Positions 1-64,000 of a DNA stretch of 64,000 bases are shown here, one piece after another (positions within the stretch are counted from its first letter, which is position 1; the number at the start of each line of letters is the position of its first letter). The notes under the pieces were generated by a model, which was given only the letters and a program-made list of their open reading frames with translations, was not told the DNA's origin and did no database searches. Origin of the DNA: a virus. Lineage: Duplodnaviria; Caudoviricetes. The translations under genes and the position numbers were made by a program. The stretch lies in the IMG/VR virus record IMGVR_UViG_3300026493_000002. One strand, given 5' to 3'.

Positions 1-381
1 GGTCACTCCAAGGACATTTACGCGCTCTCCACTCTTATCAGTCAGCAGCGAGAAATCATTGCCGACATTCGTACCCTGGCAGACCTCAGTGGCCAGATCC
101 AGATGGTCGTGGAGATTGTGCTGCGCCCCATGATTTCGGCTATCGGCCAGAACTCACTGGACTGCTTCTACCAGCAGCGCGCGCTGTTGGCCAACACGGT
201 CGATGCCAAGAAGGCGACGTTTGCCCTCGATGAACTGGGCAAGATCACGACCGAGCATGGCAAGTTCTTGCAGATGCAGTACGCAGTCGCAGTCGCAGCA
301 GTCGAGCGGGTATTCAGCGGTGAGGAAATCGTCCCCGAAGGCGAGAAGCCGAAGAAGAAGCGCAAGAAGAAGAAATCCTAA
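1..381 (+). CDS. hypothetical protein, 5' partial, polybasic C-terminus
   Basis: Frame 1 is open from base 1 (GHSKDIYALS...) to TAA at 379-381; ends KPKKKRKKKKS. Confidence 0.75.
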   Translation, partial: GHSKDIYALSTLISQQREIIADIRTLADLSGQIQMVVEIVLRPMISAIGQNSLDCFYQQRALLANTVDAKKATFALDELGKITTEHGKFLQMQYAVAVAAVERVFSGEEIVPEGEKPKKKRKKKKS

Positions 382-393
382 TGGAGGTGATGC

Positions 394-726
394 GTGTCCC
401 TATCGGGTAGACGCCCATCGCGTCCTATCACTGGTCCGAAGAAGCCGCGCGTCGTGTCTAAGATCAGGCGCACGCGCGAGCAGGCCTACACCAGCAACTG
501 GGATGCAATCGCTTACGAGGTCAAACGCCGAGCCGGCTTTAAGTGTCAGAAGTGCGGCGCGAGCGGTCCTCTGGAGGCTGACCACATCATCCCGGTTGCC
601 AAGGGCGGCTTGACCATCATGTTCAATCTCCAGGCCCTGTGCCATACTTGTCATAGTAAGCGTGCAGGCCACAAACACCTGTTCAAACAAAGAACGCTTG
701 GCCGCAAGAAGCGGTCGAGGCTTTAA
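394..726 (+). CDS. HNH endonuclease
   Basis: CQKC...LEADHIIPVAKGG...NLQALCHTCHSKR HNH/zinc pattern; GGAGG RBS. Confidence 0.9.
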   Translation: MSLSGRRPSRPITGPKKPRVVSKIRRTREQAYTSNWDAIAYEVKRRAGFKCQKCGASGPLEADHIIPVAKGGLTIMFNLQALCHTCHSKRAGHKHLFKQRTLGRKKRSRL

Positions 727-742
727 TCACAGAGAGGCTCCT

Positions 743-1156
743 ATGTCCAACGATTACAGTGAATTCCTGAGGTTCGAGCGCAAGTCGGACTTGTTCGAGG
801 CACGTGCTGCTGATTCGCTCGATCCCCAGCTGGCATTCCTCCGTCTGGAGTTCTTCCGTGCCCGCCCCGGCATGCAGGACTACCTGATCCGTGTGGCCAG
901 CCCGAAGAGCCAGCTGGACAAGAAGACCAACACGATCATCACGCTGCACGCGAATCGTCGTCAGACTTCCAACGGCGGCATCCAGGGTACGGCCCGCGTC
1001 ATCGTCCGCACCATGAAGGAGAAGGGTGACACGACCTTCGACTGGTCCAAGATCGACATGGACCACCTGACCAAGATGATCGCACCCGCTGTCAAGTTCT
1101 TCTCGGCCAACATCGCCGCGGAGAAGATGCAGTGGGTCACGGAGGCCCTGCGCTGA
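743..1156 (+). CDS. hypothetical protein
   Basis: ATG 743 after GAGAGG; phage-like codon bias; TGATG overlap with next gene. Confidence 0.7.
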   Translation: MSNDYSEFLRFERKSDLFEARAADSLDPQLAFLRLEFFRARPGMQDYLIRVASPKSQLDKKTNTIITLHANRRQTSNGGIQGTARVIVRTMKEKGDTTFDWSKIDMDHLTKMIAPAVKFFSANIAAEKMQWVTEALR

Positions 1157-2004
1157 TGAAGACCTCGCCCATCGCACGTAGCGTAACGCAGCGTCTGTTG
1201 CGCACCGCTATCAAGAGCGGGGCGAAGACGACGGACAAGTACCTGCAGGCATTCGGCATCACGGACGTCAGTCTTTCGAGGCTGCCGTCCGTGTTCGATC
1301 CGTCATTCGCGCCCGAGTGGAAAGCGTTTCTGGAAGCCAATTCTGATCTACACGGTGGTCCTGCAGAGCGTGCTTTGCGGGCCACTTTGTCGTTCGTGCG
1401 GTACTGCCAAGCGTTGAAGCTGGATCCCTTCCTGCCGAGCTTCCAGTTCCGTGATCCGATCGATGGCGGCAACAAGATCAACCCCGTGAAGATTCAGCAG
1501 GAGATTGCGAAGCAGGAACTGGGCGTCACCTTCAAGGCCATCAAGGACTTCATCACGCGCCTGCGCCTCATGCAGTACATGCGCCTGTACAAGACCAAGG
1601 TGACCACTGTCGGTGGTGCGAAGCAGCCTCGCATGATCGCCGTGTACGCACTCGACGCCACGAACAAGCGTATGCCGCTCGATGCCGTGCTGGTGGGTCT
1701 CAACGGTCTGCTGTACGACGGCCAGATCCCTCCGCAGTTGAAGCCGCTGACCACGACCAGTGTCAAGGGTGCGAAGACGACTGACAAGCGTCCACCCTTC
1801 GATACCATGTTGACTGGCGCAGGCACTGTGGGCTGGTTCCCTGTGACGCGCAACTCCACGTTTGAGTTGTACGCGATCCGCGCCAAGAACAACATTCTGG
1901 TCGTCAAGGTCATCATCCCTCTTGTGCCTGAATCGGAGACTGACGGCGTCACGTCGAAACAACGTGTGGCGATGTGGTCTAAGCTCAAGCCGTTCAGCAC
2001 CTAG
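1156..2004 (+). CDS. hypothetical protein
   Basis: 282 aa ORF coupled to the upstream stop. Confidence 0.7.
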   Translation: MKTSPIARSVTQRLLRTAIKSGAKTTDKYLQAFGITDVSLSRLPSVFDPSFAPEWKAFLEANSDLHGGPAERALRATLSFVRYCQALKLDPFLPSFQFRDPIDGGNKINPVKIQQEIAKQELGVTFKAIKDFITRLRLMQYMRLYKTKVTTVGGAKQPRMIAVYALDATNKRMPLDAVLVGLNGLLYDGQIPPQLKPLTTTSVKGAKTTDKRPPFDTMLTGAGTVGWFPVTRNSTFELYAIRAKNNILVVKVIIPLVPESETDGVTSKQRVAMWSKLKPFST

Positions 2005-2006
2005 AT

Positions 2007-2014
2007 TCTGTAAA
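2007..2014 (+). promoter_or_regulatory. TCTGTAAA candidate phage promoter
   Basis: Intergenic copy of a motif recurring upstream of genes. Confidence 0.6.
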
Positions 2015-2065
2015 TAATCCAGTCGTATTCGATTGGCAATTTCTCCTCGAAACAGGTATACCAAC

Positions 2066-2518
2066 ATGGATAACAACCGCCGTGTTGGCGAGCTTCTGGG
2101 CTCGCTGACCTCGCTCTCGGCCGGGCAGGCCCGCATTCTGGAGCGTCTCCAGCAGTGCAACTTGGTGGCAACTGCGTCGGATGCCAACCAGGAGGACGTC
2201 AAGATCCTGGTCGAATTCCAGAAGCAGAGTCAGCAGATGCGCGAACGCATTGCGGAGCTCACCGAGGAACTCGACGCCGCCAACGACGTGACTGCAACCG
2301 ATGCCGAACTGAGCCAGTTCCGTGGGGCGTTCGCCGGCCGTGTCAAGGGCGTGCAGACCACGATGCTGTTCTCGGCATACGATATCGGTTACTTCCTGTC
2401 GCAGCCTCGCACGCTGCGTCCCATCATTGCGGACGTCCTGATCGAACTGGTCGGTGAACGCAAGGTCGCCCCGCTTCCCCTGTGGCAGCGTGTTTCCAAC
2501 TCCGGTGGAGCTCTGTAA
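2066..2518 (+). CDS. hypothetical coiled-coil protein
   Basis: ATG 2066 after CAGG; 150 aa, helical character. Confidence 0.7.
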   Translation: MDNNRRVGELLGSLTSLSAGQARILERLQQCNLVATASDANQEDVKILVEFQKQSQQMRERIAELTEELDAANDVTATDAELSQFRGAFAGRVKGVQTTMLFSAYDIGYFLSQPRTLRPIIADVLIELVGERKVAPLPLWQRVSNSGGAL

Positions 2519-2520
2519 CA

Positions 2521-5500
2521 ATGGACAACAACATCAACACCCAGATGGGCCTGACGCCTGCTGTCGGCGTTCACGGAATGATCAGCCTGAGCGAGTCGTC
2601 GCCGGGTACGCTGGAGAGCATCCTGCCGGTCCAGATCCAGGATCCGAATCTGGAGCGCAACTACAGCTTCATGCTCTACCCGCGTCGCAAGCCGTCCGGT
2701 GGCTACGACACGCGCCGTGCGCACTACTCGGACGTGTTCCACTACCTGGCCCAGGTCAGTGCTGTCGCCAATGCCGTGCTGGCCCAGCTGCGCTACCTGT
2801 ACAACGAGTTCCCGACCTACGCTGCGTCGGGTTCGCCGAAGGATATGCAGGCTGCCAACATCCTGTCGACCTTCGAGCGCATCCAGAACGCGCTGGACGG
2901 ATCAGTGCTGGAAGATACTGCGCGCGCGACCATGGGCGCCATCGCCCTGGGCAAGTCCCACATCATCCGTCCGAGCGAACGCTACAAGGGCGGCATGGAC
3001 GTCATGTTCACCGGCGTGCCGAACGGCAACTACGGCGGCACGTCCAACGTGTGGTACCGTCCGATCGGCACCATGTACCAGCTGCCGCAGTACGAAACCC
3101 AGATGAACCCCGTTGCACAGAACTCCCCGCTGCGGGAAGCCGTGCTGCGCATGGGTGCCATCGTCAGCGAGTGGATGACTGGCAGTTCCGACTTCGGTGC
3201 GGAAGATCGTCGCCATGTCGTCGGCCGTCCCATCAAGGAGAAGACCTTCGACGTGTCCGCGTTGCAGTCTGCGCTGGACTCCGAAATGCGTACCGCTGGC
3301 TTCGCGGGCTTCGGCAAGATCCAGATCCAGACCGACTGGCCGGAGAAGCTGCAGGAAGGCCTGAGCGAGTTCTTCACGTTCAGCGTCGTCCGTGAGCCGA
3401 ATCACCGCCTGCTGAATGCACGCGAGCGTTACCCTGGGGCTGCCGATCACGGCCTGACCAAGGGCAGTGGTCTGCTGCAAGCCGAGTACGGCCTGTCGAT
3501 CACGATGAACCTGCAGCCGGAGATCGTGTCGTTCATCACGCAGACCCCGAAGGGTGGCAAGCCGCCGCTCGCTGCACTGAACACCTGGGTCAACGTGTGG
3601 GCGCGCGCTGTGATTCGTGTGCCGCGCTCCTCGACCAAGGGCAGCGGTACCGATCGTGTCCTCATTGGCCAGGTGCCGCGTTACATCCTGATGCCGTCGA
3701 AGACCAGCGAACTGGAGAAGCGCCGCAAGGAGCTGGGCCTGTTCACCGAGAAGGGCCGCACGAACGAGGACGGCATCTTCATTAGCGACACCGGCCGTTT
3801 CAACTACTGCCCGCCGGCATCCGACATTGCGTCGGAGAATGCGCGTGCGTATGAGAAGCTGCAGGAAGAGGCACTGGAGGTGTCGTTCGCCGCAGGCTCG
3901 CCGATGATCGCCAGTCAGACTGGTTACGCATCGCCGTACTTCGCCACCGTGGATCAGGACTACCGCGAGAAGATCAAGGGCTTGAAGTCCGATCTGAGCA
4001 AGTACGCTGGTTCGCTCCAGACGTACAGCTGGGACTACAACTGCATCCTGACCTCGTCGGCTTCGGATCCGGATCGCCTGATTTCGACCAAGCTGGAAGG
4101 TGCGACGACTCCCGACGAACTGGCTCTGTCCGAGTACCTGACCAAGCCGGCCGCTGAGGCTCTGTCGGTCATGTTCCCGCGCCTGATCAGCGTCAATGCC
4201 GACACCTACGGCGGCGCAGCGGAAGAGATTCCGTCGGGTTCCCGTATGGACAACGTGGCGCTGCGTACTCCCGATGCGATCCTGGGCTCAAACCTGATCG
4301 TGTCGCTGGTGCGTACCTACTCGTACCTGCTGTACGACAAGAAGGTGCCGGACCTCCAGACGCTGGTCGATCGTGCCGCGAAGGCCCTGGATATCAAGAC
4401 GCTCGACCCGTCGAAGATGTCCGATGCGGCTGAGCAGCGCAAGGAAGACCCGGCGCACTACGACGTCGGCCTGTACAACGGCATGACTCGCTTCAACACC
4501 ACTCCGGTTGTGCAGGATGACCTCAAGGTTGTCCCGAACATCCGTATGCCGGCCATTCCGTCCGACTTCAAGTACGACAAGAACGACCCGAAGTCCGAGT
4601 CCCAGTTCAAAGGCTTCCAGCAGGACCTGGTGAACAACGCCACGGGTATCGTGCGTATGCTGCGCGCTGCCCTGAACGATGCTGCCGGTACGAAGGGTAG
4701 CAACATGCTGCGCATCAACATGATGGCGGGCACGAACTTCGAGGACGACAACCACTACTACGATCCGGCTGTGCACAACCTGGGCGACTTCCAGAACGTG
4801 TTCAACTACCTGGGCGGCCGCGTGTTCTACGAAGCCCTGCAGGCGTTGATGAAGGTCGATCCGAAGGAACTGATGGTCGTCAACCTGCGCAACCCGATGC
4901 CGATGCCGGACTACCCGTCCGTCGTCAAGGACGTGATGCCCTTCACCGTCTTCATCGGCAAGTACGTTCCGGACCGCGAGAAGATCAACGAGAAGGCCGA
5001 GGAAATCAGCGAAGGTCTCAAGGCTGATAACTCGATTTCCACCGATGACATTCACCTGCCGGGCAGCAAGCAGGGCTTCCAGATGTTCCCGCATCAGGCG
5101 GAAGCATTCAAGACGCTCGCACGTCGCCCGCGTTACGCCACGCTGGACATTGCGCCCGGTGGCGGCAAGACGATCCTGGGCCTGACCGATATCGGCAACC
5201 TGATTCACGCCGGCCTGATCAAGCGCCCGTGTGTGCTGGCCCCGAACGGTCTGGTGCGCAACTGGATCGAGGACATGCACTCGGTCACGGACGGCAACTG
5301 GAACCTGATCCCGATCACCACTGCGACGTATCGCACGTGGGGTGAGGAGCGTCTGACCAAGCTGATCCAGACGGCGCCGATCAACACCATCTTCGTGGTT
5401 GGCCTGTCGTTCCTCCGCCTGCTGCGTTATCAGGTGGTGATCGGCAACCACGTCGAGCGCATGAGTGCCACTCTGGAGTTCTGCAAGAAGTTCGGCTTCG

Positions 5501-8349
5501 ACTACATCATCCTGGACGAGTCGCACAAAGCCAAGAACATGAAGTCGCAGACGCATCGTGCGATCAAGCAGTTGACCGTGTCGTCGTCGGTGAAGTACAT
5601 CCGACTGGCTACCGGTACGCTGATCCAGACGAAGCTGACCGACGTCGTGGGCCAGGCTGCACTGTACGGCTCCCATATCTTCCGCACTGCGGAGGAATAC
5701 GAGGCCGAGAACAGCGTGCGTGTGGGTGATAGCCGTGCAACCGTGTTCGCATCGGATACTCCGTACCGTGCACGCCAGCAGTTGTCGAAGCACTCTGCGG
5801 TCATCAGCTTCAAGAAGAAGGAGTGGGCCTTCCTGCTGCCGCGTCCGATCGAATCGTTTATCTCCGTTGCGCTCGACGCCGGCGGTGACGAACTGGGTCA
5901 GGCGCACCAGATGATGTACGACGCCATCCTCAAGGTCACCCTGGAAGAAATCAAGGGCGACAAGACCGTCATGAAGCTGCTCTCGGGCGGCGAAGAGGAC
6001 AACGACGGTCCGGACGATGACGACGATGGTGATGACGCAGAAGACGGCGCCACCCGCAAGTCGGGCAAGTCCAACGCGGTGTCGGGTATCTCCGGCCTGC
6101 CGATTGAAGTCGGCGAAGGTATGGACGACTCCATGATGGAAGACCTCGAGAACGCACTGCGTCCGTACCTGCAGCGCCTCGAAATGCTGCTGACCGATCC
6201 GCTGGGTGACCAGTTCGGTGAGAAGTTCTTCAAGGGAATGAAGAAGGAGAACTACGTCAGTCGCAAGGTGAAGAAGATCATCGAGCGCATCCAGCTGAAC
6301 TTCGAGGAGCAGCCGTGGGAGAAGGGCCGCCGGTACATGCTGAAAGACCTGTGCGACTACAAGGGCGTGCGTTACGTCCTGATGGGTGAGCCGGGCAAGA
6401 AGCTGACGCTGGAGAGCTACCGCGAGGACTACCTGTCGGTGAAGGCACCGGATCAGGATCCGCGCTGGAAGCCCGAGCCGTTCGGCAAGGTGATCGTGTT
6501 CTGCCGCTACACCCGTTCGGTCAATGCGATCTACCGTGCACTGCCGCCGCAGATGAAGAAGCTGGCCGTGAAGTTCAGCGGCGAAGAGGCGAACAAGTGG
6601 CAGAATCTGGAAGACTTCCGCCTGACTCCGTTCAGCAAGGAGAAGGGTGTCCAGATCTTCATCGCCAATGAGCAGGCTATCGCCGAGGGTCACAACCTCC
6701 AGATGGCTTCGCGCATCGTGCGTTCGGAGTCGCCGTGGTCGCCCGGTGAACTCGACCAGTCGTCCTCGCGTATCTTCCGCCCTGACACCACCGGGCAGTT
6801 CCGCCGCGAGAACGTGTACCTCGACTGGGTGCTGTGCAACAACACCATGGAAGTCGCCAAGGTCGGCCGTCTGATCAGCCGTATGATCGACAAGACCAAG
6901 TTCGACGAAGCCAACAACCCGCTGTACGATGAACTGGAGGAGTTGGAACTGCCGCCCATCAGTATGTCGCTGGAGACCATCGCTGCGAAGCCGATGCTCC
7001 GTGACATTCAGGAGTACATGGACGGCTACCAGCAGCTGGTGCGTATCCAGAGCTCCGAGTTCGAGGAAATGCGGCAGACGAAGCCGAGCAACATGTTCCC
7101 GATCGAGCCGACGCCGATGCCGAAGGGCTCTGCGATCCTCGAACAGGTGCCGTACCTGCCGACCCTCAAGAGCGTGCCCGACCGTCACAACTACGGTCTG
7201 CACAAGCTGACCACCTATCTGGCGGACAGCGATTCTCCGGAGGCAGTGGAAGTACAGAACGACAAGCAGAAGCTGATCGGTATGTACGCCCACACGGAGT
7301 TCGGCAACGGCGTCATCATCGGTATCCGTGAAATGCGCTCCAAGACCGAAGGTGGTCAGAGCCGTCTCAGCACCGTGACCGTGCAGTTGGTCAACGGTGA
7401 TCGCTACGATGCGGATCCGGCGATGATCTACCTGGCGCTCAACCTCACCAAGGAAACCGTGGGCAACTTCTCTCCGAAGGGCCGCATGGCGACCAAGACT
7501 GACAAGGTCAAGGCCGAGAAGGAAGAGAAGGAACGTCTGCGTCAGGAGCGTATCGAGAATCGCCGCGCCGAGCGTGAGCAGAAGAGGCTGGATCGTCAGG
7601 CCATTCGCGAGAAGAAGCTCAAGGATGCCGAGAACGCCAAGACCAAGGTGAAGCGCAGTAAGCGCGCTGCTGCCCCGGTCGAGGACGACGAGGAAGAGGA
7701 GGAAGTGATTTCCGTCGATCTGTGGCCCGCAATCTACAACGGCTTCATGGCCGTTGAGGCAACTCCGGGTGAGGACGACGAGAAGTACATGAAGAAGATG
7801 GGCTTCAAGCACTCCGGTGCCTACGCCTACCTGCAGATCAAGGACAAGATTTCCTTCGACGCCCTCATGGTGTGGCTGGAGAAGAAGTTCTACCTGCGGT
7901 CCGAAACCTCGAAGCGCCTGCACAAGCTGGCTGACAGCTTTGTGTCCGGTCGTGGTCGGAAGTTCAACATCGAAATGGCTCCGGTTGCGGACCTCAAGAT
8001 GTTCAACAACATCAAGCACAAGCTCAGCGGCAAGGACAAGGCCTCGGGCCTGCCGGAACTCAAGCTCTATCCGGTCATCATGGACGGTGCGCTGCTGCTC
8101 AACGTGGATATCGCCACCAACCCGGTCATCCGCAAGTATCTGGGCAAGGTCATCCCCGGCACCAAGAACCTCAAGTTCGAGGAAGCCGACGAAATGTGGA
8201 TCCAGTTCTTCAACAGCCGACAGGAAGTCGTCAACTGGACCAAGGGCATTCGTAAGGAGGGATACGAGATCACCAACTACGAGGAGTTCAAGGAACGGGT
8301 TGATGAACTCAAGGACAAGCTCCGCTACATGCAGAAGTTGGCCAAGTAA
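2521..8349 (+). CDS. giant SNF2-family helicase/ATPase (~1,942 aa)
   Basis: DIAPGGGKT (motif I), ILDESHKAKN (II), LATGTLIQ (III), KVIVFCRY (IV), AEGHNLQMASRIVRSESPWSPGELDQSSSRIFR (V/VI). Confidence 0.9.
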   Translation: MDNNINTQMGLTPAVGVHGMISLSESSPGTLESILPVQIQDPNLERNYSFMLYPRRKPSGGYDTRRAHYSDVFHYLAQVSAVANAVLAQLRYLYNEFPTYAASGSPKDMQAANILSTFERIQNALDGSVLEDTARATMGAIALGKSHIIRPSERYKGGMDVMFTGVPNGNYGGTSNVWYRPIGTMYQLPQYETQMNPVAQNSPLREAVLRMGAIVSEWMTGSSDFGAEDRRHVVGRPIKEKTFDVSALQSALDSEMRTAGFAGFGKIQIQTDWPEKLQEGLSEFFTFSVVREPNHRLLNARERYPGAADHGLTKGSGLLQAEYGLSITMNLQPEIVSFITQTPKGGKPPLAALNTWVNVWARAVIRVPRSSTKGSGTDRVLIGQVPRYILMPSKTSELEKRRKELGLFTEKGRTNEDGIFISDTGRFNYCPPASDIASENARAYEKLQEEALEVSFAAGSPMIASQTGYASPYFATVDQDYREKIKGLKSDLSKYAGSLQTYSWDYNCILTSSASDPDRLISTKLEGATTPDELALSEYLTKPAAEALSVMFPRLISVNADTYGGAAEEIPSGSRMDNVALRTPDAILGSNLIVSLVRTYSYLLYDKKVPDLQTLVDRAAKALDIKTLDPSKMSDAAEQRKEDPAHYDVGLYNGMTRFNTTPVVQDDLKVVPNIRMPAIPSDFKYDKNDPKSESQFKGFQQDLVNNATGIVRMLRAALNDAAGTKGSNMLRINMMAGTNFEDDNHYYDPAVHNLGDFQNVFNYLGGRVFYEALQALMKVDPKELMVVNLRNPMPMPDYPSVVKDVMPFTVFIGKYVPDREKINEKAEEISEGLKADNSISTDDIHLPGSKQGFQMFPHQAEAFKTLARRPRYATLDIAPGGGKTILGLTDIGNLIHAGLIKRPCVLAPNGLVRNWIEDMHSVTDGNWNLIPITTATYRTWGEERLTKLIQTAPINTIFVVGLSFLRLLRYQVVIGNHVERMSATLEFCKKFGFDYIILDESHKAKNMKSQTHRAIKQLTVSSSVKYIRLATGTLIQTKLTDVVGQAALYGSHIFRTAEEYEAENSVRVGDSRATVFASDTPYRARQQLSKHSAVISFKKKEWAFLLPRPIESFISVALDAGGDELGQAHQMMYDAILKVTLEEIKGDKTVMKLLSGGEEDNDGPDDDDDGDDAEDGATRKSGKSNAVSGISGLPIEVGEGMDDSMMEDLENALRPYLQRLEMLLTDPLGDQFGEKFFKGMKKENYVSRKVKKIIERIQLNFEEQPWEKGRRYMLKDLCDYKGVRYVLMGEPGKKLTLESYREDYLSVKAPDQDPRWKPEPFGKVIVFCRYTRSVNAIYRALPPQMKKLAVKFSGEEANKWQNLEDFRLTPFSKEKGVQIFIANEQAIAEGHNLQMASRIVRSESPWSPGELDQSSSRIFRPDTTGQFRRENVYLDWVLCNNTMEVAKVGRLISRMIDKTKFDEANNPLYDELEELELPPISMSLETIAAKPMLRDIQEYMDGYQQLVRIQSSEFEEMRQTKPSNMFPIEPTPMPKGSAILEQVPYLPTLKSVPDRHNYGLHKLTTYLADSDSPEAVEVQNDKQKLIGMYAHTEFGNGVIIGIREMRSKTEGGQSRLSTVTVQLVNGDRYDADPAMIYLALNLTKETVGNFSPKGRMATKTDKVKAEKEEKERLRQERIENRRAEREQKRLDRQAIREKKLKDAENAKTKVKRSKRAAAPVEDDEEEEEVISVDLWPAIYNGFMAVEATPGEDDEKYMKKMGFKHSGAYAYLQIKDKISFDALMVWLEKKFYLRSETSKRLHKLADSFVSGRGRKFNIEMAPVADLKMFNNIKHKLSGKDKASGLPELKLYPVIMDGALLLNVDIATNPVIRKYLGKVIPGTKNLKFEEADEMWIQFFNSRQEVVNWTKGIRKEGYEITNYEEFKERVDELKDKLRYMQKLAK

Positions 8350-8364
8350 TCAGGAGAAGTACCA

Positions 8365-8835
8365 ATGCAAGTCGCACCTCGCAAGTTGCTGCGGCAGCAG
8401 GTCATCCTCAAGGGGCTGGGGTTTTACTCCGGCCCCCTGGATGGTATCTGGGGCCCGCAGTCCATCGAAGCAATGAGCCGATTCGAGCGTCGTCTCGAAC
8501 TGTACCGCCCGGCTCGTCCTGTCAACGGCATGCCGTTCGCTGACAACGGCCCGTACCCGAAGGGGATCTACCTCGTCGAGAACGGTCTGCTCTACCATGC
8601 GTCCATCGAGGAGTTCAAGGAAGAGGAACTCAAGGCCGCCGGTGAAGTAGAAGCGGCGCAAGCCTCCGTACCCGTGCCGCAGCGCATTCGTGCTGCACGC
8701 GAGAAGGCGGCTGCCAAGCTCCAGCCGGCTGTCGCTGATCCGAAGAAGGCCGAAGACGATGCACCCGCCGAGAAGCCGGTGCAGAGCCAGAAGCCGGTTC
8801 AGCCGCAGCAAAATCAGCAGAAGAACCAGCGCTGA
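8365..8835 (+). CDS. peptidoglycan-binding domain protein
   Basis: QVILKGLGFYSGPLDGIWGPQSIEAMSRFE matches PG_binding_1 pattern; low-complexity Q/K/P tail. Confidence 0.65.
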   Translation: MQVAPRKLLRQQVILKGLGFYSGPLDGIWGPQSIEAMSRFERRLELYRPARPVNGMPFADNGPYPKGIYLVENGLLYHASIEEFKEEELKAAGEVEAAQASVPVPQRIRAAREKAAAKLQPAVADPKKAEDDAPAEKPVQSQKPVQPQQNQQKNQR

Positions 8836-8848
8836 GTAGGGAATCACA

Positions 8849-8880
8849 GGGGAGGGCTTCGGCTCTCCCCTTTGGTTTTT
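8849..8880 (+). terminator. intrinsic terminator
   Basis: GGGGAGGGC-TTCG-GCTCTCCCC stem with C(UUCG)G loop, then TTTGGTTTTT. Confidence 0.85.
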
Positions 8881-8892
8881 CCGAACACCAAA

Positions 8893-8900
8893 TCTGTAAA
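8893..8900 (+). promoter_or_regulatory. TCTGTAAA candidate phage promoter
   Basis: Between the terminator and the DNA polymerase start. Confidence 0.65.
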
Positions 8901-8963
8901 GACCATCAGATAGATTCACACACGCGCAATCCGTAGACCACAAAGTTCTTCCAAGGTGTCATC

Positions 8964-11900
8964 ATGCCTATTTCTCTCGAAAGCGGGGCGGTCAAGTACA
9001 AAACGCTTGAATACCCCTTCAAGTCTTTCGATGCCATGTCCGAGGATATTGAGTCGTACCAGCATTTGAAGCTGCCGACCTATAACGCGGGCGATGGTCA
9101 TAAAAAGGTCCTGTTCGTGTTGGACTACGTTCCGACCGAGGATTTGCGTAACGGGAAACTGCTGTCGGGTGCACAGGGCAGGCTGCTATCGAACGTCATT
9201 CACCATGTGAGCGAGAAGACCTTCCTCAAGAAGTCGCATCGGTTCTCGTGGATGGCAGTCAGCTACAATGCCTTCCGTACTGCCGGCAAGCCGAAGACCT
9301 TCCAGCAGAACGCACAGCTGGCTTTTGGTAAGCGCGTCGAGTTCATCATCGGCCGCTACAAGCCTGACGTGGTCGTTGTGCTGGGCAGTCGCCCGACCGA
9401 ATACTTCTACAACGAGGAGCTCGACCTCACGGACGGCAAGCAGGGTCCGTGGTATGGTGTACCTCGCCGTAAGACGATCAAGGGCCATGAGTGTACGTTC
9501 TTTAGCACGCTCAGCCTGAACACGTTGGCGACCGGCCAGTCGAGTGGTGAGAACGCGATGATCGGCTACTTCGGCCGTAATCTGGCGAACGCGATCACCA
9601 ACAAGCACCAGTACGCCGTCGATGCTGACCGAATCTCGAACCACAAGACGGTGATGATTGATACCGTCAAGAAGTTCGACAAGCTGATGGACAAGCTGGA
9701 GTCGCACGACGGTCCGGTGGCACTCGATAGTGAAACGGCGAACCTGAATCGTATCGCCAACAAGCTGTTGACCATCCAGTTCGCCAAGTGCCAGGACATT
9801 GGCTACCTGCTTCCGATTCATCACAAGGACACGCCGTTCCTGTCCGATGAATTGAAGTACATCAAGAAGCGGGTGAGGAAGTTCCTCGAAGGCAACAATC
9901 GAAACACGTACCACATCTACACCAACGCGGGGTTCGACCTCAACGTCTTCCGCGCGCAGTTGAAGGTACGGTTCTTCGCCAACAAGCTGTACGACATTCT
10001 CGCCGGCGAGTATGCACTGGACGAGAACCTCAAGTTCATGAGTACGGTGACCGGCGAATACTTCTATTCGTTGGGCAACCTGAGCGTGCAGTACGGCTAC
10101 ACCGGTTACCTGACGGCCGAGTTCGGTAAGAAGAATCGTGCGACCATCGAGAGCCATGACCTGGACGAAAAGCTCCAGCGTTACTGCACCCTCGACGTTG
10201 TGACGCCGTTCGCTATCGCCGAGCAGCAGGTCGCTCGCGCCGAGCATATGGGCCACAAGAAGTTCTTGTCCGTCGTGACGGAACAGGTGTCCGATATGCT
10301 CCATACGTTCTCGCGTATGGAAATCAACGGCAACATGATTGACGTGAACTACCTGTTCTACCTCAAGACGCCGAACTCGCCGATTGAGGCCGAACTGAAC
10401 AAGCTGCAGGACAAGCTGCTCAAGGCGCCGGCCGTAGTCAAGGCCAACAAGCGCCTGATGAAAGCCAAGGGTGTGTCTTCGCAAGGCTGGATGGGCGAAG
10501 TCACCGTCGATATGTTTTCGTTCAACAAGCCCGAGCATAAGCAACTCCTGTTCTTCGATATCCTCAAGCTGGAGCCGCTGACGCAAGGCAAGAGCGGCAA
10601 GGGCAAGATCGACAAGGCGTTCCAGGAGCATTACAAGGATGTGCCCGAAGTCGCCATGTTCCAGAACCTGGGCAAGGCGAAGAAGTTGCGTGATTCCTAC
10701 GTCAACAGCTTCATCAAGCTGCTCGGCAGTTCGGACGACTTCAAGGGCGATCACCGCATTCGACCGCAGTACCAGTACCTCGTGGTGCTGACTGGTCGTA
10801 CCTCGGCAAAGGATCCCAACCTGCAACAGATCCCTGCGCGTAGTGCGTTGGGTAAGCAGATCAAGCGCCTGTTCATTGCCGAGCCTGGCCACCTGTACAT
10901 CAAGGTCGATTACCGTGTTCACGAAGTTCGCTGCTGGGGCCTGATCGCGTTCGACAAGAACCTGGCCAAGGTCTTCCAAGAAGCGAAGGACATGCGCGAT
11001 GAATACCGCCGCAATCCGAATCCCGCTCTGGCCAAACGCCTTAAGCTGGAAGCCGACGTCCACGTCATCAACGCCGCGTACTTCTTCTCGGTCGCCGTCG
11101 ACAAGGTGGACAAGGAGTTGCGTAACGCGGTTAAGGCAGTGGTGTTCGGTCTGATCTATCAGATGGCGGTGAAGACCCTGTCGAACAACCTGGGTAAGAC
11201 GCTGGACTTCACCAAGAACCTGGTGAAGAACTTCCAGAAGCGATTCCCGAAAGCAATGAAGTGGAACGAAGACGTGAAGGCGTCTGCGCGTAGCCAGTTC
11301 TTTGTCGAGTCGCCGCTTGGGTTGCGTCGTCACCTGTGGGGCTATCTGCTGCCTGAGGAAATCCAGCACGCAGAGAAGATCCACGGTGACATGGATCGTC
11401 GTGCAGTGAACAGTCCGGTGCAGGGCATGGGTGCGCAGTTCATGGCCATCGGTGCACGCGCGCTGGACAAGCTGTGGTGGAAGACGCTCAAGAAAGAGAA
11501 GCACGACACCGGCATCAAGATTTCCAACTCGGTTCACGATAGCTTGGAGAACAAGTCTCCGTACGTGACCTTCTTGGAGAACCTCGGCATGGTCGAACAG
11601 GCTCTCACTACCGAAGTGCGTAAGACCGTCCGTGATCGACACGGCTACGACTTCGACGTGGATCTTGAAATCGACTTTGAAATCGGTTCGACTCTCGCCA
11701 ACTGCGACGGCTGGGACTTCTCCCTGTTGCAGCTGGAGGAGCTGGCGTATACCTCCATCCTGTTCCAGAAGGAGGAGTTGAAGTACGACGTGTCCGTGAA
11801 GCGTGCGATGAAGGAAGTATTCGTTGAAGGCTGGGAGAGAGCGCCGGAGTGGTTGAAACTCCAGGCGAAGAACATCGGCTGGAAGTACGACTACGACGTG

Positions 11901-12032
11901 ATCCGCAAGCGACTGGCAGATCGTGCTATCGCCGAAGCCAAGGCTGCTATCGAAGCCGAAGAGAAGCGTAAGGCCGAAGAGGCTGCCAAGGCGGCAGAAG
12001 AAGCCAAGCCGAAGAAGAAGGCCAAGAAGTAG
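8964..12032 (+). CDS. polA: family A DNA polymerase with 3'-5' exonuclease and N-terminal UDG-like domain
   Basis: Exo VALDSET...YCTLDV; TGRTSAKDPNLQQIP; motif A KVDYRVHEVR; motif B RNAVKAVVFGLIY; motif C SVHDSL. Confidence 0.95.
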   Translation: MPISLESGAVKYKTLEYPFKSFDAMSEDIESYQHLKLPTYNAGDGHKKVLFVLDYVPTEDLRNGKLLSGAQGRLLSNVIHHVSEKTFLKKSHRFSWMAVSYNAFRTAGKPKTFQQNAQLAFGKRVEFIIGRYKPDVVVVLGSRPTEYFYNEELDLTDGKQGPWYGVPRRKTIKGHECTFFSTLSLNTLATGQSSGENAMIGYFGRNLANAITNKHQYAVDADRISNHKTVMIDTVKKFDKLMDKLESHDGPVALDSETANLNRIANKLLTIQFAKCQDIGYLLPIHHKDTPFLSDELKYIKKRVRKFLEGNNRNTYHIYTNAGFDLNVFRAQLKVRFFANKLYDILAGEYALDENLKFMSTVTGEYFYSLGNLSVQYGYTGYLTAEFGKKNRATIESHDLDEKLQRYCTLDVVTPFAIAEQQVARAEHMGHKKFLSVVTEQVSDMLHTFSRMEINGNMIDVNYLFYLKTPNSPIEAELNKLQDKLLKAPAVVKANKRLMKAKGVSSQGWMGEVTVDMFSFNKPEHKQLLFFDILKLEPLTQGKSGKGKIDKAFQEHYKDVPEVAMFQNLGKAKKLRDSYVNSFIKLLGSSDDFKGDHRIRPQYQYLVVLTGRTSAKDPNLQQIPARSALGKQIKRLFIAEPGHLYIKVDYRVHEVRCWGLIAFDKNLAKVFQEAKDMRDEYRRNPNPALAKRLKLEADVHVINAAYFFSVAVDKVDKELRNAVKAVVFGLIYQMAVKTLSNNLGKTLDFTKNLVKNFQKRFPKAMKWNEDVKASARSQFFVESPLGLRRHLWGYLLPEEIQHAEKIHGDMDRRAVNSPVQGMGAQFMAIGARALDKLWWKTLKKEKHDTGIKISNSVHDSLENKSPYVTFLENLGMVEQALTTEVRKTVRDRHGYDFDVDLEIDFEIGSTLANCDGWDFSLLQLEELAYTSILFQKEELKYDVSVKRAMKEVFVEGWERAPEWLKLQAKNIGWKYDYDVIRKRLADRAIAEAKAAIEAEEKRKAEEAAKAAEEAKPKKKAKK

Positions 12033-12033
12033 G

Positions 12034-12041
12034 TCTGTAAA
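12034..12041 (+). promoter_or_regulatory. TCTGTAAA candidate phage promoter
   Basis: Directly after the polymerase stop, 64 nt before the next ATG. Confidence 0.6.
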
Positions 12042-12104
12042 TAACCAAGAGTGGCCCAGGACGATCCTGGGCCTTAGTCGTATTGACAGGATGGGGATCC
12101 TCCT

Positions 12105-12893
12105 ATGAATGACATTGACAAGCTCCAGGAGCGCGCCGACCGCATTGATGAATTGCAGTTGCGCGTGCGCTATGGCATCGAGGGTGAGGGTCCGTTCATC
12201 GGGCGTCCCTGCATCCACATCCACAACCTCGGTGATGACGAAGGTCTGGTCCGACGTGACGTTGAGGCCGCGATCATCGCAGCGTACAAGTCATACATGG
12301 ATCCCGAGCGTGAGCCGCGCGTTCCGTGGAGCGCGTTGCAGATCGTGTTCCACTCGCAGGACCTGTCCGACTCGTTCCAGCGTTGCCTCGCGTCCATGCT
12401 GTCCAGCAGCGATGACACCGAAGAAATCGTGATGCTGGAGACGTACTTCCCCAACATCGTGATCGAGACCAATGGCCGTACGCCTCTCGGTCCGCTGTTG
12501 CTGGACGTGCTGCACCTGTATCCCGGCGACGTTCATTTCGTCGTGACGCAGTACATGCCGATGATCGGTCAGGCCTTCGACCCGCGTTCGATCATGACCT
12601 ACATGCGTCCGAAGTCCGAGGTCAACTTCAAGTTCGTGTACGACTGCGGTTCCTTCGATGCTCACCAAATGGCCATCGGGTTCCAACAGCTGGACGAACT
12701 TCTGGCCAAGTACCGCACGCATCAGTTCCTGCGCCCGCGTGAGGCACGTGAGCCCGAACGTTACGTGTGGCTGATCGGCTCAACGCCTGGCGGTCGTCCC
12801 GGCTCCAAGGCCTGCGACGTGCTGCAACGATTCGCGCTCAGTCGCGGCTACAACTTCACTGTCGGCTTCTCCTCACCCTTCTCCCCACGGTAG
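12105..12893 (+). CDS. QueE-like (radical SAM fold) protein lacking the Fe-S cysteine motif
   Basis: GIEGEGPFIGRPCIHI resembles QueE IQGEG..G.P.vFvR; VIETNG and FKFV also match; no CxxxCxxC. Confidence 0.45.
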   Translation: MNDIDKLQERADRIDELQLRVRYGIEGEGPFIGRPCIHIHNLGDDEGLVRRDVEAAIIAAYKSYMDPEREPRVPWSALQIVFHSQDLSDSFQRCLASMLSSSDDTEEIVMLETYFPNIVIETNGRTPLGPLLLDVLHLYPGDVHFVVTQYMPMIGQAFDPRSIMTYMRPKSEVNFKFVYDCGSFDAHQMAIGFQQLDELLAKYRTHQFLRPREAREPERYVWLIGSTPGGRPGSKACDVLQRFALSRGYNFTVGFSSPFSPR

Positions 12894-12917
12894 GCCGACG
12901 CTCTATCAGAGCCCCAT

Positions 12918-13352
12918 ATGAGTCACTCTATCAAAGGCATCGCCGCGTATTTCAACACCGGCGCCTTTACCTTCTTTGAGGAAGAGGCACCCGGCTTCAT
13001 CAATTCCGTTCTGGACAGATTCGGTTCTTACTGCGGTGAGTTGAATGCGGCTGCGGCTCTCGTTGATCAGGACGCAGACTTCCCACCGTTTGCCCTCTGC
13101 GACGACTTCGCCGAGTGTGTGATCGAAGCCTTTGAGGAGCGTGCCACCGAAGCTCGCATTAAACGTCCACGTGTCGCAGAGATTGTAAAGATCCTCGAAC
13201 TGTGTACGTTCACCGCCCTCAGCTATGAGTCGGCGGACAACACCCTTTACGCGCATGTGGATATGTTGATGCCCTCGATCCATGAAGAACTGGCCGAGCG
13301 TGGCGTTGACTTCTACACGCAACCCAAAACCCTGTATACCTACAAGCACTAG
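12918..13352 (+). CDS. hypothetical acidic protein
   Basis: 144 aa ORF filling the gap between genes. Confidence 0.65.
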   Translation: MSHSIKGIAAYFNTGAFTFFEEEAPGFINSVLDRFGSYCGELNAAAALVDQDADFPPFALCDDFAECVIEAFEERATEARIKRPRVAEIVKILELCTFTALSYESADNTLYAHVDMLMPSIHEELAERGVDFYTQPKTLYTYKH

Positions 13353-13363
13353 AGGACCAAATA

Positions 13364-14563
13364 GTGGCAATCGACTACTCTTTCGACAAGCCCAAAGCCT
13401 TCAAGTTCAGCGCGAATGCGAAGGACTTGGAGCAGGTGCTGTCTCGCGTCAGTGGCGTCATGGGCGCCAGTGCATCGCAGACCAAGCACTACTTTCTGAT
13501 CGCACGACACCGGAAGCTGTGCGTGCTGGCATTCAATCAGGACACCTTCTGTGCCGTCGTGGCACCGAACGCCGTATCGGAATCTGACGGCGCAGTCGGC
13601 ATCCAGCCTGCTACCCTGCAGGGCGTCATCAAGGCGCGTGCCGAAATGGACTTCGAGTTCTCCGGTCAGGAACTGATCTTCAAGGCCGCGAAGGGCAAGT
13701 ACAACGGCAAGGTCGTGGTCGAAGCTGTGACCAGCGAGCAGATCGCCTACATCGCTGCGACGTTCGGTGCATCGGCGAAGAAGACCGACGCAACCTCCGG
13801 CCTGTCGCGTGCAACGCTCGACACCCTCAAGGAAGGCATGCGCCTGACTGCGGTCGCCGACGTGTACACCGGCAAGGACCTGGCCTCGTTCGTCGTGTTC
13901 GAGCCGAAGTCCATCATGGTGTCGTCGTTCGATCACCATCACTTCGCGCTGTATCGCAAGAAGCTCAAGGACTCGACCCTGGACTTCCGCGTTGCACTGC
14001 CGATCAACCACTTCAACATCATCGACAAGATGATGGAGAGCGCCGGCAAGGATGCGAAGTTCATCCTGCGTCCCGAAGCGATCCGTGTTGAAGGCCCGAA
14101 CTTCCTGCTGTCGCTTCCCGCCACGCAGGCCGAGGACGTCAACTTCGACCGTACCGCCAAGTTCCTGAAAACGCATGGCGAACTGCCGTACCGTTTCAGC
14201 TACTCGCACGATACCATGTCGAAGCTGGTGGACAACCTGTTCACCCTGAACGCCGACAACTCTCGCTTCGAGATTGCGTACAAGAAGGACTCCATCGGCT
14301 TCACCTTCGCGACGCAGGCCGGCGCAGCTTCGGATGCCTTCAAGGTCAAGACCCTGACGGCGAAGAATCCCGAAGCGAAGGTCAACATCGAACCGCGTCT
14401 CCTGCGCGACCTGATCCGCCTCGGCAAGGGTCAGAAGGAAACGGTGTTGGCGTTCAAGGAGAACGTCATCTGTATGATCGAGAGCAAGATCGAGAGCGGC
14501 GCAAGCCTGACCCTCGCCTGCGCGGTCGTGGTCGACGAAAAGAAGACCAAGAAGAAAAAGTGA
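13364..14563 (+). CDS. DNA sliding clamp (beta-clamp-like)
   Basis: 399 aa, repeated alpha/beta pattern like DnaN (..KDLEQVLSRV.., RATLDTLKEGMRLT, NIEPRLLRDLIR); next to the polymerase. Confidence 0.6.
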   Translation: MAIDYSFDKPKAFKFSANAKDLEQVLSRVSGVMGASASQTKHYFLIARHRKLCVLAFNQDTFCAVVAPNAVSESDGAVGIQPATLQGVIKARAEMDFEFSGQELIFKAAKGKYNGKVVVEAVTSEQIAYIAATFGASAKKTDATSGLSRATLDTLKEGMRLTAVADVYTGKDLASFVVFEPKSIMVSSFDHHHFALYRKKLKDSTLDFRVALPINHFNIIDKMMESAGKDAKFILRPEAIRVEGPNFLLSLPATQAEDVNFDRTAKFLKTHGELPYRFSYSHDTMSKLVDNLFTLNADNSRFEIAYKKDSIGFTFATQAGAASDAFKVKTLTAKNPEAKVNIEPRLLRDLIRLGKGQKETVLAFKENVICMIESKIESGASLTLACAVVVDEKKTKKKK

Positions 14564-14570
14564 GGGCAAC

Positions 14571-15113
14571 ATGGCAATGCGAAGCCCAGTAGTAGCGGGA
14601 GCAAAGTTCACGCTCCCGTTCTCTCGGGTACTCGGGCGTGCCAGCGGTGACGATCAACAGGAAGAAGGTACGGCAGAGGTATCACGGCTGAGTTCCGCCA
14701 TGATCCAAACCGGTGAACAGCGGCTGGATGCACTTCCAGTCGCTTACACCAACCGCTTCTTGAACGTCGGTGTACCGCGCAACAATCCCGGTATCCAGCA
14801 CTCCGTCTACTTCTCCCGCAGGCCGGTAACTGATCGTTACACCATCGAACAGGAGTTCCGCGTCTCCGGCTACATGAGCTACAGCTACCTCCATAGCGGC
14901 TCTATGGTCGTCGGCGTCGTGTTCTCCACCGACCGTTCCAAGACTACGGTCGAAGAGTACAAGCTGGCTGTGCGTGGTCGTGAACTCGGCAAGCGATTCG
15001 TTCCCAACTTCAATCTGGAGAAGCTGGGCTTGTTGATCTTCACCGCGGACAGCAGTTCGACGCTGGTGGTTCCGAACGACTTCGACTCCAGCTTGCTGGT
15101 CCGATCGGACTAA
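14571..15113 (+). CDS. hypothetical protein
   Basis: 180 aa ORF with GAGG RBS. Confidence 0.65.
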   Translation: MAMRSPVVAGAKFTLPFSRVLGRASGDDQQEEGTAEVSRLSSAMIQTGEQRLDALPVAYTNRFLNVGVPRNNPGIQHSVYFSRRPVTDRYTIEQEFRVSGYMSYSYLHSGSMVVGVVFSTDRSKTTVEEYKLAVRGRELGKRFVPNFNLEKLGLLIFTADSSSTLVVPNDFDSSLLVRSD

Positions 15114-15121
15114 GGTAACCA

Positions 15122-15655
15122 ATGAAAACAAGCACTGACCGCGTCCTCAGACTCATTAAGGGCGACAGCAAGTTCAAGCGCCTGAGCAAGGCGTTCGCCG
15201 ACTCTCCGATCTACAACATCCCACGCGAACGGATGCTGGAAGAAATCAAGGAGATCCACGAGTTGCGGGAATCGCGTCGGCTGAATCGACGTGACCCTGA
15301 CTTTGTGGACAAGCTGGTTGAAGCCAACATCCGTGACATGGCCAGTCGTTCGCGTCTCACGGCGATCATCGCCAACTGTGCCGAGACGTCGGACAAGCTG
15401 GCTCTGGCCTGCAAGTCCTTGAAGCAGCACATGCTGCTGACGTATCCGGAGCATCTGCGCCAGTACCGGACCAAGGAAGAGCGCATCCTGATCCTCGACA
15501 TGGCTCTGAGGAAGTACCTCAACTACGTGGATCAGGTCGATTCGATCAAGAACATCGCCATCTTGGTCGTCAACGACATTGACAAGGCCGCGTGGTCCTT
15601 GAAGCTGATCGTGGAGACGTTGAAGATCACGTCCGGCCGCGAGTCCTCACTCTGA
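15122..15655 (+). CDS. alpha-helical protein, possibly UvsY-like recombination mediator
   Basis: 177 aa, all-helical character, just upstream of an SF2 helicase; function inferred from context only. Confidence 0.35.
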   Translation: MKTSTDRVLRLIKGDSKFKRLSKAFADSPIYNIPRERMLEEIKEIHELRESRRLNRRDPDFVDKLVEANIRDMASRSRLTAIIANCAETSDKLALACKSLKQHMLLTYPEHLRQYRTKEERILILDMALRKYLNYVDQVDSIKNIAILVVNDIDKAAWSLKLIVETLKITSGRESSL

Positions 15656-15686
15656 GCCTGCGCGAGACTCGCATTCCCGAGATCCA

Positions 15687-15720
15687 AGCCCGTCATCGCC
15701 GGACGGGCTGTCTTGCGTTT
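15687..15720 (+). terminator. terminator-like hairpin
   Basis: AGCCCGTC/GACGGGCT 8-bp stem with a weak T tract. Confidence 0.45.
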
Positions 15721-15779
15721 GTGGGTTGGATTCTCCTGTTGTGCCCGATGGGCTATGTTATTGTCAATGTCATCCTAGA

Positions 15780-15786
15780 CTGTAAA
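15780..15786 (+). promoter_or_regulatory. CTGTAAA candidate phage promoter
   Basis: Intergenic, 44 nt before the helicase GTG. Confidence 0.55.
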
Positions 15787-15829
15787 CCGTAATTCTTATG
15801 AAGCACACCTATCCCGTTGAGAGTAGACC

Positions 15830-17530
15830 GTGAGCAAAGACAAAATCATCGTGCGGGACCGGATCTACATTCCGATCAAGGTCCTCGACATGGAGACCGT
15901 GAAGAAGGAATACTCCAAGCGTATGTATGACCACGCGGTCTGCAAGAAGTGTGACTACAGGGAAGAGCGGCACAGCTATATCTGCGACACCTGTGAGGCG
16001 TATCAGGGTCAGGTGAAGCTCTACAACACCAAGGAGATTGACGACAGGACCTATGTCGGCGTTCCTACTGGCGACAAGCGCCTGATCCCGAAGAAGCTGG
16101 GCATCGACTGGTCTGACTTCAAGGTACGTGACCTGCGTTCCCGCTTCCCGTTCGATCACAAGGTGAAGCTGACGATCGACCTTCGTAAGAACCAAGAGGA
16201 GGCTGTGTCCGATTACCTGAAACACGGATACGGCATTCTCGAAGCACCGCCTCGTACGGGTAAGACCTTGATGGCGCTGGCTATCGGCGTGCGCCTCGGG
16301 TACAAGTTCGTCGTGCTTGCCAATCAGCACGAATTCCTCACTCAGTTCATGGATCATATCCACGGCAACGAGAAAGAAGGCATTCCGAAGTGTACCAACC
16401 TGCCTGAACTGGAAGAGAAGACTGGCAAGAAGCTGTACGGTATCCCGAAGACGGACGAGGACTTCAAGAACTTCCAAATCTTCGTGATGACCTATCAGCA
16501 GTACCTCAGCGAAAAGTCCGGCAAGGACCGCATGAGGAAGATCATCAAGAAGGTCGGCAGTCTCGTGGTCGACGAAGTCCACAAGGCTGGCGCATCCGGC
16601 TATGCGAAGGTGATCCAGAAGTTCCCCGTTGCGCATCGCGTAGGCGTGACTGCAACGCTGGACCGTAAGGACGGTCGCCAGTTCATCGTGAAGCAAATCT
16701 TCGGGCCGATCAATGCCAGATCGAAGGTCGATTCGTTGATCCCCACGGTGTTCGTCCACGAGACGGGATTCACGTCCAAGCGCAAGTATCAGGGCAAGCG
16801 TGCATGGGTGTTCGCCATGCAGGCAATCGCAAAGGACAAGGCCCGCAACAAGTTCATCGTGGACTACGTGATGAAGGACCTTGCGAAGGGTCACAACATC
16901 GTGATCCCGGTCATGTTCAAGAACCACGTCTACGAGCTCCAGCGCCTTATCAACGAACGCTGGAAGGAAATGGGCAAGCGCGACAACATCTGCGAGGTGT
17001 TCGTCGGCGGTGGTGGTAAGAAGAACAAGGACGACCGCAAGGTCAAGCTGATGGAGGCAAAGCTCAACAAGGTGCGCGTGATCGTTGGTATCCGCAGCCT
17101 GTTGCAGCTGGGTCTGAACGTGCCGTCGTGGAGCGCGATCTACACCGCCATGCCTATCAGCAACGAGCCGAACTACAAGCAGGAGACTTCGCGTGTGCGT
17201 ACGCCTCTTGAGGGCAAGCGTACTCCGATCATTCGCATCTTCTTCGAGGAGGGACTGGGCCAGAGCGTTGGCTGTGGTCGCAACTGCCTCAAGCACTGCG
17301 GCATCTTCGGCTACAACTTCTCCAAGACTCCGAAGCAGCAGCGCCTGATGGGCATCCTCGCCAACTCGGGTCGTCAACAGCGACAAGGCAATGACCTCGA
17401 CGATATGTTCAAGGCGTCGATGGATGCCCTGTTCTCCGAGTCCGGCACGTCCGGCCGCGACAAGGGTAAGGGCAAGAAGGGCAAGTACGGTCAGCAGCCT
17501 CGCGCTCGACAATCCATTACCGGTTTCTAA
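15830..17530 (+). CDS. superfamily II DNA helicase (UvsW/XPB-like)
   Basis: [43 protein letters not shown]; N-terminal CxxC..CxxC. Confidence 0.9.
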
Positions 17531-17539
17531 GGAGCCGAC

Positions 17540-17875
17540 ATGCGTGCAGTAAAATCTCTGTTCGATCTACTGCCGGGCGCTGCAATGCCGCCTCTTCCGA
17601 ACTTGCCCGAACCGGCACGTAAGGAAGAGGACGGCACCCGTCTGTACACCGAGGAGCAGGTGACCGTCTTGCTCTACAGGCTGCTCAACAGTCCCACCCA
17701 CGTAAACGATCACGTGGAGCTCAATCGAATGCTGGCTCGTCTTGGCCAATTCGTGGATGCCGAAGAGGGTTACATGACCCGTGACCGGCACCATGATTTG
17801 CAGTTCATCCTGATCGGCCTGTTGTCGGTCCGCAACGAACTCTTCGGATTACCGTCGAATTTGCCTCCCGTCTAA
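17540..17875 (+). CDS. hypothetical protein
   Basis: AAGGAG RBS, 111 aa. Confidence 0.7.
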   Translation: MRAVKSLFDLLPGAAMPPLPNLPEPARKEEDGTRLYTEEQVTVLLYRLLNSPTHVNDHVELNRMLARLGQFVDAEEGYMTRDRHHDLQFILIGLLSVRNELFGLPSNLPPV

Positions 17876-17877
17876 TG

Positions 17878-17884
17878 CTGTAAA
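17878..17884 (+). promoter_or_regulatory. CTGTAAA candidate phage promoter
   Basis: Intergenic, 43 nt before ATG 17927. Confidence 0.55.
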
Positions 17885-17926
17885 GAACCCATGTAACACC
17901 CACCGAGTATTCACCAAGGAATCACT

Positions 17927-18451
17927 ATGACTGACACCATTACCCACCTCAAACTGAGCGATCCGATTGCCAATTTCGATCTGGCTTTCGATGACTGTGC
18001 GGACACCGGCAACCTCTGCATTTCCGTGGAGCTCGTGGACAGCACGGCACTTGCCGACTTCGGCATTCAGGGTCCCGCGGCCAACATCAAGGCAAAGTTC
18101 CTGCTGGTGTCGGCGCTGCCTGCAATCTTGAGGAAGATCATCGAGGGCAAGCAGCACCGAGGCGGCGTGACGTTCTCGATGCTCGACGCGGAAGGCAAGA
18201 CCGTCGCGTCACGCCGCTTCCGTGTGAAGTCGGCCAGCAGCAAGATCAAGATGAACGCCTCCGACGGCGGTCGTCGCACCCGAAAGCCGGATCCCAAGAG
18301 CGACACCTTGTACGAGCAGGCCGAAATGTTCGAGAAGTGGACCATGCGCCAGAGCGCAGAAATCCGTGACCTCTTGGCGTGCATCGCCAGCAGTGGCGCC
18401 ACTCTGCCGACTGTCGAAGTCCTGTTCATCGAGGAGAGTAACGGTGTCTGA
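17927..18451 (+). CDS. hypothetical protein
   Basis: AAGGA RBS, 174 aa. Confidence 0.7.
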   Translation: MTDTITHLKLSDPIANFDLAFDDCADTGNLCISVELVDSTALADFGIQGPAANIKAKFLLVSALPAILRKIIEGKQHRGGVTFSMLDAEGKTVASRRFRVKSASSKIKMNASDGGRRTRKPDPKSDTLYEQAEMFEKWTMRQSAEIRDLLACIASSGATLPTVEVLFIEESNGV

Positions 18452-19127
18452 TATTGACGAACTGGAAGACGAAGTAGACGAACAGCAGATTCAGGTCGAG
18501 CCGATCAAGATTCGCCCGCTCCCTGATGATCGCAAGAAGCTGCTGATCGCACGTGGTGTCCCCGGCCAGGACCTCATGACTGACGGTGTTCCGGTGTTCG
18601 ATGCCGTGGACTACTTGGTGCGCATGGAGCCTGACGTTCCGGGCGTGACCAACAAGACCATCAGTGCCAAGAAACAGATGGACAAGCTGCGCACCATCCT
18701 GCGCAATCCGCTGCGTCGTCAGCCCTACACGATTGCCATTGGGTCCTATCCGAGCGATGCGCGTGCGAAGTATCTGGCGCACACGTTGTTCAACGCCGCG
18801 ATCACCCAGTATCAGAAGGATCGTCTGCGCTTCGGTGCCCGCGGTCTGCCGATGTGGCATCGCGTGTGGGGCAACTACAAGGACGCGCTGCGCGATGCTC
18901 CCGGTAAGGAGACGCCCAGCATGTTGTTCATCGCCAACATCCATGACGAGTCCACGAGTCTCAAGATCGAGAAGGTCCGTGACTTGTTGGAAATGTACTC
19001 CGACATTCCTCGCGTTGTCATCACCGGCGGCAGCGCACCGATCGACCTCTTCCAATACCGATTGTCCTATCCGCTGACGGCCGGCTTCTACGTTGGCCCG
19101 CCGAACCTGATCAAGGAGAACATCTGA
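18444..19127 (+). CDS. degenerate DnaC/IstB-like AAA+ protein
   Basis: GTG 18444 after GAGGAG; IAIGSYPSDARAKYLA (Walker A position), MLFIANI (Walker B position), KVRDLLEMY..IPRVVIT. Confidence 0.4.
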   Translation: MSDIDELEDEVDEQQIQVEPIKIRPLPDDRKKLLIARGVPGQDLMTDGVPVFDAVDYLVRMEPDVPGVTNKTISAKKQMDKLRTILRNPLRRQPYTIAIGSYPSDARAKYLAHTLFNAAITQYQKDRLRFGARGLPMWHRVWGNYKDALRDAPGKETPSMLFIANIHDESTSLKIEKVRDLLEMYSDIPRVVITGGSAPIDLFQYRLSYPLTAGFYVGPPNLIKENI

Positions 19128-20110
19128 TGCGCCTCGACCTTTCTCTCGAAGGCACCGCTGCCCAGAAGCGCCGCAAGAAAAAGAAAGCTGCGCCCGCCAA
19201 GGACTTGACCTTCACCGAGTCGATGGATGCTCTTGCCACCTTCGACGACGTGCTGCTGACCGGCCGATTGAACGACACGCAGATCACGGCCGAAGTACAG
19301 CAGCCGTGGGCACGCGCCGAACTGGTCGAAGGCGAAGTGCACCAAATGCTCCACATCGTGCCGCTGCGCGATATGCCGGCGGGCACTCTCCTGTACGTCA
19401 ACGGTCAGGTGCCCAACTTCAACGCGGCGACGCTGGTCAACGAGTTGCAGGAGCAGATGCGTCAGTTCCAGAACGCGGTCAACATCGTGCTGCTCATGCG
19501 CAACCAAGATATGCTGCTGGCGAATACGCTGCAGGCGGCTATCAATCGTTGGGCCACGGCCAACGCCGAGACGCTCCAGATCTTGGGCATCAACGCTGAT
19601 GACCTGTACCCGAAGTTCCCGACCGTCCAGGAAACGAAGCTCCGGGAAGGTGATACGGAAGTCTTCGATGAAGACCGGCAGGCCAAGATCGAACACGCCA
19701 AGGATGCCAGCGGCGTGATGCCCCGCATCCACGGCACCGAGTTCCTGATGACGCCGGAAGAAACGGTCGCATACGACGTGCCCGTGATCTTCGCCGCAGA
19801 CGTTATCGAGTTCGGCGACCTCATGAACATCAAGAAAGCCTTCAAGGGCCAGACGGTGTTCCTGTTCGAGTCGGGCATGTTCTTCGACGCCGATCCCGAG
19901 GGCCCCGATTTCTGGGACGTGATCTTCGACTCCCGTTCCGAGTGCAACATCGTTCCGATCTTCCTGCCGTCGGACGTCGAAGCGTGGGCCCAGCTGTTCG
20001 GCGGCAAGATGATGACGCGCTCCGATATCGCCACTCCCGGCTTTGAGAAGGGCGCCATCGTGTTGCGTCGCGGCCGGGTGACGAAAGACACCTTCGAGTT
20101 CACTACCTGA
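19127..20110 (+). CDS. hypothetical protein, polybasic N-terminus
   Basis: 327 aa, TGATG coupling, strong codon bias. Confidence 0.7.
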   Translation: MRLDLSLEGTAAQKRRKKKKAAPAKDLTFTESMDALATFDDVLLTGRLNDTQITAEVQQPWARAELVEGEVHQMLHIVPLRDMPAGTLLYVNGQVPNFNAATLVNELQEQMRQFQNAVNIVLLMRNQDMLLANTLQAAINRWATANAETLQILGINADDLYPKFPTVQETKLREGDTEVFDEDRQAKIEHAKDASGVMPRIHGTEFLMTPEETVAYDVPVIFAADVIEFGDLMNIKKAFKGQTVFLFESGMFFDADPEGPDFWDVIFDSRSECNIVPIFLPSDVEAWAQLFGGKMMTRSDIATPGFEKGAIVLRRGRVTKDTFEFTT

Positions 20111-20120
20111 GTACAGAGCA

Positions 20121-20315
20121 ATGTCTGACAAAACCCACGCACCGATGCCGACCTGCGACTGTCTTCCGTGCAGTCATGTGGAACGGGATCGCCTGCGCAA
20201 TCTGCTGAACAATCGGCCGGCGGTGAATGCCGGTCTGGAAAGTGCGTACGTCAAATGGAGCGGACAGGTGTACGAGTCCGACATGTTGGCACACGCTGGT
20301 ATCCGTCCCAACTAG
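20121..20315 (+). CDS. small hypothetical protein
   Basis: 64 aa, CDCLPC motif. Confidence 0.5.
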   Translation: MSDKTHAPMPTCDCLPCSHVERDRLRNLLNNRPAVNAGLESAYVKWSGQVYESDMLAHAGIRPN

Positions 20316-20322
20316 GTGAGTT

Positions 20323-20751
20323 ATGCGCCTCCACTTCAAAGCTGACAATCAGAACAAGCTGTTGCCGTTCAGTGTCGATCACTGGCAGCGCGTGTTCCTG
20401 CCATACGACAAGCTGATGGTGACTGCCGATTCGGTTGTCGAGGCACCCTCCGTGTTTGAACACTGCGAGCGCGTGGCTCAACGTACTGGTCTGGGCTGGG
20501 AACTGCCTTCGATTGAGACGTTGCAACTGATCGTGGACTTCACCAAGTATCAACCTGCGGCCGATAGCCGTTACTTCCGTTTTGAGCGTGGCTTCTTTTG
20601 GTCGTCCACGCCAACTCCGTGGAGTGACGGTCACCGCTTCGGCATTGAGTTCTTCACGGGCGAAGTGCGCTATCGGCAGATCACCGAGCAGGGAATGGCG
20701 CTTTCTGTGCTGAGGGATTTCCGCCCTCCGGCAGGCAAGGCCCGGCGTTAA
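20323..20751 (+). CDS. DUF1566/Lcl C-terminal domain protein
   Basis: WELPSIETLQLIVDFTKYQPAAD..YF...FFWSSTP matches the family pattern. Confidence 0.7.
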   Translation: MRLHFKADNQNKLLPFSVDHWQRVFLPYDKLMVTADSVVEAPSVFEHCERVAQRTGLGWELPSIETLQLIVDFTKYQPAADSRYFRFERGFFWSSTPTPWSDGHRFGIEFFTGEVRYRQITEQGMALSVLRDFRPPAGKARR

Positions 20752-20752
20752 A

Positions 20753-20760
20753 TCTGTAAA
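20753..20760 (+). promoter_or_regulatory. TCTGTAAA candidate phage promoter heading the modification operon
   Basis: Intergenic, 56 nt before the ParB-like ATG. Confidence 0.65.
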
Positions 20761-20815
20761 TACCAAACGTTATCAACGAGGCCTTAGCGCCAACCACTAC
20801 AAGGCAAACGACAAG

Positions 20816-21634
20816 ATGGGCAAGCACCTGAAACTTACGGACCTGCGTGAGGCCGAATACAACCCGCGAATCATCAGCGCCAAGCGACTGGAGAATCTCC
20901 AGAAGTCCATGCTGCGCTTCGGTGACCTCTCGGGCGTCGTGTTCAACGAGTCCACCAAGAAGCTCGTTTCCGGCCACCAGCGTTTGAAGACGATCCGCGA
21001 AGCCGGCCTCGAAACCGAAATCGTGACGTCCAAGCGCAAGGACAAGCACGGCACCGTGGCAGAAGGCTACATCATCGCCAAGACCCCGGACGGCGAGATT
21101 CGTCTGCCGCTGCGCGTCGTCAACTGGGCCGACAAGAAGGCTGAAATCGCGGCGAACATCGCAGCCAATGCGCACGGCGGTGACTTCGACCGTACCAAGC
21201 TCGGCGCGCTGTTGGTCAAGCTCGAAAAGGGCAAGGCGTTCGACATTGACACGCTGGGCCTCGACCCGCTGTCTCTGCGTGGCCTGATGCAGGTCATGCC
21301 GACGCTGGGCACCAAGGGTGAAGGCGGCGGTGAAGAAGACGGCGAGAGCTTCCCGGAGTACGGCGAAGACAGCTTCGACCTGCATCACACCTGCCCCAAG
21401 TGCAAGTTCCGTTTCAGCGCATCGGCTTCTTCCAAGAAGGCGCCGGGCCCGAAGGAGAACAAGCAGGTCGAGGCAGCCAAGAAGACCAAGGCTGCGAAGA
21501 AGGATGCCGAGAAGAAGGCGTCCAAGAAGTCCAAGAGCGACGACGATGCACCGGTGAAGAAAAAGAAGTCCAAGAACAAGGACGAGCCGGCGAAGAAGTC
21601 GAAGAAGGACAAGTTCAAGAAGCTGCGTAAGTAA
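20816..21634 (+). CDS. ParB/Srx-like domain protein with zinc ribbon and Lys-rich tail
   Basis: LREAEYNPRIIS...FGDLSGVVFN...LVSGHQRL ParB N-terminal pattern; FPEYGED..HHTCPKCKFRF. Confidence 0.8.
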   Translation: MGKHLKLTDLREAEYNPRIISAKRLENLQKSMLRFGDLSGVVFNESTKKLVSGHQRLKTIREAGLETEIVTSKRKDKHGTVAEGYIIAKTPDGEIRLPLRVVNWADKKAEIAANIAANAHGGDFDRTKLGALLVKLEKGKAFDIDTLGLDPLSLRGLMQVMPTLGTKGEGGGEEDGESFPEYGEDSFDLHHTCPKCKFRFSASASSKKAPGPKENKQVEAAKKTKAAKKDAEKKASKKSKSDDDAPVKKKKSKNKDEPAKKSKKDKFKKLRK

Positions 21635-21647
21635 CCGGAGAACAGAC

Positions 21648-22529
21648 ATGGCGCGTAAGGCCCAGAACAAGATCGCAGTGCCGGCATTCAAACGCCGTAA
21701 GTCGGCAAGCGATGCCAAACCGCGCATTCGTCTGCGCTTGACCAAGAGCCTGGAGAAGCACAAGGACGAGCCGTTGGCTATCCTGTTGTCCTCGGGCCTC
21801 GACTCCAATGCCGTGCTGTTCTCGGCATTGGAGCTCGGCATGAAGCCGCATATCTACAGCTTCACGCTCGATGACCGCGAGGCTCGTGACTTCCGTATCG
21901 CTCGACAGACGGCCGAGACCTTCGGCCTAAAGTTCACACCGATCTACCTTCCGACCGACCTCAAGAAGGTCAAGAAGGGCCTGATCAGTACCGTGAAGGA
22001 GCTCGACGCCAGCGGCAAGTCGGCCATCGAATGTCTGTACGCTTTCAAGTACGCGGTCGACTCCATCAAGGAGAAGAACATCGTCAGCGGTCTGGCGGCC
22101 GACATTTACTTCGTGCTGTCCAAGAAGGGCTGTATGCACTACAAGGACTGCGCAGACGACTACCGCATTCCGCGACACGCTACGGTCAAGGGTCCCACGT
22201 CGCAGACTTCCAAGCTGCGTGCCTACTGCAGGAAAAAGGGCAAGCGCTGGTTGAGTCCGTGGCTGACCGATCAGATGATGGACGAGTTCCGTGGTACCAG
22301 CTGGGATGACGTGAACAAGCCCAAGCAGAAGAACCCGATCCACGTGCAGTACCCGGAGTTCCTGGCTCACGCCAAGACCTACCAACACACCAACCTGCAG
22401 CTGGGCGACAGCGGTATCTCGGCACTGTTCACGCAGCTGCTGGACGATCCTCACTGGAATCCCGAGCGCCGGTTCAAGAGCATGACGGGCGTGTACAACC
22501 GCCTCGTTCGTGGAGAGATTACCAAATGA
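21648..22529 (+). CDS. asparagine-synthetase-like ATP-dependent amide ligase (CmoY-like), no glutaminase domain
   Basis: PP-loop AILLSSGLDS; DFRIARQTAETFGL; VSGLAADIYF; SPWLTDQMM; all AsnB synthetase-domain features. Confidence 0.8.
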   Translation: MARKAQNKIAVPAFKRRKSASDAKPRIRLRLTKSLEKHKDEPLAILLSSGLDSNAVLFSALELGMKPHIYSFTLDDREARDFRIARQTAETFGLKFTPIYLPTDLKKVKKGLISTVKELDASGKSAIECLYAFKYAVDSIKEKNIVSGLAADIYFVLSKKGCMHYKDCADDYRIPRHATVKGPTSQTSKLRAYCRKKGKRWLSPWLTDQMMDEFRGTSWDDVNKPKQKNPIHVQYPEFLAHAKTYQHTNLQLGDSGISALFTQLLDDPHWNPERRFKSMTGVYNRLVRGEITK

Positions 22530-23131
22530 TCTTTGAACTGAGCCGCAAAGGCTACAGGATCGAGAAGCTGGAGAAGAGCGCACGCGGTGTCGTCGCTCTC
22601 CTCCCTATCTTCGACTACCTGCGAACGTTGCCCGGCATGAGCCTGTGCACGGATCTGGATGCCCAGATCTCATACGTCGATCAGGAGGACCTCGACCTCT
22701 ACGTGGCCCACAATTTGGACTCGATCTTCGACGTTCCCGCAGAGGGACAAGGCGTGATCGCCATAGCGGGCGTCAAGAACCACCGGTCGTACAGCTACGA
22801 GCCGCGCCCGTACGTGTTCAACGAACCGGGCAGCTTCGGCATGAAGCACGTTGCTCGCGCCGCCGAACTGTGTTGCCTTGCGGTGATGCCCAACTTCCGG
22901 GGCAAGGGGCTTTGCCGCTCACTCACTCTACATCGCCTCGACAAGATGCCCGACAACCGTACGGCAGTCATTGAGTTGCGGCCGAGTGCTGACAGCCTCA
23001 ACCAGCTTTCGCGTGAGCCGGAAGCGCACGCATCTACGACCAGTGTGCAGCGCATCGCGCAGCGCCTGGGATTCAAGTACGAGGGCCGCGCTCTCGCAGA
23101 CAACAGCATGGTGCTGGTAGCACCGTTCTAA
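22526..23131 (+). CDS. GNAT-family N-acetyltransferase
   Basis: ELCCLAVMPNFRGKGLCRSL acetyl-CoA motif A; RLGFKYEG motif B; ATGA overlap. Confidence 0.8.
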   Translation: MIFELSRKGYRIEKLEKSARGVVALLPIFDYLRTLPGMSLCTDLDAQISYVDQEDLDLYVAHNLDSIFDVPAEGQGVIAIAGVKNHRSYSYEPRPYVFNEPGSFGMKHVARAAELCCLAVMPNFRGKGLCRSLTLHRLDKMPDNRTAVIELRPSADSLNQLSREPEAHASTTSVQRIAQRLGFKYEGRALADNSMVLVAPF

Positions 23132-23142
23132 GGACTTCAACC

Positions 23143-24039
23143 GTGCAAATGACCAATGTAGACCTCATTAGCGCCCCGTTTGGTGAGGGCGCTGGTGTTC
23201 TGGGATCCGAGAACGGCCCGAGTATGCTGGTTAAGCTCGGACTCTGCTCGGCGATCGGGCACGAAGGACTGTGCATCAATCAGTTCCACGAAATCAAGGC
23301 GAAGGTGCATCCGTATGTGCCTCAGCCCAGCCTCAAGTGCGGCGGTCACACGATTGCCTACAACGATGCGATCTACGAACGCTGCATCCTGAGTCTGCGC
23401 GACGACAGGTTCCCGCTGATGCTCGCCGGCGATCATTCGCTCTCCATCGGTTCGATCCTCGCCGCCAGCGACTACGCGAAGGAGAATCGGAAGAAGTTCA
23501 TCTGCCTGTACATCGACGCCCACACGGACTTCAACACTCCGGAGACGACGATGACGGGCAACACCCACGGCATGACGCTTGCCGCTGCCGGTGGCCTGTT
23601 CCTCGATCTTGCGGTTGAGGCCTCGGAGAACCACCTGGACCTGTCCAGCATCATCTATTACGGTGCGCGTGACATTGACCACGAGGAGCAGAAGCTGCTG
23701 GATGAACATCCGGAGATTACCGTCATCGACATGAAGGACCAGTTCCACCTTCTGACGCTGATGGATCTGCTGGACGAACGTCTCGACGAGGACACCCACA
23801 TCCACGTCAGCTTCGATGTGGACAGTCTGGATCCGAATCACTTCCTCGCTACTGGCCTGAACGTGCCGAACGGTCTCCTTCCACAGGAAGTCGAGGCCCT
23901 CTTCCAGGATCTGCGTGCCAGCGGCGCGGTCAAATCCCTTGACGTGGTTGAGTACAACCCGTCCAAGGACAACGCCACTTTTGAAGGCGGCCTGATGGTC
24001 AACACCATCGTGTCCCGTCTCTTCCACAACGCCCGGTGA
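23143..24039 (+). CDS. arginase (binuclear Mn ureohydrolase)
   Basis: GDHS, DAHTDFNTPETTMTGNTHG, GARDIDHEE, SFDVDSLDP, DVVEYNP: all Mn ligands and arginase-type substrate residues. Confidence 0.9.
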   Translation: MQMTNVDLISAPFGEGAGVLGSENGPSMLVKLGLCSAIGHEGLCINQFHEIKAKVHPYVPQPSLKCGGHTIAYNDAIYERCILSLRDDRFPLMLAGDHSLSIGSILAASDYAKENRKKFICLYIDAHTDFNTPETTMTGNTHGMTLAAAGGLFLDLAVEASENHLDLSSIIYYGARDIDHEEQKLLDEHPEITVIDMKDQFHLLTLMDLLDERLDEDTHIHVSFDVDSLDPNHFLATGLNVPNGLLPQEVEALFQDLRASGAVKSLDVVEYNPSKDNATFEGGLMVNTIVSRLFHNAR

Positions 24040-25052
24040 CAGACGTGTCCAAGAAAATCTTCAAGATGCCTACGATGAAGGCAATCAACGCCAAGGAGAA
24101 GCACTTCAAGGGTATCAGCACGTTCAGTGGCTGCGGTGGCAGTTCGACTGGCGTGAAGATGGCCGGCGTCAAGGTGCTGGTGGCAACCGAGTTCATCAAG
24201 CCTGCGATTGAGACCTACAAGGCGAACCACAAGGGCACCAAAGTGCTGGGTGATGACATTCGCAAGGTCGACTGGGAAGCTGTGCGCAAGGAGTTCAAGC
24301 TCAAGCGCGGTCAGCTGGACTTCTCCGAGGGCAGTCCGCCGTGCAAGTCGTTCTCCACTGCTGGCACCAAGAGTGAAGGCTGGGGCGAGGAAAAGAAGTA
24401 CTCCGAGAACGTCAGTCAGCGTACCGACGACCTGTTCTACGAGGAAATGCGCAAGCTGTCCGAGTTCATGCCCAAGACCTTTGTGTGCGAGAACGTCAAG
24501 GGCATGGTCGAAGGTGACGCCAAGGGTTACTTCCTTGAAATCCTCCGTGACCTCAAGGCGGTCGGCTACAACGTCCGTGCGCAGGTGTTGAATGCTGCGC
24601 GTCTCGGTGTTCCGCAGGCCCGTGAGCGCATCATCTTCGTTGGCGTCCGTGACGATCTGGCGAAGAAGGGCCACATGCCCGTATTCCCCAAGCCGCAGAA
24701 GCACGAAATCTACGTCACTGACGTGCTGCCGAAGATCGCCTACCTCAAGTCGAAGAAGAACGGCATCATGCAGTACGTGCCGGCTACCATCCCGAGTCCG
24801 ACCATTGTTGCATCCGATGGCCTGAACTCGGAGACTGCGGGCTTCTCGACCGGCGGCTTCATCGAGACCATTGAGGGCGAACGTCGCAAGTACACCATCG
24901 AGGAGTTGAAGAAAATCTTCACCTTCCCCGAGGACTTCGTGTTCACCGGCAACTATCGCCAGCAGTTCGAGCGCATCGGCCGTTCGGTTCCGCCGTTGAT
25001 GATGTACCACGTCGTCCGCGAAATCCGTAGGCAGATCCTCGAAAAGCTGTAA
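24036..25052 (+). CDS. C5-cytosine DNA methyltransferase fold, predicted carboxymethyltransferase (CmoX-like)
   Basis: FSGCGG (I), GSPPCKSFS (IV), ENVKG (VI), QARERIIFVG (VIII); motif X reads IGRSVPP instead of GNSV. Confidence 0.85.
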   Translation: MTDVSKKIFKMPTMKAINAKEKHFKGISTFSGCGGSSTGVKMAGVKVLVATEFIKPAIETYKANHKGTKVLGDDIRKVDWEAVRKEFKLKRGQLDFSEGSPPCKSFSTAGTKSEGWGEEKKYSENVSQRTDDLFYEEMRKLSEFMPKTFVCENVKGMVEGDAKGYFLEILRDLKAVGYNVRAQVLNAARLGVPQARERIIFVGVRDDLAKKGHMPVFPKPQKHEIYVTDVLPKIAYLKSKKNGIMQYVPATIPSPTIVASDGLNSETAGFSTGGFIETIEGERRKYTIEELKKIFTFPEDFVFTGNYRQQFERIGRSVPPLMMYHVVREIRRQILEKL

Positions 25053-25053
25053 A
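25047..25053 (+). promoter_or_regulatory. CTGTAAA candidate promoter overlapping the stop codon
   Basis: Motif includes the TAA of the transferase gene, 29 nt before the next GTG. Confidence 0.4.
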
Positions 25054-25081
25054 CCATCCTCACATCCAATCGGAGATTCCC

Positions 25082-25726
25082 GTGAGCGAAGAACAGAACG
25101 AAACGGCTGTCGTTGTGCCGCCGGAACCCAAGACCATCACGGTGCTGATTCTCGGCACCGATCGCAACGTCGGCCAGGACAAGCTCGGTGAGCAGCTGGC
25201 CGCACAGTTGATCGCTGGTGGCATCAAGGTGCAGCACACGCCGACCGATGACTACGCGCGCATCCGCGCTGGCGAACTGCCCAGCCTGATCGAGAGCCAC
25301 CTGAGCAAGAAGCACGCCATCAACGTGCTGTCCTACAACGGTGCGCTGTCGCATCCCGAGACCGGCCCCGTGGCCCTCGCGCTGCTGTACACGGTGAAGC
25401 CCAGCCTCGTCATCATGTGCCACGCGGGCTTTCGCGGTACGCAGGACGGTGTCAGCGTGCAGGGCGTTGGCCTTGCATCTGAAATCGCCAACACACTGCT
25501 GTTCGCTCGCCGCTTCAATCCCGATGCGAAGCTGGCGGGCATCAATCTGCATGGCGAAGGCCAGACCGAGGCCGACCTCAAGACCACGATTGACGAGACC
25601 TATCCCCTGGGTCAGTCGTTCGGCGTCGAAGTGTTCTCCTTCGACAGTGGCTCCGACGATTCGGAACTGCCCGAGGAGTTCGTTGAATCCATTGACGTGC
25701 TGGCACGAAAGGCGAAGTCACGATGA
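25082..25726 (+). CDS. DUF1611-like (DgcN C-terminal) protein with degenerate P-loop
   Basis: ILGTDRNVGQ vs family GTDcavGK; YNGALSHP vs EGQGSLxHP; LLYTVKPSLVIMCH vs LLxGsxPDxxILCH; KLAGINL. Confidence 0.6.
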   Translation: MSEEQNETAVVVPPEPKTITVLILGTDRNVGQDKLGEQLAAQLIAGGIKVQHTPTDDYARIRAGELPSLIESHLSKKHAINVLSYNGALSHPETGPVALALLYTVKPSLVIMCHAGFRGTQDGVSVQGVGLASEIANTLLFARRFNPDAKLAGINLHGEGQTEADLKTTIDETYPLGQSFGVEVFSFDSGSDDSELPEEFVESIDVLARKAKSR

Positions 25727-26571
25727 ACGCGATTACTGATACGGAGTTCCAGGACCAGGGCGTCGTCTCGCCTCCGTGCGTCAAGAAGGTCGATGACCAC
25801 CAGCCGGGCGCGAAGTGGGAGTTCAATGCCGACGTCGCCGTCAAGTTCGATGACATGCTGGGCCGCTCGATTCCGGGCTACCTGCAGATGCGCGAACTGG
25901 CGTACGAACTGGGCAAGAAGTTCATCCCCGATCAGAACGTCAACGTGATCGACCTGGGCGCTTCGCGTGGTGAGTCGGCTTCGGCCTTCATCGACACGCC
26001 TGCGTTCTCGGGCGCCAACTACTTCCTCAGCGAAGTCAGCGAGCCGATGCTGGATCAGATGCGTGAGCGCTGGAACGGCGTGTCGAACGTCCATCCGGTC
26101 AGCTACGACCTGCGGCGCAAGTACACCGATATCGCCTACGCGATCCACGATCCCGTGCGCAACATGGTGAACAACGGCAAGATACCAAGCACGCCGTACA
26201 CGCTGCATCCGACGACGCTGGTGCAGGCTATCCTGACCCTGATCTTCGTGCCGATCAACTTCCGGCAGGGCATCCTCAAGGGTGTCCACGAGGGCTTGGC
26301 TCCGGGCGGCGCGTTCATCATGGTCGAGAAGGTCCTGGGCGACAGCGCCGAAATGCAGGACCTGTTGGTCGATGCCTACCACGATCACAAGCATCGTCAC
26401 GGCTACAGCTGGGAAGACATTGAGCGCAAGCGTGCGTCTCTGGAGGGCGTGCAGGTTCCCGTGCGCCACGAGGAGAACATCGCCATGCTGCGCTCGGCCG
26501 GCTTCCGCAACGTCGAAACCTTCTGGCGCCATCTGAACTTCGTCGGGTACATCTGCATCAAGGACCAGTGA
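25723..26571 (+). CDS. cmoA: carboxy-S-adenosyl-L-methionine synthase-like
   Basis: WEFNADVAVKFDDMLGRSIPGY, DLGASRG, GLAPGGAFIMVEK, GYSWEDIERKRASL align with E. coli CmoA, including the KR arginine (codon 26431-26433). Confidence 0.88.
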   Translation: MNAITDTEFQDQGVVSPPCVKKVDDHQPGAKWEFNADVAVKFDDMLGRSIPGYLQMRELAYELGKKFIPDQNVNVIDLGASRGESASAFIDTPAFSGANYFLSEVSEPMLDQMRERWNGVSNVHPVSYDLRRKYTDIAYAIHDPVRNMVNNGKIPSTPYTLHPTTLVQAILTLIFVPINFRQGILKGVHEGLAPGGAFIMVEKVLGDSAEMQDLLVDAYHDHKHRHGYSWEDIERKRASLEGVQVPVRHEENIAMLRSAGFRNVETFWRHLNFVGYICIKDQ

Positions 26572-26641
26572 CCTCTTAGAGGCTCACCGCGACAGTCTAC
26601 AACGGGCCTTCTCAGGAAGGCCCCATGAAGAGGGCTTCACT

Positions 26642-27115
26642 ATGTTCGGTTGGCGTAACATCCTGACCGCACCGAAGAACAAACGTATCCTCGTGTGCGG
26701 CAACAACTGGTCCGACTCGCAGGGTCCATTGAAGGAGCCGGTGATTGCTCAGTGGAATGAAAGTCGTGAACGCTGGGAGACTGGCACCGGCATTCTGGGT
26801 ACTTACGGCATTCGCCCGACCCACTGGCAGCCGCTCCCTGAGGTCTACTCCACGTCGTCGATGGATCCGAAGCACATGATCTACGTTGACACGGGTCGCG
26901 TCCTGAGCATTCACGCCGCGGTGAAGGTCGTGCTGGCGTACGAGGGTGTTCCGTTCGACGTGGTGACTGGCCCTCACGGTGCAGGCCTGCTGGTCGAACC
27001 CCAGCATCTGGACAAGATGAATCGCGTTGCCAATGATTGGGGCGGGCTGCGTGACTCCATTCCACGCGCGCTGTTCAACGCTACCGTGGACTACCAACAG
27101 AGGAACAAGCCGTGA
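26642..27115 (+). CDS. DUF551-like phage protein
   Basis: WRNILTAPKNKRIL...W...PTHWQPLP. Confidence 0.65.
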   Translation: MFGWRNILTAPKNKRILVCGNNWSDSQGPLKEPVIAQWNESRERWETGTGILGTYGIRPTHWQPLPEVYSTSSMDPKHMIYVDTGRVLSIHAAVKVVLAYEGVPFDVVTGPHGAGLLVEPQHLDKMNRVANDWGGLRDSIPRALFNATVDYQQRNKP

Positions 27116-27249
27116 GCGACACCCTGAAATGCGACTACTGCGGCTACGTGTACCAGCTCGGTCTCAGCCTGTACAAGGCCGGCGACAAGTGCCCGAAGTG
27201 CAACGGTCGCGGCATTCTCTGTTCCAAAGGCTCGCGAGGTAACCCGTGA
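27112..27249 (+). CDS. 45 aa zinc-ribbon protein (not in the ORF track)
   Basis: GTG..TGA overlapping both neighbours by GTGA; CDYC...CPKC. Confidence 0.65.
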   Translation: MSDTLKCDYCGYVYQLGLSLYKAGDKCPKCNGRGILCSKGSRGNP

Positions 27250-28025
27250 GCAGCCACGTTCTTCGAGTAGTGGACAACCCCACACTTCCGCTCGTTCCGG
27301 AATTCTCGGTCGCCGTCGGTCATTCCATCGGTGACTTCGGAGCGCAGGCCAGCAGTCTCGGAGGCATCGTCTATGCAACGTTGCTTAAGAAGAGCTCCAT
27401 TCCGAATGAGGAGTCGGCGCGTCGTCTGCACGCTTCGATATCCAAGCTGTACACGGAAGATCTGGATCGACCGATAGCGGGCATGACCGCTCAGCTTGAT
27501 GACTACAGCATTCCTCTCTTGCGCATGTCTAGCGCCGAGATTGACCAGTTGGTATATCTCGGATTCAATCCGATCCGCTGCGCAATCCAGTTCGGCGTTG
27601 TTCCGTGGGCGCAGCATACGTCTCATGGGTACAGCATCCAGCTGCTGCGCCTCTTGGTGACGGCTATTCATGCCATTTCAGTACGGGCGGGGCGTGCCTG
27701 CGAAGCCTGTTCGCTGGAAGGACCTGCACGCAATCACGCCCTGTACCACCACTCTGCTGAGGTCTTCATGGAGCTCCAGCAGTTCAGGCTTTCGCATATG
27801 TTCCAACTGGTAGCAGGCAGACACGGAGCGCACGGTATCGCCATTATGCTTGAGCGCGACGCCCCGCCGTTCGGAAAGAACTTCCTTGAGGAGGCTCTGT
27901 GCATAAGCACGGACGTCATGGAGGTCGGTAACGTTTTCGGAACCCTCCACCAGTTGCAGATCCTGCATGAACTGTGGCCGAGCATGTTCACTGGTGGCCC
28001 GCAAATCTGTAAAGGGAATCGGTAG
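27246..28025 (+). CDS. hypothetical protein
   Basis: 259 aa ORF, weaker codon bias. Confidence 0.55.
   Translation: MSSHVLRVVDNPTLPLVPEFSVAVGHSIGDFGAQASSLGGIVYATLLKKSSIPNEESARRLHASISKLYTEDLDRPIAGMTAQLDDYSIPLLRMSSAEIDQLVYLGFNPIRCAIQFGVVPWAQHTSHGYSIQLLRLLVTAIHAISVRAGRACEACSLEGPARNHALYHHSAEVFMELQQFRLSHMFQLVAGRHGAHGIAIMLERDAPPFGKNFLEEALCISTDVMEVGNVFGTLHQLQILHELWPSMFTGGPQICKGNR
28006..28013 (+). promoter_or_regulatory. TCTGTAAA candidate phage promoter
   Basis: At the end of the upstream gene, 33 nt before ATG 28046. Confidence 0.55.
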
Positions 28026-28045
28026 TTTCAGCTGAGGAAATATCC

Positions 28046-28498
28046 ATGCGCGAATTGAAGTTGCTACGCAAGCGCGTAAAGGCAATGTGGAAAATGGAAG
28101 AGGAGTTGTCGCCTCCGGAGCGCAAGCTCCATCAGTGGCAATTCCTCTCGACCCAGACGGGCATCCCGTATCTCGTAGGCAAGGGTGACGCAAACACCTT
28201 CTTCTACAAGATCGGCGAGAAGGGCGAAATGCAGTACGTCATGCCCGACAAGATGTTTGCCATCTTGGACAAGTGGTGCGGCGAGAAGTACGTCATGTAC
28301 GCCATCGCTCGCAACTCCAACGTGAAGAAGGCCAAGCGCCAATCGAAGGTCCTCGCCGACCTGTTGAAGCGCACCAACTCCAAGTATGCGGACTACCACA
28401 TCGTGGGTATCACCGCCGACAGCCGAGTGGACAAGCTGTACTCGATGAAGACAGGCCTGACGGCCAACCAGTGGGTGCCGTTGAAGGTCAAGCCGTAG
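28046..28498 (+). CDS. hypothetical basic protein
   Basis: GAGG RBS, strong codon bias. Confidence 0.7.
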   Translation: MRELKLLRKRVKAMWKMEEELSPPERKLHQWQFLSTQTGIPYLVGKGDANTFFYKIGEKGEMQYVMPDKMFAILDKWCGEKYVMYAIARNSNVKKAKRQSKVLADLLKRTNSKYADYHIVGITADSRVDKLYSMKTGLTANQWVPLKVKP

Positions 28499-28610
28499 AT
28501 GCAGTGTGACGTGTTCAGAAACCGGTGCGCACGTTCTGCCCGGAAACACTAATTTCTGAACACGTTTGGCACACCAAGGTGAGCCTCTTCCACACTACAG
28601 GTACTTCCCC

Positions 28611-28994
28611 ATGAATCCACCCTCGGCAGAGTCGAAGGCATCATCCGGGTCGCGTTACATAACAGTGATGCTGATTCCGGTACTTGGTGCCAACGGCAAG
28701 GTGCAGAATCGCACCATCCCGTTTGACCGTCCTCCCACGAAGGAATTCGCTGTCAATACCTGCGAGCGCCTCCACGAGGAGTACGTCACCCGTGACGGTT
28801 ACGATTCGGAATGGGAGCGTTGCGCGGCAGTACTGAGGCAAATCCCCGAAGAGCGGTTCTCGCGTATGAATCAGCGTCGTGCTACCAGCATGACTCACCT
28901 GGTCGACGTGGCGCTTCCCAACGGTACGATCACCCAGCGAATGTTCAGCGCACGCTCCTGCCTCGTCCACGAGGTCAAGCATTCGGAGCGGTAA
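28611..28994 (+). CDS. hypothetical protein
   Basis: ATG 28611 after CAGG; coupled to the next gene. Confidence 0.6.
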   Translation: MNPPSAESKASSGSRYITVMLIPVLGANGKVQNRTIPFDRPPTKEFAVNTCERLHEEYVTRDGYDSEWERCAAVLRQIPEERFSRMNQRRATSMTHLVDVALPNGTITQRMFSARSCLVHEVKHSER

Positions 28995-29176
28995 TGCCAA
29001 GCATCAACTCCAATCCAAGGCGTCTTCCCTCCCCGTCTGAGGCGAGGGCGCTCTCGCTACAGATGCGCGAGCGAGCGGAGAATCACCCGGACGCTACGCA
29101 GGACGATTGGCTGATTCGCAATCTTCTGCTGGCGTACAGTCGAGGCGAAGTACAGCCTCGTCCGAAAAAGAAGTAA
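28994..29176 (+). CDS. small hypothetical protein
   Basis: TAATG coupling, GGAG RBS, 60 aa. Confidence 0.6.
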   Translation: MPSINSNPRRLPSPSEARALSLQMRERAENHPDATQDDWLIRNLLLAYSRGEVQPRPKKK

Positions 29177-29219
29177 CCGCGTTACAGGCGAACGACTGAA
29201 TCCCGTCATCCTCTCAGGA

Positions 29220-29590
29220 TAGTGAGTAGGTGCTGCCAGGCACCGAGAGCGATGTGACAGTTTGCCTAACCCTGGCGTCCTCGACTGAGTGTGAGCAACC
29301 CAGTTGAGTAAAACCACACGACAACTAGCCAGCTCTCTTGTCTTGGCACCGCCGCTCACTGAACGCCTGGAAAACGTTCGGCAGGCTTGCACGTCGTGGT
29401 TAAGAGTTGGGATTATAGGTCGTACCCTAGTCCCGATGGGTTTATGCGAGCCACACTGGTGCCCTATGAGGTCTGACATACGGCATGGGTAATCTACCAA
29501 AGCACCTCAGACAAGCTGCTAACGCCATTTGGTTTACGGGATTTTCCGATGGCGTCGGCCGATGAATTCGGGCAGCACCTGCCTACCAAG
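29220..29590. ncRNA. candidate structured non-coding RNA
   Basis: No codon-biased ORF; long-range AGGTGCTGCC/GGCAGCACCT pairing (29229/29571) encloses several helices. Confidence 0.4.
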
Positions 29591-29814
29591 ATACACTGCT
29601 AGTTTAATCGTTCGCGTGTCTCCTCGCCGTCGCCCCGGTTTAGGATTGACTACGAACCACTAAAACATCATTCTCGATTGGCACTCGGTGATCCTTGCCC
29701 ACCGTTGAGCATCTTGCGCGAACACGCGGTTCCCCGTCCCGCACGTAATGCGCACTATCCTCACGCCACGACTGATATCCGGAATTTCGGTCTCCGGGCA
29801 GTGTACCCTCCAAA

Positions 29815-29822
29815 TCTGTAAA
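29815..29822 (+). promoter_or_regulatory. TCTGTAAA candidate phage promoter
   Basis: Inside the non-coding island, about 215 nt upstream of a terminator. Confidence 0.55.
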
Positions 29823-30070
29823 GACAGACTGTGAGGATCTTCTACGCGCCGCTAGTTTAATAGCGAATGTGGCAATTCAGTAATCGCCGGCCTTATCCCC
29901 CTTTGGCCCGCGGTCCTGTTCCGGTTGCCGCGCTACCGTCAAAACAGATTGCTTGACAATGGCCTTCCCCAGCCGGAGTCACTACCCAGAGCAATCTATC
30001 CGGTCCATGAAACCGGGCGGCGCACCCTACCCAGAGCCTCACGCCTAATCAAACGGGCGTGGGGCTTTTT
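29823..30070 (+). ncRNA. candidate small RNA or leader
   Basis: Bounded by the promoter motif and a terminator; internal repeats and hairpins. Confidence 0.3.
30036..30070 (+). terminator. intrinsic terminator
   Basis: GCCTCACGCC/GGCGTGGGGC stem followed by TTTTT. Confidence 0.8.
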
Positions 30071-30102
30071 CGTTTGTGTCACCAGTCTGGAGCCTACAGA
30101 GA

Positions 30103-30645
30103 ATGAAACGCACCACCATCTTCGGCACCCGAATCAAGGGTCGTCTTTCTCCACTGCCGATCATCACCTTCAAGCTCAAGCTGAATGGTCCCGATGACAA
30201 GATCGTCAACGGTATCGGCGTGTACGTCTTCTCGGTATTCGATGACGACGGCAAGCTGCACGTGGTCGATGCCGCTACCCAGGTCTGGCACGACCTGAAC
30301 AACACGCTGGTGCTCGCCGACGGCCGTGCCCTGCCGCTCCTCGAAGGCAGCATCGTTGATCGCCGTATGCGTACCAAGGTCGATCACGTTCCGTCGCCGT
30401 CCGACAATGCCATCGAGTATGCCAAAGAGCATATCGCCAGCATGAACGCTCACATCCTCAAGCAGTTTCACGAGAAGTTCAACACCACACTCATGGAGGA
30501 AGTAGATGAAGCCGAAGAAGACGACACCGATCAGGAAGTCCCCGCCGCAGGCGCTGCCGGCAGTACCGCGACCGGTGATCCCAACTACTGGTATGCCAAG
30601 CGTGACGACGGCGTCAGCGACAATGACGACGCGCCGATGCTCTAA
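30103..30645 (+). CDS. hypothetical protein with acidic tail
   Basis: ATG 30103, strong codon bias. Confidence 0.7.
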   Translation: MKRTTIFGTRIKGRLSPLPIITFKLKLNGPDDKIVNGIGVYVFSVFDDDGKLHVVDAATQVWHDLNNTLVLADGRALPLLEGSIVDRRMRTKVDHVPSPSDNAIEYAKEHIASMNAHILKQFHEKFNTTLMEEVDEAEEDDTDQEVPAAGAAGSTATGDPNYWYAKRDDGVSDNDDAPML

Positions 30646-30706
30646 CCATCTGCCGGCCAAACGCTGAAAGAATTAGGCGACAGTCAAACCTGCACTGGTC
30701 GCCAGT

Positions 30707-30714
30707 TCTGTAAA
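30707..30714 (+). promoter_or_regulatory. TCTGTAAA candidate phage promoter
   Basis: Intergenic, upstream of 30792. Confidence 0.6.
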
Positions 30715-30791
30715 CAACAAGGGTAGGCAGTACGCTTCGATATTCGTTGCCTACTGCCTACCCATTTTCTTTTCCAGAGCATAAAACGACA

Positions 30792-31250
30792 ATGAACGAA
30801 TCTCGCCTGGGTTTGCTTTGCAACACCTATCCGTCCGACTGGGAAGAGACTCACACGGGCGTGCTGGTTCTGCTGGACGTCGAGGCCCGCTCCGCGCTTA
30901 TCGTGGGCTATACTCCGTCCGGCGACACGGGCCGCACCGTGGAATTGAACGACGCCCAGCAGTTCATGAACCTGTTTGGTCTCTCGGGCAAGAGCCTCGA
31001 AGGAGACTGTGCAGGCCAGCGCGCTCTGTTCTACGTGACGGTTGATGCACTGAACACCATCGGCAGCACCGTCTACTTCCTGCGTACCGACTTCAAGGTC
31101 AAGGGCGGTGTCGAGGATCAGGCAAAGCTGGCCCAGCATCTGTTCGAGGTCATTTCGGACAGCAGCGATCCCGCGCACGAATACATGGACGATCTTCGCA
31201 TTCTCAAGAACGACGTGTTCGGCAATACCGACGTAGTTATCGGAGTCTAA
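30792..31250 (+). CDS. hypothetical protein
   Basis: 152 aa ORF. Confidence 0.65.
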   Translation: MNESRLGLLCNTYPSDWEETHTGVLVLLDVEARSALIVGYTPSGDTGRTVELNDAQQFMNLFGLSGKSLEGDCAGQRALFYVTVDALNTIGSTVYFLRTDFKVKGGVEDQAKLAQHLFEVISDSSDPAHEYMDDLRILKNDVFGNTDVVIGV

Positions 31251-31253
31251 CCT

Positions 31254-32201
31254 GTGTCCAAGAACAACGATCCGCGACGCCGTCCTCACCACAGCAGCAC
31301 CCTGATCGACGTACATAACGACGACACGGTGCGCGATCTTGCGGACTCCCTGGCTACGGAAATCCGACACGATTCCACGGCTCGCATCCTGCTGATCGTC
31401 GGCTCGTTCTCCGACGGCATTCAGTTGACCAAGCGGCTGCACGCTTTCGATCCGTACATGAAGATCGAGTCCTGCGGCGCCGTGCGTCACATGCGTGGTG
31501 TGATGCCCCGCAATGACACGCAGGTGTACGTCATCCCGTCGATGATTGCCGAACTGGGCAACTCCTGGCCGGGCTTCAACGTCATGTACCTCGTGTCGTG
31601 TCCCGCGAACGACCAAAGCCTCGTTCAGGTGGTGTCCCGCGTCAACCGCGCAGGCAAGAGCAATCCGCGTGTCCGCATCTTCGCCAGCACTGCGGTGCGC
31701 GAGGTGTTTGAGAACGCGCGCTGGCTCGAATCCCGCATCAAGGAAACGATTGACGTTGATCTGCACGTCACGTATCCGTCCAACCTTCGCGACCAGCTGG
31801 TCATCATCACGCCTCAGAATAGCGAGTCCCCGATGATGCTTCTGTCGGACGCCAACCACGTAACGCAGGTGCTGATCGGCTTCTCCACGTCGGGGCCGGA
31901 CGACCGAATCTACTGCGTGCAGTCTCTGGCTGCCATGGACGCGATCTACTCCGATCGCGGACGTGACTACCTGATGCGGCGCACCGCATCCCAGTTGTTC
32001 CTCGATCACAACTCGCCGGTGTTCATCAACCGTATGCGGGAAGGCTCGATGCTCACTTCCGATGGTGTGCGGGTAGGTGCCGCCGCGCAGTCGCATATGC
32101 TCAACACCGCAATCGGTAATGCGTATCGCAACTCACACCCGCTGATGACGCTCTTGCGCCGTGCGTCCAAGTCTGTACCGTTCAACTCGCTGGCCCAGTA
32201 G
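31254..32201 (+). CDS. protein with a stand-alone helicase C-terminal (RecA2)-like domain
   Basis: RILLIVGS...IAELGNSWPGFNVMYLVSCPAND.SLVQVVSRVNRAG resembles SF2 motifs IV-VI. Confidence 0.45.
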   Translation: MSKNNDPRRRPHHSSTLIDVHNDDTVRDLADSLATEIRHDSTARILLIVGSFSDGIQLTKRLHAFDPYMKIESCGAVRHMRGVMPRNDTQVYVIPSMIAELGNSWPGFNVMYLVSCPANDQSLVQVVSRVNRAGKSNPRVRIFASTAVREVFENARWLESRIKETIDVDLHVTYPSNLRDQLVIITPQNSESPMMLLSDANHVTQVLIGFSTSGPDDRIYCVQSLAAMDAIYSDRGRDYLMRRTASQLFLDHNSPVFINRMREGSMLTSDGVRVGAAAQSHMLNTAIGNAYRNSHPLMTLLRRASKSVPFNSLAQ

Positions 32202-32232
32202 TACCTATCAATCTACATATCAGGGGAAGTCC

Positions 32233-32595
32233 ATGTCAGTGCAAGTCGATCCCAAGTATCTCGCCGCGTTGGAGAAGGCAGCGTCCCTCGGCGGTTTGTG
32301 CCACGTATCTGGCCTTACCGGCGAAGAGCGCAACCTGATCGCCCGCCGTCTTCTGTCTGTGTACGAAGGCGCGTTCGCTACGACGCATCCTCGCATCATC
32401 CATCACGGGCCTGCTGCGGTGCACACCCAGGCATGCGCTGTGCATCACGACAAGACGGCTGCGGTCTATGACTGCAACTCAGGCGTGTTCCACCCGTCGT
32501 GGGCTGCGCAGTCTCAGGGCTGGAAGCTGGTGCAGGCGAAAACTTGGTGGCAGCGTCTGCTGCTGAATCTCGGCTTCGGTGACCAGGACTTCTGA
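32233..32595 (+). CDS. hypothetical protein
   Basis: GGGGA RBS, 120 aa. Confidence 0.65.
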   Translation: MSVQVDPKYLAALEKAASLGGLCHVSGLTGEERNLIARRLLSVYEGAFATTHPRIIHHGPAAVHTQACAVHHDKTAAVYDCNSGVFHPSWAAQSQGWKLVQAKTWWQRLLLNLGFGDQDF

Positions 32596-32602
32596 GGAGT
32601 AA

Positions 32603-33202
32603 GTGGTGGCAAAAGATAAGAAGTCGTCGGCCAGAGCAGAGGTCGACATTACCCCGTCCTACCCGACGTATGACGGCGACAATCCGCCGTGGCCGTACAC
32701 TCGACCCGATCCGCGTCCGTACGGCTATCGTGCGAAGTACGACAAGACCGTCCGCCTGCTGATCCTGCCGGGTCATCTGCCGCACGATCCCGCCATGAAT
32801 CAGATCGAGCGCGTAGTCCGTCGCATGATGGACAAGAAGATCGACGTGGTGATCGTCGTTCCCGACTGCTATCGCGGCATCGGTGAAATCATGGCGAGGC
32901 GTAACGGTCTGAACTACCTGATCGTCAACACCGACTACAAGGACAACGTCAACCTGCCGGGCAACAACCTCATGTCGGTGTTGATGACCAGCAAGACGGC
33001 CCGCATCCGTGTCATGCAGTCTGCGGATCGCGCCTGTGTGGTGTTGAAGAATCCGGTGACCGAGCGCTTCATCGAGGAACTGGAAGAAAGCGACATTCAG
33101 GTCAAGACGTTCAAGCCAATCTATCGCACGCCGAAGCCGCGCCCCAAGCCGGAAGCGGTTGTGCCCGAAAAGAAATCCAAGAAGAAGGGGAAGAAACGAT
33201 GA
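32603..33202 (+). CDS. hypothetical protein, possibly divergent SLOG/YspA-like, Lys-rich tail
   Basis: ARIRVMQSADRACVVL...FIEELEESDIQVKTF resembles the RN..M...D~~vaf SLOG tail. Confidence 0.35.
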   Translation: MVAKDKKSSARAEVDITPSYPTYDGDNPPWPYTRPDPRPYGYRAKYDKTVRLLILPGHLPHDPAMNQIERVVRRMMDKKIDVVIVVPDCYRGIGEIMARRNGLNYLIVNTDYKDNVNLPGNNLMSVLMTSKTARIRVMQSADRACVVLKNPVTERFIEELEESDIQVKTFKPIYRTPKPRPKPEAVVPEKKSKKKGKKR

Positions 33203-33561
33203 TGCGTCTGTTGGTTATTGCATTCGTGCTGGCGCTGGTCGCGTGCAGCCCGAGTCAGGAAGATCGAATCGAGGCTGATGCCTTCAACAAGGCTTCGCTC
33301 TCCAATCCACGCTACGTCGGCTGTCTGCCTGACGGCCGTGCGGTGTTCGTTGCGGAAATGAAGGCATTCCGTCCGGGCAGCAGTGTCGCGCAGACCGACC
33401 GCCTGTACATGACGCTCGACGGTGAAGCCACTGTTGCGATTCAGCAGCCCAGCGGCAAAAGCACGGTGCCTCAGTCCGTCTTCTGGCCTGGCACTGGCAA
33501 CACCGTCCCCGGAGATCCGTGTGCGTTGCAGCTGTCGAAGGACGTGGGAAATGGCCGATGA
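33199..33561 (+). CDS. lipoprotein
   Basis: Signal peptide with lipobox LVAC. Confidence 0.75.
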   Translation: MMRLLVIAFVLALVACSPSQEDRIEADAFNKASLSNPRYVGCLPDGRAVFVAEMKAFRPGSSVAQTDRLYMTLDGEATVAIQQPSGKSTVPQSVFWPGTGNTVPGDPCALQLSKDVGNGR

Positions 33562-34015
33562 ACTGATACCTGCTCCGGAAGCGCCGGAGACCGCCGAGCA
33601 GATGATCGAGCGCATCTTTCTCGCGCACGGCTTCACCAAGAAGCCTCAGGAAGACGGCACCGAGGCACTGAACGACTACGTGTTCAAGGCCGCCCATGCG
33701 CTGATCGAAGAAGCACTGAATGCGGAGGCGATGAAGAATCTGTTGCCTTCGCGCTTCCAGTTGAATGACTGGATCACAGCTTCGGATGGCAAACGCTACC
33801 AGATTTGCGGCGTGTCGTTCGTTCTGATGGACTTCAACGACGGTTGGGGTGAAGGCGGCAAGATCATCTACCAGCTGCGCGATCAACAGGGCAATACGAT
33901 GGATATCCTGTCCAACTTCGCGGAGGAAAAGGCATCTGCTCCGCCTCCGAAGCACAACGGTCTACGTCTCGTGGTGAGCAACGATGGGGCATCCGAAGAG
34001 CCGAGTGGCGCATAG
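33551..34015 (+). CDS. hypothetical phage protein
   Basis: IERIFLAHGF..K...LNDYVFKAAHAL pattern recalled from proteobacterial phages. Confidence 0.6.
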   Translation: MADELIPAPEAPETAEQMIERIFLAHGFTKKPQEDGTEALNDYVFKAAHALIEEALNAEAMKNLLPSRFQLNDWITASDGKRYQICGVSFVLMDFNDGWGEGGKIIYQLRDQQGNTMDILSNFAEEKASAPPPKHNGLRLVVSNDGASEEPSGA

Positions 34016-34021
34016 TAACCG

Positions 34022-34600
34022 ATGAACATTTTTGTGCTGCACGAAAACCCACGTAAGGCGGCGCAGATGCACTGTGACCGCCACGTCGTCAAAATGGTAA
34101 CCGAGAGCGCGCAGCTTCTGTGCTTTGCTCACTACGTGGCCAATGACGACAAGCGTTGGGTGAAGCGCCACGTGAAGTTCAAGCTCAACAAGGGTCATGC
34201 TGCGCATCCCTGCACCCTGTGGATGCTGGAAGACCCTAGGCACTACGCGTGGGTGTATCGTCTACTGCAACACCTGTTGAAGGAGTACGACTACCGATAC
34301 GATGGTCTCAAGAAAGGCAAGTACGCCAACATCCTCAAGATGCTGCCCGCTCTGGCAAACATCCCGGGCACGGACCTCACGGTTGACCGTGTGCGCCGTC
34401 GGCCGACTGAGTTTGTCCTCGCCATGGGACGCGCTCCCGAGTGCATTGGTGAGTACGCAGTAGAGTCTTACCGCAGGTTCTATCTCGCCAACAAGCGTGA
34501 GTTCGCCACGTGGAAACACCGAGACGTGCCTGAGTGGTTCACGTCCGGCCTCAAGCAACTGAATCGAAGCGGTGACGTTCGTAAGGTCACCGTCGTCTAA
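34022..34600 (+). CDS. pyrimidine-dimer DNA glycosylase-like (DenV-related) protein
   Basis: MNIFVLHENPRKAAQMHCDRHVVKMVTESAQLL...HPCTLW...Y..RY family signature. Confidence 0.8.
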   Translation: MNIFVLHENPRKAAQMHCDRHVVKMVTESAQLLCFAHYVANDDKRWVKRHVKFKLNKGHAAHPCTLWMLEDPRHYAWVYRLLQHLLKEYDYRYDGLKKGKYANILKMLPALANIPGTDLTVDRVRRRPTEFVLAMGRAPECIGEYAVESYRRFYLANKREFATWKHRDVPEWFTSGLKQLNRSGDVRKVTVV

Positions 34601-34616
34601 TATCGGCAGTAACCAT

Positions 34617-35048
34617 ATGAACTATGATCTTGTCCTCTATCTAACAGCATCCCAGCCTGTAAGCGACACCCACGCCATGATTGGCCCCGCCAGTCCAACG
34701 GCGATTGACGAGTCTCGGATCTACATCGCGATGGTCTGCCACAGTGCAGACGCTCCTCGCGATACGCTGGTGTGTATCGAAACCCTGAACGACCTGTATC
34801 GTCTCTTCCCTGACGTTGAGCATAAGCCCTTCAACTCCGGCTACCTGACCGCACACGGTGTGCTGTCGGCCGGCGGCTCTGTTCAAGCCCTGTTCGTTGC
34901 TCACGATGACGCCGTGTACAAGGCCAGCTATCGGGTAATGACCGAAGCTCTTGCACGTCGCATTCACGCGCATGAAGAAGACGAACGGTTCAAGAAACCC
35001 TTGCGCCGTATCGTGTCGTCGTCGAAGTACCACAAGGTGGTCAGGTAG
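34617..35048 (+). CDS. hypothetical protein
   Basis: 143 aa ORF. Confidence 0.6.
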   Translation: MNYDLVLYLTASQPVSDTHAMIGPASPTAIDESRIYIAMVCHSADAPRDTLVCIETLNDLYRLFPDVEHKPFNSGYLTAHGVLSAGGSVQALFVAHDDAVYKASYRVMTEALARRIHAHEEDERFKKPLRRIVSSSKYHKVVR

Positions 35049-35090
35049 TCCCATTTATCGTAACGCCCATATTGGCCTGAGGGGAATCTC

Positions 35091-35657
35091 ATGGCGCGGA
35101 AGACCAAGATGCGAATGTCGGATGTTGTGCTGGTGTACGCTGACGCCAGCTACTGTTCAAGCACGGCTGCATGGGGATACGGCTACTGCATTTTGGTTGG
35201 TGAGCCGGTGATGCGAAAGACCTATTCGGGAGGCAGCATCTACTGTGTGTCTTCCCAGCAGGCTGAAATGATGGCGGTACGTGAAGCCTTGGATTTCTTG
35301 CGCGTGCATATGACGCCGATGATCCGAGGCAGACAAATCGAGGTCCGCAGTGATTGCCTTGGAGCCATCGCTGCAATCCGTAAAGAGGCGCAAGAGTTCA
35401 TCGACCTGACGGGCGTGTCGGGCGTTGCACTGCACCACGTGCGCTCACACTCCGGACGACGGGACGCTCATTCCCAACTGAATTACCTGTGCCACTGTCT
35501 CGCAAAGCAGGCAATGGCCAAGTACCGCGCTCGCGTGTCCAAGCACCGTGCGCGTAAACGAGGACGACACCGTGGCAAAGAAGCTCCTGAGCATCACCGT
35601 GCGAGGAAAGCACAAGAAGTGGTGCTTCACTCTCTTGGAAGATCCGAAGTATCTTGA
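35091..35657 (+). CDS. RNase HI-like protein
   Basis: VYADAS, SQQAEMMAVREAL, VRSDC, HVRSHSG, NYLCHCLAK. Confidence 0.8.
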   Translation: MARKTKMRMSDVVLVYADASYCSSTAAWGYGYCILVGEPVMRKTYSGGSIYCVSSQQAEMMAVREALDFLRVHMTPMIRGRQIEVRSDCLGAIAAIRKEAQEFIDLTGVSGVALHHVRSHSGRRDAHSQLNYLCHCLAKQAMAKYRARVSKHRARKRGRHRGKEAPEHHRARKAQEVVLHSLGRSEVS

Positions 35658-35829
35658 AGAGTGGCGTGAAGACGGACTGGAGATTGACGAGATTTGCAAC
35701 TCCATCCCGAAGTGGGTTGTTGACGTCGGCTTGATGCAACCGTACATCATCCTGCAGGACATTTTCAATTTCAAGTTTGGCGAAGCCTGGGATGGCATCA
35801 AGCACCTCTTCGCCAAGAACAAGGAGTGA
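35572..35829 (+). CDS. hypothetical phage protein
   Basis: GTG 35572 after GAGGA; overlaps the basic tail of the RNase H gene by 86 nt. Confidence 0.65.
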   Translation: MAKKLLSITVRGKHKKWCFTLLEDPKYLEEWREDGLEIDEICNSIPKWVVDVGLMQPYIILQDIFNFKFGEAWDGIKHLFAKNKE

Positions 35830-35833
35830 CACC

Positions 35834-36481
35834 ATGAAGTACGCAGTGATGATTGCAGGCCCGACGTCTGCCTATGGCTCGCTCGGCCGATACCTTTCGT
35901 TCTCGACCTTCTCACAGGTTGTCGGCCAGAAGGAGCGACCGCGTGCTGACCGCGACAACAACATCTACCATCAGCACGCCGTGCTGCTGTACGATGGGAT
36001 GACGCTGGAGACTCTCTTCCGCGAGATTGCTTTCGGCATCGCCGCGCCCAAATCCCAGGAAGCTCGTTCCGCAGTATCGTGGGATGCGAACGGCGGGCTG
36101 GTGGTTGCTGCTGTGATGCGCGAGCCTCCGATGGCAGCCGTCGAGTACGCCTCACTCGGCGAGCATCATGGTTACGAGTGCATCCTGATCCACAAGCCCT
36201 TTGTGAAGGAGAGTGACCGTCCTGATTCTGTCGTCTCTGTGCGTAGGGTGCCTGTCTATGGCGAACGTAGTATCTCCCGTGCGTTCAATCATCTGCGCCG
36301 TATGATCGCCGGTGAGAGTCATCCCTCTGGCCCCATCCACGTTGAGGACGAGAAGGACCGTTGGTTGAAGCTCGACCTGCTGGACGTGTTCTACCACGCA
36401 GGCTTGGCTCACAACAAGGCTGTCCTGACCGAAGCCGTCGAGGTTGACCCTCTGCTGGATGAAGACGACGGCGAAGAGTAA
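35834..36481 (+). CDS. hypothetical protein
   Basis: AAGGAG RBS, 215 aa. Confidence 0.65.
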   Translation: MKYAVMIAGPTSAYGSLGRYLSFSTFSQVVGQKERPRADRDNNIYHQHAVLLYDGMTLETLFREIAFGIAAPKSQEARSAVSWDANGGLVVAAVMREPPMAAVEYASLGEHHGYECILIHKPFVKESDRPDSVVSVRRVPVYGERSISRAFNHLRRMIAGESHPSGPIHVEDEKDRWLKLDLLDVFYHAGLAHNKAVLTEAVEVDPLLDEDDGEE

Positions 36482-36523
36482 GCCGAGTCCTTGAAGTCCA
36501 CAATCGAGTCTACAGAGAACCCC

Positions 36524-37228
36524 ATGAATATCAGCAGCGACAAAGTCCTCATCCGCTCCCATTTCACCGCGCCGCCGAAAGCTATCCTGTGGAACGATGG
36601 CAGCTTCCCGACGTCCTCCCTCAATCTTCCCGATGGCGTCTACCTTCCGAGTCACGAAGACCTCGAACGCGCGCTGTATCGCCGAGAGAATCGTGTCGGT
36701 ACGGACAACGACATTCCCCATTGGTCCACCTGCGCAAAGATCGAAACGGCACGAGGCACAGCCGTCGTGTTTCCCGGCGATTGGCTGGTTTCAGACTTGA
36801 CGCGCACTCTCGACGTGCCGTACAGGTGGACGGTGATGACGCCGATGCAGTACATGCGTTATCAGGAGACAGTCTTCTTGATGGAGGACCTGCTACAGGC
36901 TTCGGTCAGCGAAATACCAGACCTGATCGAACGTCTGGCGGTTCTCACCGACCTGTCTTCTGACTACGAGCCGACCAAGTGTTCTGGCTCTTGCGAAGGC
37001 GTGATGTTCCCGATCGAGGCCAGTACCTACATCCGTTGCGAAGCTGGCACTCTGGAGATAACGGGTATTCCTCGCGCTCGCTGCTGCCTCTGCCGTACTC
37101 CGGTCACTCTCAGCTATCAGCAGCGTGCTGGACAGCGCATCGTTGAGAAGTTCAAACAAGAGAACCTGGACGACGGCAGGCTGATCGTGCGACCCACTTC
37201 GGTTGTGCGGAGGGAGTATGAAACCTAA
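36524..37228 (+). CDS. hypothetical protein with C-terminal YgiT/MqsA-type zinc finger
   Basis: CSGSC.....LEITGIPRARCCLCRTPV; N-terminal IETARG..VVFPGDW. Confidence 0.55.
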   Translation: MNISSDKVLIRSHFTAPPKAILWNDGSFPTSSLNLPDGVYLPSHEDLERALYRRENRVGTDNDIPHWSTCAKIETARGTAVVFPGDWLVSDLTRTLDVPYRWTVMTPMQYMRYQETVFLMEDLLQASVSEIPDLIERLAVLTDLSSDYEPTKCSGSCEGVMFPIEASTYIRCEAGTLEITGIPRARCCLCRTPVTLSYQQRAGQRIVEKFKQENLDDGRLIVRPTSVVRREYET

Positions 37229-37370
37229 TCGCCGCGTCGATCACGGGATGCAAAACACGATTAACGCTGCTGCCCGTCTCGGCTTGGCCCTTGCCGCGTG
37301 GTCGTATCCAAGTCTCGGTCGTCGCAAGCAGAAGTCGAAGTACACCCGTAAGAAGGGAAAGCGTAAGTGA
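37218..37370 (+). CDS. 50 aa basic protein (not in the ORF track)
   Basis: GGGAG RBS, ATG 37218 to TGA 37370; ends RRKQKSKYTRKKGKRK. Confidence 0.55.
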   Translation: MKPNRRVDHGMQNTINAAARLGLALAAWSYPSLGRRKQKSKYTRKKGKRK

Positions 37371-37384
37371 CCTAGGCTGCCCAA

Positions 37385-37392
37385 TCTGTAAA
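37385..37392 (+). promoter_or_regulatory. TCTGTAAA candidate phage promoter
   Basis: Intergenic, 35 nt before ATG 37427. Confidence 0.6.
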
Positions 37393-37426
37393 CAGACCTA
37401 CAGAGACAGGCACAGCCTGAATAGAA

Positions 37427-37927
37427 ATGGAGAGAGGTATGCAGTCTTACCGCGTGACGGCCAGTGATTACAACATCCGCGAAATGGCGCAGCGGTTTGA
37501 GTCTTACGCGCACGCCAAAGTTTTCAGTCCGAGCTTCAAGGATGCCTTGCACCTTACGCCGAGTCGGGATCCAGGCTATCTGGAAATCATCGTCACCGGC
37601 ATTGACTGCGACTCCGTAGTCATTCGCGCAGACAGCATCGCTTTCGAGTGCGATTCGATTTACGCGAAGGTCGGCGACTACGAATTCGAGGAGTATCACT
37701 ACCCGTTGACCACCGAGGGCGGCTGGTGTCGCGTCGCCTACGAACAGTGGGAACTCGCCGGCCGTAAGGGCCCGATCAAGAGCCGGCTGATGGCCGAGAA
37801 GTGGTTCGACGATTCCATCGACTTGATTGAGGAACGTGCGCTGTGGGTTCGCAACTCGGTGCAGGCCTTCGCCTTCAACGCCGAGCGCGAAGTCCACTTC
37901 ATCGTACAGGAAATGTTCAAGGACTAG
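37427..37927 (+). CDS. hypothetical protein
   Basis: 166 aa ORF. Confidence 0.65.
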   Translation: MERGMQSYRVTASDYNIREMAQRFESYAHAKVFSPSFKDALHLTPSRDPGYLEIIVTGIDCDSVVIRADSIAFECDSIYAKVGDYEFEEYHYPLTTEGGWCRVAYEQWELAGRKGPIKSRLMAEKWFDDSIDLIEERALWVRNSVQAFAFNAEREVHFIVQEMFKD

Positions 37928-37930
37928 ACC

Positions 37931-38503
37931 GTGCCGTACCACAAACCACAATTCGTTCGTGACATTGACGGGAACAAGCTCGACCTTGCACGGTGCGACT
38001 GGACGACCAACGTCTACGCACCGGAAGCAGTTGAGATACTCTGGCCTATCACCGTAGTGCAGGAGTTCCTTTGCGCATGTGGTGAGATTCGCTACGCATC
38101 GGAGTCGATTGGCGAACCCTGCGAGAGCCCAGCCTTCGATAGCCTCGACTATCACTGCCCGAAGTGCCGCACGTACTACAAGAAACTCTGGCGTGTGCCG
38201 CAGCGAGACAGACTGCGCATCGGTTTCATCCCTTGGCTTTCCGAAGCGGACTACCGTCGCATGTATATGCCCGGCGAGGCCCCGTCCTACAAGAAGGTCA
38301 AGGGAGGCAAGATCAAGGCGACCATCGAGTCGCGCAAGCCCGATAGCAAGCTGTTCTCCGAGTGGTCCATCGCCGATGAAGCTATCGGCGCGAGCCTGCC
38401 CGATGTTGAACGTCACGTTGAGGCCTTCCTTGCGTGGAACGGACACTACGAAACCTATTACAACCTCACGGGCTGGGAAGTCCGTGTCCTTTGGAAAAAG
38501 TGA
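37931..38503 (+). CDS. hypothetical protein with zinc-binding motif
   Basis: CACG...YHCPKC. Confidence 0.65.
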   Translation: MPYHKPQFVRDIDGNKLDLARCDWTTNVYAPEAVEILWPITVVQEFLCACGEIRYASESIGEPCESPAFDSLDYHCPKCRTYYKKLWRVPQRDRLRIGFIPWLSEADYRRMYMPGEAPSYKKVKGGKIKATIESRKPDSKLFSEWSIADEAIGASLPDVERHVEAFLAWNGHYETYYNLTGWEVRVLWKK

Positions 38504-38511
38504 GAGCCCAT

Positions 38512-39327
38512 ATGAACCACCCGAACAATCCGCATGGCAATCGTTTCGTGCGCAAGACCAACAAGGTCACGACCACCAAACAGATCCTGGCCCAGATCGA
38601 CCGCGCCCTGCCGCGTGACTACTACGAAGGTCGCAAGACGCGCACGACGCAGTACAAGCTTGGCGTCGGCTCCATCTGGGAATGCCGTCTGTTCCACATC
38701 AAGGACGTGTTCGACAGCCAGGTACGTCAGCGCGTCGAAGGTACGCCGTACGATGCACACGTCCACGTGAATCGTCTCGACAACGCCTTCAAGAGCCTGC
38801 GCCATCAGCTGCTGGACGTGATTTCCGATCACGGTGTGTACGACCTGGATTCCAACCTGGTCCAAGTCACGATCACCAGCGGCAAGTTCGGCGAAGTTCT
38901 CTCCGTCACGATCCAGGTGCATCTGGACTCGGCGGGCAATGCCGTGGTTCCGTCCCCGAGCGACTACACCCCGCCGGTGTTTGCCGAGAAGGCCAAGACC
39001 GACACCGATCCGCTGCTGGACGATGACGAGCATGATGGCCCTGCGTTCCTCGTGACGCCCAAGGAAATCACCTCGCTGGAAGGGCTGACGGCCAAGCAGC
39101 GTCTGCTCAAGCTGCGCGTCGGCCATATCGTGTCGTACCGCACCAACGGCCTAAATGGTCCGAAGCGCATCGGCTTTGTGCGTGAAGTCAACGGCGTCAA
39201 GGGTCCGATCAACTTGCCTCAGCAGGCTGTGCAGATCCTGGACAAGAACCGTCGTCGCACGTGGGTGAGCGCGCTCGCAGTCGTCTGCATCTACGGTGAC
39301 CTGACGAAGGCACTGGCCAAGTTCTAA
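38512..39327 (+). CDS. hypothetical protein with C-terminal SH3/KOW-like barrel
   Basis: Strong codon bias; LRVGHIVSYR...GFVREV. Confidence 0.65.
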   Translation: MNHPNNPHGNRFVRKTNKVTTTKQILAQIDRALPRDYYEGRKTRTTQYKLGVGSIWECRLFHIKDVFDSQVRQRVEGTPYDAHVHVNRLDNAFKSLRHQLLDVISDHGVYDLDSNLVQVTITSGKFGEVLSVTIQVHLDSAGNAVVPSPSDYTPPVFAEKAKTDTDPLLDDDEHDGPAFLVTPKEITSLEGLTAKQRLLKLRVGHIVSYRTNGLNGPKRIGFVREVNGVKGPINLPQQAVQILDKNRRRTWVSALAVVCIYGDLTKALAKF

Positions 39328-39337
39328 GGAGTAGTAC

Positions 39338-39667
39338 ATGGGACGCATCGACCTTGTCGAGATTCGCCGTAGACAGGCTGCACGCGAGAAACAGAAGAGA
39401 CGCGAAGTGTTCGTTCGCACCCGATTGAAGAACTGGCGCTGGTACGTGTGGCTGCCGGTCGGAATCCCGTTCGGCCTATTCGTCATTCTCTTCTCCTACT
39501 CGGTTGAGGGCCTGAACGCGGTGTCGCGCTTCTTCTCCAATCTGGAGAATCGCTTTGACAGGTCGATCCGTCCATACACCGGCCTCGTTCTCAAATGGCT
39601 CAACGCGCCGTACGAGAAGAAGAAGCCGAACACAGTCACCGACGACGAGGAGGAAGACGATGAATGA
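39338..39667 (+). CDS. membrane protein
   Basis: AAGGAG RBS; hydrophobic WYVWLPVGIPFGLFVILFSY segment. Confidence 0.65.
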   Translation: MGRIDLVEIRRRQAAREKQKRREVFVRTRLKNWRWYVWLPVGIPFGLFVILFSYSVEGLNAVSRFFSNLENRFDRSIRPYTGLVLKWLNAPYEKKKPNTVTDDEEEDDE

Positions 39668-39911
39668 TCGGGCACCCAGCTATCCGGAACATGACCGCAC
39701 GTCGTGCAACGAATCGAACCCCAACATCAATGCAACGGCTGATGGCAGCACCGGTTGCGCGCGCTGCACTGCGCTCCTGCTGGAACGTGAGACGATGACT
39801 GCCGAATTCCTGGCAGCCTACGCAAAGGGCACGCGCAAGGGTCGTGACGCTTCGCCTCTCCAGAAGACGGAGCTCATTACCAGCCTGCTCGAACTTTACG
39901 GGCTGCGCTGA
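39660..39911 (+). CDS. hypothetical protein
   Basis: GAGGAGG RBS, ATGA-type overlap, CARC motif. Confidence 0.65.
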   Translation: MNDRAPSYPEHDRTSCNESNPNINATADGSTGCARCTALLLERETMTAEFLAAYAKGTRKGRDASPLQKTELITSLLELYGLR

Positions 39912-40324
39912 TGACCGGTAGCCTTCACTCCGCATGGATGGTAGTGCTGCATGTTCCTGGCAAACCTGACGTGCCGCACGTACTCATGCTAGGCAACAAG
40001 AGTCCGCAGCTGTCTGCCCAGATCCGCAGCATCCAATACTTCAAGCGGCGGGAGGCTGATCGGGTGGGCCTCACGTCCCGTTTCAGCCTCGGGCTTGGCG
40101 AGTATATGCGCCTGTCAAAGCTGATCCGGTACTGCTCGGTAACCCCTATTAGCACCCAAAACGGCCAGTGCGAAAGGCTCCCTTTTGACAGCTTGGCGTG
40201 TGTAGAGCGTGAACACGGTCCAATCGACACCTGGGCGCAATGTGAGAGCATTTGGGAGCTATACCGCGCCATCGGCTATAACCGCAAAAGAAAGCGGTAT
40301 GATGAACCGGAGACAGTCGAATGA
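39911..40324 (+). CDS. hypothetical protein
   Basis: TGATG coupling. Confidence 0.55.
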   Translation: MTGSLHSAWMVVLHVPGKPDVPHVLMLGNKSPQLSAQIRSIQYFKRREADRVGLTSRFSLGLGEYMRLSKLIRYCSVTPISTQNGQCERLPFDSLACVEREHGPIDTWAQCESIWELYRAIGYNRKRKRYDEPETVE

Positions 40325-40542
40325 AGCTCTATGCGTTTTACCCGGACAGCTACTACCCGACCAGCGCCGTGGTGCTAGCTGAGGACCGCGAAACCGCGAA
40401 GCAGTTGATCCGTGCTGAGGTGTTGAAGGAGTACGCGTATCTCGAGGACGGCAATGGCGTTTTTCCGTCAATAGACGAAATGCTCGAACACTACACCAAG
40501 ACCGCGCCGCCCGGAACCGTCATCACGATGCCGCAGTCGTGA
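40321..40542 (+). CDS. small hypothetical protein
   Basis: ATGA overlap, 73 aa. Confidence 0.65.
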   Translation: MKLYAFYPDSYYPTSAVVLAEDRETAKQLIRAEVLKEYAYLEDGNGVFPSIDEMLEHYTKTAPPGTVITMPQS

Positions 40543-40895
40543 AGGACCTTGTGATCTTCGCCGTAACGGGCGGTCGCGACTACATCGACAAGCAGAAGGT
40601 ATGGGACAAGCTGGACAAGTTCTGGCTCAAGTACCGATTCAACTACCTGCTGCACGGCGGCGCATCAGGTGTTGACAGCTTCGCCGATGCTTGGTGCGAT
40701 ACCAAACCGGGCGTGCAGTCGCTGTGCGCTCGGGCACACTGGAACCGCGATCAAAAGGCAGCTGGTCCGATCCGCAACGGTATGATGGGTCGCCTGATGC
40801 CGCTGCGTCTCGTGGCATTCCCCGGCGGTACAGGCACCGCTCACATGCGCCGAACGGCAGAACGCCTCGGCATCAAGATCATCAACGTCAAGTAG
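40539..40895 (+). CDS. SLOG/YspA-like (DUF2493) protein
   Basis: VTGGRDY...LLHGGASGVD...W....AAGPIRNGMM...VAFPGGTGTAHM. Confidence 0.85.
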   Translation: MKDLVIFAVTGGRDYIDKQKVWDKLDKFWLKYRFNYLLHGGASGVDSFADAWCDTKPGVQSLCARAHWNRDQKAAGPIRNGMMGRLMPLRLVAFPGGTGTAHMRRTAERLGIKIINVK

Positions 40896-40903
40896 AGGCA
40901 CCA

Positions 40904-41197
40904 ATGCGTCGTCAGAAGGGATTCACTCTCACTCAGGTTTCCGTCGTCATCCTGTTGCTGGCCATCTTCCTCACGCTCACTTCGGATATCATCCCGCTGC
41001 GTATGCGTGAGGAGCGTGCGATCAAGGCTGTGCAGTCGGCTGGCATGACGAACGTCCAGCTTGGCGGCGTTGCCTTCTTGGGTTGCAAGGGCGAGAAGTT
41101 CCGTCGCAAGTTCGTCGCCGTCAATGCGCAGAATCAGACCGTGACTGGCGTAGTCTGCGGCGGCTGGTTCAGCGACGACACCATTCGATACCACTGA
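40904..41197 (+). CDS. small protein with type IV prepilin-like N-terminus
   Basis: MRRQKG/FTLTQVSVVILLLAIF resembles a class III signal (E5 is Q); two Cys in the C-terminal domain. Confidence 0.6.
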   Translation: MRRQKGFTLTQVSVVILLLAIFLTLTSDIIPLRMREERAIKAVQSAGMTNVQLGGVAFLGCKGEKFRRKFVAVNAQNQTVTGVVCGGWFSDDTIRYH

Positions 41198-41204
41198 GGT
41201 CACC

Positions 41205-41864
41205 ATGCTGCTGATTCGACCCGAAACCGAACGTCACCGTGGCATTCTGGAACTCCAGAGAGGCGATGACTTCTCGCACAAGCAATACGTCAAGCGCATC
41301 CTCGATCCGGTCACGGGCTTCCGCGCTTTCAACGCCTACCTCGACTTCAACCAGGAGGGTCCGAACTGGATCACCTTCTCCTGCGAGCATTACGATCACG
41401 GCGCACGCGAGGAACTGGAGCTCACTCGCAAGGTGATGCAGACCAAGACCGGCGACAAGGGCGACTGCGCACGTGCCGCGATTGCGACCTATCTCGGCCT
41501 GCCCCTCAGTGCCGTGCCCGACTTCATCGAGACGTCCGACGGTATCGCACGCAACTTCTGGATGGACATTGAGGAGTTCTTCGAGGACAGAGGCTTCTCA
41601 TTCGTGGAGACCAGGCTGGTGCGTGAGTTCGCGGGCGAGGAACGACGCACGGCACCCGCAGGCCTGTGGCTGGCGTCGGGCACCACCGTGAGGTCCGAGA
41701 GCAACAACAAGACCCACATGGTCGTGATGAAGGGCTTCGACCTCTACCACGATCCGCACCCGAGCAACGCCGGTCTGTTGAAGATCAATCACGGCTGGAT
41801 AGCCCAGCTGAGTAGCGTCATCGACGTTGCCTCGTTCGGTCGCCAAGTGACCATAGTACCGTGA
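41205..41864 (+). CDS. papain-like fold (peptidase C39-like) protein
   Basis: Q..TGDKGDCARAAIATYLG..VPDF...THMVV...LYHDPHP, Cys-His-Asp arrangement. Confidence 0.55.
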   Translation: MLLIRPETERHRGILELQRGDDFSHKQYVKRILDPVTGFRAFNAYLDFNQEGPNWITFSCEHYDHGAREELELTRKVMQTKTGDKGDCARAAIATYLGLPLSAVPDFIETSDGIARNFWMDIEEFFEDRGFSFVETRLVREFAGEERRTAPAGLWLASGTTVRSESNNKTHMVVMKGFDLYHDPHPSNAGLLKINHGWIAQLSSVIDVASFGRQVTIVP

Positions 41865-41912
41865 CCACTGAGCGGCATCCGGCAGAGACGCTGGGTGCCG
41901 CTCTGTCGTTTC

Positions 41913-42047
41913 CGGCATCTGTCAAACCCGAGTGACAGCCCACGTGAGGCACGCTCAGACGTAGCCCTTGACACGTCTAACAGCGTGTGTTATACTGTAA
42001 GTGAGCAGCGACTAGACGCCACGACGATTCGGGTTTGACAGATGCCG
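41913..42047. repeat. perfect 19-bp inverted repeat bracketing a promoter
   Basis: CGGCATCTGTCAAACCCGA (41913-41931) and its reverse complement (42029-42047). Confidence 0.9.
41968..41996 (+). promoter_or_regulatory. sigma70-type early promoter P1
   Basis: TTGACA-17 nt-TATACT with extended TG. Confidence 0.9.
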
Positions 42048-42091
42048 CTCAGTGACACTCACACAAAAACGACAACACAGAGAGCTACGCA

Positions 42092-42610
42092 ATGGCTAAG
42101 AAGACGAACACCCCGGCAGCACAGCAGATTCAGGGCACGCGCGTTGTGATTCCGAAGGAGGCCTATCAGGGCCTGCCCGCAGTGCGCTTCCCCAACGACG
42201 GCGGTTACTCCACGGTAGTAGGCGTAGGCAAGACGGGCGAGTATTGCAGCTGGAAGAAGGCACGCGATGCGACGAAGCACCGCAGCGGGTTTACTGTCAT
42301 CGGCAACGCGCTGGTCGTCGGCAGCTACGAGGCATCGGGTCAGTCGATTGCCAAGTTCCTGGCGTCGCACGGTCTGACCGCGAAGGCGGACGCCGGCAGC
42401 CTCTCGGGTTTGCCCATCCCGGCAACGGGCAACACGCGCCGCTGGGCCACGCAGGCTGAGACTGACGCCTACGTCAAGGCCGAGTGCGAAATGCGCCGCA
42501 AGATGCTGGGCAAGGCAGTCGCCTACGCGAACGCACAGCGGCGCAAGGCAGAGAAGATGCTGGTCGAGGCGCAGCGCACGCTCGACGCCTGGTCCAATCT
42601 GGACTGCTGA
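42092..42610 (+). CDS. hypothetical early protein
   Basis: First gene after P1. Confidence 0.7.
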   Translation: MAKKTNTPAAQQIQGTRVVIPKEAYQGLPAVRFPNDGGYSTVVGVGKTGEYCSWKKARDATKHRSGFTVIGNALVVGSYEASGQSIAKFLASHGLTAKADAGSLSGLPIPATGNTRRWATQAETDAYVKAECEMRRKMLGKAVAYANAQRRKAEKMLVEAQRTLDAWSNLDC

Positions 42611-42699
42611 TCGCATCACGGTGGAGGGGCCTCGCGCTCCTCCATCGGTCAAACCCGAATACCACATCCCATATCAGACTACATATCAAGGACACCACA

Positions 42700-43395
42700 A
42701 TGGCTACCACCAAGACCGCTGCCTCCGTCAAGACCGCCGCTGCCAAGAAGCTCGCTACTGCCACCAAGACTGCCGGGTTCAACGCCGTCGGTGAGTCAAA
42801 CCCGAGCGCCGAGCGCCGCATGACGGCAGCCGACCGCAAGGCGCGCATCCAGCGCATGGCCAAGCTCATGTTCAACAGCGAACTGCGCATCCTGATCGAC
42901 GAGGTGGACACCAGAAAGCACTCGCATGGCGGCCGCGCCCTCTGGCGCTTGGCCCAGACCGGCGAGGTGTTCACGGTGCACACGTCCCACGACGGCGTCG
43001 AGACCGGCCTGGAGATTTCGGCGTACCTCGCGAACGAACTGTACGACTCGGGTTTGGTCATCCGCCGGGCCATCAACGGTGCCGACCAGCTGCTGCACGC
43101 ATGGGAGGACACCGCCGGCTTCAACAACCCGAGCCGCAACTACGGCCTGCCGGGCGCCATGAAGGTGTCGGACCTCAAGCCGGGCGCCATGCTGACCGTC
43201 CGCTTCCTCGACACCGAAGAAGACGAACCCGCAATTCTGATCAGCCGCGACAGCATCGACCGCAAGAACAAGTCCGGCTACGAGTACAGCGCCAAGGTGC
43301 TGTCGCGCGATGCCGACGGTGACTGGACCGCACGCAGCATTGGCTGGCACCAGATCATGATGCACAACGGCATGGTCAAGACCTTCCGCGACTGA
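42700..43395 (+). CDS. hypothetical early protein, A/K/T-rich N-terminus, SH3-like C-terminus
   Basis: AAGGA RBS, ATG 42700. Confidence 0.7.
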   Translation: MATTKTAASVKTAAAKKLATATKTAGFNAVGESNPSAERRMTAADRKARIQRMAKLMFNSELRILIDEVDTRKHSHGGRALWRLAQTGEVFTVHTSHDGVETGLEISAYLANELYDSGLVIRRAINGADQLLHAWEDTAGFNNPSRNYGLPGAMKVSDLKPGAMLTVRFLDTEEDEPAILISRDSIDRKNKSGYEYSAKVLSRDADGDWTARSIGWHQIMMHNGMVKTFRD

Positions 43396-43475
43396 CCGCT
43401 GGCGAGTGACACAAACGAGGGGCGTCGGGCATTGGCTCGCCGCCCCTCTTGGCGCAAACCCGAATGGACACACCG

Positions 43476-44159
43476 ATGACGACCGCAACCCCGACCGCAC
43501 CGAGCAAACCCGAACTGAGCCGCGCCACCGACGGCCTGCCGATCTACACCGCTGCCACGCAGATCGAACGCGAGCATGGCCCCGACTTCGCCATCCAGAT
43601 GCCGGCACCCTTCGGGTATGCAACCCTCCTGGTTGCGTGCAGTGACGTTACCCCGCTTCGCGTCTGGAAGCTGCACGCCGACTACGTGCGTCAGGGACCG
43701 ATCCACGTCGGCTACATCCCGTACGCCAAGTGTCGTCCCCACATCGACAACGAGTTCAGCCCTGGCTGCCTCATGCGCTCGCACAACCCCGGGTGCGAGT
43801 TTGACGACCGGGACGCATACGCTTACAACGAACCCGAGGCGCTCTTCCTGTTGAGCCGCGTACATCCGCGCTACGGCATGAACCCGGACCGCATGGGTCT
43901 GCCGCTGCCCGAAGGCGTCACACCCGAACACCTGACGGTAGGCACGCGCGTGCTGCTCCGCTTCACCGACCGCCGCGACCGTGAGGGCATCATCACTCGG
44001 GTTGCTCCTCCGGGAAACATCGGCGACGCGGCTCTGCCGATGCGCGCCATGGTCGACAACTCCTCTGACGAGGACGCGTACCCCGTGTTCAGCGAAGTCA
44101 CTGCCGACTACCGACAGGTCGTCAAGGTCCTCGGCAAAATCAAGCTCCCGATTCTCTAA
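43476..44159 (+). CDS. hypothetical early protein, SH3-like C-terminus
   Basis: Start uncertain (43464 or 43476). Confidence 0.65.
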   Translation: MTTATPTAPSKPELSRATDGLPIYTAATQIEREHGPDFAIQMPAPFGYATLLVACSDVTPLRVWKLHADYVRQGPIHVGYIPYAKCRPHIDNEFSPGCLMRSHNPGCEFDDRDAYAYNEPEALFLLSRVHPRYGMNPDRMGLPLPEGVTPEHLTVGTRVLLRFTDRRDREGIITRVAPPGNIGDAALPMRAMVDNSSDEDAYPVFSEVTADYRQVVKVLGKIKLPIL

Positions 44160-44194
44160 TCCGCTGTCCAAACTACAACAAGGCATAGACCACA

Positions 44195-45700
44195 ATGAAC
44201 ACCAAGACCAAGACCACCAAAGAAGCCGGCCGCGCGATGAAGAAGAAAAAGAACCCGGTCGCCGCAGCGCAGAAGGCAGCAGTCGTGAAGAAGGCGGTTG
44301 CCAAACCCGAATCCAAGATCGGCCTTGCGGGACGCGGTCAGGCCGTCATCATGTGCGGTGGCCTGACTCTGGAGCAGTCGCTCGAAAAGATCCGTGAACT
44401 CCCGAGCGCATCGGTGATCCAAGCCGAAGTGCTGTGGAACACTGACTTCTCGATCACGCCGAAGACGAGAAAGAAGTGGCGCACGGCCGCATCCGCCGTC
44501 CTCCTCGCCGACCTCATTGAGGAGCTCAGCCAGGATTCGATCATCGACACGCGCGAGTATCTGGCCGCGTTGCAGAACGATATCGGTATCATCCGCTGGA
44601 CCAAACCCGCTGCAAAGAAAAAGCAGGCTACTCCCGTGTCGACGCCTGCACCGCTTCCGTCCGTCCCCACGCCGAACGCGGTGATTATCGGCGGCCGCAC
44701 GTTCACCCAGATCCTCCAGATCTTTGGCGCCATGCCGCAGAAGACGATGAACTCGGTGGTCGCCACGTGGAACGAATGGGAGGACGAGATTAACCGCGGC
44801 CCCAACGTGACCCGTGCGAAGCTGACGCCCGAAGAGTTCACTGCCCACCTGCAGAAGGTGTACGACGGCCCTAACGGGTTTGAAACCGTACGCGGGTTCT
44901 GCCACTACCTGATGCACGAAGAGGGCCTGATCGACTGGAACAAGACCAAGCTGCCGCTGCCGCTGCCCGAAGAGTTCTTCGCCGAAGCTCCCGAAGAGCG
45001 CAAAATACCGTCCAAAGCCGTCATCCAGGCAGCCGCCAGGGCGTCGAAAAAGGGCAGTGGCGTACACAATACGAGTTGCTCCCAGTTGAACAAGATTCGC
45101 ACCGAAACCGTCGCGGCTCTTGTCATGCGTGGTGCCGATCCCCAAAAGCTGGGCCTGGCACCGCAGTCGCACCATGCCAACGCGATCTGCGAATCCGAGG
45201 CGGTCGAGGCCGTCACCGTCCAGTACATCAATCATCGTATGATGGAAGTGGTGATGATCCTCGGCCCTCTCGGCAAGTCCAAGACGTACCGTGCGCTGTC
45301 GGCAACCGGTGACGAAATGTGGGTGCATCCCGCGCAGATCGTCAACGTGCGGGAAGACGTGACGGTCGGCTTTGCCGAAGTCCTCGAGGCCGCCAACGAC
45401 CAACTCCACCTGGGTCGCAATCCCACCGCACTCCTCTACTTCATGAAGGAGTACAACGCCTACCTGACCTACGGCGGCAACGTCTACACCGCAGGCAGCC
45501 GCGTGCCGTTGTTCACCGCCGACAAGTCGGTCATCAAGGATCTGGAGAATCAGCCGGGTGTCGTCGAGCGCCTGATCTGGGACAAGGGCAGCGACCTGTG
45601 CAAGGTGCTGTGCGTCGAATCCGATCCGGTCGTCCGCAAGCTGCAGGTCGAAATCAACTTCGAGGATCGCGCTCGCAAGCTCGAAGACGTCCTGAACTGA
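44195..45700 (+). CDS. hypothetical protein (501 aa)
   Basis: Long codon-biased ORF, followed by a terminator. Confidence 0.75.
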   Translation: MNTKTKTTKEAGRAMKKKKNPVAAAQKAAVVKKAVAKPESKIGLAGRGQAVIMCGGLTLEQSLEKIRELPSASVIQAEVLWNTDFSITPKTRKKWRTAASAVLLADLIEELSQDSIIDTREYLAALQNDIGIIRWTKPAAKKKQATPVSTPAPLPSVPTPNAVIIGGRTFTQILQIFGAMPQKTMNSVVATWNEWEDEINRGPNVTRAKLTPEEFTAHLQKVYDGPNGFETVRGFCHYLMHEEGLIDWNKTKLPLPLPEEFFAEAPEERKIPSKAVIQAAARASKKGSGVHNTSCSQLNKIRTETVAALVMRGADPQKLGLAPQSHHANAICESEAVEAVTVQYINHRMMEVVMILGPLGKSKTYRALSATGDEMWVHPAQIVNVREDVTVGFAEVLEAANDQLHLGRNPTALLYFMKEYNAYLTYGGNVYTAGSRVPLFTADKSVIKDLENQPGVVERLIWDKGSDLCKVLCVESDPVVRKLQVEINFEDRARKLEDVLN

Positions 45701-45711
45701 TCCATCCCAAG

Positions 45712-45741
45712 GCCCCTGCCCTAACCCGGCAGGGGCTTTTT
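45712..45741 (+). terminator. intrinsic terminator
   Basis: GCCCCTGCC/GGCAGGGGC stem followed by TTTTT. Confidence 0.9.
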
Positions 45742-45825
45742 CGTTGTGGTGAAGATACCGTGAAATCTCAAACCCGAACTGTTCGCCTCTGAGGCGCTGT
45801 CTGACACGGCTTGTTAGCAAGACTC

Positions 45826-45854
45826 TTGACGACTCTAACAGACTGTGTTATACT
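45826..45854 (+). promoter_or_regulatory. sigma70-type early promoter P2
   Basis: TTGACG-17 nt-TATACT with extended TG; spacer shares TCTAACAG..TGTGT with P1. Confidence 0.88.
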
Positions 45855-45933
45855 GAAAGTGCGACGAATCTAACAGAAACAACGATTCGGGTTTGCGATC
45901 CTACCAAAACTACAACATCAAGGAATTGCTAAA

Positions 45934-46287
45934 ATGAAGACCCTGACTTTCGCTGCTGCCAAGAAGATCATCAAGAGCGTTGCCGACGAGCGCAGCATCT
46001 GGAACCAAAGTAGCAGCTTCCACCGCGGCGGTTACTGCGTCCTGTTCGACCGCTGGAACAACAATCGCGGTCATCACGTCAAACTGGAATTGACCTTCAT
46101 TCAGAGCGGCGCGGTCCTGCTGGCATGTGTCGGCGCGGTCGACACTCACACGGGCCGCGACTACGAATCGAACTTCATGCGCGGTCCTGAACTGCGCGCG
46201 GCAATTCAGGTTGCGGCCCAGACGACCGGCCTGAGCAAGAAGCAGGCGAGCGAAGTCATCGCGTATCTCGACGCGCTGGTCGCCTGA
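45934..46287 (+). CDS. hypothetical early protein (paralog trio, 1)
   Basis: AAGGA RBS; shared C-terminal helical motif. Confidence 0.7.
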   Translation: MKTLTFAAAKKIIKSVADERSIWNQSSSFHRGGYCVLFDRWNNNRGHHVKLELTFIQSGAVLLACVGAVDTHTGRDYESNFMRGPELRAAIQVAAQTTGLSKKQASEVIAYLDALVA

Positions 46288-46331
46288 TTCAAACTCAAAC
46301 CCGAATCATTCAATCTACAGGGAATTCACCA

Positions 46332-46736
46332 ATGTCCAAGTTCAATCGCAACAAGCTCGACCTCGTCGACCTGCTGGAAACCGCCGACCACTTCATGTCC
46401 AAAGCGGGTTACATCACCACGCTGCACGCGAGTCGCCGTCGTCGCGGCAAGCGTCGTAACCCCGAAGTGACTGCCGAAGGCAAGCGCATGATTCGCGCCG
46501 ATGACGGCAAGCGCTGGAGCTACGTGCTGACGTTCAAGGTCATCAAGGATCAACTGATGGCTTCCTTCTGTGTCGAAGGCGATCACGCGCAGAACGAAGA
46601 CGCGCCGAGCCATTTCAGCGTCTTCGCTCAAGGCAGGCTGCTGCGCAAGAACATTGTTCGGATCTGCAAGAAGGCTGGACTGCCGATGGCTCTCGCCAAC
46701 GACGTGTGCGCCGCGCTGGACCGTATCAAGGGCTAA
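46332..46736 (+). CDS. hypothetical early protein (paralog trio, 2)
   Basis: Shared C-terminal helical motif. Confidence 0.7.
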   Translation: MSKFNRNKLDLVDLLETADHFMSKAGYITTLHASRRRRGKRRNPEVTAEGKRMIRADDGKRWSYVLTFKVIKDQLMASFCVEGDHAQNEDAPSHFSVFAQGRLLRKNIVRICKKAGLPMALANDVCAALDRIKG

Positions 46737-46788
46737 ACCCGAAACACTCCGCTTCACCAATCGAATCTACTACTCTCTGGAGAACACC

Positions 46789-47175
46789 ATGTCCAAGTCT
46801 GTCGCCATCAACGCCAACAACCTCAACGCCAAGCAACTGATCGACGCCGTCACGAAGCGCGCCGAGTTCGACTCCATGGAGGTTGTCAACGCGCGCTCCA
46901 AGTTCAACAAGCACGCGGTTGCCATCGAGTTCCCCGCCGTAAAGGGCAAGAAGAAGGCTGAGTGGATGCCGACCCTCGTTTTCATGGCCCACGACATTGA
47001 CGGGTTGACTGCTCGCCTCCATCTGGAAGAGTGGGAAGGTGAAGGTTACATCGAAACGGAATACACCAACGGCGCCAAGCTGCGTAAGCGCATCCAGAAG
47101 GCTGCGAAGAAGGCTGGCATCAAGAAGAAGGCGGTCAAGGACTTCACCAACTTCCTGGACAGCCTCGTTGGCTAA
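46789..47175 (+). CDS. hypothetical early protein (paralog trio, 3)
   Basis: GGAG RBS, ATG 46789. Confidence 0.7.
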   Translation: MSKSVAINANNLNAKQLIDAVTKRAEFDSMEVVNARSKFNKHAVAIEFPAVKGKKKAEWMPTLVFMAHDIDGLTARLHLEEWEGEGYIETEYTNGAKLRKRIQKAAKKAGIKKKAVKDFTNFLDSLVG

Positions 47176-47218
47176 ACCCGAAGAGCGCCATATCAACCAA
47201 GTCGAATGTGAGTCTACA

Positions 47219-48361
47219 ATGTCTACGATCAAATCACTGAACATCTACAACGTTGCCGATATCGGTCAGTACGTCGAGCGGGTTATCTCCGACGTCCGTG
47301 AGGCTCACATTCGCACTTGGTTCCGTACCACCTACCTGCGTTGGTTCCGGCACGAATCGGACAACGTGCGTATCATGGTTCCGGGCGTGTTTCGCAACCT
47401 GCACGAACCCTTCGGCCTGCGTTCGACAAAGACGGACGTGCTGGCGACGTCCTTGAAGCATGACGTGTTCCACTTTGTGGACGATTACCCCACGGAGCAG
47501 TGGGCCATCGACGCGATGCTTCACGGTAAGCTGTTGTGGTGGGTTGAGCCGCGTCGTCGCGCGACGGACATTCTGCGCCACTGGATCGACTTCATGCGCA
47601 CGCTGCCTGCCGATAAGCCGATTCGCCAAAGCGTTGACGCCATGATCGAAGCCGTGCGGAAGTACGATGAAATGCTGGAGCGCCAGAAGTTGATCGACAA
47701 CCTCAACGACGGCGTTTTGAAGGTTCACGAAGATCCGCAACGTGGGTTCCAGATAGTTCGTCTCGACACGAGGGAGGCAGTGCGCGCCGAGGGCGCCTAC
47801 ATGAAACACTGCATCTGGACCAGTCGATATGATTTGCGCCTGCACACTAGGCTGTTCTCAATCCGTTCAATCGAAACTGGTTTGCCGCTAGCCTCTATTG
47901 AAGTGCGCGCCGCCTCGATCAGGCTGCCTGCGGACAAGGTCAAGACGTTCTGCGGCTTGTCGGTATTCAAACGCGAGTTCATGGACTTCGACGGTTATGT
48001 GCTTGTGCAGGTCTCAGGGCCGCGCAACCGTGAAGTCGCTGACGAAGTTCTCGCCAGTGTCAACGAGTGGTTTGTTGATTCCTGCGATCATCGGGTCAAC
48101 TTGGTATCTCCTCCGCCGGAAGGAAATCCGACCTACGTCTTCGAGGTCTCCGGCAAGAGTGAATACGGTGACGACGATGACGATGGTGAAAACGACGCCC
48201 ACTTTGACGACGGTGAAGCTGACGGCGAGGACGATGATGATGACGCCGAGGACGAAGCCGAACCGGAAAACGACGATGACAAGGACAAAGCCGAGGACGA
48301 GGACTTCGACGACGAAGCCATCGAAGAAATCAGTGCCGCCCTTGATTACGTCGATGACTAA
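47219..48361 (+). CDS. PcfJ-like domain protein with acidic tail
   Basis: AVRAEGAYMKHCI...LFSIR...PLASIEV; long D/E tract. Confidence 0.7.
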   Translation: MSTIKSLNIYNVADIGQYVERVISDVREAHIRTWFRTTYLRWFRHESDNVRIMVPGVFRNLHEPFGLRSTKTDVLATSLKHDVFHFVDDYPTEQWAIDAMLHGKLLWWVEPRRRATDILRHWIDFMRTLPADKPIRQSVDAMIEAVRKYDEMLERQKLIDNLNDGVLKVHEDPQRGFQIVRLDTREAVRAEGAYMKHCIWTSRYDLRLHTRLFSIRSIETGLPLASIEVRAASIRLPADKVKTFCGLSVFKREFMDFDGYVLVQVSGPRNREVADEVLASVNEWFVDSCDHRVNLVSPPPEGNPTYVFEVSGKSEYGDDDDDGENDAHFDDGEADGEDDDDDAEDEAEPENDDDKDKAEDEDFDDEAIEEISAALDYVDD

Positions 48362-48395
48362 CTGAAACACCTACAACTTTCTACAGGAAACACCC

Positions 48396-48668
48396 ATGAA
48401 CACCCAGACGATCCTCACCCAGAACAATAAGCACTTCCTCCTCAGCGAAGGCGCAACCAAGATCGTCAAGGCGCTCCAGAAAGCAGGCGACAACGGCCTG
48501 ACCTATGCCGAGCTCCAGACGAAGACTAAGACGGCACAGGCCTCCATCTACGTGTTCGCGCAGCGTCTGCGCGACGCCAAGCTGGTCGACACGAAAGAAG
48601 GCACCATCAAGCGTCTGGTGTTGAAGAACGCCAAGACTGTTTCCATTGGAAACGCAACCCGACTTTGA
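48396..48668 (+). CDS. winged helix-turn-helix protein
   Basis: KIVKAL...GLTYAELQTKTKTAQASIYVFAQRLRDAKLV. Confidence 0.65.
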   Translation: MNTQTILTQNNKHFLLSEGATKIVKALQKAGDNGLTYAELQTKTKTAQASIYVFAQRLRDAKLVDTKEGTIKRLVLKNAKTVSIGNATRL

Positions 48669-48678
48669 GGTAAAGAAC

Positions 48679-49158
48679 ATGGACAACAGGAGCCAGTGGC
48701 ACGTACACAGTAACGCCGCAGTACGGATGAACGGATCGGGTTCAAGCATAGCCGATGAAGTTCAGGTCACCTACTACAACAACTGCGGCCTACAACCACG
48801 TAGCGAAGACACGCTGCGACACAAGATGGCTGAGCGCGTTACGTCGCTTCTGAACCAGTTGCCTCAGGACGAATTTGGCATGCCCTGCTTGCCTGATGAC
48901 TTCGAGAGCCTGCTTCGCAAAGCGAAGAACTGGGACGACCTGCAGGAAGTGCGTAGACAGTCCTACGCCAACAGCACCGATCCTGATCCAATGTGGAAGC
49001 GACTGGCGCTGCAGGGCAAGGTAACAGATGCGATCAAGTCGCACCGCATTTTGCACGGTAGCAGTCTCGCCGAATCGCGCGACGTTGTGAACCACTACAT
49101 CAACAATCAGAACAAGGGCGGCGACACCTCGCTGAACTCCGTTCTGGAACGACCGTAA
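48679..49158 (+). CDS. hypothetical protein with L7/L12 C-terminal-like motif
   Basis: GKVTDAIKSHRILHGSSLAESRDVVN. Confidence 0.5.
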   Translation: MDNRSQWHVHSNAAVRMNGSGSSIADEVQVTYYNNCGLQPRSEDTLRHKMAERVTSLLNQLPQDEFGMPCLPDDFESLLRKAKNWDDLQEVRRQSYANSTDPDPMWKRLALQGKVTDAIKSHRILHGSSLAESRDVVNHYINNQNKGGDTSLNSVLERP

Positions 49159-49174
49159 ATAGGAGAACACCGCA

Positions 49175-49510
49175 ATGAACGTCAAGAACACCGAACTGCC
49201 GCAGAACGTGAGCGACACCCTGAACAAGCTGGTCGGCACCCTGAACGAACAGGATCGCCTGCGTCTCGCAACGGCCCTGATGCTGTCGATCCCGCACACG
49301 CTGATGGGCCCGACCATCGGCGCAGCGAACAACATGATCCACGCTGACGCCAACATGGATCGCGCCCATGAAGTGCTGCGCGTCTTCTCGCACGTGGAAC
49401 GCGACGTTCGCTTGCACGTCGAGGCGCTGGTGAAAACCGGTGTGGAACTCAGCACTCTGGCCACGGTGCTGAACTACGTGAAGCCCGACCCCGAGCCGGT
49501 AGAGGCTTGA
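49175..49510 (+). CDS. hypothetical protein
   Basis: AGGAG RBS. Confidence 0.7.
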   Translation: MNVKNTELPQNVSDTLNKLVGTLNEQDRLRLATALMLSIPHTLMGPTIGAANNMIHADANMDRAHEVLRVFSHVERDVRLHVEALVKTGVELSTLATVLNYVKPDPEPVEA

Positions 49511-49514
49511 CCGC

Positions 49515-49757
49515 ATGGCGGCCGCAGTACCAACGAAAGCGCAGGCAGCAAAAGCGTGGCGCGACCTGAAAGCCGCCGAGTCGGATATGGCTCGGCTCAA
49601 GACGTACAAGCGCATGGATCAGTCTATGCGCTCTCGCTACAACAGGATGCGGGACCTCCACTTTGAGAGCGAACGCATCCTGACCGCATTCTTCTCTGGC
49701 AAGCCCTACACGGCGCCTGCTGCCGAAGAACCCATGGACGACAATCTGCCGTTCTAA
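49515..49757 (+). CDS. small hypothetical protein
   Basis: 80 aa, ends DDNLPF. Confidence 0.6.
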   Translation: MAAAVPTKAQAAKAWRDLKAAESDMARLKTYKRMDQSMRSRYNRMRDLHFESERILTAFFSGKPYTAPAAEEPMDDNLPF

Positions 49758-49796
49758 CCGAAGTACAATCCCTAAAACTACAACAAGAGGTGTCAT

Positions 49797-50105
49797 ATGA
49801 AATACCGTATCGCAATCATCGTCGCAGCCGCATTGGCAATCACTGCCTGTTCGGAGAGCAAACCCGAGCCGGCGAGCATCGAACGTTCCTTGCCTCACTT
49901 CATCGTGAACTGCAAGGAACAGTACAAGCGCAACAACAACCAGACCATCGACACGCCGCTGATGTTCCAGTATTGCGGCTGTCTCAGCAACACCTGGGCG
50001 GCCGAGACCAGCAACGGTCGCACGGAGCAGAACAAAGTCTTCCAGAACGAAATGCTCGCGCGATGCCGCGAAGTCACCGCCGTCACGCAGCCGAAGGGGA
50101 ACTGA
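49797..50105 (+). CDS. lipoprotein, 4-Cys family (paralog 1)
   Basis: Lipobox ITAC; F...C..YCGC..CRE. Confidence 0.75.
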   Translation: MKYRIAIIVAAALAITACSESKPEPASIERSLPHFIVNCKEQYKRNNNQTIDTPLMFQYCGCLSNTWAAETSNGRTEQNKVFQNEMLARCREVTAVTQPKGN

Positions 50106-50107
50106 AC

Positions 50108-50422
50108 ATGAAGCGCACCATGATGCTGCTCGCACCGACCGCCGTGCTGCTGATTGCAGCCGCCTGCTCCAACAACGAGGTCGCTACGCGGCCTCCGAAC
50201 CAGCCCGACTTTGTTCTCCAGTGTCGGGCCGACATTCACAACATGACTGGCTCCAGCAAGGTCAGTCCTCTCGCTGACGCCTATTGCCTGTGCGTCAACG
50301 TTGAAGCACTGGATATCAGCGGTGGCTACGCTCGCAGCATCAACCCGAGCGAACGCAACACCATCGTGTCCATGTGCCGCGAGAAAGCGGAGCTCAACGT
50401 AACCCAACGCCCGGTGAATTGA
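50108..50422 (+). CDS. lipoprotein, 4-Cys family (paralog 2)
   Basis: ATG 50108; lipobox AAAC; F...C..YCLC..CRE. Confidence 0.75.
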   Translation: MKRTMMLLAPTAVLLIAAACSNNEVATRPPNQPDFVLQCRADIHNMTGSSKVSPLADAYCLCVNVEALDISGGYARSINPSERNTIVSMCREKAELNVTQRPVN

Positions 50423-50423
50423 C

Positions 50424-50729
50424 ATGGCCGCTTCCAGGAAGAAGACGACGTTTCAGGTTGCAGTCGATCTGGAGGACGTCAACACCAGCGACTGGTACCC
50501 GCTTGAAGGTACATCGGCAAATCCGGTACCGGAAATGCTTCCGCACTTGATGCACTCCGGGTCCTACGAAAGTCTCACGATCAAGGTGCGTAAGCGTATC
50601 AAGGCCGAGGCGCGTAAGGCCCGCCGCGAAATGAAGTACAAGATCGCGGTGGAGGTTCTGCACTACGATCCGACCGACATTGACGAATCCATCGGCACGT
50701 TCTTGGTCGCCAACGTCACCATGTGGTAA
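50424..50729 (+). CDS. hypothetical protein
   Basis: 101 aa ORF. Confidence 0.6.
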   Translation: MAASRKKTTFQVAVDLEDVNTSDWYPLEGTSANPVPEMLPHLMHSGSYESLTIKVRKRIKAEARKARREMKYKIAVEVLHYDPTDIDESIGTFLVANVTMW

Positions 50730-50766
50730 CAGGCTTCAACATCCCTCAACTACCCAAACTACAACA

Positions 50767-51369
50767 ATGCCCCAGAATAATCGTCCCTTCCTGAGCATCG
50801 AAGACCTGGTAGCAGCGGCCCTCGATCACGACTACGTGTCCAACAATCGCCGTCTCGTTCGTTTCGACCTGAATCAAATCCGTGTGGCTATTCGCGCACG
50901 GTTTGTCACCAAGCCGATGCTGTCCAAGATCTTCGGCATCTTGGAAGAGAAGCAGTACATCATCATGCGGCCTAGTGACTTGGCGGAAATCATCCCGTCC
51001 GAGTTCGAGGACGTGTACGTGATGATGAAGCGTCCTCCGATGATGGTGGCGTCGACCATCATGTTCGGGCCTGACGATCTGGACCGCGCCGAATTGCGAC
51101 TGCTCGGTGAAGTGGAGCTCGCAGACGGCAGCCGCATCAAGCACGGCAAGGTCAAGCGCGTGCCCGCCAACGGTGACTGGATCAAGTACCGCGACAAGAA
51201 GGGCGCCATCCACGACGTGCTGGTTGTTGACGTTCGCCGTGATGGCTCCTCCAAGCACTTCGCGTACACGGTGTTGGCCCGTGTCGGCAAGGCGGGCAAG
51301 ATCGACAGCATCGACATTACGGCTGACTCCGTGGTCGAACTCGGCCGCAGTTCGTTCGAGGGGAAGTGA
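50767..51369 (+). CDS. hypothetical protein with SH3-like C-terminus
   Basis: ATG 50767 after an A/C-rich leader. Confidence 0.65.
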   Translation: MPQNNRPFLSIEDLVAAALDHDYVSNNRRLVRFDLNQIRVAIRARFVTKPMLSKIFGILEEKQYIIMRPSDLAEIIPSEFEDVYVMMKRPPMMVASTIMFGPDDLDRAELRLLGEVELADGSRIKHGKVKRVPANGDWIKYRDKKGAIHDVLVVDVRRDGSSKHFAYTVLARVGKAGKIDSIDITADSVVELGRSSFEGK

Positions 51370-51371
51370 GC

Positions 51372-51761
51372 ATGTCGGTATCACGCAACAGTAGTCACGT
51401 CAACTCCAGTGTGGAGTGCCCGCGCTGCCTCGCTCTTCCCGGCGAGCGTTGCCGCACCAAGATGAACCGCCCGTTCGTTGCCGAGTGTGACGCTCACCAG
51501 GAACGGGTTGCTGTCGTCAAGGCAAATCTGGCGGAGTTCGAGATTCTGAAAGAACGCGCGCGTGCTGCTGCGCAGGTCAACGTCGGCAAGATGGATCCGC
51601 GCGCGGCCGAGTTCGTGTACCACTACACGCGCCTGTGTCGCCGTCTCGGCATCGCATTGGCCCACGAGGACGATCGCGGTTCTTTCGTCATCACCGACCA
51701 GGACCTCCAAGACAACATCAACTGGGTCAGTCACGCCGACGTTCGACTCAAGGAGAAGTGA
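51372..51761 (+). CDS. zinc-finger protein
   Basis: CPRCLALPGERC...H..R. Confidence 0.65.
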   Translation: MSVSRNSSHVNSSVECPRCLALPGERCRTKMNRPFVAECDAHQERVAVVKANLAEFEILKERARAAAQVNVGKMDPRAAEFVYHYTRLCRRLGIALAHEDDRGSFVITDQDLQDNINWVSHADVRLKEK

Positions 51762-51762
51762 T

Positions 51763-52200
51763 ATGAACCATCGCCGCAGAATGGAAATCGCCGAGAAGCT
51801 GCGGGTTGCGCTCCAGACCAAGAACGCTGCCGAACGGCGTTCAGGCTTCACTCGCGCAGCAACCGTCGAAATCTTCAAGACGGAATGCAGCCAGTTGATC
51901 GACAAGCACGGAGCCGAGCTTCTGGAACTGATGGAAGCCGTGAGCGAAGAAGAGTCGACCGAGCCTGATGACGGCCCGAAAGTCTTCGCCGATATTGAGT
52001 CTCTGCGCTCGGAGTTCAACGAAGCATCGGACGCGCATTCGGCCTTGAACACCAGTCCGAAGGCACTGGCCAACTTTGAACGCTCGGCTGGTGTCTTCTT
52101 CGCTGCCAACATGAACATCATCCGCGACTGGCTGGCGGGCAAGAAGATCGTTGCGCTCAACAGCGATGGCAGTGTCAGCGATACGAAGCTCGGCGGTTGA
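51763..52200 (+). CDS. hypothetical protein
   Basis: AAGGAG RBS. Confidence 0.7.
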   Translation: MNHRRRMEIAEKLRVALQTKNAAERRSGFTRAATVEIFKTECSQLIDKHGAELLELMEAVSEEESTEPDDGPKVFADIESLRSEFNEASDAHSALNTSPKALANFERSAGVFFAANMNIIRDWLAGKKIVALNSDGSVSDTKLGG

Positions 52201-52203
52201 GCC

Positions 52204-52611
52204 ATGAAGGGCCAGAAGAAGAAAGCCTTGTGGGCAGCAAAGCGTGCGGCCAATGCCGAGAAGCGCGAAGCCGAACGCAAGGCAAACACCGCCAAGCCCT
52301 TCAGGAAGAAGCGCGAGTTTGTAGAACTGAAACCCCGTGACTCCAAGTACGTCATCACCGATGAAATGAAGCGAGCCGCGGAAGCACCGTCTGCTGCAAT
52401 GCCTGCACCAACTGGAGTCGTGCGGGTCGACGGCAAGAAGGCCAAGCGCAACATGGGCGAGGACGAGTATGCCCGTCGTGAGGCCGAAGCGCAGAAAGAA
52501 ATCAAGCGCAAGAAGACCAAGGTCGCCCCGCTCTACAACAAGGGCGGGTATCAGTACGTGGGCGACGACGCGCCGCCTGAAATCATCAAGAACCTGGGAA
52601 GAAAGGTATGA
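52204..52611 (+). CDS. basic hypothetical phage protein
   Basis: C-terminal APLYNKGGYQY motif recalled from large myophages. Confidence 0.65.
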   Translation: MKGQKKKALWAAKRAANAEKREAERKANTAKPFRKKREFVELKPRDSKYVITDEMKRAAEAPSAAMPAPTGVVRVDGKKAKRNMGEDEYARREAEAQKEIKRKKTKVAPLYNKGGYQYVGDDAPPEIIKNLGRKV

Positions 52612-53003
52612 CTGACAAGAGCAACGCTTTCGACATTGCCAAGCCGTTTGGCACCGGCACCGTGCGCATTCTCACTACGAGCCCGGCTACGCGCTTCTAC
52701 TCTGGCGCAGCGTTTGAGAAGCTCCGCCGCGAACAGGAGGGGAGTCAGTGCCGTATCCACGAGGTGAAGGACACGCCGCAAACCCGAACGATGCTGAACG
52801 CCTACAAGACCAAGGGCGTCAAGAGTCGTCGTCTGCGGAAGCGCGGTGTCATCGTGATGGGCAATCCCGTCGTGATGAATATGTCCTCAACGTTGTGCGA
52901 ACGCATCGCAGCGAAGATTGTCGAGGTCGACACCAAGCAAAAGACCAAGCGTGACAACTGGAAGGCCCGCTACAAGAAGCCGACCAAGCGAATCAAACGC
53001 TGA
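52608..53003 (+). CDS. basic hypothetical protein
   Basis: ATGA overlap. Confidence 0.6.
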   Translation: MTDKSNAFDIAKPFGTGTVRILTTSPATRFYSGAAFEKLRREQEGSQCRIHEVKDTPQTRTMLNAYKTKGVKSRRLRKRGVIVMGNPVVMNMSSTLCERIAAKIVEVDTKQKTKRDNWKARYKKPTKRIKR

Positions 53004-53013
53004 CGAGAAGATC

Positions 53014-53340
53014 ATGACCAATTCATTGAAAGGCGGCACTGAGACAATCCGTGCCGAACTGAAAGCGGCCGAGTATTCGCGCGGTGTGATCCACGACGTG
53101 ATGCTGGAGCATGTGCCAATCGCCGATCTGCCTGGCGATCTGGGCATTCCCGATGCCGCCGTTATCGCCGTGATCGACAGCATGACCGAAGACGAACTCC
53201 TCGAGGCTGGACGTTGGGGAGTGGACGACACGGTGGTGCGCGACACGATCTTCACCCGTTTGGAAGAGAACGGCCTGCCGCAAGCTGCACTCGATGCCAT
53301 CAAGGAGCAGAAAGATGCCTACCGCACAGTATCGCCGTAA
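53014..53340 (+). CDS. hypothetical protein
   Basis: ATG 53014. Confidence 0.6.
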   Translation: MTNSLKGGTETIRAELKAAEYSRGVIHDVMLEHVPIADLPGDLGIPDAAVIAVIDSMTEDELLEAGRWGVDDTVVRDTIFTRLEENGLPQAALDAIKEQKDAYRTVSP

Positions 53341-53830
53341 GTTCATCACCGAAGACACCCTCGGCATGAAGGTGCACAAGATCCTTCGGGCCAACGGTAC
53401 GGAAGTCGCCACGATCTTCGCAACCACGATCAACACCGTGAATGCGGTCGTGGAAGAACTGAACAACGTGGCCCCGCCGCCGGACGTGCTTTTCCCTCAC
53501 GGTCCGATGCGACTGCACAACGTCTTCAACTGGCGCATCGTCACTCGCCATCGCAACGGCGTGACGCACAGCATCCGCACGCGCACCGGTCAGTACCACA
53601 TGGCAGTCAACGCCATTTTGGCAATGCTCACTGTGGAGGAACTCGACTCGGTGACTCTCGCCAGCGGTGAGTTCCACGCCTGGATAGAAATCTGGATGAA
53701 GGACTTGGTCGATGCGAACGGGCCGTATCCCTACGTGTTCAATGGCCATTCGGCACAAGCCATCATCTACTCCGACGAAGAACTGGAAGCAGCCCGCTTC
53801 TCGATCCTCAACAACGCAGCAGAAGCCTGA
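53315..53830 (+). CDS. hypothetical protein
   Basis: AAGGAG RBS, ATG 53315. Confidence 0.65.
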   Translation: MPTAQYRRKFITEDTLGMKVHKILRANGTEVATIFATTINTVNAVVEELNNVAPPPDVLFPHGPMRLHNVFNWRIVTRHRNGVTHSIRTRTGQYHMAVNAILAMLTVEELDSVTLASGEFHAWIEIWMKDLVDANGPYPYVFNGHSAQAIIYSDEELEAARFSILNNAAEA

Positions 53831-53840
53831 GGTAAGCACT

Positions 53841-54185
53841 ATGGCAAAGTGGATCGAGTACGACGCCGAAGATCAGGCTGGCTATCAGGAGTGGTTGAAG
53901 CAGGCACCGCCCGATGTTCGCGCTCGGATCGAGGAACTCGGGTTGCATCCCGACGTGCTGTTCCGCATGAAGTCCACTGACCAGCGTGTGTTCGTCAGTG
54001 GCTTCGCAGCAGACGGCAAGGTCACCGTCGTCATCCTGCATCGCTACAACACGCACCTGAAAGATCGTCCGCCGCTCGACTTCAAGGTGTTCGGCGTTGA
54101 TCCTCACGATCTTGTCGAGTGTGACCTGCCTGACGGTATCGAAATCATCCGGCGCGAGCCGCGTCCGCAACCCAGGGTTCACTAG
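53841..54185 (+). CDS. hypothetical protein
   Basis: GAGGT RBS, ATG 53841. Confidence 0.7.
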   Translation: MAKWIEYDAEDQAGYQEWLKQAPPDVRARIEELGLHPDVLFRMKSTDQRVFVSGFAADGKVTVVILHRYNTHLKDRPPLDFKVFGVDPHDLVECDLPDGIEIIRREPRPQPRVH

Positions 54186-54193
54186 GAGCAACC

Positions 54194-54439
54194 GTGGCAA
54201 AGGAGTACATGACGTACTGGAAATACTGGCGCAAGAGTGGTTGGGCGGCACGCCATCTGTTCGCGCTACCTGCACTGTTCATCGGACTGGTTAGTCTGTA
54301 CGGCGGAGAGCCCAAGTACAGCTACACCATTTCCATTCTCAGCCAACTGCTGGTTCAGGTGTTCATCCATGGAGCTGTCCTGTTGCTCGCGCGTTTCGAG
54401 TGGAAAGTTGAATACGGAGACCATCACAAAGCTATGTGA
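54194..54439 (+). CDS. small membrane protein
   Basis: AGGAG RBS; two hydrophobic segments. Confidence 0.6.
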   Translation: MAKEYMTYWKYWRKSGWAARHLFALPALFIGLVSLYGGEPKYSYTISILSQLLVQVFIHGAVLLLARFEWKVEYGDHHKAM

Positions 54440-54455
54440 TGATCCATGGACGGTG

Positions 54456-54869
54456 ATGATGCTTAGGGATCATGCCGACGACATGGAGAAGATGATGCCG
54501 GGGATAACCGAGATATTCAACAGGTATATCCCGAGAGCAATCGGCGTTACGTCAGGTCGCAATCGCGTCGTGTTCCACATGGGGCACTACGTGGTGAAAA
54601 TCCCGATGAATTACAACGGCATCGCAGACAACGACTGGGAGGGATCGGTGCGACATAGCCCTGATCCTCGCATGGCGAAGTATGCGCGAACCCGAATGGT
54701 GTATCACACCGAAATACCCGTGGTCTTTATGGAGTATGTAAAGTACATTGCGTACGGCGAACTCCGTGAGCGCGGGCCTGTTCCCCACTGGGTTGACGGT
54801 ATCGACTGTCAGCAAGTCGGGTTTAATAGACGCGGCCAATTGGTCGCATATGATTACGGCATAAGGTAA
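54456..54869 (+). CDS. minimal protein-kinase-like fold protein
   Basis: SGRNRVVF..YVVKIP...N..E...IDCQQVG...LVAYDYG; start uncertain. Confidence 0.55.
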   Translation: MMLRDHADDMEKMMPGITEIFNRYIPRAIGVTSGRNRVVFHMGHYVVKIPMNYNGIADNDWEGSVRHSPDPRMAKYARTRMVYHTEIPVVFMEYVKYIAYGELRERGPVPHWVDGIDCQQVGFNRRGQLVAYDYGIR

Positions 54870-55129
54870 TGACAAACAACAACGAAATGATCCAGCCTGC
54901 ACCGAACCCCAACATCCCCGGCATCGCAGCCACTGGCCTGACGCGCAATCAGGTTGACGTGCTGACCATCGGGCGAGCTACCAACCCCGCTGCAGGCAAC
55001 ACGGGCGTTCGTGTCCAGCGCGGTGTGATGACCGACATGCTCTGGAACTATCTCGATCCGAATCCGGAAGAGACGACGCTCGCAGTCATCAACCTGCAGG
55101 CTCGTATGCGAAAGGCGAGCAAGCCGTGA
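54869..55129 (+). CDS. hypothetical protein
   Basis: TAATG coupling. Confidence 0.6.
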   Translation: MTNNNEMIQPAPNPNIPGIAATGLTRNQVDVLTIGRATNPAAGNTGVRVQRGVMTDMLWNYLDPNPEETTLAVINLQARMRKASKP

Positions 55130-55347
55130 GCCGTATGACTGAGCGTATGGCGGCTCGCGCCAAGGAAATCACGGATCAGACGGTGGCGAGTCTCGGACTT
55201 GATCCTGCCGAAGTCCACGCAGCCGCAGCCTCGATTCCAGTCGGTGAGCAGCGTGTCTTCTCTCCGACCGAACTCAAGACCAGCCGTGAGCGCCACATGC
55301 AGGCTCTCGCCCCGTTCGTTCCCATGCACATGTTCGACGCACTCTAA
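55126..55347 (+). CDS. small hypothetical protein
   Basis: GTGA overlap. Confidence 0.6.
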   Translation: MSRMTERMAARAKEITDQTVASLGLDPAEVHAAAASIPVGEQRVFSPTELKTSRERHMQALAPFVPMHMFDAL

Positions 55348-55360
55348 GGACTAGACCACA

Positions 55361-55912
55361 ATGACTGACAAGACCTTCTCCGATATTGTCAACGCGCGCG
55401 GCACTCACCTCATCAAGATCGAGGGCAGCTGGTTCTGCATCGAAAACACGAACCTCAGCATGGCGTTGAAGTACGGGTTGCAATCGGCCGGCTCGTTGAT
55501 CGACGGCGAATACTTCATCGCCAAGCTCGGCCCGATGACCAACACCGAGGAGTTGGGCGAAGCGCTGGAAGCCTATCGCGCTGGGCGCATCCCCGAAATC
55601 AAGCGCCTCAGGGGACTGGCCATGACCGACGTGGTCTACGCCAACGCCAACATGCTGCACGTCGTCAGTTGCTCCATGCTGGAAGTCAGTTCGATTGAGG
55701 ACGTGTACGCGCTGCAGGAGAAGCAGTTCGGCAAGCCGACCGATCCCACCGTGATCGCTGCCCGTGACGCTGCCACGAAGGCGAGGAAGAACCTGGAAGA
55801 GGCGCTGGCCGAGAATCAGAATGCAATGACCGCACGCTCTGCTGCCGGTTACGCATCGGGTTTGAAGCTGAGGAACACCCCGACCGCGCCGCAAGAATCG
55901 CACGAACTCTGA
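55361..55912 (+). CDS. hypothetical protein
   Basis: AAGGA RBS. Confidence 0.7.
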   Translation: MTDKTFSDIVNARGTHLIKIEGSWFCIENTNLSMALKYGLQSAGSLIDGEYFIAKLGPMTNTEELGEALEAYRAGRIPEIKRLRGLAMTDVVYANANMLHVVSCSMLEVSSIEDVYALQEKQFGKPTDPTVIAARDAATKARKNLEEALAENQNAMTARSAAGYASGLKLRNTPTAPQESHEL

Positions 55913-55947
55913 TCCACCACAACTAAAACTACAACGAAGGAAGTCCC

Positions 55948-56367
55948 ATGTACCGTAACCTCATGATCGCTGCTCTCCTGATGGCAGCAACCAACGTCGC
56001 CAGCGCACGTCTCCTGAACGGCGATGACCTGGAGTACTGCGGAAACACCGCAGGTCTGGCCGAAGTCGCAATGAAGCATCGCCAGTATGTGGATGATCTG
56101 GCGCAGGCCAACAAGACCAATCAGGAGTCGAACGACGGCTCGCCCTCTGGGCAGATGGTGACCGAAGTGTTGACGGCGTTGCTTGCCGATGCCTACATGC
56201 GACCGATCGTGTTCGGTGAGCAGAAGAAGGCGGAGGCAGTCGCCAAGTTCCGTAGTGACGTGCAGCGCCAGTGTTTGGAAACACAGCAGCAGCAGCCGGA
56301 CTACGAGGCACAGCGAACGCCGCCGCGCCCGCCGCAACTCCCCGTGAACAAATCCAAGTCCAAGTAA
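55948..56367 (+). CDS. exported protein
   Basis: Sec signal MYRNLMIAALLMAATNVASA; two Cys. Confidence 0.7.
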   Translation: MYRNLMIAALLMAATNVASARLLNGDDLEYCGNTAGLAEVAMKHRQYVDDLAQANKTNQESNDGSPSGQMVTEVLTALLADAYMRPIVFGEQKKAEAVAKFRSDVQRQCLETQQQQPDYEAQRTPPRPPQLPVNKSKSK

Positions 56368-56380
56368 GGAGCAGCGCATC

Positions 56381-56998
56381 ATGAAGGTCACTATCGCAAA
56401 GGGCGAGTCCCTGATCGTCAACCTCGAAGGCACTGACGGCGAATTCATCATCACCTACGGCCAGTCGGTGCTGAGTGTCACCGCCGATCTGCCTGACACC
56501 GACGGCCGTGAGGGTGTCATCTACAGCGAACGCTTCGGCGCTGACGACGATGACGACGAGGATACGGTCGACAACGTGCGCCCTCCGAAGCGTCCCGTTC
56601 CAACCGACGAAGAAGTCGTGATCGGTCGCTTCCCGAAACTCCCGAGGGCGGCGCCCCGCAAGAGAGCGTCGGCCAACTCGTACTTGCCGAAGAACACCAA
56701 GGTCGCTCTTCCGAGCGGCTACTACTCCAAGATGGCCTTCGCTAGCCGTCGAATGTTCCTCGAAAATCTCGCGCTGGTTGAAGCTAGCCCGCTTACCCGT
56801 CAGATCCCCGCCGAGCTAGTTGACCACTGCAATAACTGCGATGACGAAGAGTCGGTCACTCTGGACACGAACGGTGATAGTTTCCGTACCGACAACGACG
56901 TTCAGTGGCCCAAGGCGCTGCGTCACCACGTCGAGAAGCACGGCTGGCGTCCGCCTCGCTGGTTCATCAACTACATTGCCAACAAGGCGGTGAACTGA
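56381..56998 (+). CDS. hypothetical protein with CxxC/HxxxH domain (paralog 1)
   Basis: FLENLALVE..CNNC..WP..LRHHVEKHGWRP. Confidence 0.65.
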   Translation: MKVTIAKGESLIVNLEGTDGEFIITYGQSVLSVTADLPDTDGREGVIYSERFGADDDDDEDTVDNVRPPKRPVPTDEEVVIGRFPKLPRAAPRKRASANSYLPKNTKVALPSGYYSKMAFASRRMFLENLALVEASPLTRQIPAELVDHCNNCDDEESVTLDTNGDSFRTDNDVQWPKALRHHVEKHGWRPPRWFINYIANKAVN

Positions 56999-57312
56999 TG
57001 GCCGGCAAGAGCAACCCGAAGCGCGAAGGCTTCTTCACCGAGAGAGTGAAGCCGACCGTTGATCCCGACTGGGATGGCCGTGACAAGTTCCTGCGCGCGT
57101 TGAACAACGTCGAGCGCGAACTCAAGCGTCACATGTGGCGAGGCATTGAGCGGTGCCAGTTGTGCCCCGTGTCCAAAAGCATCGCCGAGTATGCACTCGA
57201 TGATTGGGAATGGTCCGGCTTCTACAACCACTACATCGACGCGCATGACGTGCGGCCCTCGCCGGAGTTCATCGCCTTCATCGAAAAGGAATACGCAAAG
57301 TACCATGGCTAA
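56998..57312 (+). CDS. hypothetical protein with CxxC/HxxxH domain (paralog 2)
   Basis: FLRALNNVE..CQLC..W...NHYIDAHDVRP; TGATG coupling. Confidence 0.65.
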   Translation: MAGKSNPKREGFFTERVKPTVDPDWDGRDKFLRALNNVERELKRHMWRGIERCQLCPVSKSIAEYALDDWEWSGFYNHYIDAHDVRPSPEFIAFIEKEYAKYHG

Positions 57313-57808
57313 GACCCGTGACACTCGACACCTCCGGGCCGGCACTCGGCCCGCACACCTGACTCCGAAGCAGGAGGTCGTGGAGGACAAGCTGATTATG
57401 ATTCTCCAGCTGCAGGAGCAGTTCGAGGCGATCAACATTCCTCTGAAAGCACGACGCGCATCCATGATGCTGGTGTACGATGACCACTATCCCAAGGTGT
57501 TCATCAAGACTGCGAACAGCGAACCCGAAGTAATCGCAATCATGGACACGCGTAACAAGCGGGTCAGCATGGTGAAGCCCGCGAACGAGGACAACCGCAT
57601 CTGTGCCGACCACATCATCGAACGGCTCAAGAAGTTGGACTGCTCCTTGCTCATGTCCTACGACGTAGACCCGAAGACCCAGCGCAAGCGCGTCAAGCTC
57701 CAGCTGGGTAGTCAGTTCGCACGCACCGTACGCCACACGTTGTGGTGGTGCTGGAAGGGCGAGACGAGTCCGTGGCTTGAAGGCTTCACCGTACCCGAAC
57801 ACCTCTGA
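57305..57808 (+). CDS. hypothetical protein
   Basis: ATG 57305 after AAGGA. Confidence 0.65.
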   Translation: MAKTRDTRHLRAGTRPAHLTPKQEVVEDKLIMILQLQEQFEAINIPLKARRASMMLVYDDHYPKVFIKTANSEPEVIAIMDTRNKRVSMVKPANEDNRICADHIIERLKKLDCSLLMSYDVDPKTQRKRVKLQLGSQFARTVRHTLWWCWKGETSPWLEGFTVPEHL

Positions 57809-57862
57809 TCCGCATTCCGTATTCGACACACGACACCTATCAAACTACAAGGTATATCTCAG

Positions 57863-58897
57863 ATGACTTCTCAGCTTCCGTTCAAGGCTGTCACGCGCGA
57901 CAACAACCCGTTCTACATCGAGCGTCAGGTCGTCAACTCGCTTCCGTCGGGTATGACCGTTTCGGACCTGGCGCCCTTCACGTTCATCGCGTGCCAGGCC
58001 ATGTCGATGCGCGAGCCGTTCGATGCCATGGTGATTAGCGCAGACCCGCGCTCCCGCATCGTGAGCGTTCTCGACCGCATGGGCCGTCAGCGCAAGCTGC
58101 GTTTCGATCAGGTTCTGGCCGTCACCAAGACCAGCGAGAAGTTCGAGGACGGCTATGCCGAAATCTTCCCGCTTGAAACCGAGTACGTGCGTAGCTGCTC
58201 GCCGAACACCCTGCTGGACCAGTTGAATGATCGCCAATACCCACGCGTCCTCGTGTTCAGCAACGACGCATGGCTGCTGATCCCCGTCAGCCCCAACGGT
58301 TCTTCCAGTGTCGTTCCGACGGAAGCTGCCAACATCGTCGTCCAGAACGAACTGATGTTCGAGGCGCCGGTGACCGTGCAGGGCCGCGACTACGAACACG
58401 GGTACGTCTCGCTGGGGAACAGCAGTGCTGGTGAGGCCCTCAACTGGAGCGCACGCGCGCTGGCCCAGTTCCTGGAGACGCGACCGGAGTCGATGCTGGA
58501 CCTCTCCTACGAGTACAGCGAAGCCACTGTGTACCTCGACCTGATGGAGCAGTTCAGCATCGAGGTCAACTGGCCGGTCGATCTGGAAACCGCCGAAGCC
58601 GTGGCCCGCTACACCAACTTCGTTCGCACCGATATCAAGAAGGAGAACATGGCTCCGCGTCAGGTCATCGTGCCGCACGGCCATCCGATTCTGGAATACG
58701 CCGTGACGTTCGAGAAGCGCAGCGTTCCGAAGCCTGGGAAGAAGGGACCGGCCGTTCGCAAGTCTATCGCCAAGAAGGTTGCTCGCAAGGGCGTGCCGCG
58801 TGACGTGCAGCGCGAAGTCGGCGCCAGCTTCTCCAAGCCCAAGCCCGCAGTGAAGCGTACCGTGAAGAAGGCTGCCAAGAAGGCGGTCAAGTCGTGA
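57863..58897 (+). CDS. hypothetical protein with histone-like K/A-rich tail
   Basis: 344 aa, strong codon bias, ends KRTVKKAAKKAVKS. Confidence 0.75.
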   Translation: MTSQLPFKAVTRDNNPFYIERQVVNSLPSGMTVSDLAPFTFIACQAMSMREPFDAMVISADPRSRIVSVLDRMGRQRKLRFDQVLAVTKTSEKFEDGYAEIFPLETEYVRSCSPNTLLDQLNDRQYPRVLVFSNDAWLLIPVSPNGSSSVVPTEAANIVVQNELMFEAPVTVQGRDYEHGYVSLGNSSAGEALNWSARALAQFLETRPESMLDLSYEYSEATVYLDLMEQFSIEVNWPVDLETAEAVARYTNFVRTDIKKENMAPRQVIVPHGHPILEYAVTFEKRSVPKPGKKGPAVRKSIAKKVARKGVPRDVQREVGASFSKPKPAVKRTVKKAAKKAVKS

Positions 58898-59286
58898 TCC
58901 GGGTCGGCAGCCATGTGATCGACAAGGCTGGACGTGTGGTCGTGTGCCGTGAAGCGACCGCCAGCCTCGACGACCATAGGACGGTGATGGCCCGCACGTC
59001 GAACAACCTGATCGGCACTGATCCCGTCATGGACTTCCGCTTTATCAACGGCCAACGTGTGCAATCGCTCACGTTGAGTGCCGAAGCGGCCAAGACGTTG
59101 ATGCTCCTGTTGATGGGCGCGTTCAACACCGTTGTCGATGGGGACGATGTTCACACCAACCTCGAGGCGTTCTCCATCGAGGGCATGCCCTTCCCGTTCA
59201 CCTACGAACAGTACCAAGACTACATGGCGAAGAGACATGCCGAAGAAGAACAAGCAGAAGAACATCCGTCGCAGGAAGATCGCTGA
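58894..59286 (+). CDS. hypothetical protein
   Basis: GTGA overlap. Confidence 0.6.
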   Translation: MIRVGSHVIDKAGRVVVCREATASLDDHRTVMARTSNNLIGTDPVMDFRFINGQRVQSLTLSAEAAKTLMLLLMGAFNTVVDGDDVHTNLEAFSIEGMPFPFTYEQYQDYMAKRHAEEEQAEEHPSQEDR

Positions 59287-59920
59287 GGCAGCACGGTCGA
59301 CGCCCGCCATGTTCCACAATCCGGAAATGATCCACGTCATCGAGGATTCCATGCGCAAGAGCTTCCTCGACCCGATGCCGAAATGCAGCCCGAACCTGAT
59401 CCTGCTAGGGGATAAGGACCCGTCTATCCATCTTGACGTGCTGCACTCCAGCCGTCTGGACGTTCTCGGTGACCTGCACGTTGGCTTGATGACCGAAAGC
59501 CCGAAGTGCAGCCCGTTCGCCGACAAATCAATTCGAGAGCTAATCCAAAACATGTTCAATCCTCAGAGCAAGATCAACCCGAAGGTCTACGTCACCGACA
59601 AGGACTGCGATATCCTCAAGGTCGATGGTTACGTCCACGTCATCAGCGGTGATCCCACCATGGACTTTGGCATGATCCTGGAGTCGGTGACTGGCGACAA
59701 CTACGACGACACGGGCAACCGCGACAAGCTCCTCAAGTACGGCATCACGTTCGCGCACGGCCGCCGCCTGATCGACCTCGAAGACGCCAACGTTCTCGGC
59801 ATCTTCGCGCAGTACCTGATCGACAACGGCGTCAGCTACGTCCACTTCGAGTGGGATGCGCGCGACATTGACCTAGGCCGTGTCGCACTGATGGCCGGCG
59901 AGTACCAGGAGCGCATGTGA
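59237..59920 (+). CDS. hypothetical protein
   Basis: ATG 59237; start uncertain. Confidence 0.6.
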   Translation: MPKKNKQKNIRRRKIAEAARSTPAMFHNPEMIHVIEDSMRKSFLDPMPKCSPNLILLGDKDPSIHLDVLHSSRLDVLGDLHVGLMTESPKCSPFADKSIRELIQNMFNPQSKINPKVYVTDKDCDILKVDGYVHVISGDPTMDFGMILESVTGDNYDDTGNRDKLLKYGITFAHGRRLIDLEDANVLGIFAQYLIDNGVSYVHFEWDARDIDLGRVALMAGEYQERM

Positions 59921-60306
59921 ACATCGTGCTGGTAGTAGGCGCACGGAACTTCGATGACTGCGCTCGCGTGCATCGGGTTCTCGACAAGGCCCACGCCAAG
60001 AAGCCGATCACTCACGTCGTCCACGAGGGCTACAGCGCAGGTGCATTCGCATCTGCCTGGTCGCGGGTTAACGACGGCGTGATCGAAGTGGCGATGCCCG
60101 CACTGTTGCATCGCCGCATCAAGCGCAAGATGGAACACAAGGCGAAAGCCATCTTCGACCTACTAAAGGTCAGGACCGTGCTGACGTTCAATGTGGATCC
60201 CGAGTGCTACTTCCTCCTCAAGGAGGCCGAGGCCCGCGGCGTGACCATTCGTCCGTTCAAGCCCAAGGACGAACCCGTAAAGGAACGCAAATCGAGGAAG
60301 CGATGA
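59917..60306 (+). CDS. divergent SLOG/DUF2493-like protein
   Basis: VLVVGARNFDD...VLDKAHAKKPITHVVHEG..GA..FASAW parallels 40539-40895. Confidence 0.55.
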   Translation: MNIVLVVGARNFDDCARVHRVLDKAHAKKPITHVVHEGYSAGAFASAWSRVNDGVIEVAMPALLHRRIKRKMEHKAKAIFDLLKVRTVLTFNVDPECYFLLKEAEARGVTIRPFKPKDEPVKERKSRKR

Positions 60307-61577
60307 ACTTCAACATCTACAACGAGAAGCGCATCGACGATTGGATAGATGCGATGATCGGCGGACAGTTGGTGACGTGCTATGTGGATACGTGGTTCTA
60401 TACCATCTTCCGACGTTGGGCACGAAAGCAACCCAGCATGTTGCGACTCGCACTGCCGAACAAGCTGCTCGACTCTCCGCTGCTGCACGACCTGTACAGG
60501 AAGCGTCTGGACGGCGGGTTGGTGCCTGATGAAAGTTCGGTTCTCTCCGAGTCTCGATTCGACCTCATTCCTACTCCTACTGAGGACTGGGCAATGAAGG
60601 CGATGTTGAACGGCGAACTGTACACGTTCCGTCCGTCGATTCAGGTCACACGCCTGATTCCACACTGGCTCGACTTCATGCGTACACTGCCCGATCGTCC
60701 AATACGACACACGGTAGAGAGCCTGATGAAGGCTGTGGACCGCTGGGATGAACAAGCTCTGCGTCGCAAAACGGTCATCGACTCCACGACAGGCGTCACC
60801 GAAGTGTGGTCGTCCGGTGAGCATTACGTGGTGAGGCTTGACGCGCAGGATTCGGTGAGGGCAGAAGGCGCACTGATGGGCCATTGTGTTTGGTCGCAGC
60901 GTTACGACCTGCGCCGAGGTTCAACCCTGTTCTCTCTGCGTCGTCGCAATGTTGATCGACCTCTCGCCACGATGGAAGTGACCGAGCCCGTGTCAAAGTT
61001 GCGACTGGCCGATCTTGCGGGTCTGATCGGTGAGCCGTTCCAAAGTAGGCTCACTGCCATGAGTGGCTCCCACAGCAGCATTGCGCAGCTACTGGTAGAT
61101 AGAGCTATGGAGCAGTGGGAGACGAACGCTGGGGGCCAGGTCGTCGGCAATTTCACTGTGCCTCTGCCGAAAGAACACATGCCGCTGGGTAAGCCGATCC
61201 TCGCTCAGATTTGCACGGTACGGAATCGCGCGCTTAGTGAGGAGATAGTCCGCTCGGTGCACGCATGGTTCAGCGAGAAGTACCCAACGTGCAGTCTCAG
61301 CCCGCAAGCTATCGTTGAGGTCGTCGCTGCTGCCGCTGAGTTAGTACCTGACGGAGTCAACCCAAACAATCGCCCAGGCCCGTTGCGAGACCTCCTCGGT
61401 ATAGCACTGCCTGACGTCTGGGAGCCGGTGCGTGAGATTGGTGAAGATGACGTCCAGCGTCGAATGATGCACGCACTCGGTATCCCTCAGGATATGCTCA
61501 CCGGTCGTCCAGACTGCGCAGGCTACACCGTAGAGTTCAACGCCGATCGTTTCCCACAACAACCAAACAACAACTAA
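60303..61577 (+). CDS. PcfJ-like domain protein (paralog of 47219)
   Basis: SVRAEGALMGHCVWSQRYDLR..LFSLR...PLATMEV. Confidence 0.7.
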   Translation: MNFNIYNEKRIDDWIDAMIGGQLVTCYVDTWFYTIFRRWARKQPSMLRLALPNKLLDSPLLHDLYRKRLDGGLVPDESSVLSESRFDLIPTPTEDWAMKAMLNGELYTFRPSIQVTRLIPHWLDFMRTLPDRPIRHTVESLMKAVDRWDEQALRRKTVIDSTTGVTEVWSSGEHYVVRLDAQDSVRAEGALMGHCVWSQRYDLRRGSTLFSLRRRNVDRPLATMEVTEPVSKLRLADLAGLIGEPFQSRLTAMSGSHSSIAQLLVDRAMEQWETNAGGQVVGNFTVPLPKEHMPLGKPILAQICTVRNRALSEEIVRSVHAWFSEKYPTCSLSPQAIVEVVAAAAELVPDGVNPNNRPGPLRDLLGIALPDVWEPVREIGEDDVQRRMMHALGIPQDMLTGRPDCAGYTVEFNADRFPQQPNNN

Positions 61578-61589
61578 GTGGAGTTTCCC

Positions 61590-62174
61590 ATGAATCACAA
61601 CATGACCCTGCTGTCCGGCGCAATGCCCGTTACCGTCGAACTGGAATCGCTGCACAAGCTCAACCTTGTGCTGCTCCTGAAATTGATCGACCATATCGGC
61701 GAGGCTGCACGGCGCCACCAGCTGGAACTGGGCCTCAACTCGCGCGTGACCATCGAGCAGAAGACCGAGACCTTCGAGGTCAAGATCAAGCCGCTGGACC
61801 ACATGCCGCAGACCTACGTGTTCGAGTTCGGATACGACCGCGACAAGCTGTCGGTCACGTATGTTCCTCCGCAGAAGAAGGTCGCTCCGTACCTGATCTT
61901 CGCTCTCTTCGGCAAGGCGTGGTATGCGTCCACGCTCGGCGAGGGTTCGGCACTCGGCCACAAGCTGCGCGAGTATTCCGACCTCATGATCCGTATGCAA
62001 TTCGACGGCAGCTACTGCATCATCAAGGACAAGGGACAGCCTGATTTCCGTGTCACCGATGTGGTCAGCGCGTATATCGCCGGCGATCTTCCCGAAATGC
62101 CCGAGTTCGATTCGCGCATTACTTCCAGTGATTTGCTTGAGCGTCTTCGCAATCACTCCGCAGTGACCGCCTAA
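61590..62174 (+). CDS. hypothetical protein
   Basis: GGAG RBS, ATG 61590. Confidence 0.65.
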   Translation: MNHNMTLLSGAMPVTVELESLHKLNLVLLLKLIDHIGEAARRHQLELGLNSRVTIEQKTETFEVKIKPLDHMPQTYVFEFGYDRDKLSVTYVPPQKKVAPYLIFALFGKAWYASTLGEGSALGHKLREYSDLMIRMQFDGSYCIIKDKGQPDFRVTDVVSAYIAGDLPEMPEFDSRITSSDLLERLRNHSAVTA

Positions 62175-62178
62175 CAAG

Positions 62179-62186
62179 TCTGTAAA
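62179..62186 (+). promoter_or_regulatory. TCTGTAAA candidate phage promoter
   Basis: Intergenic, 35 nt before GTG 62221. Confidence 0.6.
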
Positions 62187-62220
62187 GATTCGTTAGACAC
62201 CTCAGTGAAGTGAGCAACCT

Positions 62221-63030
62221 GTGACCAAGCCTTTTAATGCCGGCGACGTGGTTAATCTCAATGGCGCTTCTGTCAAAATCACCGATGTGACCTGTGATGG
62301 AGACGAAGCGACGCTGCATATGGACATTGAGGCAGCACGTCCCGTCTCCGCAATCACCGTTTATACCGTAGTCAATCGCAAGGGATCCACTATGAACCAG
62401 TCTGTGAATGAAGATCAGGATATCGCGGATATCATGCGCGCGTCCGATGCCCAAGCCGCTGTCGAGGCGGGCGCTACCGAACCATCCGGCGTGCTGTACG
62501 CGGCACGCAATCTGCTGACGGGCTACGAATACCCGTCCGAGCAGATCGACGAATTCGGTGGCATTCCGCTGGATACCAGCTACGACTACGTGGCCGATCA
62601 GTTCCTGTACGGCCTCGTCAACTACGGCAAGAACCATCGCGTCTACCTGATGTGCCGTTACGGCCTGAACAACGAACACCAGACCGGCGTCGCTGACGAC
62701 GACTACGTTCCGACCGAAGAAGAGTACAAGAAGTTCATCGACAACAAGATCATGACCCGCAACAACAGGCTGGACGGCGACGACTGGCTGGTCATGTACG
62801 AAACGGCCAACAGCTTCTTCTCCATGTGGTTCGATCAGGACTCCAGCGACTGCTCGGTCGATCGTTGGAGCAAGGATCTGTGCGCCCAGCTCGGCATCAA
62901 CACCATCGACGAGTTCGAGGCCGCTCGCGTTCAGTGGCACAACGCGATGGCCGACTCGTTGCGGAAGCGCGACAACTGGCCCAAGATCCTGTTGAAGATG
63001 GAAGTGCGCAACCCGTGGTTCGGCCCGTAA
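62221..63030 (+). CDS. hypothetical acidic protein
   Basis: Start uncertain (62221 or 62392). Confidence 0.65.
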   Translation: MTKPFNAGDVVNLNGASVKITDVTCDGDEATLHMDIEAARPVSAITVYTVVNRKGSTMNQSVNEDQDIADIMRASDAQAAVEAGATEPSGVLYAARNLLTGYEYPSEQIDEFGGIPLDTSYDYVADQFLYGLVNYGKNHRVYLMCRYGLNNEHQTGVADDDYVPTEEEYKKFIDNKIMTRNNRLDGDDWLVMYETANSFFSMWFDQDSSDCSVDRWSKDLCAQLGINTIDEFEAARVQWHNAMADSLRKRDNWPKILLKMEVRNPWFGP

Positions 63031-63085
63031 GACCGTAGCACCGAAACACCACCAAGTATATCTCGTACACCAAAAGGAAATACCG

Positions 63086-63754
63086 ATGACTGTCGAAACC
63101 GTTGAACACGCCGTCCAAATGAATCACCGTCGCATGGTTCTGGATCCCAAGCCGAAGCTGTCGCGTGAGGACAAGATCCTCAGCATGAGCCAGTTGTTCA
63201 ATAGCTCCGGCCGGCACCCCGGCCACGCCCTCTTCCTGCCGCAGAGTACGCCGCGCACCATGAAGGTCGATAGCTACAACGACTACGACGTGGTGCTGAT
63301 CGCCCAGGAGATTGTGTCGGAACATCGCTGGATGTATATCAACGAAGACCGCAGTTTGACGCCGGTGAGCAGACGGCACGTGCCGGTATTCCTGTTGAAG
63401 TGCTTGCTCCTTCGCTACACGTCGCCGTGGGGTGAACCCATCATCGAGAGCGAGCGCGTCTACGCACCGGAGTTCAAGCCTCGTGCAGGCACGACAAACT
63501 CGCGCAAGACGTCCTATCGAAAACGAGTGCAGAAGAAGTGGAACAAGCGTTTTGGTGGTGAACGCCTTGTCCACTCCGCGCAAGAAGTCTACGTTCTCAT
63601 GGGCTCTATCTACGTGCAGTCGATCGGCCAGATCTTGGATAGCAAGCTGGCCGCAGCCGTCGACAGGCCCGAAGGTGGAAGGTTCCCGCCTCCGTACAAC
63701 GCGCCGAGATTTGAGCCGGTAGACTTCAAGCGGCTCCTGTCTCCAATCAAGTAA
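63086..63754 (+). CDS. hypothetical protein
   Basis: AAGGA RBS, 222 aa. Confidence 0.65.
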   Translation: MTVETVEHAVQMNHRRMVLDPKPKLSREDKILSMSQLFNSSGRHPGHALFLPQSTPRTMKVDSYNDYDVVLIAQEIVSEHRWMYINEDRSLTPVSRRHVPVFLLKCLLLRYTSPWGEPIIESERVYAPEFKPRAGTTNSRKTSYRKRVQKKWNKRFGGERLVHSAQEVYVLMGSIYVQSIGQILDSKLAAAVDRPEGGRFPPPYNAPRFEPVDFKRLLSPIK

Positions 63755-63783
63755 CTTCCAGTCAACAACAAACGACAACGACA

Positions 63784-64000
63784 ATGACTACCAAATACCG
63801 CATTCGCAATCGTTCGACCCGGCAGTCCCCGGTTCGACACGTCAATCGCCTCGCCAAGTGGAAGAAGCCGCCCCTGTTGGCATCCATGACGCTGGAGCAG
63901 ATCGCAAAGGCCAGCTACGGCACCGTTCTCGCTCGCGTCGTACTGTCGCCGGACTCGGCCTTCATCTGGGTGTATCAGGTGATGGGCCGCCCGAACACCC
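63784..64000 (+). CDS. hypothetical protein, 3' partial
   Basis: ATG 63784, frame open to the window end. Confidence 0.6.
   Translation, partial: MTTKYRIRNRSTRQSPVRHVNRLAKWKKPPLLASMTLEQIAKASYGTVLARVVLSPDSAFIWVYQVMGRPNT

Follow-up and report, generated by a model that had tools for sequence, protein, structure and literature searches.

A conserved CmoY-GNAT-arginase block in phage Cmo clusters and a tentative ornithine-derived amide of 5-carboxymethylcytosine

In Synechococcus phage S-B43, the enzymes CmoA, CmoX and CmoY produce 5-carboxymethylcytosine (5cxmC) and 5-glycylcarboxymethylcytosine (Yang et al., Nat Commun 2025, PMC12783734; published December 2025). The core chemistry and ligases for "alternative amines" are both already in print, but that work left open what is joined to the carboxyl group by phages other than S-B43. 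A gene cluster that bears on this question lies in a stretch of 64,000 nucleotides (the window) from a jumbo phage of soil, a relative of Pseudomonas phage PaBG. A first-pass annotation of the window had pointed to a phage CmoA/CmoX/CmoY trio, which is that of S-B43, and had proposed that 5cxmC is made and an amine joined to its carboxylate. The three core homologues of the S-B43 enzymes, which carry the published hallmark residues, agree with this proposal.

The cluster comprises seven genes, all co-oriented on the + strand and spanning positions 20816-26571. Neighbouring genes overlap by 4 nt at three junctions (22526-22529, 24036-24039 and 25723-25726), and the remaining intergenic gaps within the unit measure 11-29 nt. 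The unit is headed by TCTGTAAA (20753-20760, + strand), a candidate phage promoter motif whose function we infer from its over-representation in the window: it occurs in 9 copies, on the + strand only, versus 0.67 expected from shuffles, and the copies are mostly intergenic and upstream of genes. A sigma-70 consensus was searched for near position 20753 and not found. As the next copy of TCTGTAAA lies downstream at 28006, the transcription unit may extend beyond 26571 into three further small genes. Co-orientation, overlaps and the single leading motif had been described in the first-pass annotation and were recovered here, and its family calls (ParB-like, AsnB-like, GNAT, arginase, C5-cytosine, DUF1611-like and CmoA-like) are borne out by profile or structure matches. 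All seven genes show dN/dS < 1 against orthologues on other contigs, and this purifying selection indicates that they are real. The cluster is located in the replication module, flanked by helicase, DNA polymerase and clamp genes. Contigs from RNA libraries were considered as evidence of transcription and rejected, because the region lies there in contigs of 6.6-74 kb with flat depth and in records of up to 243 kb, which points to DNA.

The predicted DNA cytosine C5-carboxymethyltransferase CmoX (24036-25052, 338 aa; Pfam C5 DNA methylase, 2.5e-53) has its best PDB match in 8YF3, the SpCmoX of S-B43 (1.4e-58), while the next C5-methyltransferase follows at 5.5e-25. It combines a C5-methyltransferase fold with the catalytic SPPC motif (S100-P101-P102-C103, aligned to S95-C98 of SpCmoX), which is the CmoX search criterion of PMC12783734, and it carries E152 of the ENV motif. 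In the sequence ER-I-G-R316-S-V-P-P, Arg316 occupies the position of SpCmoX R350 (ER-V-G-R-M-V-P-P), which touches the carboxylate of carboxy-SAM (PMC12783734), whereas ordinary C5-methyltransferases such as HaeIII (I-G-N-A-V-P) have Asn. The protein is 36% identical to S-B43 CmoX and 80% identical to PaBG gp309. Across its target-recognition region (about residues 215-271) no alignment to SpCmoX is obtained, so that the GC specificity of SpCmoX cannot be transferred to it.

Carboxy-SAM would be provided by CmoA (25723-26571, 282 aa; TIGR00740 1.6e-33, phrog_4752 1.2e-63), a predicted carboxy-SAM synthase that reaches 116 bits over the whole protein, short of the TIGR00740 equivalog cut-off of 193, and shares 30% identity with S-B43 CmoA. 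Its PDB matches are E. coli CmoA (4gek, 9.7e-23) and YecO (1im8). In the alignment with 4gek, residues Y53, D77, G79, S81, E202 and R237 correspond to E. coli Y39, D62, G64, S66, E164 and R199; of these, Arg199 forms the salt bridge to the carboxylate and Y39, D62, G64 and S66 contact the SAM derivative (PMC3663124). Given the 8YF3 match, SPPC motif and Arg316 of CmoX and the carboxy-SAM residues of CmoA, the CmoA/CmoX/CmoY core of the window is, judged by its sequence, the published 5-carboxymethylcytosine-amide system and as such already known.

The ParB-like protein at the head of the unit (20816-21634, 272 aa; ParB/Srx N-domain, phrog_620 2.4e-32; Pfam ParB_N 0.0066, under its cut-off) is 65% identical to PaBG gp310. 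Its orthologues adjoin CmoX in PaBG and on contigs L002 and L015, and ParBc proteins adjoin CmoX on 1660 contigs (PMC12783734), so that the window resembles the reported loci in this neighbour also. By analogy with other CmoX loci, it is a predicted DNA-binding accessory.

The CmoY-like PP-loop amide ligase (21648-22529, 293 aa; Asn_synthase 6.9e-9, phrog_26038 5.6e-58) lies in the same cluster as CmoX and CmoA, has the PP-loop S48-S-G-L-D-S53 and bears a basic N-terminal tail. It is 38% identical to PaBG gp306 and 30% identical to S-B43 CmoY over 82% of its length (E 7e-25), a similarity at which the two would stay unlinked under the network threshold of 1e-56 in PMC12783734. The gene is strongly constrained (dN/dS 0.05-0.15). 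We infer an ATP-dependent, AMP-forming amide ligase. It has no N-terminal glutaminase/amidase domain, which argues that the ligated amine is not ammonia derived from glutamine. Several residues are invariant between this protein and the glycine-specific SpCmoY, whose amine-binding pocket residues appear in a figure only and are unnamed in the text (PMC12783734).

The next gene encodes a GNAT-fold acyl-CoA N-acyltransferase (22526-23131, 201 aa), assigned from its model and structure matches, its Pfam score of 18.8 (E 0.0021) being below the cut-off of 20.7. The AlphaFold model (pLDDT 84) matches solved GNATs at Z 12.5-14.2, and in the ESM Atlas the protein scores 0.96 against GNAT clusters. 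The motif ELCCLxVxPxxRGxG is kept; F-R-G-K-G-L after the ELCCL strand represents the beta4-alpha3 acyl-CoA pyrophosphate-binding motif (Q/R-x-x-G-x-G/A). The best Foldseek match, 1yle, is tied with many others, and the structural neighbours therefore carry no substrate information. Since the GNAT is paired with the ligase, the ligated compound probably has a second amine, and ornithine fits. GNAT homologues follow CmoY on L002, L006, L010, L013, L015 and L016 and, marginally, on L017 (hmmsearch E 0.0072). On L015, L016 and L017 the homologous pairs occur without arginase, a point against the ornithine reading: the chemistry does not need arginase, and the host may supply the amine. A GNAT-fold precedent in phage DNA hypermodification is Mom of phage Mu (PMC7261163); its sequence relationship with the window GNAT is undetectable, and Mom acts alone on adenine N6, whereas coupling to an amide ligase sets the window GNAT apart.

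The arginase-family ureohydrolase (23143-24039, 298 aa; Pfam 4.5e-44) is predicted to be of the L-arginine type. It scores 180.7 bits against the arginase model TIGR01229, below the equivalog cut-off of 227.6, compared with 57 bits for agmatinase and 52 bits for formimidoylglutamase, and its top PDB matches are arginases only. In an alignment of the phage arginases, the Mn ligands H98, D125, H127, D129, D225 and D227 and the catalytic residues H142 and E270 are invariant, matching the binuclear site H101, D124, H126, D128, D232 and D234 and the catalytic pair H141 and E277 of arginase, and N131, T138 (Ser/Thr in relatives), N140, D179 and E182 are kept in all five phage copies. In rat and human arginase I, N130, S137 and N139 hold the alpha-carboxylate of L-arginine, and D183 and E186 its alpha-amino group. 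With the Mn ligands and these contacts all invariant, the conserved residues favour an amino acid in its free form as substrate and point to conversion of free arginine to ornithine. Agmatine as substrate is disfavoured by the bit scores (57 for agmatinase against 181 for arginase), and tethered arginine by the invariant alpha-carboxylate and alpha-amino contacts. Cellular L-arginases of the RocF type (EC 3.5.3.1) share fold, Mn ligands and substrate-contact residues with the window enzyme, which differs from them in being phage-encoded, in lying within a DNA-modification operon and in scoring below the NCBIfam equivalog cut-off. The five Cmo-linked phage arginases group together in a single clade (SH-aLRT 100, quick tree), with identities down to 38% across lineages; the nearest bacterial arginases, from Luteimonas and other Pseudomonadota, are about 35% identical to the window enzyme. 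No relatives were found in IMG/VR, those in cultured phages were limited to two unannotated Staphylococcus phage records (30% identity), and full-text literature searches found no phage arginase tied to DNA modification.

The remaining member, a truncated DUF1611/DgcN-like protein (25082-25726, 214 aa; Pfam DUF1611_C 1.1e-12), contains the C-terminal P-loop domain only (profile positions 72-181 of 201), while full-length relatives of 350-376 aa combine DUF1611_N with the C-terminal domain. Its P-loop reads G-T-D-R-N-V-G-Q (G-N-D-A-D-T-G-Q on L010) where full-length members end in G-K, and the lysine of G-x-D-x-x-x-G-K is thus missing. The closest structures to the model (pLDDT 76) are the DgcN N-acetyltransferase 7xrj (E 2.5e-8) and those of DUF1611 proteins. 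The protein has only 9 matches among 1.8 billion representatives, and the gene evolves nearly neutrally relative to its L014 orthologue (dN/dS 0.72). The protein may serve as an additional subunit, for acyl transfer or for regulation, or may be in decay; we regard the gene as optional, fast-evolving and possibly degenerate. In Alexandravirus jumbo phages (Dickeya phage AD1 gp016-gp019 and Erwinia relatives), a distant homologue (28% identity, E 9e-7) has CmoA on one side and a CmoY-like ligase on the other. Unlike the window protein, DUF1611 of AD1 (gp017) has its full length of 351 aa and keeps the G-K of the P-loop. The Alexandravirus clusters have neither arginase nor a homologous GNAT, and their CmoX and ParB genes lie about 15 kb away from the CmoA/DUF1611/ligase genes.

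How far is this gene set shared? The CmoY-GNAT-arginase block was found inside Cmo clusters of no fewer than five metagenomic phage lineages that have diverged from one another, namely the window with the near-identical L005, the group L010/L011/L014, and L002, L006 and L013. Its order and tight coupling are kept even though the surrounding Cmo genes are rearranged. In cultured phages no such block was found. The closest cultured relative, the jumbo phage PaBG (Baikalvirus; CmoX 80%, ParB 65%, CmoY 38% identity), has its cluster (gp310-gp305) in a similar region with a different order, ParB-CmoX-CmoA-150 aa-CmoY-203 aa, and with no arginase, recognisable GNAT or DUF1611 gene; a literature search found no description of PaBG DNA modification. 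The S-B43 cluster shares with the window three homologous enzymes, the SPPC motif, the carboxy-SAM-binding Arg, CmoA Arg199 and the ligase PP-loop, but lacks genes for a GNAT, an arginase and a DUF1611 protein, all three of which are unmentioned in PMC12783734. In L002, an anti-Thoeris Tad2-like gene adjoins the Cmo cluster. The first-pass annotation had taken the embedded arginase, GNAT and DUF1611-like genes as signs of an undescribed base and had suggested looking for arginase and GNAT beside CmoA/CmoX in other phages. The co-occurrence was seen, and a conserved block absent from the published account strengthens the proposal. The accessory set is, however, not one unit: the GNAT-CmoY pairing is wider, arginase was added later, and a DUF1611-like gene is an optional member.

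From these features, the operon is predicted to carry out a post-replicative cytosine hypermodification of the CmoA/CmoX/CmoY kind. CmoA would convert SAM and prephenate to carboxy-SAM, CmoX would transfer the carboxymethyl group onto C5 of cytosine in phage DNA, and the CmoY-like ligase would adenylate the carboxylate of 5cxmC and couple an amine to it; these steps follow from homology with characterised enzymes. The steps that go beyond them are derived solely from gene content and residue conservation. The phage arginase would cleave free L-arginine to L-ornithine and urea and so give the bulk amine supply needed for modifying many genome copies. Ornithine would be the amine ligated by CmoY, and the GNAT, translationally coupled to CmoY, would N-acylate its second amino group, either before ligation, thereby setting the reactive amine, or afterwards on the DNA. 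The predicted final product is 5-carboxymethylcytosine N-acyl-ornithine amide; the sequence would fit linkage through either the alpha- or the delta-amine, and an acetyl or another acyl group. Ligation of ornithine with N-acylation of its second amine is our best reading, to which we hold tentatively. That the window phage thus makes an undescribed base, with a viral arginase dedicated to feeding nucleic-acid modification, is possible but somewhat doubtful.

Other readings keep the core chemistry and change the accessory steps. The amine might instead come from a different diamine or diamino acid, for instance lysine, or putrescine formed from ornithine by the host decarboxylase; the GNAT would cap its free amine and arginase would feed the pool indirectly. 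Putrescine-bearing phage bases are known, e.g. alpha-putrescinylthymine, the tied structural neighbours of the GNAT include the polyamine acetyltransferases SpeG and PaiA, and CmoY-GNAT pairs occur without arginase. We nevertheless consider this unlikely: a decarboxylase gene, looked for in the Cmo clusters, is absent from all of them, arginase sits inside the block beside ligase and GNAT, and the residues common to CmoY and SpCmoY are compatible with an alpha-amino-acid substrate. Alternatively, L-arginine itself might be ligated to 5cxmC, its guanidino group trimmed by arginase on the DNA to leave the ornithine amide, and the GNAT might acylate this product. The ligase-GNAT-arginase gene order would suit such sequential tailoring, and some members of the arginase family, e.g. 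OspR in landornamide biosynthesis, turn arginine within peptides into ornithine. However, the active site of arginase is a deep cleft, and the invariance of the contacts to a free alpha-amino group and alpha-carboxylate in all five phage arginases is unexpected if the alpha-amine is locked in an amide, which makes this route quite improbable.

To a passenger role we likewise give little credence. Arginase, possibly with the GNAT and the DUF1611-like protein, would then be an auxiliary metabolic or anti-defence gene (arginine depletion, polyamine balance), and the base would be a known one, e.g. the glycine amide. Phage operons are mosaic in make-up, divergence is much faster in the accessory genes than in CmoX and CmoY, and the Tad2-like gene beside the L002 cluster would be in keeping with anti-defence cargo. 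Against this stand the survival of the block through Cmo rearrangements and the scarcity of arginase relatives in IMG/VR and cultured phages.

In conclusion, the conserved CmoY-GNAT-arginase block inside Cmo clusters is new here, while the core chemistry is already known. Cmo clusters recruit GNAT, arginase, DUF1611 and a 150-aa family, which were not counted in the first survey. With its conserved ligase-GNAT-arginase extension, the locus offers a concrete candidate for amine choice that is testable by LC-MS. If the ornithine reading is true, it would add a further hypermodified cytosine, the first of the Cmo type to require a tailoring acyltransferase, and the pair of ligase and acyltransferase would be useful in enzymatic DNA functionalisation. 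The arginase would be the first dedicated to nucleic-acid modification, and the phage would redirect host arginine metabolism into the supply for modifying its DNA.

The seven genes that the first-pass annotation had described as co-oriented and, for several of them, coupled by 4-nt overlaps lie on the plus strand in the order ParB-like (20816-21634), CmoY-like ligase (21648-22529), GNAT (22526-23131), arginase (23143-24039), CmoX (24036-25052), DUF1611-like (25082-25726) and CmoA (25723-26571). The ORF list bears this out, with three such overlaps and gaps of 11-29 nt at the remaining junctions. As shown for Synechococcus phage S-B43, carboxy-SAM (Cx-SAM) is the product of CmoA, the C5-methyltransferase homologue CmoX produces 5-carboxymethylcytosine (5cxmC), and glycine is added by CmoY, an asparagine-synthetase-like ligase (PMC12783734). 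The trio named in the annotation agrees with the work of Yang et al. (PMC12783734), and all three window proteins are homologous to its members. The window CmoX matches the S-B43 CmoX structure 8YF3 at 1.4e-58 (36% identity), compared with 5.5e-25 for the next methyltransferase. It carries the motif S100-P-P-C103 and, within G-R-S-V-P-P, R316. The latter corresponds to R350 of the S-B43 enzyme, a contact of the Cx-SAM carboxylate that ordinary enzymes replace by Asn. The target-recognition regions of the two CmoX enzymes are different. E. coli CmoA and H. influenzae YecO are matches of the window CmoA, which shares 30% identity with S-B43 CmoA and retains Arg199, the residue diagnostic of Cx-SAM binding, as well as Y39, D62, G64, S66 and E164. 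The ligase has the PP-loop S-S-G-L-D-S, lacks a glutaminase domain and is 30% identical to the S-B43 CmoY. From these homologies and residues, the operon very probably encodes a Cmo-type core system.

Two further features of the core proteins were observed. The arginase-linked CmoY ligases have a Lys/Arg-rich N-terminal tail (residues 1-31; 21648-21740), absent from the PaBG, AD1 and S-B43 ligases, which may be a DNA-binding extension. The CmoX orthologue of another phage contig (L006:2362-4263) is split by an intein with Intein_splicing, Hint and LAGLIDADG matches, and PHROG 36001 (715 aa) seems to represent this family of CmoX proteins with an intein.

The feature as annotated began at 20753, which is the first base of the octamer TCTGTAAA. 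The window has nine copies of it against 0.67 expected, all on the plus strand (2007, 8893, 12034, 20753, 28006, 29815, 30707, 37385 and 62179), and they are mostly intergenic, shortly after the stop codon of one gene and before the gene that follows. We regard the octamer as a candidate for a phage-specific promoter or a motif in transcript processing; at the operon start a phage promoter element is plausible. A scan for sigma-70 promoters and terminators found none near the operon start, and the window counts did not exceed those of shuffles. CTGTAAAC is a promoter-like motif of the same phage genome. Since the next copy of TCTGTAAA lies at 28006, the transcription unit may reach past 26571 over three more small genes that show no recognisable function; the 259-aa gene at 27246-28025 was rejected as an eighth pathway gene for want of any family, PDB or Atlas signal. 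Around the operon lie genes for two helicases, a DNA polymerase and a clamp-like processivity factor.

The closest cultured relative of the phage is the Pseudomonas jumbo phage PaBG, with 73.6% DNA identity across common genes. Megablast gave no match elsewhere, and none between the first 25 kb of the window and cultured phages. Soil metagenomes contain near-identical DNA, with records that reach 243 kb. In three soil runs labelled as metatranscriptomic RNA-Seq (X2-X4), positions 19500-28500 lie on contigs of 6.6-74 kb with flat depth; these libraries contain the phage genome as DNA, or cover it uniformly. Due to the long contigs and flat depth, which indicate phage DNA in the library, these runs are of no use for transcription or operon boundaries.

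Close relatives of the arginase are rare: only four were found among 5.8 billion proteins (76%, 52%, 50% and 38% identity), and none in an IMG/VR scan. Among cultured phages, only two unannotated Staphylococcus phage records match, at 30% identity. Each of the four lies directly 3' of a homologous GNAT, which is itself preceded by a CmoY-like ligase. The co-occurrence of arginase and GNAT with Cmo genes in other phages, for which the annotation had suggested a search, was found repeatedly: contigs L010, L011 and L014 keep the gene order of the window, the 152-kb contig L002 has ParB-146 aa-CmoX-CmoY-GNAT-arginase-CmoA, L006 has CmoY-GNAT-arginase-CmoX with the intein within CmoX, and L013 has CmoY-GNAT-arginase. 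The order within the block is constant while the surrounding genes are rearranged between lineages. In a quick tree with long branches, the five phage arginases form one clade separate from bacterial arginases.

The GNAT is associated with the ligase beyond these loci. Going down the list of CmoY homologues, ligases 74%, 68% and 53% identical to that of the window are still followed by a GNAT, and arginase is missing from all three loci. In hmmsearch, two of the three GNATs show clear homology to that of the window (8.5e-16 and 7.8e-10). The other one is marginal on the same profile (0.0072), but scores 1.2e-9 with Pfam GNAT and groups by BLAST with the GNAT of contig L016 (1.8e-26). Because these loci lack arginase, the ligase-GNAT pair is the older unit, and the arginase joined it later, in a sub-clade with ligases at least 86% identical. 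The pair may also work outside the Cmo context: at L017:4938-7503 it lies 3' of the gene for a 353-aa protein whose metallopeptidase motif resembles that of anthrax lethal factor, and CmoX and CmoA are absent within 6 kb. The GNAT is modelled (pLDDT 84) with a standard GNAT fold and an acyl-CoA binding motif. Its structural neighbours are tied at Z 12.5-14.2, and the top Foldseek match, the arginine/ornithine succinyltransferase AstA (1yle), was discarded as a substrate clue, being tied with dozens of unrelated GNATs. PaBG gp305, AD1 gp019 and Yen9-02 gp254 were rejected as GNAT homologues for lack of similarity. Complex prediction for CmoY with GNAT scored 0.00, which speaks neither for nor against binding.

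The accessory genes, which had been read as one set, do not behave as such: the GNAT pairs with CmoY beyond arginase loci, and the DUF1611-like gene occurs only in the window lineage and that of L010/L014. Its product models as the C-terminal domain of a DgcN-type N-acetyltransferase; the N-terminal domain is missing, and Gln takes the place of the P-loop Lys in both lineages. In Dickeya phage AD1 (Alexandravirus), gp017 (L007:4995-6050), encoded between CmoA and a CmoY-like ligase, is a DUF1611 protein of full length whose G-K P-loop is intact, and tblastn matches over two unnamed genes suggest the same placement in Erwinia relatives. A 150-aa family (phrog_23597) stands beside CmoA or CmoY in clusters without arginase (PaBG gp307, L001:6663-7115; L015:7338-7793; L016:8205-8657) and represents another, uncounted Cmo accessory. 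In contig L002, the gene directly 3' of CmoA (11794-12996) encodes 400 aa including a Tad2-like (anti-Thoeris) domain, and a SET-domain gene lies at 4956-5318.

The dN/dS ratio is 0.72 for the DUF1611-like gene, 0.05-0.15 for CmoY (dS about 0.5-0.8), 0.08-0.32 for CmoX, about 0.25-0.4 for GNAT and 0.2-0.5 for arginase. The window CmoY (21648-22529) is 86-98% identical to those of L002, L013 and L014, while the adjoining GNAT and arginase share only 39-74%. CmoY is under unusually strong constraint, or was exchanged more recently, relative to the rest of the operon.

We propose that CmoA would provide Cx-SAM, CmoX would carboxymethylate cytosine in replicated phage DNA, the phage arginase would convert free arginine to ornithine, CmoY would adenylate the 5cxmC carboxylate and join ornithine to it, and the GNAT would acylate the amine left over, either ahead of ligation or following it. 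The last three steps follow from indirect reasoning. Coupling of the ligase to a tailoring N-acyltransferase implies that the substrate has two amines, and ornithine is proposed because the arginase, the only metabolite-producing enzyme of the block, makes such a compound. By our rough estimate, the modification of a genome of about 250 kb in many copies would use up much more amine than a normal ornithine pool contains, and the arginase would supply it. That the ligated amine is ornithine, acylated on its second amine, is our tentative assignment, to which we give slightly less than an even chance. A different di-amine in place of ornithine, for example putrescine or lysine, we consider unlikely.

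The arginase sequences bear on a further route, in which arginine is ligated first and then trimmed on DNA. In alignment, all five phage arginases keep every Mn ligand, the proton-shuttle His and the guanidinium-binding Glu, as well as the positions matching the alpha-carboxylate and alpha-amino contacts of arginase I for L-arginine. The window protein scores 181 bits with the arginase model, below its equivalog cut-off, versus 57 bits with that for agmatinase. The conserved residues and the higher arginase score argue for an enzyme acting on free L-arginine, not agmatine. Arginine whose alpha-amine is already amide-bound fits such an active site poorly, and we consider the trimming route improbable. 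Just as improbable, in our estimate, is that the accessory genes have nothing to do with the base; the constant CmoY-GNAT-arginase order speaks against that reading.

Since the Cmo core system with its nearby ParB and the notion of other amines have been published before, the operon is no new kind of system: ParBc proteins are frequent near Cmo genes, and other ligase clusters probably use amines remaining to be identified (PMC12783734). That paper on S-B43 mentions neither arginase, acetyltransferase, GNAT nor DUF1611, as an accessory or otherwise, nor PaBG or Pseudomonas. Full-text literature searches did not link any phage arginase to DNA modification, and gave no description of DNA modification in PaBG. 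The locus is therefore a variant of the Cmo system, from which a new base is predicted in specific and testable terms.

Follow-up and report, generated by a model that had tools for sequence, protein, structure and literature searches.

The window analysed here is a 64,000-nucleotide stretch of viral DNA (Duplodnaviria; Caudoviricetes; IMG/VR record IMGVR_UViG_3300026493_000002), and its phage is a PaBG/Lu11-like soil jumbo phage. It carries an operon in which genes for a ligase, a GNAT and an arginase form a trio, flanked by a ParB-like gene and by the genes for CmoX, a DUF1611_C protein and CmoA (Table 1). The three frames of the trio are genuine genes and are tightly coupled: the start of the GNAT gene overlaps the stop of the ligase gene (ATGA) and the CmoX start overlaps the arginase stop (GTGA), as the CmoA start does the DUF1611 stop, and inside the operon no promoter-like or terminator-like signal rose above chance. 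The preliminary description had placed its span, 21648-24039, between the ligase and the transferase, a heading that needs correcting, since the span includes the ligase itself and the transferase (CmoX) begins at 24036. The stretch is present in contigs of seven soil metatranscriptome libraries, four of which cover it without any difference in contigs of 5-74 kb at a word depth of 18-107; as such long contigs from RNA libraries may be carried-over DNA, we do not count this coverage as proof of transcription.

Table 1. Genes of the operon, with positions in the window and the main evidence for each assignment.
Feature	Length (aa)	Position	Strand	Evidence
ParB_N-like protein, first gene of the operon	272	20816..21634	+	phrog_620 (ParB-like) E 2.4e-32; Pfam ParB_N weak
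CmoY-type ATP-dependent amide ligase	293	21648..22529	+	Asn_synthase PF00733 E 6.9e-9; QueC-like PP-loop
GNAT-fold acyltransferase	201	22526..23131	+	AF2 fold
Conventional-type arginase	298	23143..24039	+	PF00491 E 4.5e-44; TIGR01229 180.7 bits
CmoX-type DNA cytosine C5-carboxymethyltransferase	338	24036..25052	+	PF00145 E 2.5e-53
DUF1611_C P-loop-like protein	214	25082..25726	+	PF07755 E 1.1e-12
CmoA-type carboxy-SAM synthase	282	25723..26571	+	TIGR00740 E 1.6e-33

The CmoA-CmoX-CmoY system that generates 5-carboxymethylcytosine (5cxmC) and its glycine amide has been proven in Synechococcus phage S-B43 (Yang et al., Nat Commun, December 2025, PMC12783734), and the window resembles it in combining, within one operon, a carboxy-SAM synthase, a methyltransferase with the SPPC motif and the carboxy-SAM arginine, and a glutaminase-less ligase related to asparagine synthetase. 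CmoX is 36% identical to SpCmoX, has a net charge of +15 and the catalytic motif GSPPC at residues 99-103, and its Arg316 (in ERIGRSVPP) aligns with R350 of SpCmoX (in ERVGRMVPP), the carboxy-SAM arginine. CmoA reached 116 bits with TIGR00740 (cut-off 193) and E 1.2e-63 with phrog_4752; it is 62% identical to the CmoA of phage PaBG and 30% to SpCmoA, and is acidic like the arginase. The window also has a ParB-like neighbour, as do many of the published contigs, ParBc neighbours being frequent in contigs with CmoX (PMC12783734).

The ligase shares 30% identity with the S-B43 enzyme SpCmoY over 82% of its length (E 7e-25), matches phrog_26038 at E 5.6e-58, has the PP-loop SSGLDS and shares its operon with CmoX and CmoA here and likewise in related loci. 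Its lack of a glutaminase domain, already pointed out in the preliminary description, is evident from a match that covers the synthetase half of asparagine synthase only (positions 225-365 of 517 in TIGR01536), so that an external amine would be needed. It is strongly basic, as is CmoX, with a pI of 9.8 and a net charge of +21 (+19 to +21 across the trio lineages), and has a basic N-terminal extension of 35 aa. These basic features and the low identity set it apart from the S-B43 enzyme, as does the predicted amine, which would be arginine-derived and not glycine; moreover, S-B43 is without genes for arginase, GNAT and DUF1611_C. The authors of the S-B43 study considered that other ligase clusters probably use other amines (PMC12783734), and their paper on 5cxmC mentions neither an arginase nor a GNAT. 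For the ligase and the GNAT together, a complex prediction scored 0.01, which bears neither for nor against an interaction.

For the third gene of the trio the evidence points to a conventional arginase. The protein scored 180.7 bits with TIGR01229 (rocF), below the equivalog cut-off of 227.6 and more than 120 bits above any other subfamily, including agmatinase and HutG. Agmatinase (TIGR01230) was rejected as an identity, with 57.1 bits against a cut-off of 174.3 and an arginase-type motif, GNTHG, after DAHxD. Both arginase-type stretches named in the preliminary description, DAHTDFNTPETTMTGNTHG and GARDIDHEE, were found, and so was the full set of Mn ligands that it had claimed: H98, D125, H127, D129, D225 and D227 are invariant (alignment A1), match human H101, D124, H126, D128, D232 and D234, and also align with the Thermus arginase. 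In the PDB, the 46 highest-ranking sequence matches all belong to arginases or N-omega-hydroxy-arginine amidinohydrolases, with agmatinases far lower. The AF2 model (pLDDT 85.6) superposes on conventional arginases with Z 36-38.6 and an rmsd of about 2.0 Å over about 289 of the 298 residues, as with the B. caldovelox enzyme (2cev; Z 38.6, rmsd 2.0 Å, 289 residues); its best 50 structural neighbours are arginases only, and the fold comparison found no extra domain, leaving a plain arginase over the full length.

With enzymes such as human ARG1 the window protein shares the Mn ligands, H141, E277 and the residues that bind the amino and carboxyl groups of the substrate. Its substrate-backbone and catalytic set comprises N131, T136, T138, N140, H142, D177, D179, E182 and E270, equivalent to human N130, T135, S137 (Thr here), N139, H141, D181, D183, E186 and E277; this whole set is conserved in all trio lineages, the one exception nearby being a Gly-to-Arg change beside N139 in P0009. 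The enzyme differs from conventional arginases (RocF, arginase-1) in being only about 25-37% identical, in lacking the bacterial C-terminal tail, in having Leu at the position of Thr246 and in being encoded by a phage within a DNA-modification operon. The Thr246 equivalent, in the GGLTYRE loop, reads Leu246 in the window, Arg in the 72-76% lineage and Thr in P0007, P0008 and P0009; since it has been replaced, the kinetics or specificity of the enzyme may differ. The window arginase has a pI of 4.8 and a net charge of -23, within the range of the trio arginases (pI 4.8-5.5, net charge -10 to -23), and the median pI of bacterial arginases is 5.3. The predicted reaction is the conversion of L-arginine to L-ornithine and urea, and free arginine is, in our estimate, rather probably the substrate. 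The only arginase known to act on a macromolecule is OspR of the landornamide pathway (PDB 8BRP), in which almost none of the backbone-binding residues remain, E277 and the proton shuttle are missing, the pocket is shallow and a dimerisation domain has been added (PMC10028609). Like OspR, the phage enzyme is of the arginase family and would make ornithine in a tailoring pathway, but it shows none of OspR's changes; an OspR-type peptide arginase was accordingly rejected, the backbone-binding residues, E277 and the proton shuttle being kept and the extra domain being absent.

The GNAT assignment comes mainly from the fold. With Pfam Acetyltransf_1 the window protein scored 18.8 bits (cut-off 20.7), its homologue P0127 passes at 26.8 bits and the neighbour in L019 carries PF00583. 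The AF2 model (pLDDT 87.6) matched many GNATs at Z 13-14.7, with a feature score of 0.96 and TM values of 0.6-0.7 in the ESM Atlas. The longest structural alignment was with AruF (1yle; 179 residues, Z 14.0), and SpeG polyamine acetyltransferases were among the top Foldseek matches; because scores are tied across dozens of GNATs, these matches are a lead only. As proof of specificity they were rejected, given the tied Z-scores and profile-to-PDB sequence matches that all had E > 0.01. AruF/AstA and SpeG are alike in the GNAT-fold acylation of arginine, ornithine or polyamine amines; AruF/AstA are, however, two-domain proteins of about 340 aa, whereas the window GNAT is a single domain of 201 aa and has no significant sequence match to them. 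A faint match to Pfam AstA (PF04958; E 0.07-0.09) appears in P0129 and P0131, and none in the window GNAT. Motif A (R/Q-x-x-G-x-G/A), the CoA pyrophosphate loop, reads RGKGLC in the window, RGLGLS in L005, and RGQGW and RGYGLG in relatives without an arginase; it is degenerate in two lineages (RGQHFA in L001, QGHKVA in P0127).

The GNAT subfamily has only 7 matches among 1.8 billion representative proteins, and each relative with readable neighbours adjoins a CmoY-like ligase. In L017, L018 and L019 the homologues come after related ligases that have no arginase beside them, which suggests a GNAT role independent of the arginase, the latter being a later addition; the substrate of the GNAT at such loci cannot hinge on a phage arginase. 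The amine may differ between clades. Capping of a free amine by the GNAT is plausible, and since relatives that lack an arginase also retain the ligase and GNAT as a pair, acylated diamino-acid adducts may form a wider family.

The order ligase-GNAT-arginase is constant across soil contigs of at least five diverged lineages (window/L004; L020/L011/L012; L005; L001-L003; L014) and lies beside CmoX wherever the contig reaches. Across these lineages identity drops to 38% for the arginase and 42% for the GNAT, and the ligase stays 87-98% identical. The trio arginases are monophyletic (100/100), and a long branch separates them from bacterial arginases. Purifying selection acts on all three genes, with dN/dS of 0.03-0.15 for the ligase and 0.2-0.48 for the arginase; the arginase and GNAT change at a much higher rate than the ligase, an uncommon pattern for the core enzymes of a pathway, and the ligase and CmoX are far better conserved than the arginase. 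An arginase in a phage DNA-modification operon had been remarked on as unusual; in our searches the protein matched no PHROG family and only 2 of 50,697 GenBank phage records, both unannotated Staphylococcus records at 30% identity. The GNAT matched neither a PHROG family nor any of the same 50,697 records, a megablast of the operon against GenBank phages returned no match, and IMG/VR yielded no relative through arginase patterns or a GNAT alignment. A scan of JGI metagenomes added only two further short contigs, both of the 72% lineage, so the trio module is rare in public data. Our literature searches found nothing on an arginase or other ureohydrolase in phage DNA hypermodification, and the comparative paper on jumbo phages does not discuss the cassette.

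The closest cultured relative is the Pseudomonas jumbo phage PaBG (identity 66% for the ParB-like protein, 80% for CmoX, 62% for CmoA and 44% for the DNA polymerase), whose cassette comprises a ParB-like protein, a cytosine methylase, CmoA, a 150-aa protein, an Asn synthase and a 203-aa protein, the ParB-like protein with the 66% match adjoining the methylase. The ligase of PaBG, in contrast, is just 38% identical, and PaBG has no arginase or detectable GNAT. Judged from this comparison, the ligase-GNAT-arginase block looks like a cassette swapped in relative to PaBG. The CmoA/CmoX/CmoY system is already known, and what is new is the recurring ligase-GNAT-arginase trio with a single arginase clade.

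We consider it likely that the trio is part of a DNA-modification pathway. More tentatively, and at somewhat less than even chances, it could be a conserved add-on to the CmoA/CmoX 5cxmC pathway that sets which amine is put on the DNA. The preliminary description had framed the locus in this way, as a 5cxmC pathway with an external-amine ligase and with an arginase and a GNAT shaping the amine; that frame is supported, and the conserved gene order strengthens it. By homology to the proven S-B43 enzymes, CmoA would make carboxy-SAM and CmoX would write 5cxmC on phage DNA. The conventional Mn2 arginase would act on free L-arginine and enlarge the pool of ornithine. The basic, presumably DNA-binding CmoY-type ligase would then adenylate the 5cxmC carboxylate and form an ornithine amide, and the GNAT would acylate the other ornithine amine. 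The acyl donor would be an acyl-CoA, probably acetyl-CoA, and the GNAT could act either on ornithine that has yet to be ligated or on the adduct once it is on the DNA. Such acylation would fix the linking nitrogen and stop a diamine from bridging two activated sites. The predicted final nucleoside is the N-acetyl-ornithine amide of 5cxmdC, with [M+H]+ of 442.193; if the GNAT did not act, the expected product would be the ornithine amide, at 400.183. The window holds 88.7 GC sites per kb, which is relevant if GC sites are the targets, as they are for SpCmoX; each genome would in that case call for tens of thousands of amine equivalents, a reason for a supply enzyme.

This complete scheme, with free ornithine coming from the arginase, an amide between it and 5cxmC from the ligase and acylation of its second amine from the GNAT, is a tentative reading of the sequences that we hold at a little under even probability. 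Whether the ligated amine is ornithine itself or a downstream product is evenly balanced in our view. Speaking against the free-ornithine reading are the arginase score below cut-off, the Thr246 change, the fast evolution of arginase and GNAT, the degenerate motif A and the GNAT-ligase pairs that have no arginase. The linking of cytosine to a basic amino acid or an amine has a counterpart in tRNA, where the lysidine and agmatidine synthases TilS and TiaS, the former a PP-loop enzyme, perform it at the expense of ATP. The phage pathway would reuse this RNA-modification logic, as it does with CmoA, with the difference that TilS and TiaS act directly at C2 of tRNA C34 and not through a C5 carboxymethyl handle on DNA.

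The preliminary description had left two routes side by side, and supply of free ornithine is now favoured over trimming on the DNA, given the retained backbone residues, the plain fold and the acidic protein. In the trimming route the ligase would join the alpha-amine of L-arginine to 5cxmC, the arginase would deguanidinate it there and the GNAT would acetylate the delta-amine. The same conserved gene order and coupling would fit it, and precedents can be named. In clavulanate biosynthesis a homologue of asparagine synthetase, beta-lactam synthetase, is followed by an arginase-family deprotection by proclavaminate amidinohydrolase, and the guanidino group masks the amine until late; that hydrolase, however, is agmatinase-like, a distant match to the window enzyme (1gq6, E 9.7e-8), and works on small molecules, not DNA. 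Appended amino acids are processed on phage DNA in thymidine hypermodification, OspR is an existing macromolecule-acting arginase, and the Thr246 position and its surrounding loop differ from bacterial arginases across the phage clade. Nevertheless, every lineage retains the residues that bind the alpha-amino group (equivalents of D181, D183 and E186) and the alpha-carboxylate, which OspR has lost, the fold is that of a conventional arginase and lacks an added domain, and conventional arginases refuse N-alpha-substituted arginine (PMC10028609, its reference 33). With its net charge of -10 to -23 and a cleft that is acidic at the mouth, the enzyme would bind DNA poorly, a weak argument because SpCmoY acts on DNA at a pI of 5.8, and the GNAT is also found with arginase-less ligases. 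We therefore regard trimming on the DNA as unlikely; if true, it would be the first known ureohydrolase acting on nucleic acid, with guanidine as a protecting group in DNA hypermodification.

A polyamine route could also be considered, in which a host ornithine decarboxylase converts the ornithine and the ligase adds putrescine, or N-acetylputrescine made by a SpeG-like GNAT, to 5cxmC, for a putrescinyl-type amide. Putrescinyl bases are known in phages (alpha-putrescinylthymine in phiW-14), mono-acetylation of a diamine would presumably avert cross-links, and the best structural matches to the GNAT include SpeG spermidine/diamine acetyltransferases. Those matches are, however, tied with dozens of others, the operon and the neighbouring genes examined hold no decarboxylase, so that the route relies on a host enzyme, and most of the published ligase clusters bind the carboxylate of an alpha-amino acid (PMC12783734), all of which makes it quite unlikely.

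We give a similarly low probability to the idea that the genes for arginase and GNAT ride with the operon and serve auxiliary metabolism or host takeover, through arginine depletion or the acetylation of polyamines or amino acids, while the ligase uses a host amine such as glycine. Both proteins are acidic, of small-molecule type and fast-evolving, and SpCmoY, with which the ligase shares 30% identity, uses glycine, all of which this idea would accommodate. On the other hand, the two genes keep a fixed order between ligase and CmoX, with overlapping codons, in at least five lineages, wherever the contig extends far enough the arginase clade was found solely beside this ligase and this GNAT, and the readable ones among the 7 GNAT relatives in 1.8 billion proteins all adjoin a CmoY-like ligase. 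Lastly, the ureohydrolase could have shifted to a different guanidino compound that bears an amino-acid head, such as homoarginine, canavanine or N-omega-hydroxyarginine, or could be a poor catalyst retained for binding. Such a change might be read from the TIGR01229 score under cut-off, the long branch, the replacement of the Thr246 equivalent in two lineages and the N-omega-hydroxy-arginine amidinohydrolases among the PDB matches (E ~1e-19), but is very improbable when every catalytic and backbone-binding residue is kept, the best 50 structural neighbours are arginases and the arginase score stands more than 120 bits over other subfamilies.

The discovery of 5cxmC in 2025 revealed a carboxyl handle on phage cytosine for amide chemistry, for which the known adduct is glycine only. 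The trio predicts a second, larger adduct derived from arginine, the amide of ornithine or N-acetyl-ornithine, and would be the first case found in which a phage has recruited an arginase for DNA modification. If this free-ornithine reading is true, the product would be a new natural DNA base, none such having been described, phage amino-acid catabolism would be coupled to the supply of a modification donor, and a ligase that takes a functionalised, amine-bearing side chain could be useful for enzymatic DNA labelling.

The DUF1611_C protein, encoded between CmoX and CmoA, has a weak match to the N-acetyltransferase DgcN and a degenerate sequence at the Walker A position (GTDRNVGQD). Its gene recurs in L004, L011, L012 and L020, and it is annotated beside a ligase in Dickeya phage AD1.

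The ligase, GNAT and arginase lie in a run of seven tightly spaced genes on the + strand (20816-26571), and the system is an arginase- and GNAT-extended version, rare in public data, of the published CmoA/CmoX/CmoY pathway. The three steps shown in cyanophage S-B43 are synthesis of carboxy-SAM by CmoA, formation of 5-carboxymethylcytosine (5cxmC) by CmoX, and ATP-dependent ligation of glycine to the 5cxmC carboxyl group by CmoY, an asparagine-synthetase homologue (Yang et al., Nat Commun, Dec 2025, PMC12783734). The same study counted 2,251 CmoY-like ligases, several clusters of which differ in pocket residues and, according to its authors, use amines that are still unidentified (PMC12783734). 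Arginase, GNAT and DUF1611 are not mentioned in its text or supplements, and no account of an arginase in phage DNA modification came up in literature searches. The window CmoX has both features that define the family in PMC12783734, the SPPC motif and an arginine (Arg316) matching R350. The ligase is 30% identical to the S-B43 enzyme (SpCmoY), carries the PP-loop motif SSGLDS and matches only the synthetase half of AsnB; an outside amine is therefore needed, as the preliminary description had argued. Its N terminus bears a lysine/arginine-rich extension of about 35 residues, absent from SpCmoY and from the ligases of PaBG (a Pseudomonas jumbo phage) and Staphylococcus phages, which might serve as an arm that binds DNA or as a targeting signal.

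Stop and start codons overlap at three junctions (ATGA at ligase/GNAT and DUF1611/CmoA, GTGA at arginase/CmoX), and the 11 nt between the GNAT and arginase genes contain AAGGA. Promoter- and terminator-like matches in the operon region are below chance expectation, and the one promoter-like match falls outside the operon, downstream of it.

Features of the operon in the window and of related contigs (L-numbers)
Feature	Location	Strand
ParB-like protein	20816-21634	+
PP-loop ligase, Asn-synthetase/QueC-like	21648-22529	+
N-terminal extension of the ligase	21648-21752	+
GNAT-fold protein, 201 aa	22526-23131	+
Arginase-family protein	23143-24039	+
C5-cytosine methyltransferase homologue (CmoX)	24036-25052	+
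DUF1611_C protein	25082-25726	+
CmoA homologue	25723-26571	+
CmoX homologue with insert	L005:2362-4263	
Insert in that CmoX	L005:2638-3768	
Protein with Tad2-like domain	L001:11794-12996	
Ligase and GNAT	L019:4938-8060	
Family of about 150 aa	L009:4464-4916	
Family of about 150 aa	L017:7338-7793	
Family of about 150 aa	L018:8205-8657	

The three genes named in the preliminary description were confirmed, and they are a unit, since the order ligase-GNAT-arginase is repeated in several contig lineages, with CmoX adjacent wherever the contig extends. The arginases of these trios are monophyletic (support 100/100) and are separated from bacterial arginases by a long branch. Purifying selection acts on each of the three genes, dN/dS being 0.03-0.15 in the ligase, 0.22-0.39 in the GNAT and 0.20-0.48 in the arginase.

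Amino-acid identity of the trio proteins to those of the window
Contigs	GNAT	Arginase	Ligase
L004 (near-identical copy)	99%	98%	99.7%
L011/L012/L020	72%	74%	96-98%
L005	58%	52%	89%
L001-L003	44%	50%	93.5%
L014	42%	38%	87%

Between the window and L001, L005, L011 and L014, identity is 87-98% for the ligase, 77-95% for CmoX, 61-76% for CmoA, 42-72% for the GNAT, 38-74% for the arginase and 34% for DUF1611_C, and the dS of the ligase (0.48-0.89) is about half that of its neighbours (0.8-1.75). Because identities differ so sharply within one operon and the ligase dS is so low, recombination or cassette exchange within the operon is likely, besides stronger constraint on the ligase.

The enzyme was described as arginase-type rather than agmatinase-type, and this held: both quoted motifs occur in the protein, the six Mn ligands are invariant in comparison with bacterial arginases, and NCBIfam groups the enzyme with rocF (180.7 bits, short of the 227.6 that the equivalog cut-off requires; agmatinase scores 57 and HutG 52). 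Likewise invariant are the equivalents of human N130, T135, N139, H141, D181, D183, E186 and E277, while S137 is replaced by Thr. About 289 of the 298 residues in the AF2 model (pLDDT 85.6) align structurally with arginases from B. caldovelox, Bacillus, rat and human, at Z 36-38.6 and an rmsd near 2 Å, and the model has no extra domain. The Thr246 equivalent is Leu in the window, Arg in a 76% homologue and Thr in three further lineages; the preceding loop reads TGLNV rather than GTGT, and the protein lacks the C-terminal tail found in bacterial arginases.

We favour free arginine over DNA-bound arginine as the substrate, because the residues gripping the alpha-amino and alpha-carboxyl groups are conserved, the adaptations of OspR are absent and the operon proteins fall into two classes of charge and rate. 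The gripping residues are kept across lineages down to 38% arginase identity. OspR, the peptide arginase of the landornamide pathway and the only arginase known to act on a macromolecule, has lost nearly all residues that grip the substrate backbone, together with E277 and the proton shuttle, and has a shallow pocket and an additional dimerisation domain (PMC10028609); none of these adaptations is found in the phage arginase. The ligase (pI 9.7-9.8, charge +19 to +21) and CmoX (pI 9.5, +15) are basic and slow-evolving, whereas the arginase (pI 4.8-5.5, charge -10 to -23), CmoA (pI 5.8), DUF1611_C (4.95) and, for the most part, the GNAT (5.2-7.7) are acidic or neutral and evolve fast. This division fits DNA-acting versus metabolite-handling enzymes, an argument weak by itself because SpCmoY, with a pI of 5.8, is a DNA-acting enzyme too; bacterial arginases are likewise acidic (median pI 5.3). 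The preliminary description had proposed two routes, supply of free ornithine and trimming of arginine on the DNA; its interpretation is partly supported, and residues, fold and charge favour the first. Trimming by the arginase, for which clavulanate biosynthesis would offer an analogy, is less supported, and we consider it unlikely.

The Pfam match of the window GNAT is marginal; a 42% homologue lies above the gathering score, and ESM Atlas features and the structure of the 201-aa protein indicate GNATs. Its AF2 model (pLDDT 87.6) matches GNAT structures at Z 13-14.7. The best match by Foldseek E-value, and also by length of the structural alignment (179/201 residues, Z 14.0), is AruF, a subunit of the P. 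aeruginosa arginine/ornithine N-succinyltransferase, followed by SpeG polyamine acetyltransferases; because these rows are statistically tied, we treat the modelled resemblance as a lead only. The family is small, with 7 matches among 1.8 billion representative proteins, and no relatives occur in GenBank phages or PHROGs.

Most likely, the arginase would convert free arginine to ornithine, the ligase would adenylate 5cxmC and form an amide with ornithine, and the GNAT would acylate the other amine of ornithine, before or after ligation. An acyltransferase beside a ligase handling a diamino compound could plausibly set which nitrogen reacts and stop one diamine from bridging two activated sites. 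The window has 88.7 GC sites per kb; if CmoX targets GC like SpCmoX, tens of thousands of amine molecules would be needed per genome copy, which would explain a dedicated supply enzyme. The extended pathway offers an arginine-derived DNA adduct as a directly testable prediction, with nucleoside [M+H]+ values of 400.183 for the ornithine amide and 442.193 for the N-acetyl-ornithine amide, the latter nominally isobaric with the arginine amide (442.205), which lies 11 mDa away and would be told apart by mass spectrometry at better than 25 ppm or by diagnostic fragments. The corresponding calculated values are 286.103 for 5cxmdC, 343.125 for its glycine amide, 356.193 for the putrescine amide and 398.203 for the N-acetylputrescine amide. 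A putrescine route, in which a host decarboxylase would act, seems quite improbable beside direct use of ornithine, and we give the same low standing to the arginase and GNAT being hitch-hiking metabolic genes, set against a trio that recurs as a unit. An arginase shifted to another guanidino substrate, in a protein with the invariant arginase residues, is the least probable reading.

Ligases with 74%, 68% and 53% identity to that of the window (L017, L018 and L019) come without an arginase, and the next gene in each case still encodes a GNAT of the window's subfamily (HMM E 1.4e-17, 1.2e-11 and 1e-4, respectively), that of L019 carrying PF00583. The ligase and GNAT pair is therefore older and wider than the trio, and the arginase was a gain of the clade that shares at least 87% ligase identity. 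The 36-41% identical ligases of PaBG, Yersinia fHe-Yen9-02 and Erwinia SNUABM_5 are followed by unrelated proteins of 190-216 aa, so accessory genes seem to vary in the slot that comes after the ligase. In L019 no C5-methyltransferase homologue is adjacent, and upstream of the ligase is a gene for a 353-aa protein whose only match, to ATLF, is faint; the pair may be active in another context too, or CmoX may lie elsewhere. Members of a further conserved family (about 150 aa, pairwise identity 31-35%, no Pfam match) are found alongside CmoA/CmoY in PaBG as well as in arginase-less, GNAT-bearing contigs.

The window comes from an uncultured jumbo phage of soil whose DNA polymerase shares 44% identity with the PaBG enzyme and 41-42% with those of Lu11, HRDY3 and Erwinia jumbo phages; the ParB-like protein, CmoX and CmoA share 66%, 80% and 62% with their PaBG counterparts. 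Positions 19000-28500 are present with zero differences in contigs of four soil metatranscriptome libraries (word depth 18-107), and the phage is abundant in these samples. We rejected these contigs as proof of expression because, at lengths of up to 74 kb, they may have come from DNA, RNA being indistinguishable from carried-over DNA.

Between CmoX and CmoA lies a P-loop-like DUF1611_C protein with a degenerate Walker A position (GTDRNVGQD), which has only 34% identity between lineages whose ligases share 98%. L004, L011, L012 and L020 encode it too, and Dickeya phage AD1 has one annotated next to its ligase; the sole functional lead is a weak similarity to DgcN, a D-glutamate N-acetyltransferase, and it may be a second acyl-transfer step. 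The L005 CmoX holds an in-frame insert of about 377 aa that begins with Cys right after SPP and ends with His-Asn before the catalytic Cys (SPP/CFPAGE...AVHN/CKSFS), a typical intein exactly at the catalytic cysteine. The 715-position profile phrog_36001 matches CmoX at positions 460-697, which suggests intein-bearing relatives in known phages. After the cassette, the 152-kb contig L001 encodes a 400-aa protein in which a Tad2-like domain (Thoeris anti-defence 2; E 3.8e-10) is recognised, thus an anti-defence gene beside the DNA-modification operon.

Follow-up and report, generated by a model that had tools for sequence, protein, structure and literature searches.

The closest described counterpart of the locus analysed here is found in Synechococcus phage S-B43, whose CmoA makes carboxy-SAM (Cx-SAM) and whose SpCmoX transfers the carboxymethyl group to C5 of cytosine at GC sites (Yang et al., Nat Commun 2025, PMC12783734). 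CmoY, an Asn-synthetase-like ligase, then joins glycine to the carboxyl group, and native S-B43 DNA contains the glycine amide and no 5cxmdC (PMC12783734). In the 1.9 Å crystal structure of SpCmoX with carboxy-SAM (PDB 8YF3), Arg350 contacts the carboxylate/carboxymethyl of the cofactor at the position held by Asn304 in M.HhaI. Wild-type SpCmoX accepts Cx-SAM only, and its R350N variant accepts neither SAM nor Cx-SAM (PMC12783734). Phage sequence data contain 5,615 homologues with SPPC and the Arg, often accompanied by CmoA, the ligase and a ParB-domain gene, and an association of ParBc with CmoX has been reported (PMC12783734).

Yang et al. also draw a parallel with engineered M.MpeI N374K (PMC12783734). 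Saturation mutagenesis of M.MpeI N374 has since documented that cationic side chains are best for Cx-SAM use; in M.CviPI, Lys or Arg at the structurally equivalent site likewise brings Cx-SAM use while SAM use is kept (PMC13288465, 2026). Basic residues recognise the same carboxylate in CmoB, which binds it by Lys91 and Arg315 together with Tyr200 (PMC10491745); however, CmoB acts on a tRNA wobble base by O-alkylation and belongs to another Rossmann-fold family, a case of convergent cofactor use.

Here we describe a CmoX-like locus in a 64,000-nucleotide stretch of viral DNA (IMG/VR record IMGVR_UViG_3300026493_000002), referred to in full as the window. An initial annotation had proposed that an Arg in motif X marks its cytosine transferase as a carboxymethyltransferase.

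A predicted CmoX-type gene in a jumbo phage

Judged from sequence and its homologies, the open reading frame at 24036-25052 is very probably the gene for a CmoX-type DNA cytosine C5-carboxymethyltransferase, carried by a PaBG-like jumbo phage from soil. Its main features are as follows.

24036..25052, plus strand: predicted CmoX-type DNA cytosine C5-carboxymethyltransferase gene, 338 aa, with homology to PF00145 and 8YF3
24333..24344, plus strand: motif IV, S100-P101-P102-C103, with the catalytic Cys
24969..24971, plus strand: codon of Glu312, four residues before Arg316 in the same predicted helix
24981..24983, plus strand: codon of Arg316 (cgt), replacing the canonical motif X Asn

The product, hereafter CmoX, has the C5-cytosine DNA methyltransferase fold, as indicated by its matches to PF00145 (C5 DNA methylase, E 2.5e-53) and TIGR00675 (E 2.4e-46) and by an AlphaFold2 model (pLDDT 91.4, pTM 0.91) computed from 121 homologues. 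The top Foldseek match of this model is 8YF3 (E 9e-27, TM 0.77), with HaeIII and HhaI behind, and a phmmer search of all PDB chains returned 8YF3 as by far the best sequence match (E 1.4e-58). BLASTP aligns CmoX with SpCmoX at 36% identity (E 8e-71). The SPPC motif with its catalytic Cys, one of the two search criteria of Yang et al., is present; it aligns with S95-P96-P97-C98 of SpCmoX and is invariant in all 121 sequences of an alignment of the window protein and its best 120 database homologues (44-95% identical).

At 24036 the GTG start shares bases with the stop codon of the upstream arginase gene (GTGA). Translation could equally well begin at a second GTG, at 24045, which would shift the numbering by 3. 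Relatives begin at roughly the same place (MEKKIV... in PaBG, MTKKKIV... in the IMG/VR locus L030), so residue numbers are good to within 3.

Arg316 occupies the motif X Asn position

The arginine at 24981-24983 is real. Bases 24960-24995, cag cag ttc gag cgc atc ggc cgt tcg gtt ccg ccg, translate as QQFERIGRSVPP, with the residues numbered Q309 Q310 F311 E312 R313 I314 G315 R316 S317 V318 P319 P320, and the span 24975-24995, to which the initial annotation had drawn attention, is exactly I314-P320. Motif X thus reads FERIGRSVPP. In phmmer alignments, ferIGRSVPP of CmoX pairs with ykmIGNAVP of M.HaeIII and with rqIGNAVPP of the plant DNMT1-type MET1, so that Arg316 stands on the Asn of IGNAVP. 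The Asn of the M.HhaI-type motif X, G-N-x-V, which lines the methyl side of the cofactor, is therefore absent from CmoX, which has Arg316 there. Against SpCmoX, ferIGRSVPPLMM aligns ungapped with terVGRMVPPLMM of 8YF3, whose arginine is residue 350 counting from chain residue 316, and Arg316 is opposite Arg350 in both the phmmer and the BLASTP alignments. CmoX accordingly also carries the second feature used by Yang et al., an Arg at the SpCmoX R350/HhaI N304 position.

In sequence alignments, the proposed correspondence with M.HhaI and M.MpeI was reproduced for the former only. Alignments with M.HhaI end at query 319/chain 307 and query 318/chain 306, end-points that place Arg316 on Asn304; this equivalence relies on them together with the structural overlay in PMC12783734. 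For M.MpeI (4DKJ), phmmer aligned only residues 94-212 and gave no alignment of motif X, and a search with a C-terminal fragment of CmoX had neither 4DKJ nor HhaI among the alignments listed. Equivalence with the M.MpeI position is taken from the papers (PMC12783734, PMC13288465), the second of which bears out the premise that a basic residue there permits Cx-SAM use.

Arg316 is part of a conserved E-R-x-G-R signature

Arg316 is retained in 119 of the 121 aligned sequences, down to 44% identity, and its equivalent is present in PaBG gp309 (80% identical) and in a metagenomic copy that is 95% identical. On these grounds it is neither a chance nor an error residue. The other Cx-SAM contacts are conserved as well: F25, E47, F48, D69, C98 and R350 of SpCmoX correspond in the BLASTP alignment to F30, E52, F53, D74, C103 and R316 of CmoX (6/6), and F30, E52, F53 and D74 occur in 119-121 of the 121 sequences.

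Arg316 co-varies perfectly with Glu312. All 119 Arg-type sequences have Glu at this position and neither of the two Arg-less homologues does; these, P0055 (G-N) and P0078 (G-M), have K and T, respectively. The same pattern appeared among 16 aligned phage enzymes, with Glu at -4 in 8/8 Arg-type and 0/8 non-Arg sequences. Those with N, M or L in motif X have A, Y, R or a gap at -4, and canonical enzymes have K or R (ykmIGN in HaeIII, hrqIGN in MET1). Residues 307-316 are helical in the AlphaFold2 model, which puts 312 and 316 one turn apart on one face, and Glu312 probably pairs with or positions Arg316. The co-varying Glu sharpens a one-residue Arg rule to E-R-x-G-R.

A divergent CmoA-like gene lies one gene downstream

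A neighbouring CmoA gene, a test of membership in the CmoX family, is present in the window, where a CmoA homologue lies one gene downstream of CmoX.

25723..26571, plus strand: CmoA-like carboxy-SAM synthase gene, 282 aa, with homology to 4GEK/4IWN/1IM8 and phrog_4752
26431..26433, plus strand: codon of CmoA Arg237 (ERKRASLEG), aligned ungapped by phmmer with the R of SQKRSMLEN in 4GEK

The ATG of this gene overlaps the stop of the preceding gene. Its product matches E. coli and Haemophilus CmoA (PDB 4GEK/4IWN/1IM8, E 1e-23 to 3e-21) and phrog_4752 (E 1.2e-63). Its match to NCBIfam TIGR00740 (E 1.6e-33) scores 116.4 bits, below the 193.3-bit equivalog cut-off, and that to PRK15451 scores 85.7 bits against a cut-off of 285. 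The protein carries an insertion and is about 30% identical to the S-B43 CmoA and 62% identical to the PaBG-type CmoA. From its homology to 4GEK (E 1e-22) and to the family of the assayed SpCmoA, we predict that it works like CmoA as a member of a divergent phage branch.

The initial annotation had also held that this CmoA keeps the arginine of the K-R motif, and the alignment agrees: Arg237 falls on chain residue 213 of 4GEK. Provided that the 14 residues by which the 261-residue chain is longer form an N-terminal tag, this residue corresponds to Arg199 of E. coli CmoA, which we take to lie near the Cx-SAM carboxylate.

Arg in motif X and CmoA occur together in phages

A tblastn search with the window CmoA found a homologue in 69 of 50,697 phage records. 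We then compared CmoA content with motif X in 16 phage enzymes, from the window and 15 deposited phage genomes.

CmoA encoded, motif X Arg (7/7): the window, PaBG, S-B43, S-CRM01, TurkishDelight, Erwinia pEa_SNUABM_5, Yersinia fHe-Yen9-02
No CmoA match, motif X Asn: CL131, P74-26, vB_E555
No CmoA match, motif X Met: tooticki6-1, FPSV-S2, BMBtp14, LoVEphage
No CmoA match, motif X Leu: Melnitz-3
No CmoA match, motif X Arg: Moraxella phage Mcat8

All seven enzymes encoded with CmoA have E-R-x-G-R, and 8/9 of those without it have N, M or L. The one that departs from this, Moraxella phage Mcat8, is 40 kb in size. The distance between CmoA and CmoX is about 4 kb or less in nine full PaBG-like IMG/VR loci (L002-L010), in L029 and L030, and in four divergent jumbo-phage contigs (L033-L036, 51-61% identical). 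Wherever the context of an Arg-type relative was examined, CmoA was nearby or elsewhere in the phage genome, with Mcat8 as the sole exception. P0055 (58% identical), alone among close relatives in having Asn, keeps the synteny ParB-ParB-MTase-p150 and has neither CmoA nor CmoY on its 5.9-kb contig; CmoA is thus absent where synteny predicts it.

Counted roughly by distinct lineage, there are 10 with Arg and CmoA, 1 with Arg and no CmoA, 0 with CmoA and a non-Arg residue and 8 with neither, a distribution that is nominally significant but in which the events are not independent, as the Arg-type enzymes are each other's closest relatives. The link between Arg and CmoA is strong and, because Mcat8 has the Arg without a phage CmoA, not absolute. 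The Mcat8 enzyme could draw on host Cx-SAM, by analogy with SpCmoX, for which the CmoA of the E. coli host is sufficient.

The gene cluster and its accessory genes

CmoX belongs to a co-oriented cluster at 20816-26571 in the order ParB-like, ligase, GNAT-like, arginase, CmoX, DUF1611-like and CmoA, with 4-nt start/stop overlaps at ligase/GNAT-like, arginase/CmoX and DUF1611-like/CmoA.

20816..21634, plus strand: ParB-N-like protein, first in the cluster, phrog_620 E 2.4e-32
21648..22529, plus strand: CmoY-like ATP-dependent amide ligase, PF00733 E 6.9e-9, phrog_26038 E 5.6e-58
22526..23131, plus strand: GNAT-like protein, 201 aa, a weak assignment (PF00583 E 0.0021, below cut-off)
23143..24039, plus strand: arginase-family ureohydrolase, 298 aa, PF00491 E 4.5e-44
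25082..25726, plus strand: DUF1611 C-terminal-domain-like protein between CmoX and CmoA, 214 aa, PF07755 E 1.1e-12

A ParB-like gene is also found upstream of CmoX in PaBG and in L002-L010, L026, L028, L030 and L033-L036. The ligase is an Asn-synthetase-type PP-loop domain without a glutaminase domain and is 30% identical to SpCmoY (E 6e-33); a PDB sequence search with it gave no match. The arginase translation contains the metal-ligand motifs GDHS, DAHTD and SFDVDSLDP, and its nearest match in NCBIfam, the rocF arginase model, stays below cut-off (E 3.9e-53). For the GNAT-like protein there was no PDB, NCBIfam or PHROG match, and the DUF1611-like protein has weak matches to DgcN (E 7.6e-7) and, as its only one in the PDB, to 7XRJ. 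PHROG families were found for none of the arginase, GNAT-like and DUF1611-like proteins, and neither the arginase nor the DUF1611-like protein had relatives in IMG/VR scans.

The trio of ligase, GNAT-like and arginase genes occurs in three lineages, in which the ligase is 89-96% identical and its partners only 44-74%; in relatives, the GNAT-like gene is always between ligase and arginase. PaBG-type clusters, with a ligase about 35% identical, lack the arginase and GNAT-like genes. The arginase clade comprises only four clusters, beyond which identity to bacterial arginases is at most 38%. A DUF1611-like gene is present in L029 at only 35% identity and absent from L030. Other related jumbo phages have a chorismate mutase among their accessory genes, and no chorismate mutase homologue was found in the window. 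A promoter and terminator scan of 20200-27300 gave sites no more frequent than in shuffled sequence.

Relatives and occurrence

Among deposited genomes the closest is that of the Pseudomonas jumbo phage PaBG, which blastn aligns at about 74% DNA identity over ParB, CmoX and CmoA only; megablast of 25 kb against deposited phages gave no match. The source is a PaBG-like soil jumbo phage. PaBG gp309 (YP_008433500, 'DNA cytosine methylase'), for which we found no characterisation in the literature, shares 80% full-length identity with CmoX, the sequence GRSVPPLMMY, a ParB gene upstream and CmoA downstream. PaBG differs in its gene order (ParB-CmoX-CmoA-p150-ligase), in its ligase, which is only about 38% identical, and in having no arginase, GNAT-like or DUF1611-like gene.

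The same stretch is found in soil metagenomes, including a 27.5-kb contig from a second study that differs by 103 substitutions and no indels. Seven soil 'metatranscriptome' runs also contain it, and in the two examined it sits inside 51-74 kb contigs of flat depth. Such an occurrence can represent carried-over phage DNA, and together with the flat depth this means that the runs are not proof of transcription.

Discussion

Direct evidence for CmoX consists of homology, residue equivalence, conservation and gene linkage, and its cofactor use and chemistry are modelled on SpCmoX. With that enzyme it shares the C5-MTase fold, SPPC, the motif X Arg, the F/E-F/D contacts, E-R-x-G-R and a neighbouring CmoA and Asn-synthetase-like ligase. 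In contrast, its target-recognition region, between motifs VIII and IX, falls about 30 residues short of that of SpCmoX and can hardly be aligned with it, which means that the GC specificity is not transferable to CmoX. The phages differ as well, S-B43 being a marine cyanomyovirus without the GNAT-like, arginase and DUF1611-like genes of the soil PaBG-like jumbo phage. Relative to M.HhaI, M.HaeIII and DNMT1-type enzymes, CmoX shares the fold and motifs I, IV, VI, VIII and X but has Arg in place of the motif X Asn (G-N-x-V) and Glu in place of a basic or neutral residue at -4. Counting against assignment to the CmoX family are the 36% identity to SpCmoX, its sole characterised member, and a CmoA that has an insertion and scores below its equivalog cut-off.

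By analogy with S-B43, the window CmoA would convert SAM and prephenate to carboxy-SAM. CmoX would then flip out the target cytosine, Cys103 would attack C6, and the C5 carbanion would take the carboxymethyl group from carboxy-SAM to yield 5-carboxymethylcytosine. The extra carboxylate of the cofactor would be bound by Arg316 in the place of the motif X Asn, and Glu312, one helical turn earlier, would probably position or balance this Arg. Thereafter the adjacent CmoY-like amide ligase could use the carboxyl group as its handle.

The reading of the Arg as the mark of a carboxymethyltransferase is supported by its equivalence with SpCmoX Arg350, but a lone Arg predicts the ability to use Cx-SAM and not exclusivity, since SAM activity persists in the engineered Lys/Arg variants of M.MpeI and M.CviPI. 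M.MpeI N374K and M.CviPI Y205K/R carry a cationic residue at the structural equivalent of Arg316, in a salt bridge to the carboxylate (PMC13288465, PMC12783734), yet they are laboratory point mutants with CpG or GpC targets, whereas the lineage of CmoX arose in nature under selection and has a co-varying Glu at -4. Exclusive use of Cx-SAM probably needs the rest of an adapted pocket. The initial annotation had suggested that an R316N substitution might restore methylation; because SpCmoX R350N is inactive with both cofactors, we would expect a loss of activity instead.

These same mutants are what would favour a dual-cofactor enzyme, one that uses SAM and carboxy-SAM to leave a mixture of 5mC and 5cxmC-derived bases set by the Cx-SAM supply from CmoA. 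We regard this as unlikely, as wild-type SpCmoX used only Cx-SAM in vitro and S-B43 DNA held the glycine amide and no 5cxmdC, and the co-conserved Glu312 and wider family signature indicate a pocket adapted by more than one substitution. It is very improbable that CmoX is an ordinary SAM-dependent C5 methyltransferase with a tolerated odd motif X, with CmoA serving tRNA cmo5U, SAM depletion or a small-molecule pathway. The PF00145 fold, the intact catalytic motifs, the tRNA genes near the cluster in PaBG-like phages and a possible CmoB elsewhere in the phage genome would all accommodate such an enzyme, but the same residue binds the carboxylate crystallographically in SpCmoX, Arg and CmoA go together in more than 10 lineages with an Asn-bearing close relative lacking CmoA, and the cluster is translationally coupled and includes an amide ligase that requires a carboxyl substrate.

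The divergence of CmoA (116 bits against a 193-bit cut-off, the insertion and about 30% identity to the S-B43 enzyme) raises the further prospect that it makes another SAM analogue and that the group installed is not carboxymethyl. We give this almost no credence: the C-terminal half of CmoA, including the KR motif, aligns ungapped with E. coli CmoA, the Arg of CmoX suits an anionic substituent, and the 62% identical PaBG-type CmoA belongs to the same phage family, phrog_4752. A CmoX-type carboxymethyltransferase supplied by the neighbouring CmoA is therefore the reading we favour.

If CmoX installs a carboxymethyl group, its fate may differ from that in S-B43, as the accessory module suggests a final base other than the published glycine amide. 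Tentatively, and short of an even chance, we propose that the group is not capped with glycine but processed by a co-inherited module of ligase variant, GNAT-like, arginase-type and sometimes DUF1611/DgcN-like proteins, giving an undescribed DNA base. The product could, for example, be an arginine-linked amide trimmed by the ureohydrolase to an ornithine-type positive side chain, possibly then acylated. This proposal draws on the trio in three lineages, the missing partners in PaBG-type clusters, the small arginase clade and the absence of PHROG matches.

That a motif X Arg marks carboxymethyltransferases has already been described: both this rule and the enzyme family appeared in print in December 2025 (PMC12783734), and the window is an added example. 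The rule applies to the re-annotation of thousands of phage 'DNA cytosine methylase' genes, including PaBG gp309, as carboxymethyltransferases. Beyond PMC12783734, the locus appears to contribute the perfect Glu(-4)/Arg covariation, a natural control in the Asn-bearing close relative without CmoA, and the swapping of carboxyl-handle genes among closely related jumbo phages. This swapping, with arginase, GNAT-like and DUF1611-like genes here and chorismate mutase in others, suggests that the phages make several related DNA bases of differing chemistry, and it offers sequence-diverse carboxymethyltransferases for DNA labelling.

Discussion

Two close relatives of the predicted carboxymethyltransferase CmoX do not have the motif X arginine. 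The database homologues P0055 (L026:1308-2327) and P0078 are 53-58% identical to CmoX; where CmoX has the arginine they carry Asn or Met, and in both proteins the Glu at position -4 is also gone. The P0055 gene lies in the order ParB-ParB-MTase-p150, in which p150 is a protein of 150 aa, on a contig (L026) that bears neither CmoA, the Cx-SAM synthase, nor the ligase. P0055 and P0078 may have retained ordinary methylation or may have reverted to it. In a separate group of phage C5-MTase homologues, Met or Leu takes the place of the motif X Asn, and CmoA is absent from all five of the genomes concerned:

L017, L018, L019 and L021, Flavobacterium, Bacillus and Bacteroides phages: Met (I/C-G-M-S-V-P-P)
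L020, Melnitz: Leu

The arginine is also found in a phage in which no CmoA was detected. Moraxella phage Mcat8 (L015, KR093632.1), a temperate-type phage of 40 kb, encodes a CmoX-like enzyme with E-R-M-G-R, and tblastn found no CmoA in its genome. This enzyme may draw on host Cx-SAM.

The p150 gene is a recurrent neighbor of CmoX:

window 28046-28498: small protein, 150 aa (p150)

Homologues follow CmoX at a distance of no more than a few kb in Pseudomonas jumbo phage PaBG (gp307), in nine full IMG/VR loci (L002-L010), and in L026, L028 and L033-L036. In PaBG-type clusters p150 follows immediately after CmoA; the window copy is located ~1.5 kb downstream of CmoA.

Three lineages share a set made up of a ligase, a GNAT-like and an arginase gene (window 21648-24039; also L029, L030, L031 and L032). 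Among these lineages the ligase is 89-96% identical and has diverged far more slowly than the GNAT-like protein (44-72%) or the arginase (50-74%). PaBG-type clusters differ in that their ligase is ~35% identical and is accompanied by neither a GNAT-like protein nor an arginase. The arginase clade comprises four database clusters, beyond which identity is at most 38%, to Luteimonas-type bacterial arginases. The DUF1611-like gene (window 25082-25726) is only 35% identical to its counterpart at L029:2987-3670, which is flanked by a CmoX and a ligase that are 95-96% identical to those of the window, and it is missing from L030. From these comparisons, it looks like an accessory gene that is swapped or quickly evolving.

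An allele of CmoX (L032:2362-4263) that is 92-96% identical to window 24036-25052 is split by an intein of ~375 residues, positioned exactly at the catalytic cysteine (GSPPC|F...VHN|CKSF). The window gene is the form without the intein. CmoX homologues of Erwinia pEa_SNUABM_5 and Yersinia fHe-Yen9-02 (~700 aa) have an insert at the same site.

The stretch 21648-26571 was found in seven soil libraries labelled metatranscriptomic. In the two of the seven libraries examined, it lies within contigs of 51-74 kb with flat depth; this pattern resembles that of phage DNA or of pervasive coverage and provides no evidence of operon transcription.

Two jumbo-phage contigs (290-311 kb) encode a chorismate mutase between CmoX and CmoA, and no homologue was found in the window:

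L034:11847-12134: chorismate mutase (PF01817 CM_2)
L035:11148-11591: chorismate mutase (PF01817 CM_2)

In Yang et al. (PMC12783734), the supply of prephenate is posed as an open question and chorismate mutase is not mentioned. With this gene in the L034 and L035 clusters, the phage would itself make prephenate, the co-substrate of CmoA.

Follow-up and report, generated by a model that had tools for sequence, protein, structure and literature searches.

A conserved non-coding block in a jumbo-phage genome that most likely encodes structured RNAs matching no described family

The window analysed here (the whole 64-kb stretch of DNA, 64,000 nucleotides, IMG/VR record IMGVR_UViG_3300026493_000002) contains a non-coding island of 926 nt on the + strand (29177-30102), which most likely encodes structured RNAs matching no described family; we infer its transcription and, for the domains A and B (together A+B), its strand. 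The island is under strong purifying selection, and its conserved folding is supported by substitutions that preserve base pairs beyond what is seen in coding controls. On balance, we slightly favour reading it as a conserved block of structured RNA on the + strand, composed of at least two units. Unit 1 would comprise A+B (29186-29805), and unit 2 (approximately 29830-30075) would comprise a third domain (D) and an intrinsic terminator. The + strand is preferred because all genes lie on it, the terminator is oriented along it, a promoter-like box occurs on this strand only, and the tests on D plus terminator favour it. A preliminary description had presented the interval 29177-29815 as one phage non-coding RNA of unknown class. 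Its non-coding nature, the selection acting on it, the preservation of pairs and the lack of a matching family all stand, whereas the fold and the boundaries proposed for a single unit fail.

The non-coding gap and its conservation

The island occupies the largest gap that a greedy gene call leaves in the window (926-1108 nt), the remaining true spacers measuring at most 233 nt. The claimed absence of a codon-biased ORF is upheld. A codon log-odds scan, trained on the long genes of the window, was negative in six of six frames over approximately 28990-30102. The mismatches against a divergent relative, contig L002, are distributed over the three codon phases as 66/63/61, leaving no three-base periodicity, and the indels have lengths that are not multiples of three and shift the frame. 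The island is larger than the 640-nt interval first described. The end placed at 29815 proved to be the position of a promoter-like box, with the copy at 29816 standing exactly where that interval ends, and non-coding DNA continues to 30102. The upstream gene and the island are separated by a 60-aa ORF (28994-29176) with a weak coding signal, which the near-identical contigs L003 and L004 share and L002 lacks.

All confident genes in the window are located on the + strand. The island is flanked by a DNA-hypermodification operon on one side and by exchangeable accessory genes on the other, and A+B sits immediately downstream of a small late operon, for which the closest promoter-like box is at 28007. 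Searches of the flanking ORFs returned no Pfam or PHROG functions and no usable atlas matches. The G+C content of the island is 0.55, and the cumulative GC skew drops steadily through the region with no turn. Direct repeats in the island are limited to two 11-mer pairs. A replication origin, offered earlier as the alternative to a non-coding RNA, is without support, since the island contains no AT-rich unwinding stretch, no iterons and no switch of skew or transcription; in addition, no DnaA-box cluster was seen on reading its sequence.

A neighbouring protein (28046-28498) has its best public relative in the Pseudomonas jumbo phage PaBG, with 57% amino-acid identity. The syntenic position in PaBG shows no gap, and nothing similar was found in public phage genomes, either by blastn of the island or by megablast of the surrounding 24 kb. 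The downstream 180-aa protein led to L003 and L004, a pair of near-identical contigs (97.6% identity over 10-12 kb), as well as to the divergent contig L002. An 18-mer scan of JGI metagenomes yielded one further copy, L019, with 98.7% identity to L002. Protein-guided and word scans of IMG/VR gave chance matches only, and a 20-mer scan of GTDB genomes gave a single chance match inside a Paenibacillus gene. Among more distant PaBG-like contigs, neither a syntenic gap nor a match to the nhmmer profile of the island was found, and covariance models built from 29221-29360 and from domain D matched nothing in the whole PaBG genome or at other loci. No third lineage was reached via three neighbouring proteins, IMG/VR, JGI metagenomes or GTDB genomes. 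The collection of homologues proposed in the preliminary description thus provided a divergent lineage, but two lineages in total across the collections searched, namely the window with L003/L004 and L002 with L019. Each compensatory change reported below is accordingly counted as a single event.

Positions 29186-30118 of the window align to L002:2854-3789 with 77.8% identity (76-78% over 890 nt). The flanking genes show 72-80% identity to L002, and the island is as high or higher. In nine neighbouring genes, 51% of 565 four-fold degenerate sites and 57% of third codon positions are identical to L002; the island is conserved like first codon positions. Near-identical strains give the same picture: comparison of the window with L003 and L004 shows 4 and 6 differences over the 890 positions of the block (0.4-0.7%), compared with 2.5-2.6% outside, which corresponds to 4-6 times fewer differences inside the island than around it. 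Moreover, the block keeps its position while its surroundings change. In L002, the block begins 10 nt after a stop codon and the 60-aa ORF is missing, whereas three extra genes (two Tad2-like and one of 256 aa; L002:3774-5974, also in L019) are inserted right after the terminator and start codon of the block, before the homologue of the 180-aa gene of the window. The block is thus retained beside different flanking genes in the two lineages, which is the behaviour of an independent module.

Folding of the island across two lineages

Table 1 Coordinates of the non-coding island and of the features within and next to it
Feature	Position	Strand	Description
Whole non-coding island	29177-30102	+	Between the stop of ORF 28994-29176 and start codon 30103; from six-frame scan, gap size and L002 alignment
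Domain A	29186-29590	+	Most conserved part, 80-97% identity per 30 nt; multi-helix fold
Helix in A	29220-29242 with 29339-29361		21 bp; three one-sided wobble changes in L002
Helix in A	29280-29290 with 29298-29308		10 bp; three compensatory changes in L002
Helix in A	29455-29468 with 29477-29490		12 bp; two compensatory changes in L002
Helix in A	29522-29532 with 29546-29555		10 bp; three compensatory changes in L002
5' arm of first-described long-range 10-bp helix	29228-29237	+	Partner 29571-29580; outside the conserved fold
Domain B	29592-29805	+	Closed by 8-bp helix 29592-29599 with 29798-29805; one compensatory change
11-mer GCTAGTTTAAT, copy 1	29598-29608	+	Just after the 5' strand of the B-closing helix
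Phage promoter-like box	29812-29824 (core CTGTAAA 29816-29822)	+	Putative, position-based; kept in L002 and PaBG relatives
Domain D	29846-30023	+	Structured body of the putative promoter-to-terminator unit; closed by 7-bp helix
11-mer GCTAGTTTAAT, copy 2	29851-29861	+	Just after the 5' strand of the D-closing helix
Intrinsic terminator	30033-30075	+	14-bp G+C-rich stem, then T-run
Ribosome-binding site and start codon of 180-aa gene	30089-30105	+	28 nt after the terminator, no box between

The A+B region is predicted to fold into several helices, each conserved independently, that are joined by single-stranded stretches more than 90% conserved. Particularly, the sub-domain 29221-29360 reaches an MFE z-score of -3.0 in both lineages, and 96.4% of its cells are paired compared with 32-53% when the partners are slid, while domain A as a whole has weak MFE z-scores (-1.7 and -2.2). 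Domain B has conserved ends and a near-neutral middle (29606-29695, 47-57% identity). Its MFE z-score is -4.1 on the - strand in both lineages and -1.5 and -2.5 on the + strand; given this more stable folding on the - strand, the strand of B is not settled. For the whole interval 29177-29815, the z-score is -1.7 on the + strand and -2.6 on the - strand (20 shuffles each), and the thermodynamic signals are uneven across the island.

This consensus differs from the fold first described, in which a 10-bp long-range helix (29228-29237 with 29571-29580) was taken to enclose a series of complementary words and to close a single domain. The words are present in the sequence, including the 10-bp pair, but they do not go beyond chance, as a perfect inverted repeat of at least 10 bp arises in 10.7% of dinucleotide shuffles of 29177-29815. 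The partner of the long-range 10-mer is deleted or changed in L002. In the consensus fold, the 5' arm 29228-29237 pairs within the helix 29220-29242/29339-29361, and the former partner goes into a local hairpin (29570-29584). Eight helices had been listed in total. Three of them are kept in L002, including 29522-29532/29546-29555, but four are broken (the long-range 10-mer, AGTTG/CAACT, GCCTG/CAGGC and TGAGGT/ACCTCA), and the remaining one, GTGAGC/GCTCAC, probably has another partner, most likely 29221-29227.

Compensatory counts from two-sequence RNAalifold alignments are the same in the island as in coding controls. These counts being uninformative, one lineage was folded alone and the effect of the substitutions of the other lineage on the resulting pairs was scored. 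On the + strand, the fraction of changed MFE pairs that stay paired is 0.40-0.47, compared with 0.19-0.31 in four coding controls; on the - strand it is 0.34-0.38, below the + strand value. The ratio of compensatory to broken pairs on the + strand of the island is 0.29-0.31 (0.01-0.16 in the four coding controls). When G.U pairs are disallowed, Watson-Crick compensatory changes make up 19-22% of the changed pairs and 6% in the controls. In addition, the structure conservation indices are modestly above those of the controls.

The placement of substitutions was assessed by permuting the letters of the other lineage among paired positions of the same base. For A+B, this yielded z = 3.5 and 5.3 on the + strand, compared with a maximum of 1.6 in 32 coding controls, and 3.6 and 3.3 on the - strand. 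The values for domain B are 3.9 and 3.5 on the + strand and 3.2 and 2.1 on the - strand, and those for D plus terminator are 2.7 and 3.4 on the + strand and 1.1 and 2.4 on the - strand. Over 136 coding-control runs, the mean was 0.1 with a standard deviation of 0.9 and a maximum of 2.25. The ratio of G.U to A.C outcomes is 31:22 for A+B, which is not decisive on the strand, and 8:1 for D. The placement test and the G.U:A.C ratio together favour the + strand for D plus terminator. Substitutions that preserve pairs beyond chance, the generic mark of a structured RNA, are therefore seen in the island on two lineages only, so that the covariation evidence is solid against controls and thin in events.

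Comparison with known families agrees with the earlier statement that the stretch carries no tRNA, tmRNA, RNase P or group I/II intron signature. ARAGORN found no tRNA or tmRNA gene over the 64-kb window, and no Rfam 15 covariance model reached its gathering score anywhere in the window; the families below their thresholds include tmRNA, RNase P, group I/II introns, GOLLD, ROOL, OLE, HEARO, raiA and the riboswitches. At E <= 10, the Rfam matches stay at chance level (11-24 bits compared with thresholds of 50-80) and fall mostly on the terminator hairpin, which is the only low-score match recurring in both lineages.

The promoter-like box and the terminated unit

The window contains 12 copies of the motif CTGTAAA, all on the + strand and each either intergenic or inside the final 18 nt of a gene. 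Eleven of them precede a gene start by 41-84 nt; the twelfth, at 29816, precedes the next start codon by 287 nt. L002, PaBG and every PaBG-like contig fetched retain the box, where it is intergenic and restricted to the gene (+) strand. From this positional pattern, CTGTAAA is a putative promoter. Copies of the longer form AAA-CTGTAAA were observed at 1342, 2622 and 5182 of PaBG (L001) and also in L010, L013 and L015. A literature search found no description of the CTGTAAA box or of non-coding RNAs in PaBG-group phages. These phages carry a gene for a sigma factor of their own, and none has been reported to possess a multisubunit RNA polymerase (PMC7412058). The host core polymerase would thus be used, and hence intrinsic terminators would apply.

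Domain D has MFE z-scores on the + strand of -3.3 in the window and -4.0 in L002, with compensatory changes at 29950 with 29994 and at 30004 with 30016. The terminator that follows is strong (z-scores of -6 to -6.5). It is kept in L002 and in L003/L004, and its changes stay paired (G.U to A-U, C-G to U-G). Box 29816 and the terminator lie on the same (+) strand and delimit a unit of approximately 245 nt. Homology to L002 continues through the start codon at 30103, which in L002 opens a different, Tad2-like gene. Folding of the nascent transcript up to, but not including, the 3' half of the terminator predicts that 29830-29839 pairs with 30033-30042 in both lineages. Both arms are invariant, and this alternative pairing is a lead, not a result.

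The 11-mer GCTAGTTTAAT is present in two + strand copies in the window, starting at 29598 and 29851, and both are invariant in L002. Words related to it stand 17-24 nt before the starts of the genes at 28046 and 28566. It is thus possible that the 11-mer acts as a -10-like promoter word and not as an RNA motif, in which case the unit boundaries would shift. Paralogy of B and D as modules was considered and rejected, the shared 11-mer notwithstanding: their global alignment gives z = 1.7, and the model of D misses B. The spacer before gene 28566 (28510-28562) contains an 11-bp inverted repeat, which is kept in L002 with a different loop. TAATTT lies in the 3' arm of this repeat, 17 nt before start 28566, and TAGTTT lies 24 nt before start 28046.

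One gene further on, at 30708-30791, a promoter-like box is directly followed by a 12-bp hairpin with a T-run; gene 30792 comes next, without another box in between. The hairpin is kept in L002, with two changes giving G.U pairs on the + strand, and the arrangement looks like a second terminated leader. The A+B region contains no promoter-like box and no sigma-70-like site. As box 29816 splits the stretch and a second unit follows it, the island appears composite and not one unit. A pairing of the 5' end (29186-29193) with the T-tail of the terminator was dropped, because box 29816 makes the island composite.

Possible roles, alternatives and known systems

Since A+B has no box of its own and lies behind the late operon, read-through from the upstream operon is the simplest reading. 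Unit 1 would then most likely be made as the 3' continuation of the upstream operon transcript, and might subsequently be cut out as a stable RNA of approximately 600 nt. Its pattern of helices and conserved single strands would fit a scaffold or decoy RNA with a protein or a second RNA as its binding partner, and it is located in an accessory, anti-defence-rich part of the genome. The strong selection, together with the place between the hypermodification operon and the accessory genes (Tad2-like in L002), would make the island, if it is such an RNA, a candidate RNA-based counter-defence or regulatory device. Unit 2 would start at box 29816, contain D and stop at the terminator ahead of the start codon. 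It could be a separate small RNA of approximately 245 nt or, more likely, a terminated leader gating the downstream cargo genes, in which the 5' end of the transcript would compete with the terminator stem. The complete picture is put forward tentatively, as one that may well prove wrong: A+B would be a new multi-domain RNA of approximately 600 nt that works in trans, scaffolding a host or phage factor or serving as its decoy, and the adjacent self-gated terminator leader would control exchangeable anti-defence cargo. If it is true, PaBG-group jumbo phages carry large structured RNAs of their own.

The main alternative, which we consider rather unlikely, is that the island consists purely of cis-acting mRNA pieces, A+B being a 3' tail that protects or times the upstream transcript and D plus terminator an attenuator leader. 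The leader part of this proposal agrees with the close spacing of terminator and start codon with no box between, with the recurrence of the layout of box, hairpin with T-run and gene at 30708-30791, and with the 5'-end pairing to the terminator stem predicted in both lineages. The tail part is in line with the missing box of A+B and with the start of the block shortly after a stop codon in L002; however, a protective tail would not need approximately 78% identity over 600 nt or highly conserved single-stranded stretches, and the persistence of the block where flanking genes differ points to a module instead. A DNA-level element is less probable again. Such an element (an origin, a primosome or packaging site, or a protein-binding array) would form hairpins in single-stranded DNA or owe its conservation to binding, and the strong sequence conservation, the strand symmetry of the A+B structure signal and the absence of a clear preference in the G.U outcomes are all compatible with it. 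Double-stranded binding sites, however, would not need the Watson-Crick compensatory changes, which are three times as frequent as in the controls; the G+C content is ordinary, the unwinding stretch, iterons and DnaA-box cluster are missing, and neither a GC-skew turn nor divergent transcription accompanies the island, as all genes are on the + strand. If no transcript is made, the block would be an unusually constrained DNA element.

The reversed orientation, a functional RNA from the - strand, at least for B, that would be antisense to all genes, is improbable. It draws on the lower MFE z-scores of B and of the whole interval on that strand and on a placement test that is positive there too, but the - strand of the window is free of promoter-like boxes throughout, sigma-70-like sites are missing from both strands at the island, its edges carry no - strand terminator, and both the pair retention and the placement z-scores of B are higher on the + strand. 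A decayed gene, or hidden small or recoded proteins, is scarcely credible: a mechanical search does list ORFs of 62, 44 and 47 aa (+) and of 147 aa (-) in the island, yet all frames score as non-coding, codon periodicity is absent, the indels shift the frame, and conservation 4-6 times stronger than in the coding neighbours is not expected of a gene in decay.

In bacteria and phages, structured non-coding RNAs of large size are a rarity, and only a few have an assigned function; an additional example from jumbo phages would extend a short list. The preferred reading, structured RNA on the + strand, can be compared with several of the systems on record. GOLLD and ROOL (also OLE, HEARO and raiA), orphan RNAs linked to phages or prophages, resemble the island in being several hundred nt long and multi-domain, in having conserved helices joined by conserved single strands, in their location in phage DNA and in that no function can be read from the sequence. 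In contrast to them, the island matches none of their Rfam models, even at E <= 10, and is far narrower in distribution, being present in two lineages of one jumbo-phage clade and absent from PaBG. It also differs in being split into at least two putative units by the promoter-like box, and it is known here from sequence alone. The stable RNAs C and D of phage T4 (species 1 and 2) lie beside the phage tRNA cluster, are approximately 120-140 nt long and are processed from a longer transcript. Candidate A+B would share with them the nature of a phage-encoded non-coding RNA of unknown function, but no tRNA genes are found in the window, and A+B has four to five times the length of the T4 species.

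In the late leader of phage lambda, the PR' promoter gives a 194-nt '6S' transcript ending at the tR' terminator, which is read through by the Q-modified polymerase. Unit 2 is similarly arranged, with a putative phage promoter, approximately 245 nt of non-coding sequence, a strong terminator and genes without a promoter of their own. It differs in that no Q-like antiterminator or qut-like site was identified, and its leader is folded, conserved and possibly equipped with a built-in antiterminator helix, which makes it more like a riboswitch or attenuator. With riboswitch and attenuator leaders, it shares a helix-closed folded domain that is followed by a terminator and then by a ribosome-binding site and start codon, as well as an alternative helix that would use the 5' half of the terminator stem. 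However, unit 2 matches no known riboswitch class, and the competing helix is invariant between the lineages. Unit 2 and the same layout one gene on hint at late or accessory genes in this phage group that are gated by termination and anti-termination. PaBG is cultivable, and termination gating would be testable in vitro there.

Two further observations concern promoter-like and strand-biased words elsewhere in the window. The spacers 41865-42091 and 45701-45933 contain near-consensus sigma-70 promoters (TTGAC-N17-TATACT), which are flanked by AAACCCGA words. CTACA is the most strand-asymmetric 5-mer of the window, with 101 + strand copies (for example 30093-30097) compared with 3 of TGTAG; 21 copies are found within 40 nt before a start codon, and the same bias is present in L002 and L010 and, more weakly, in PaBG.
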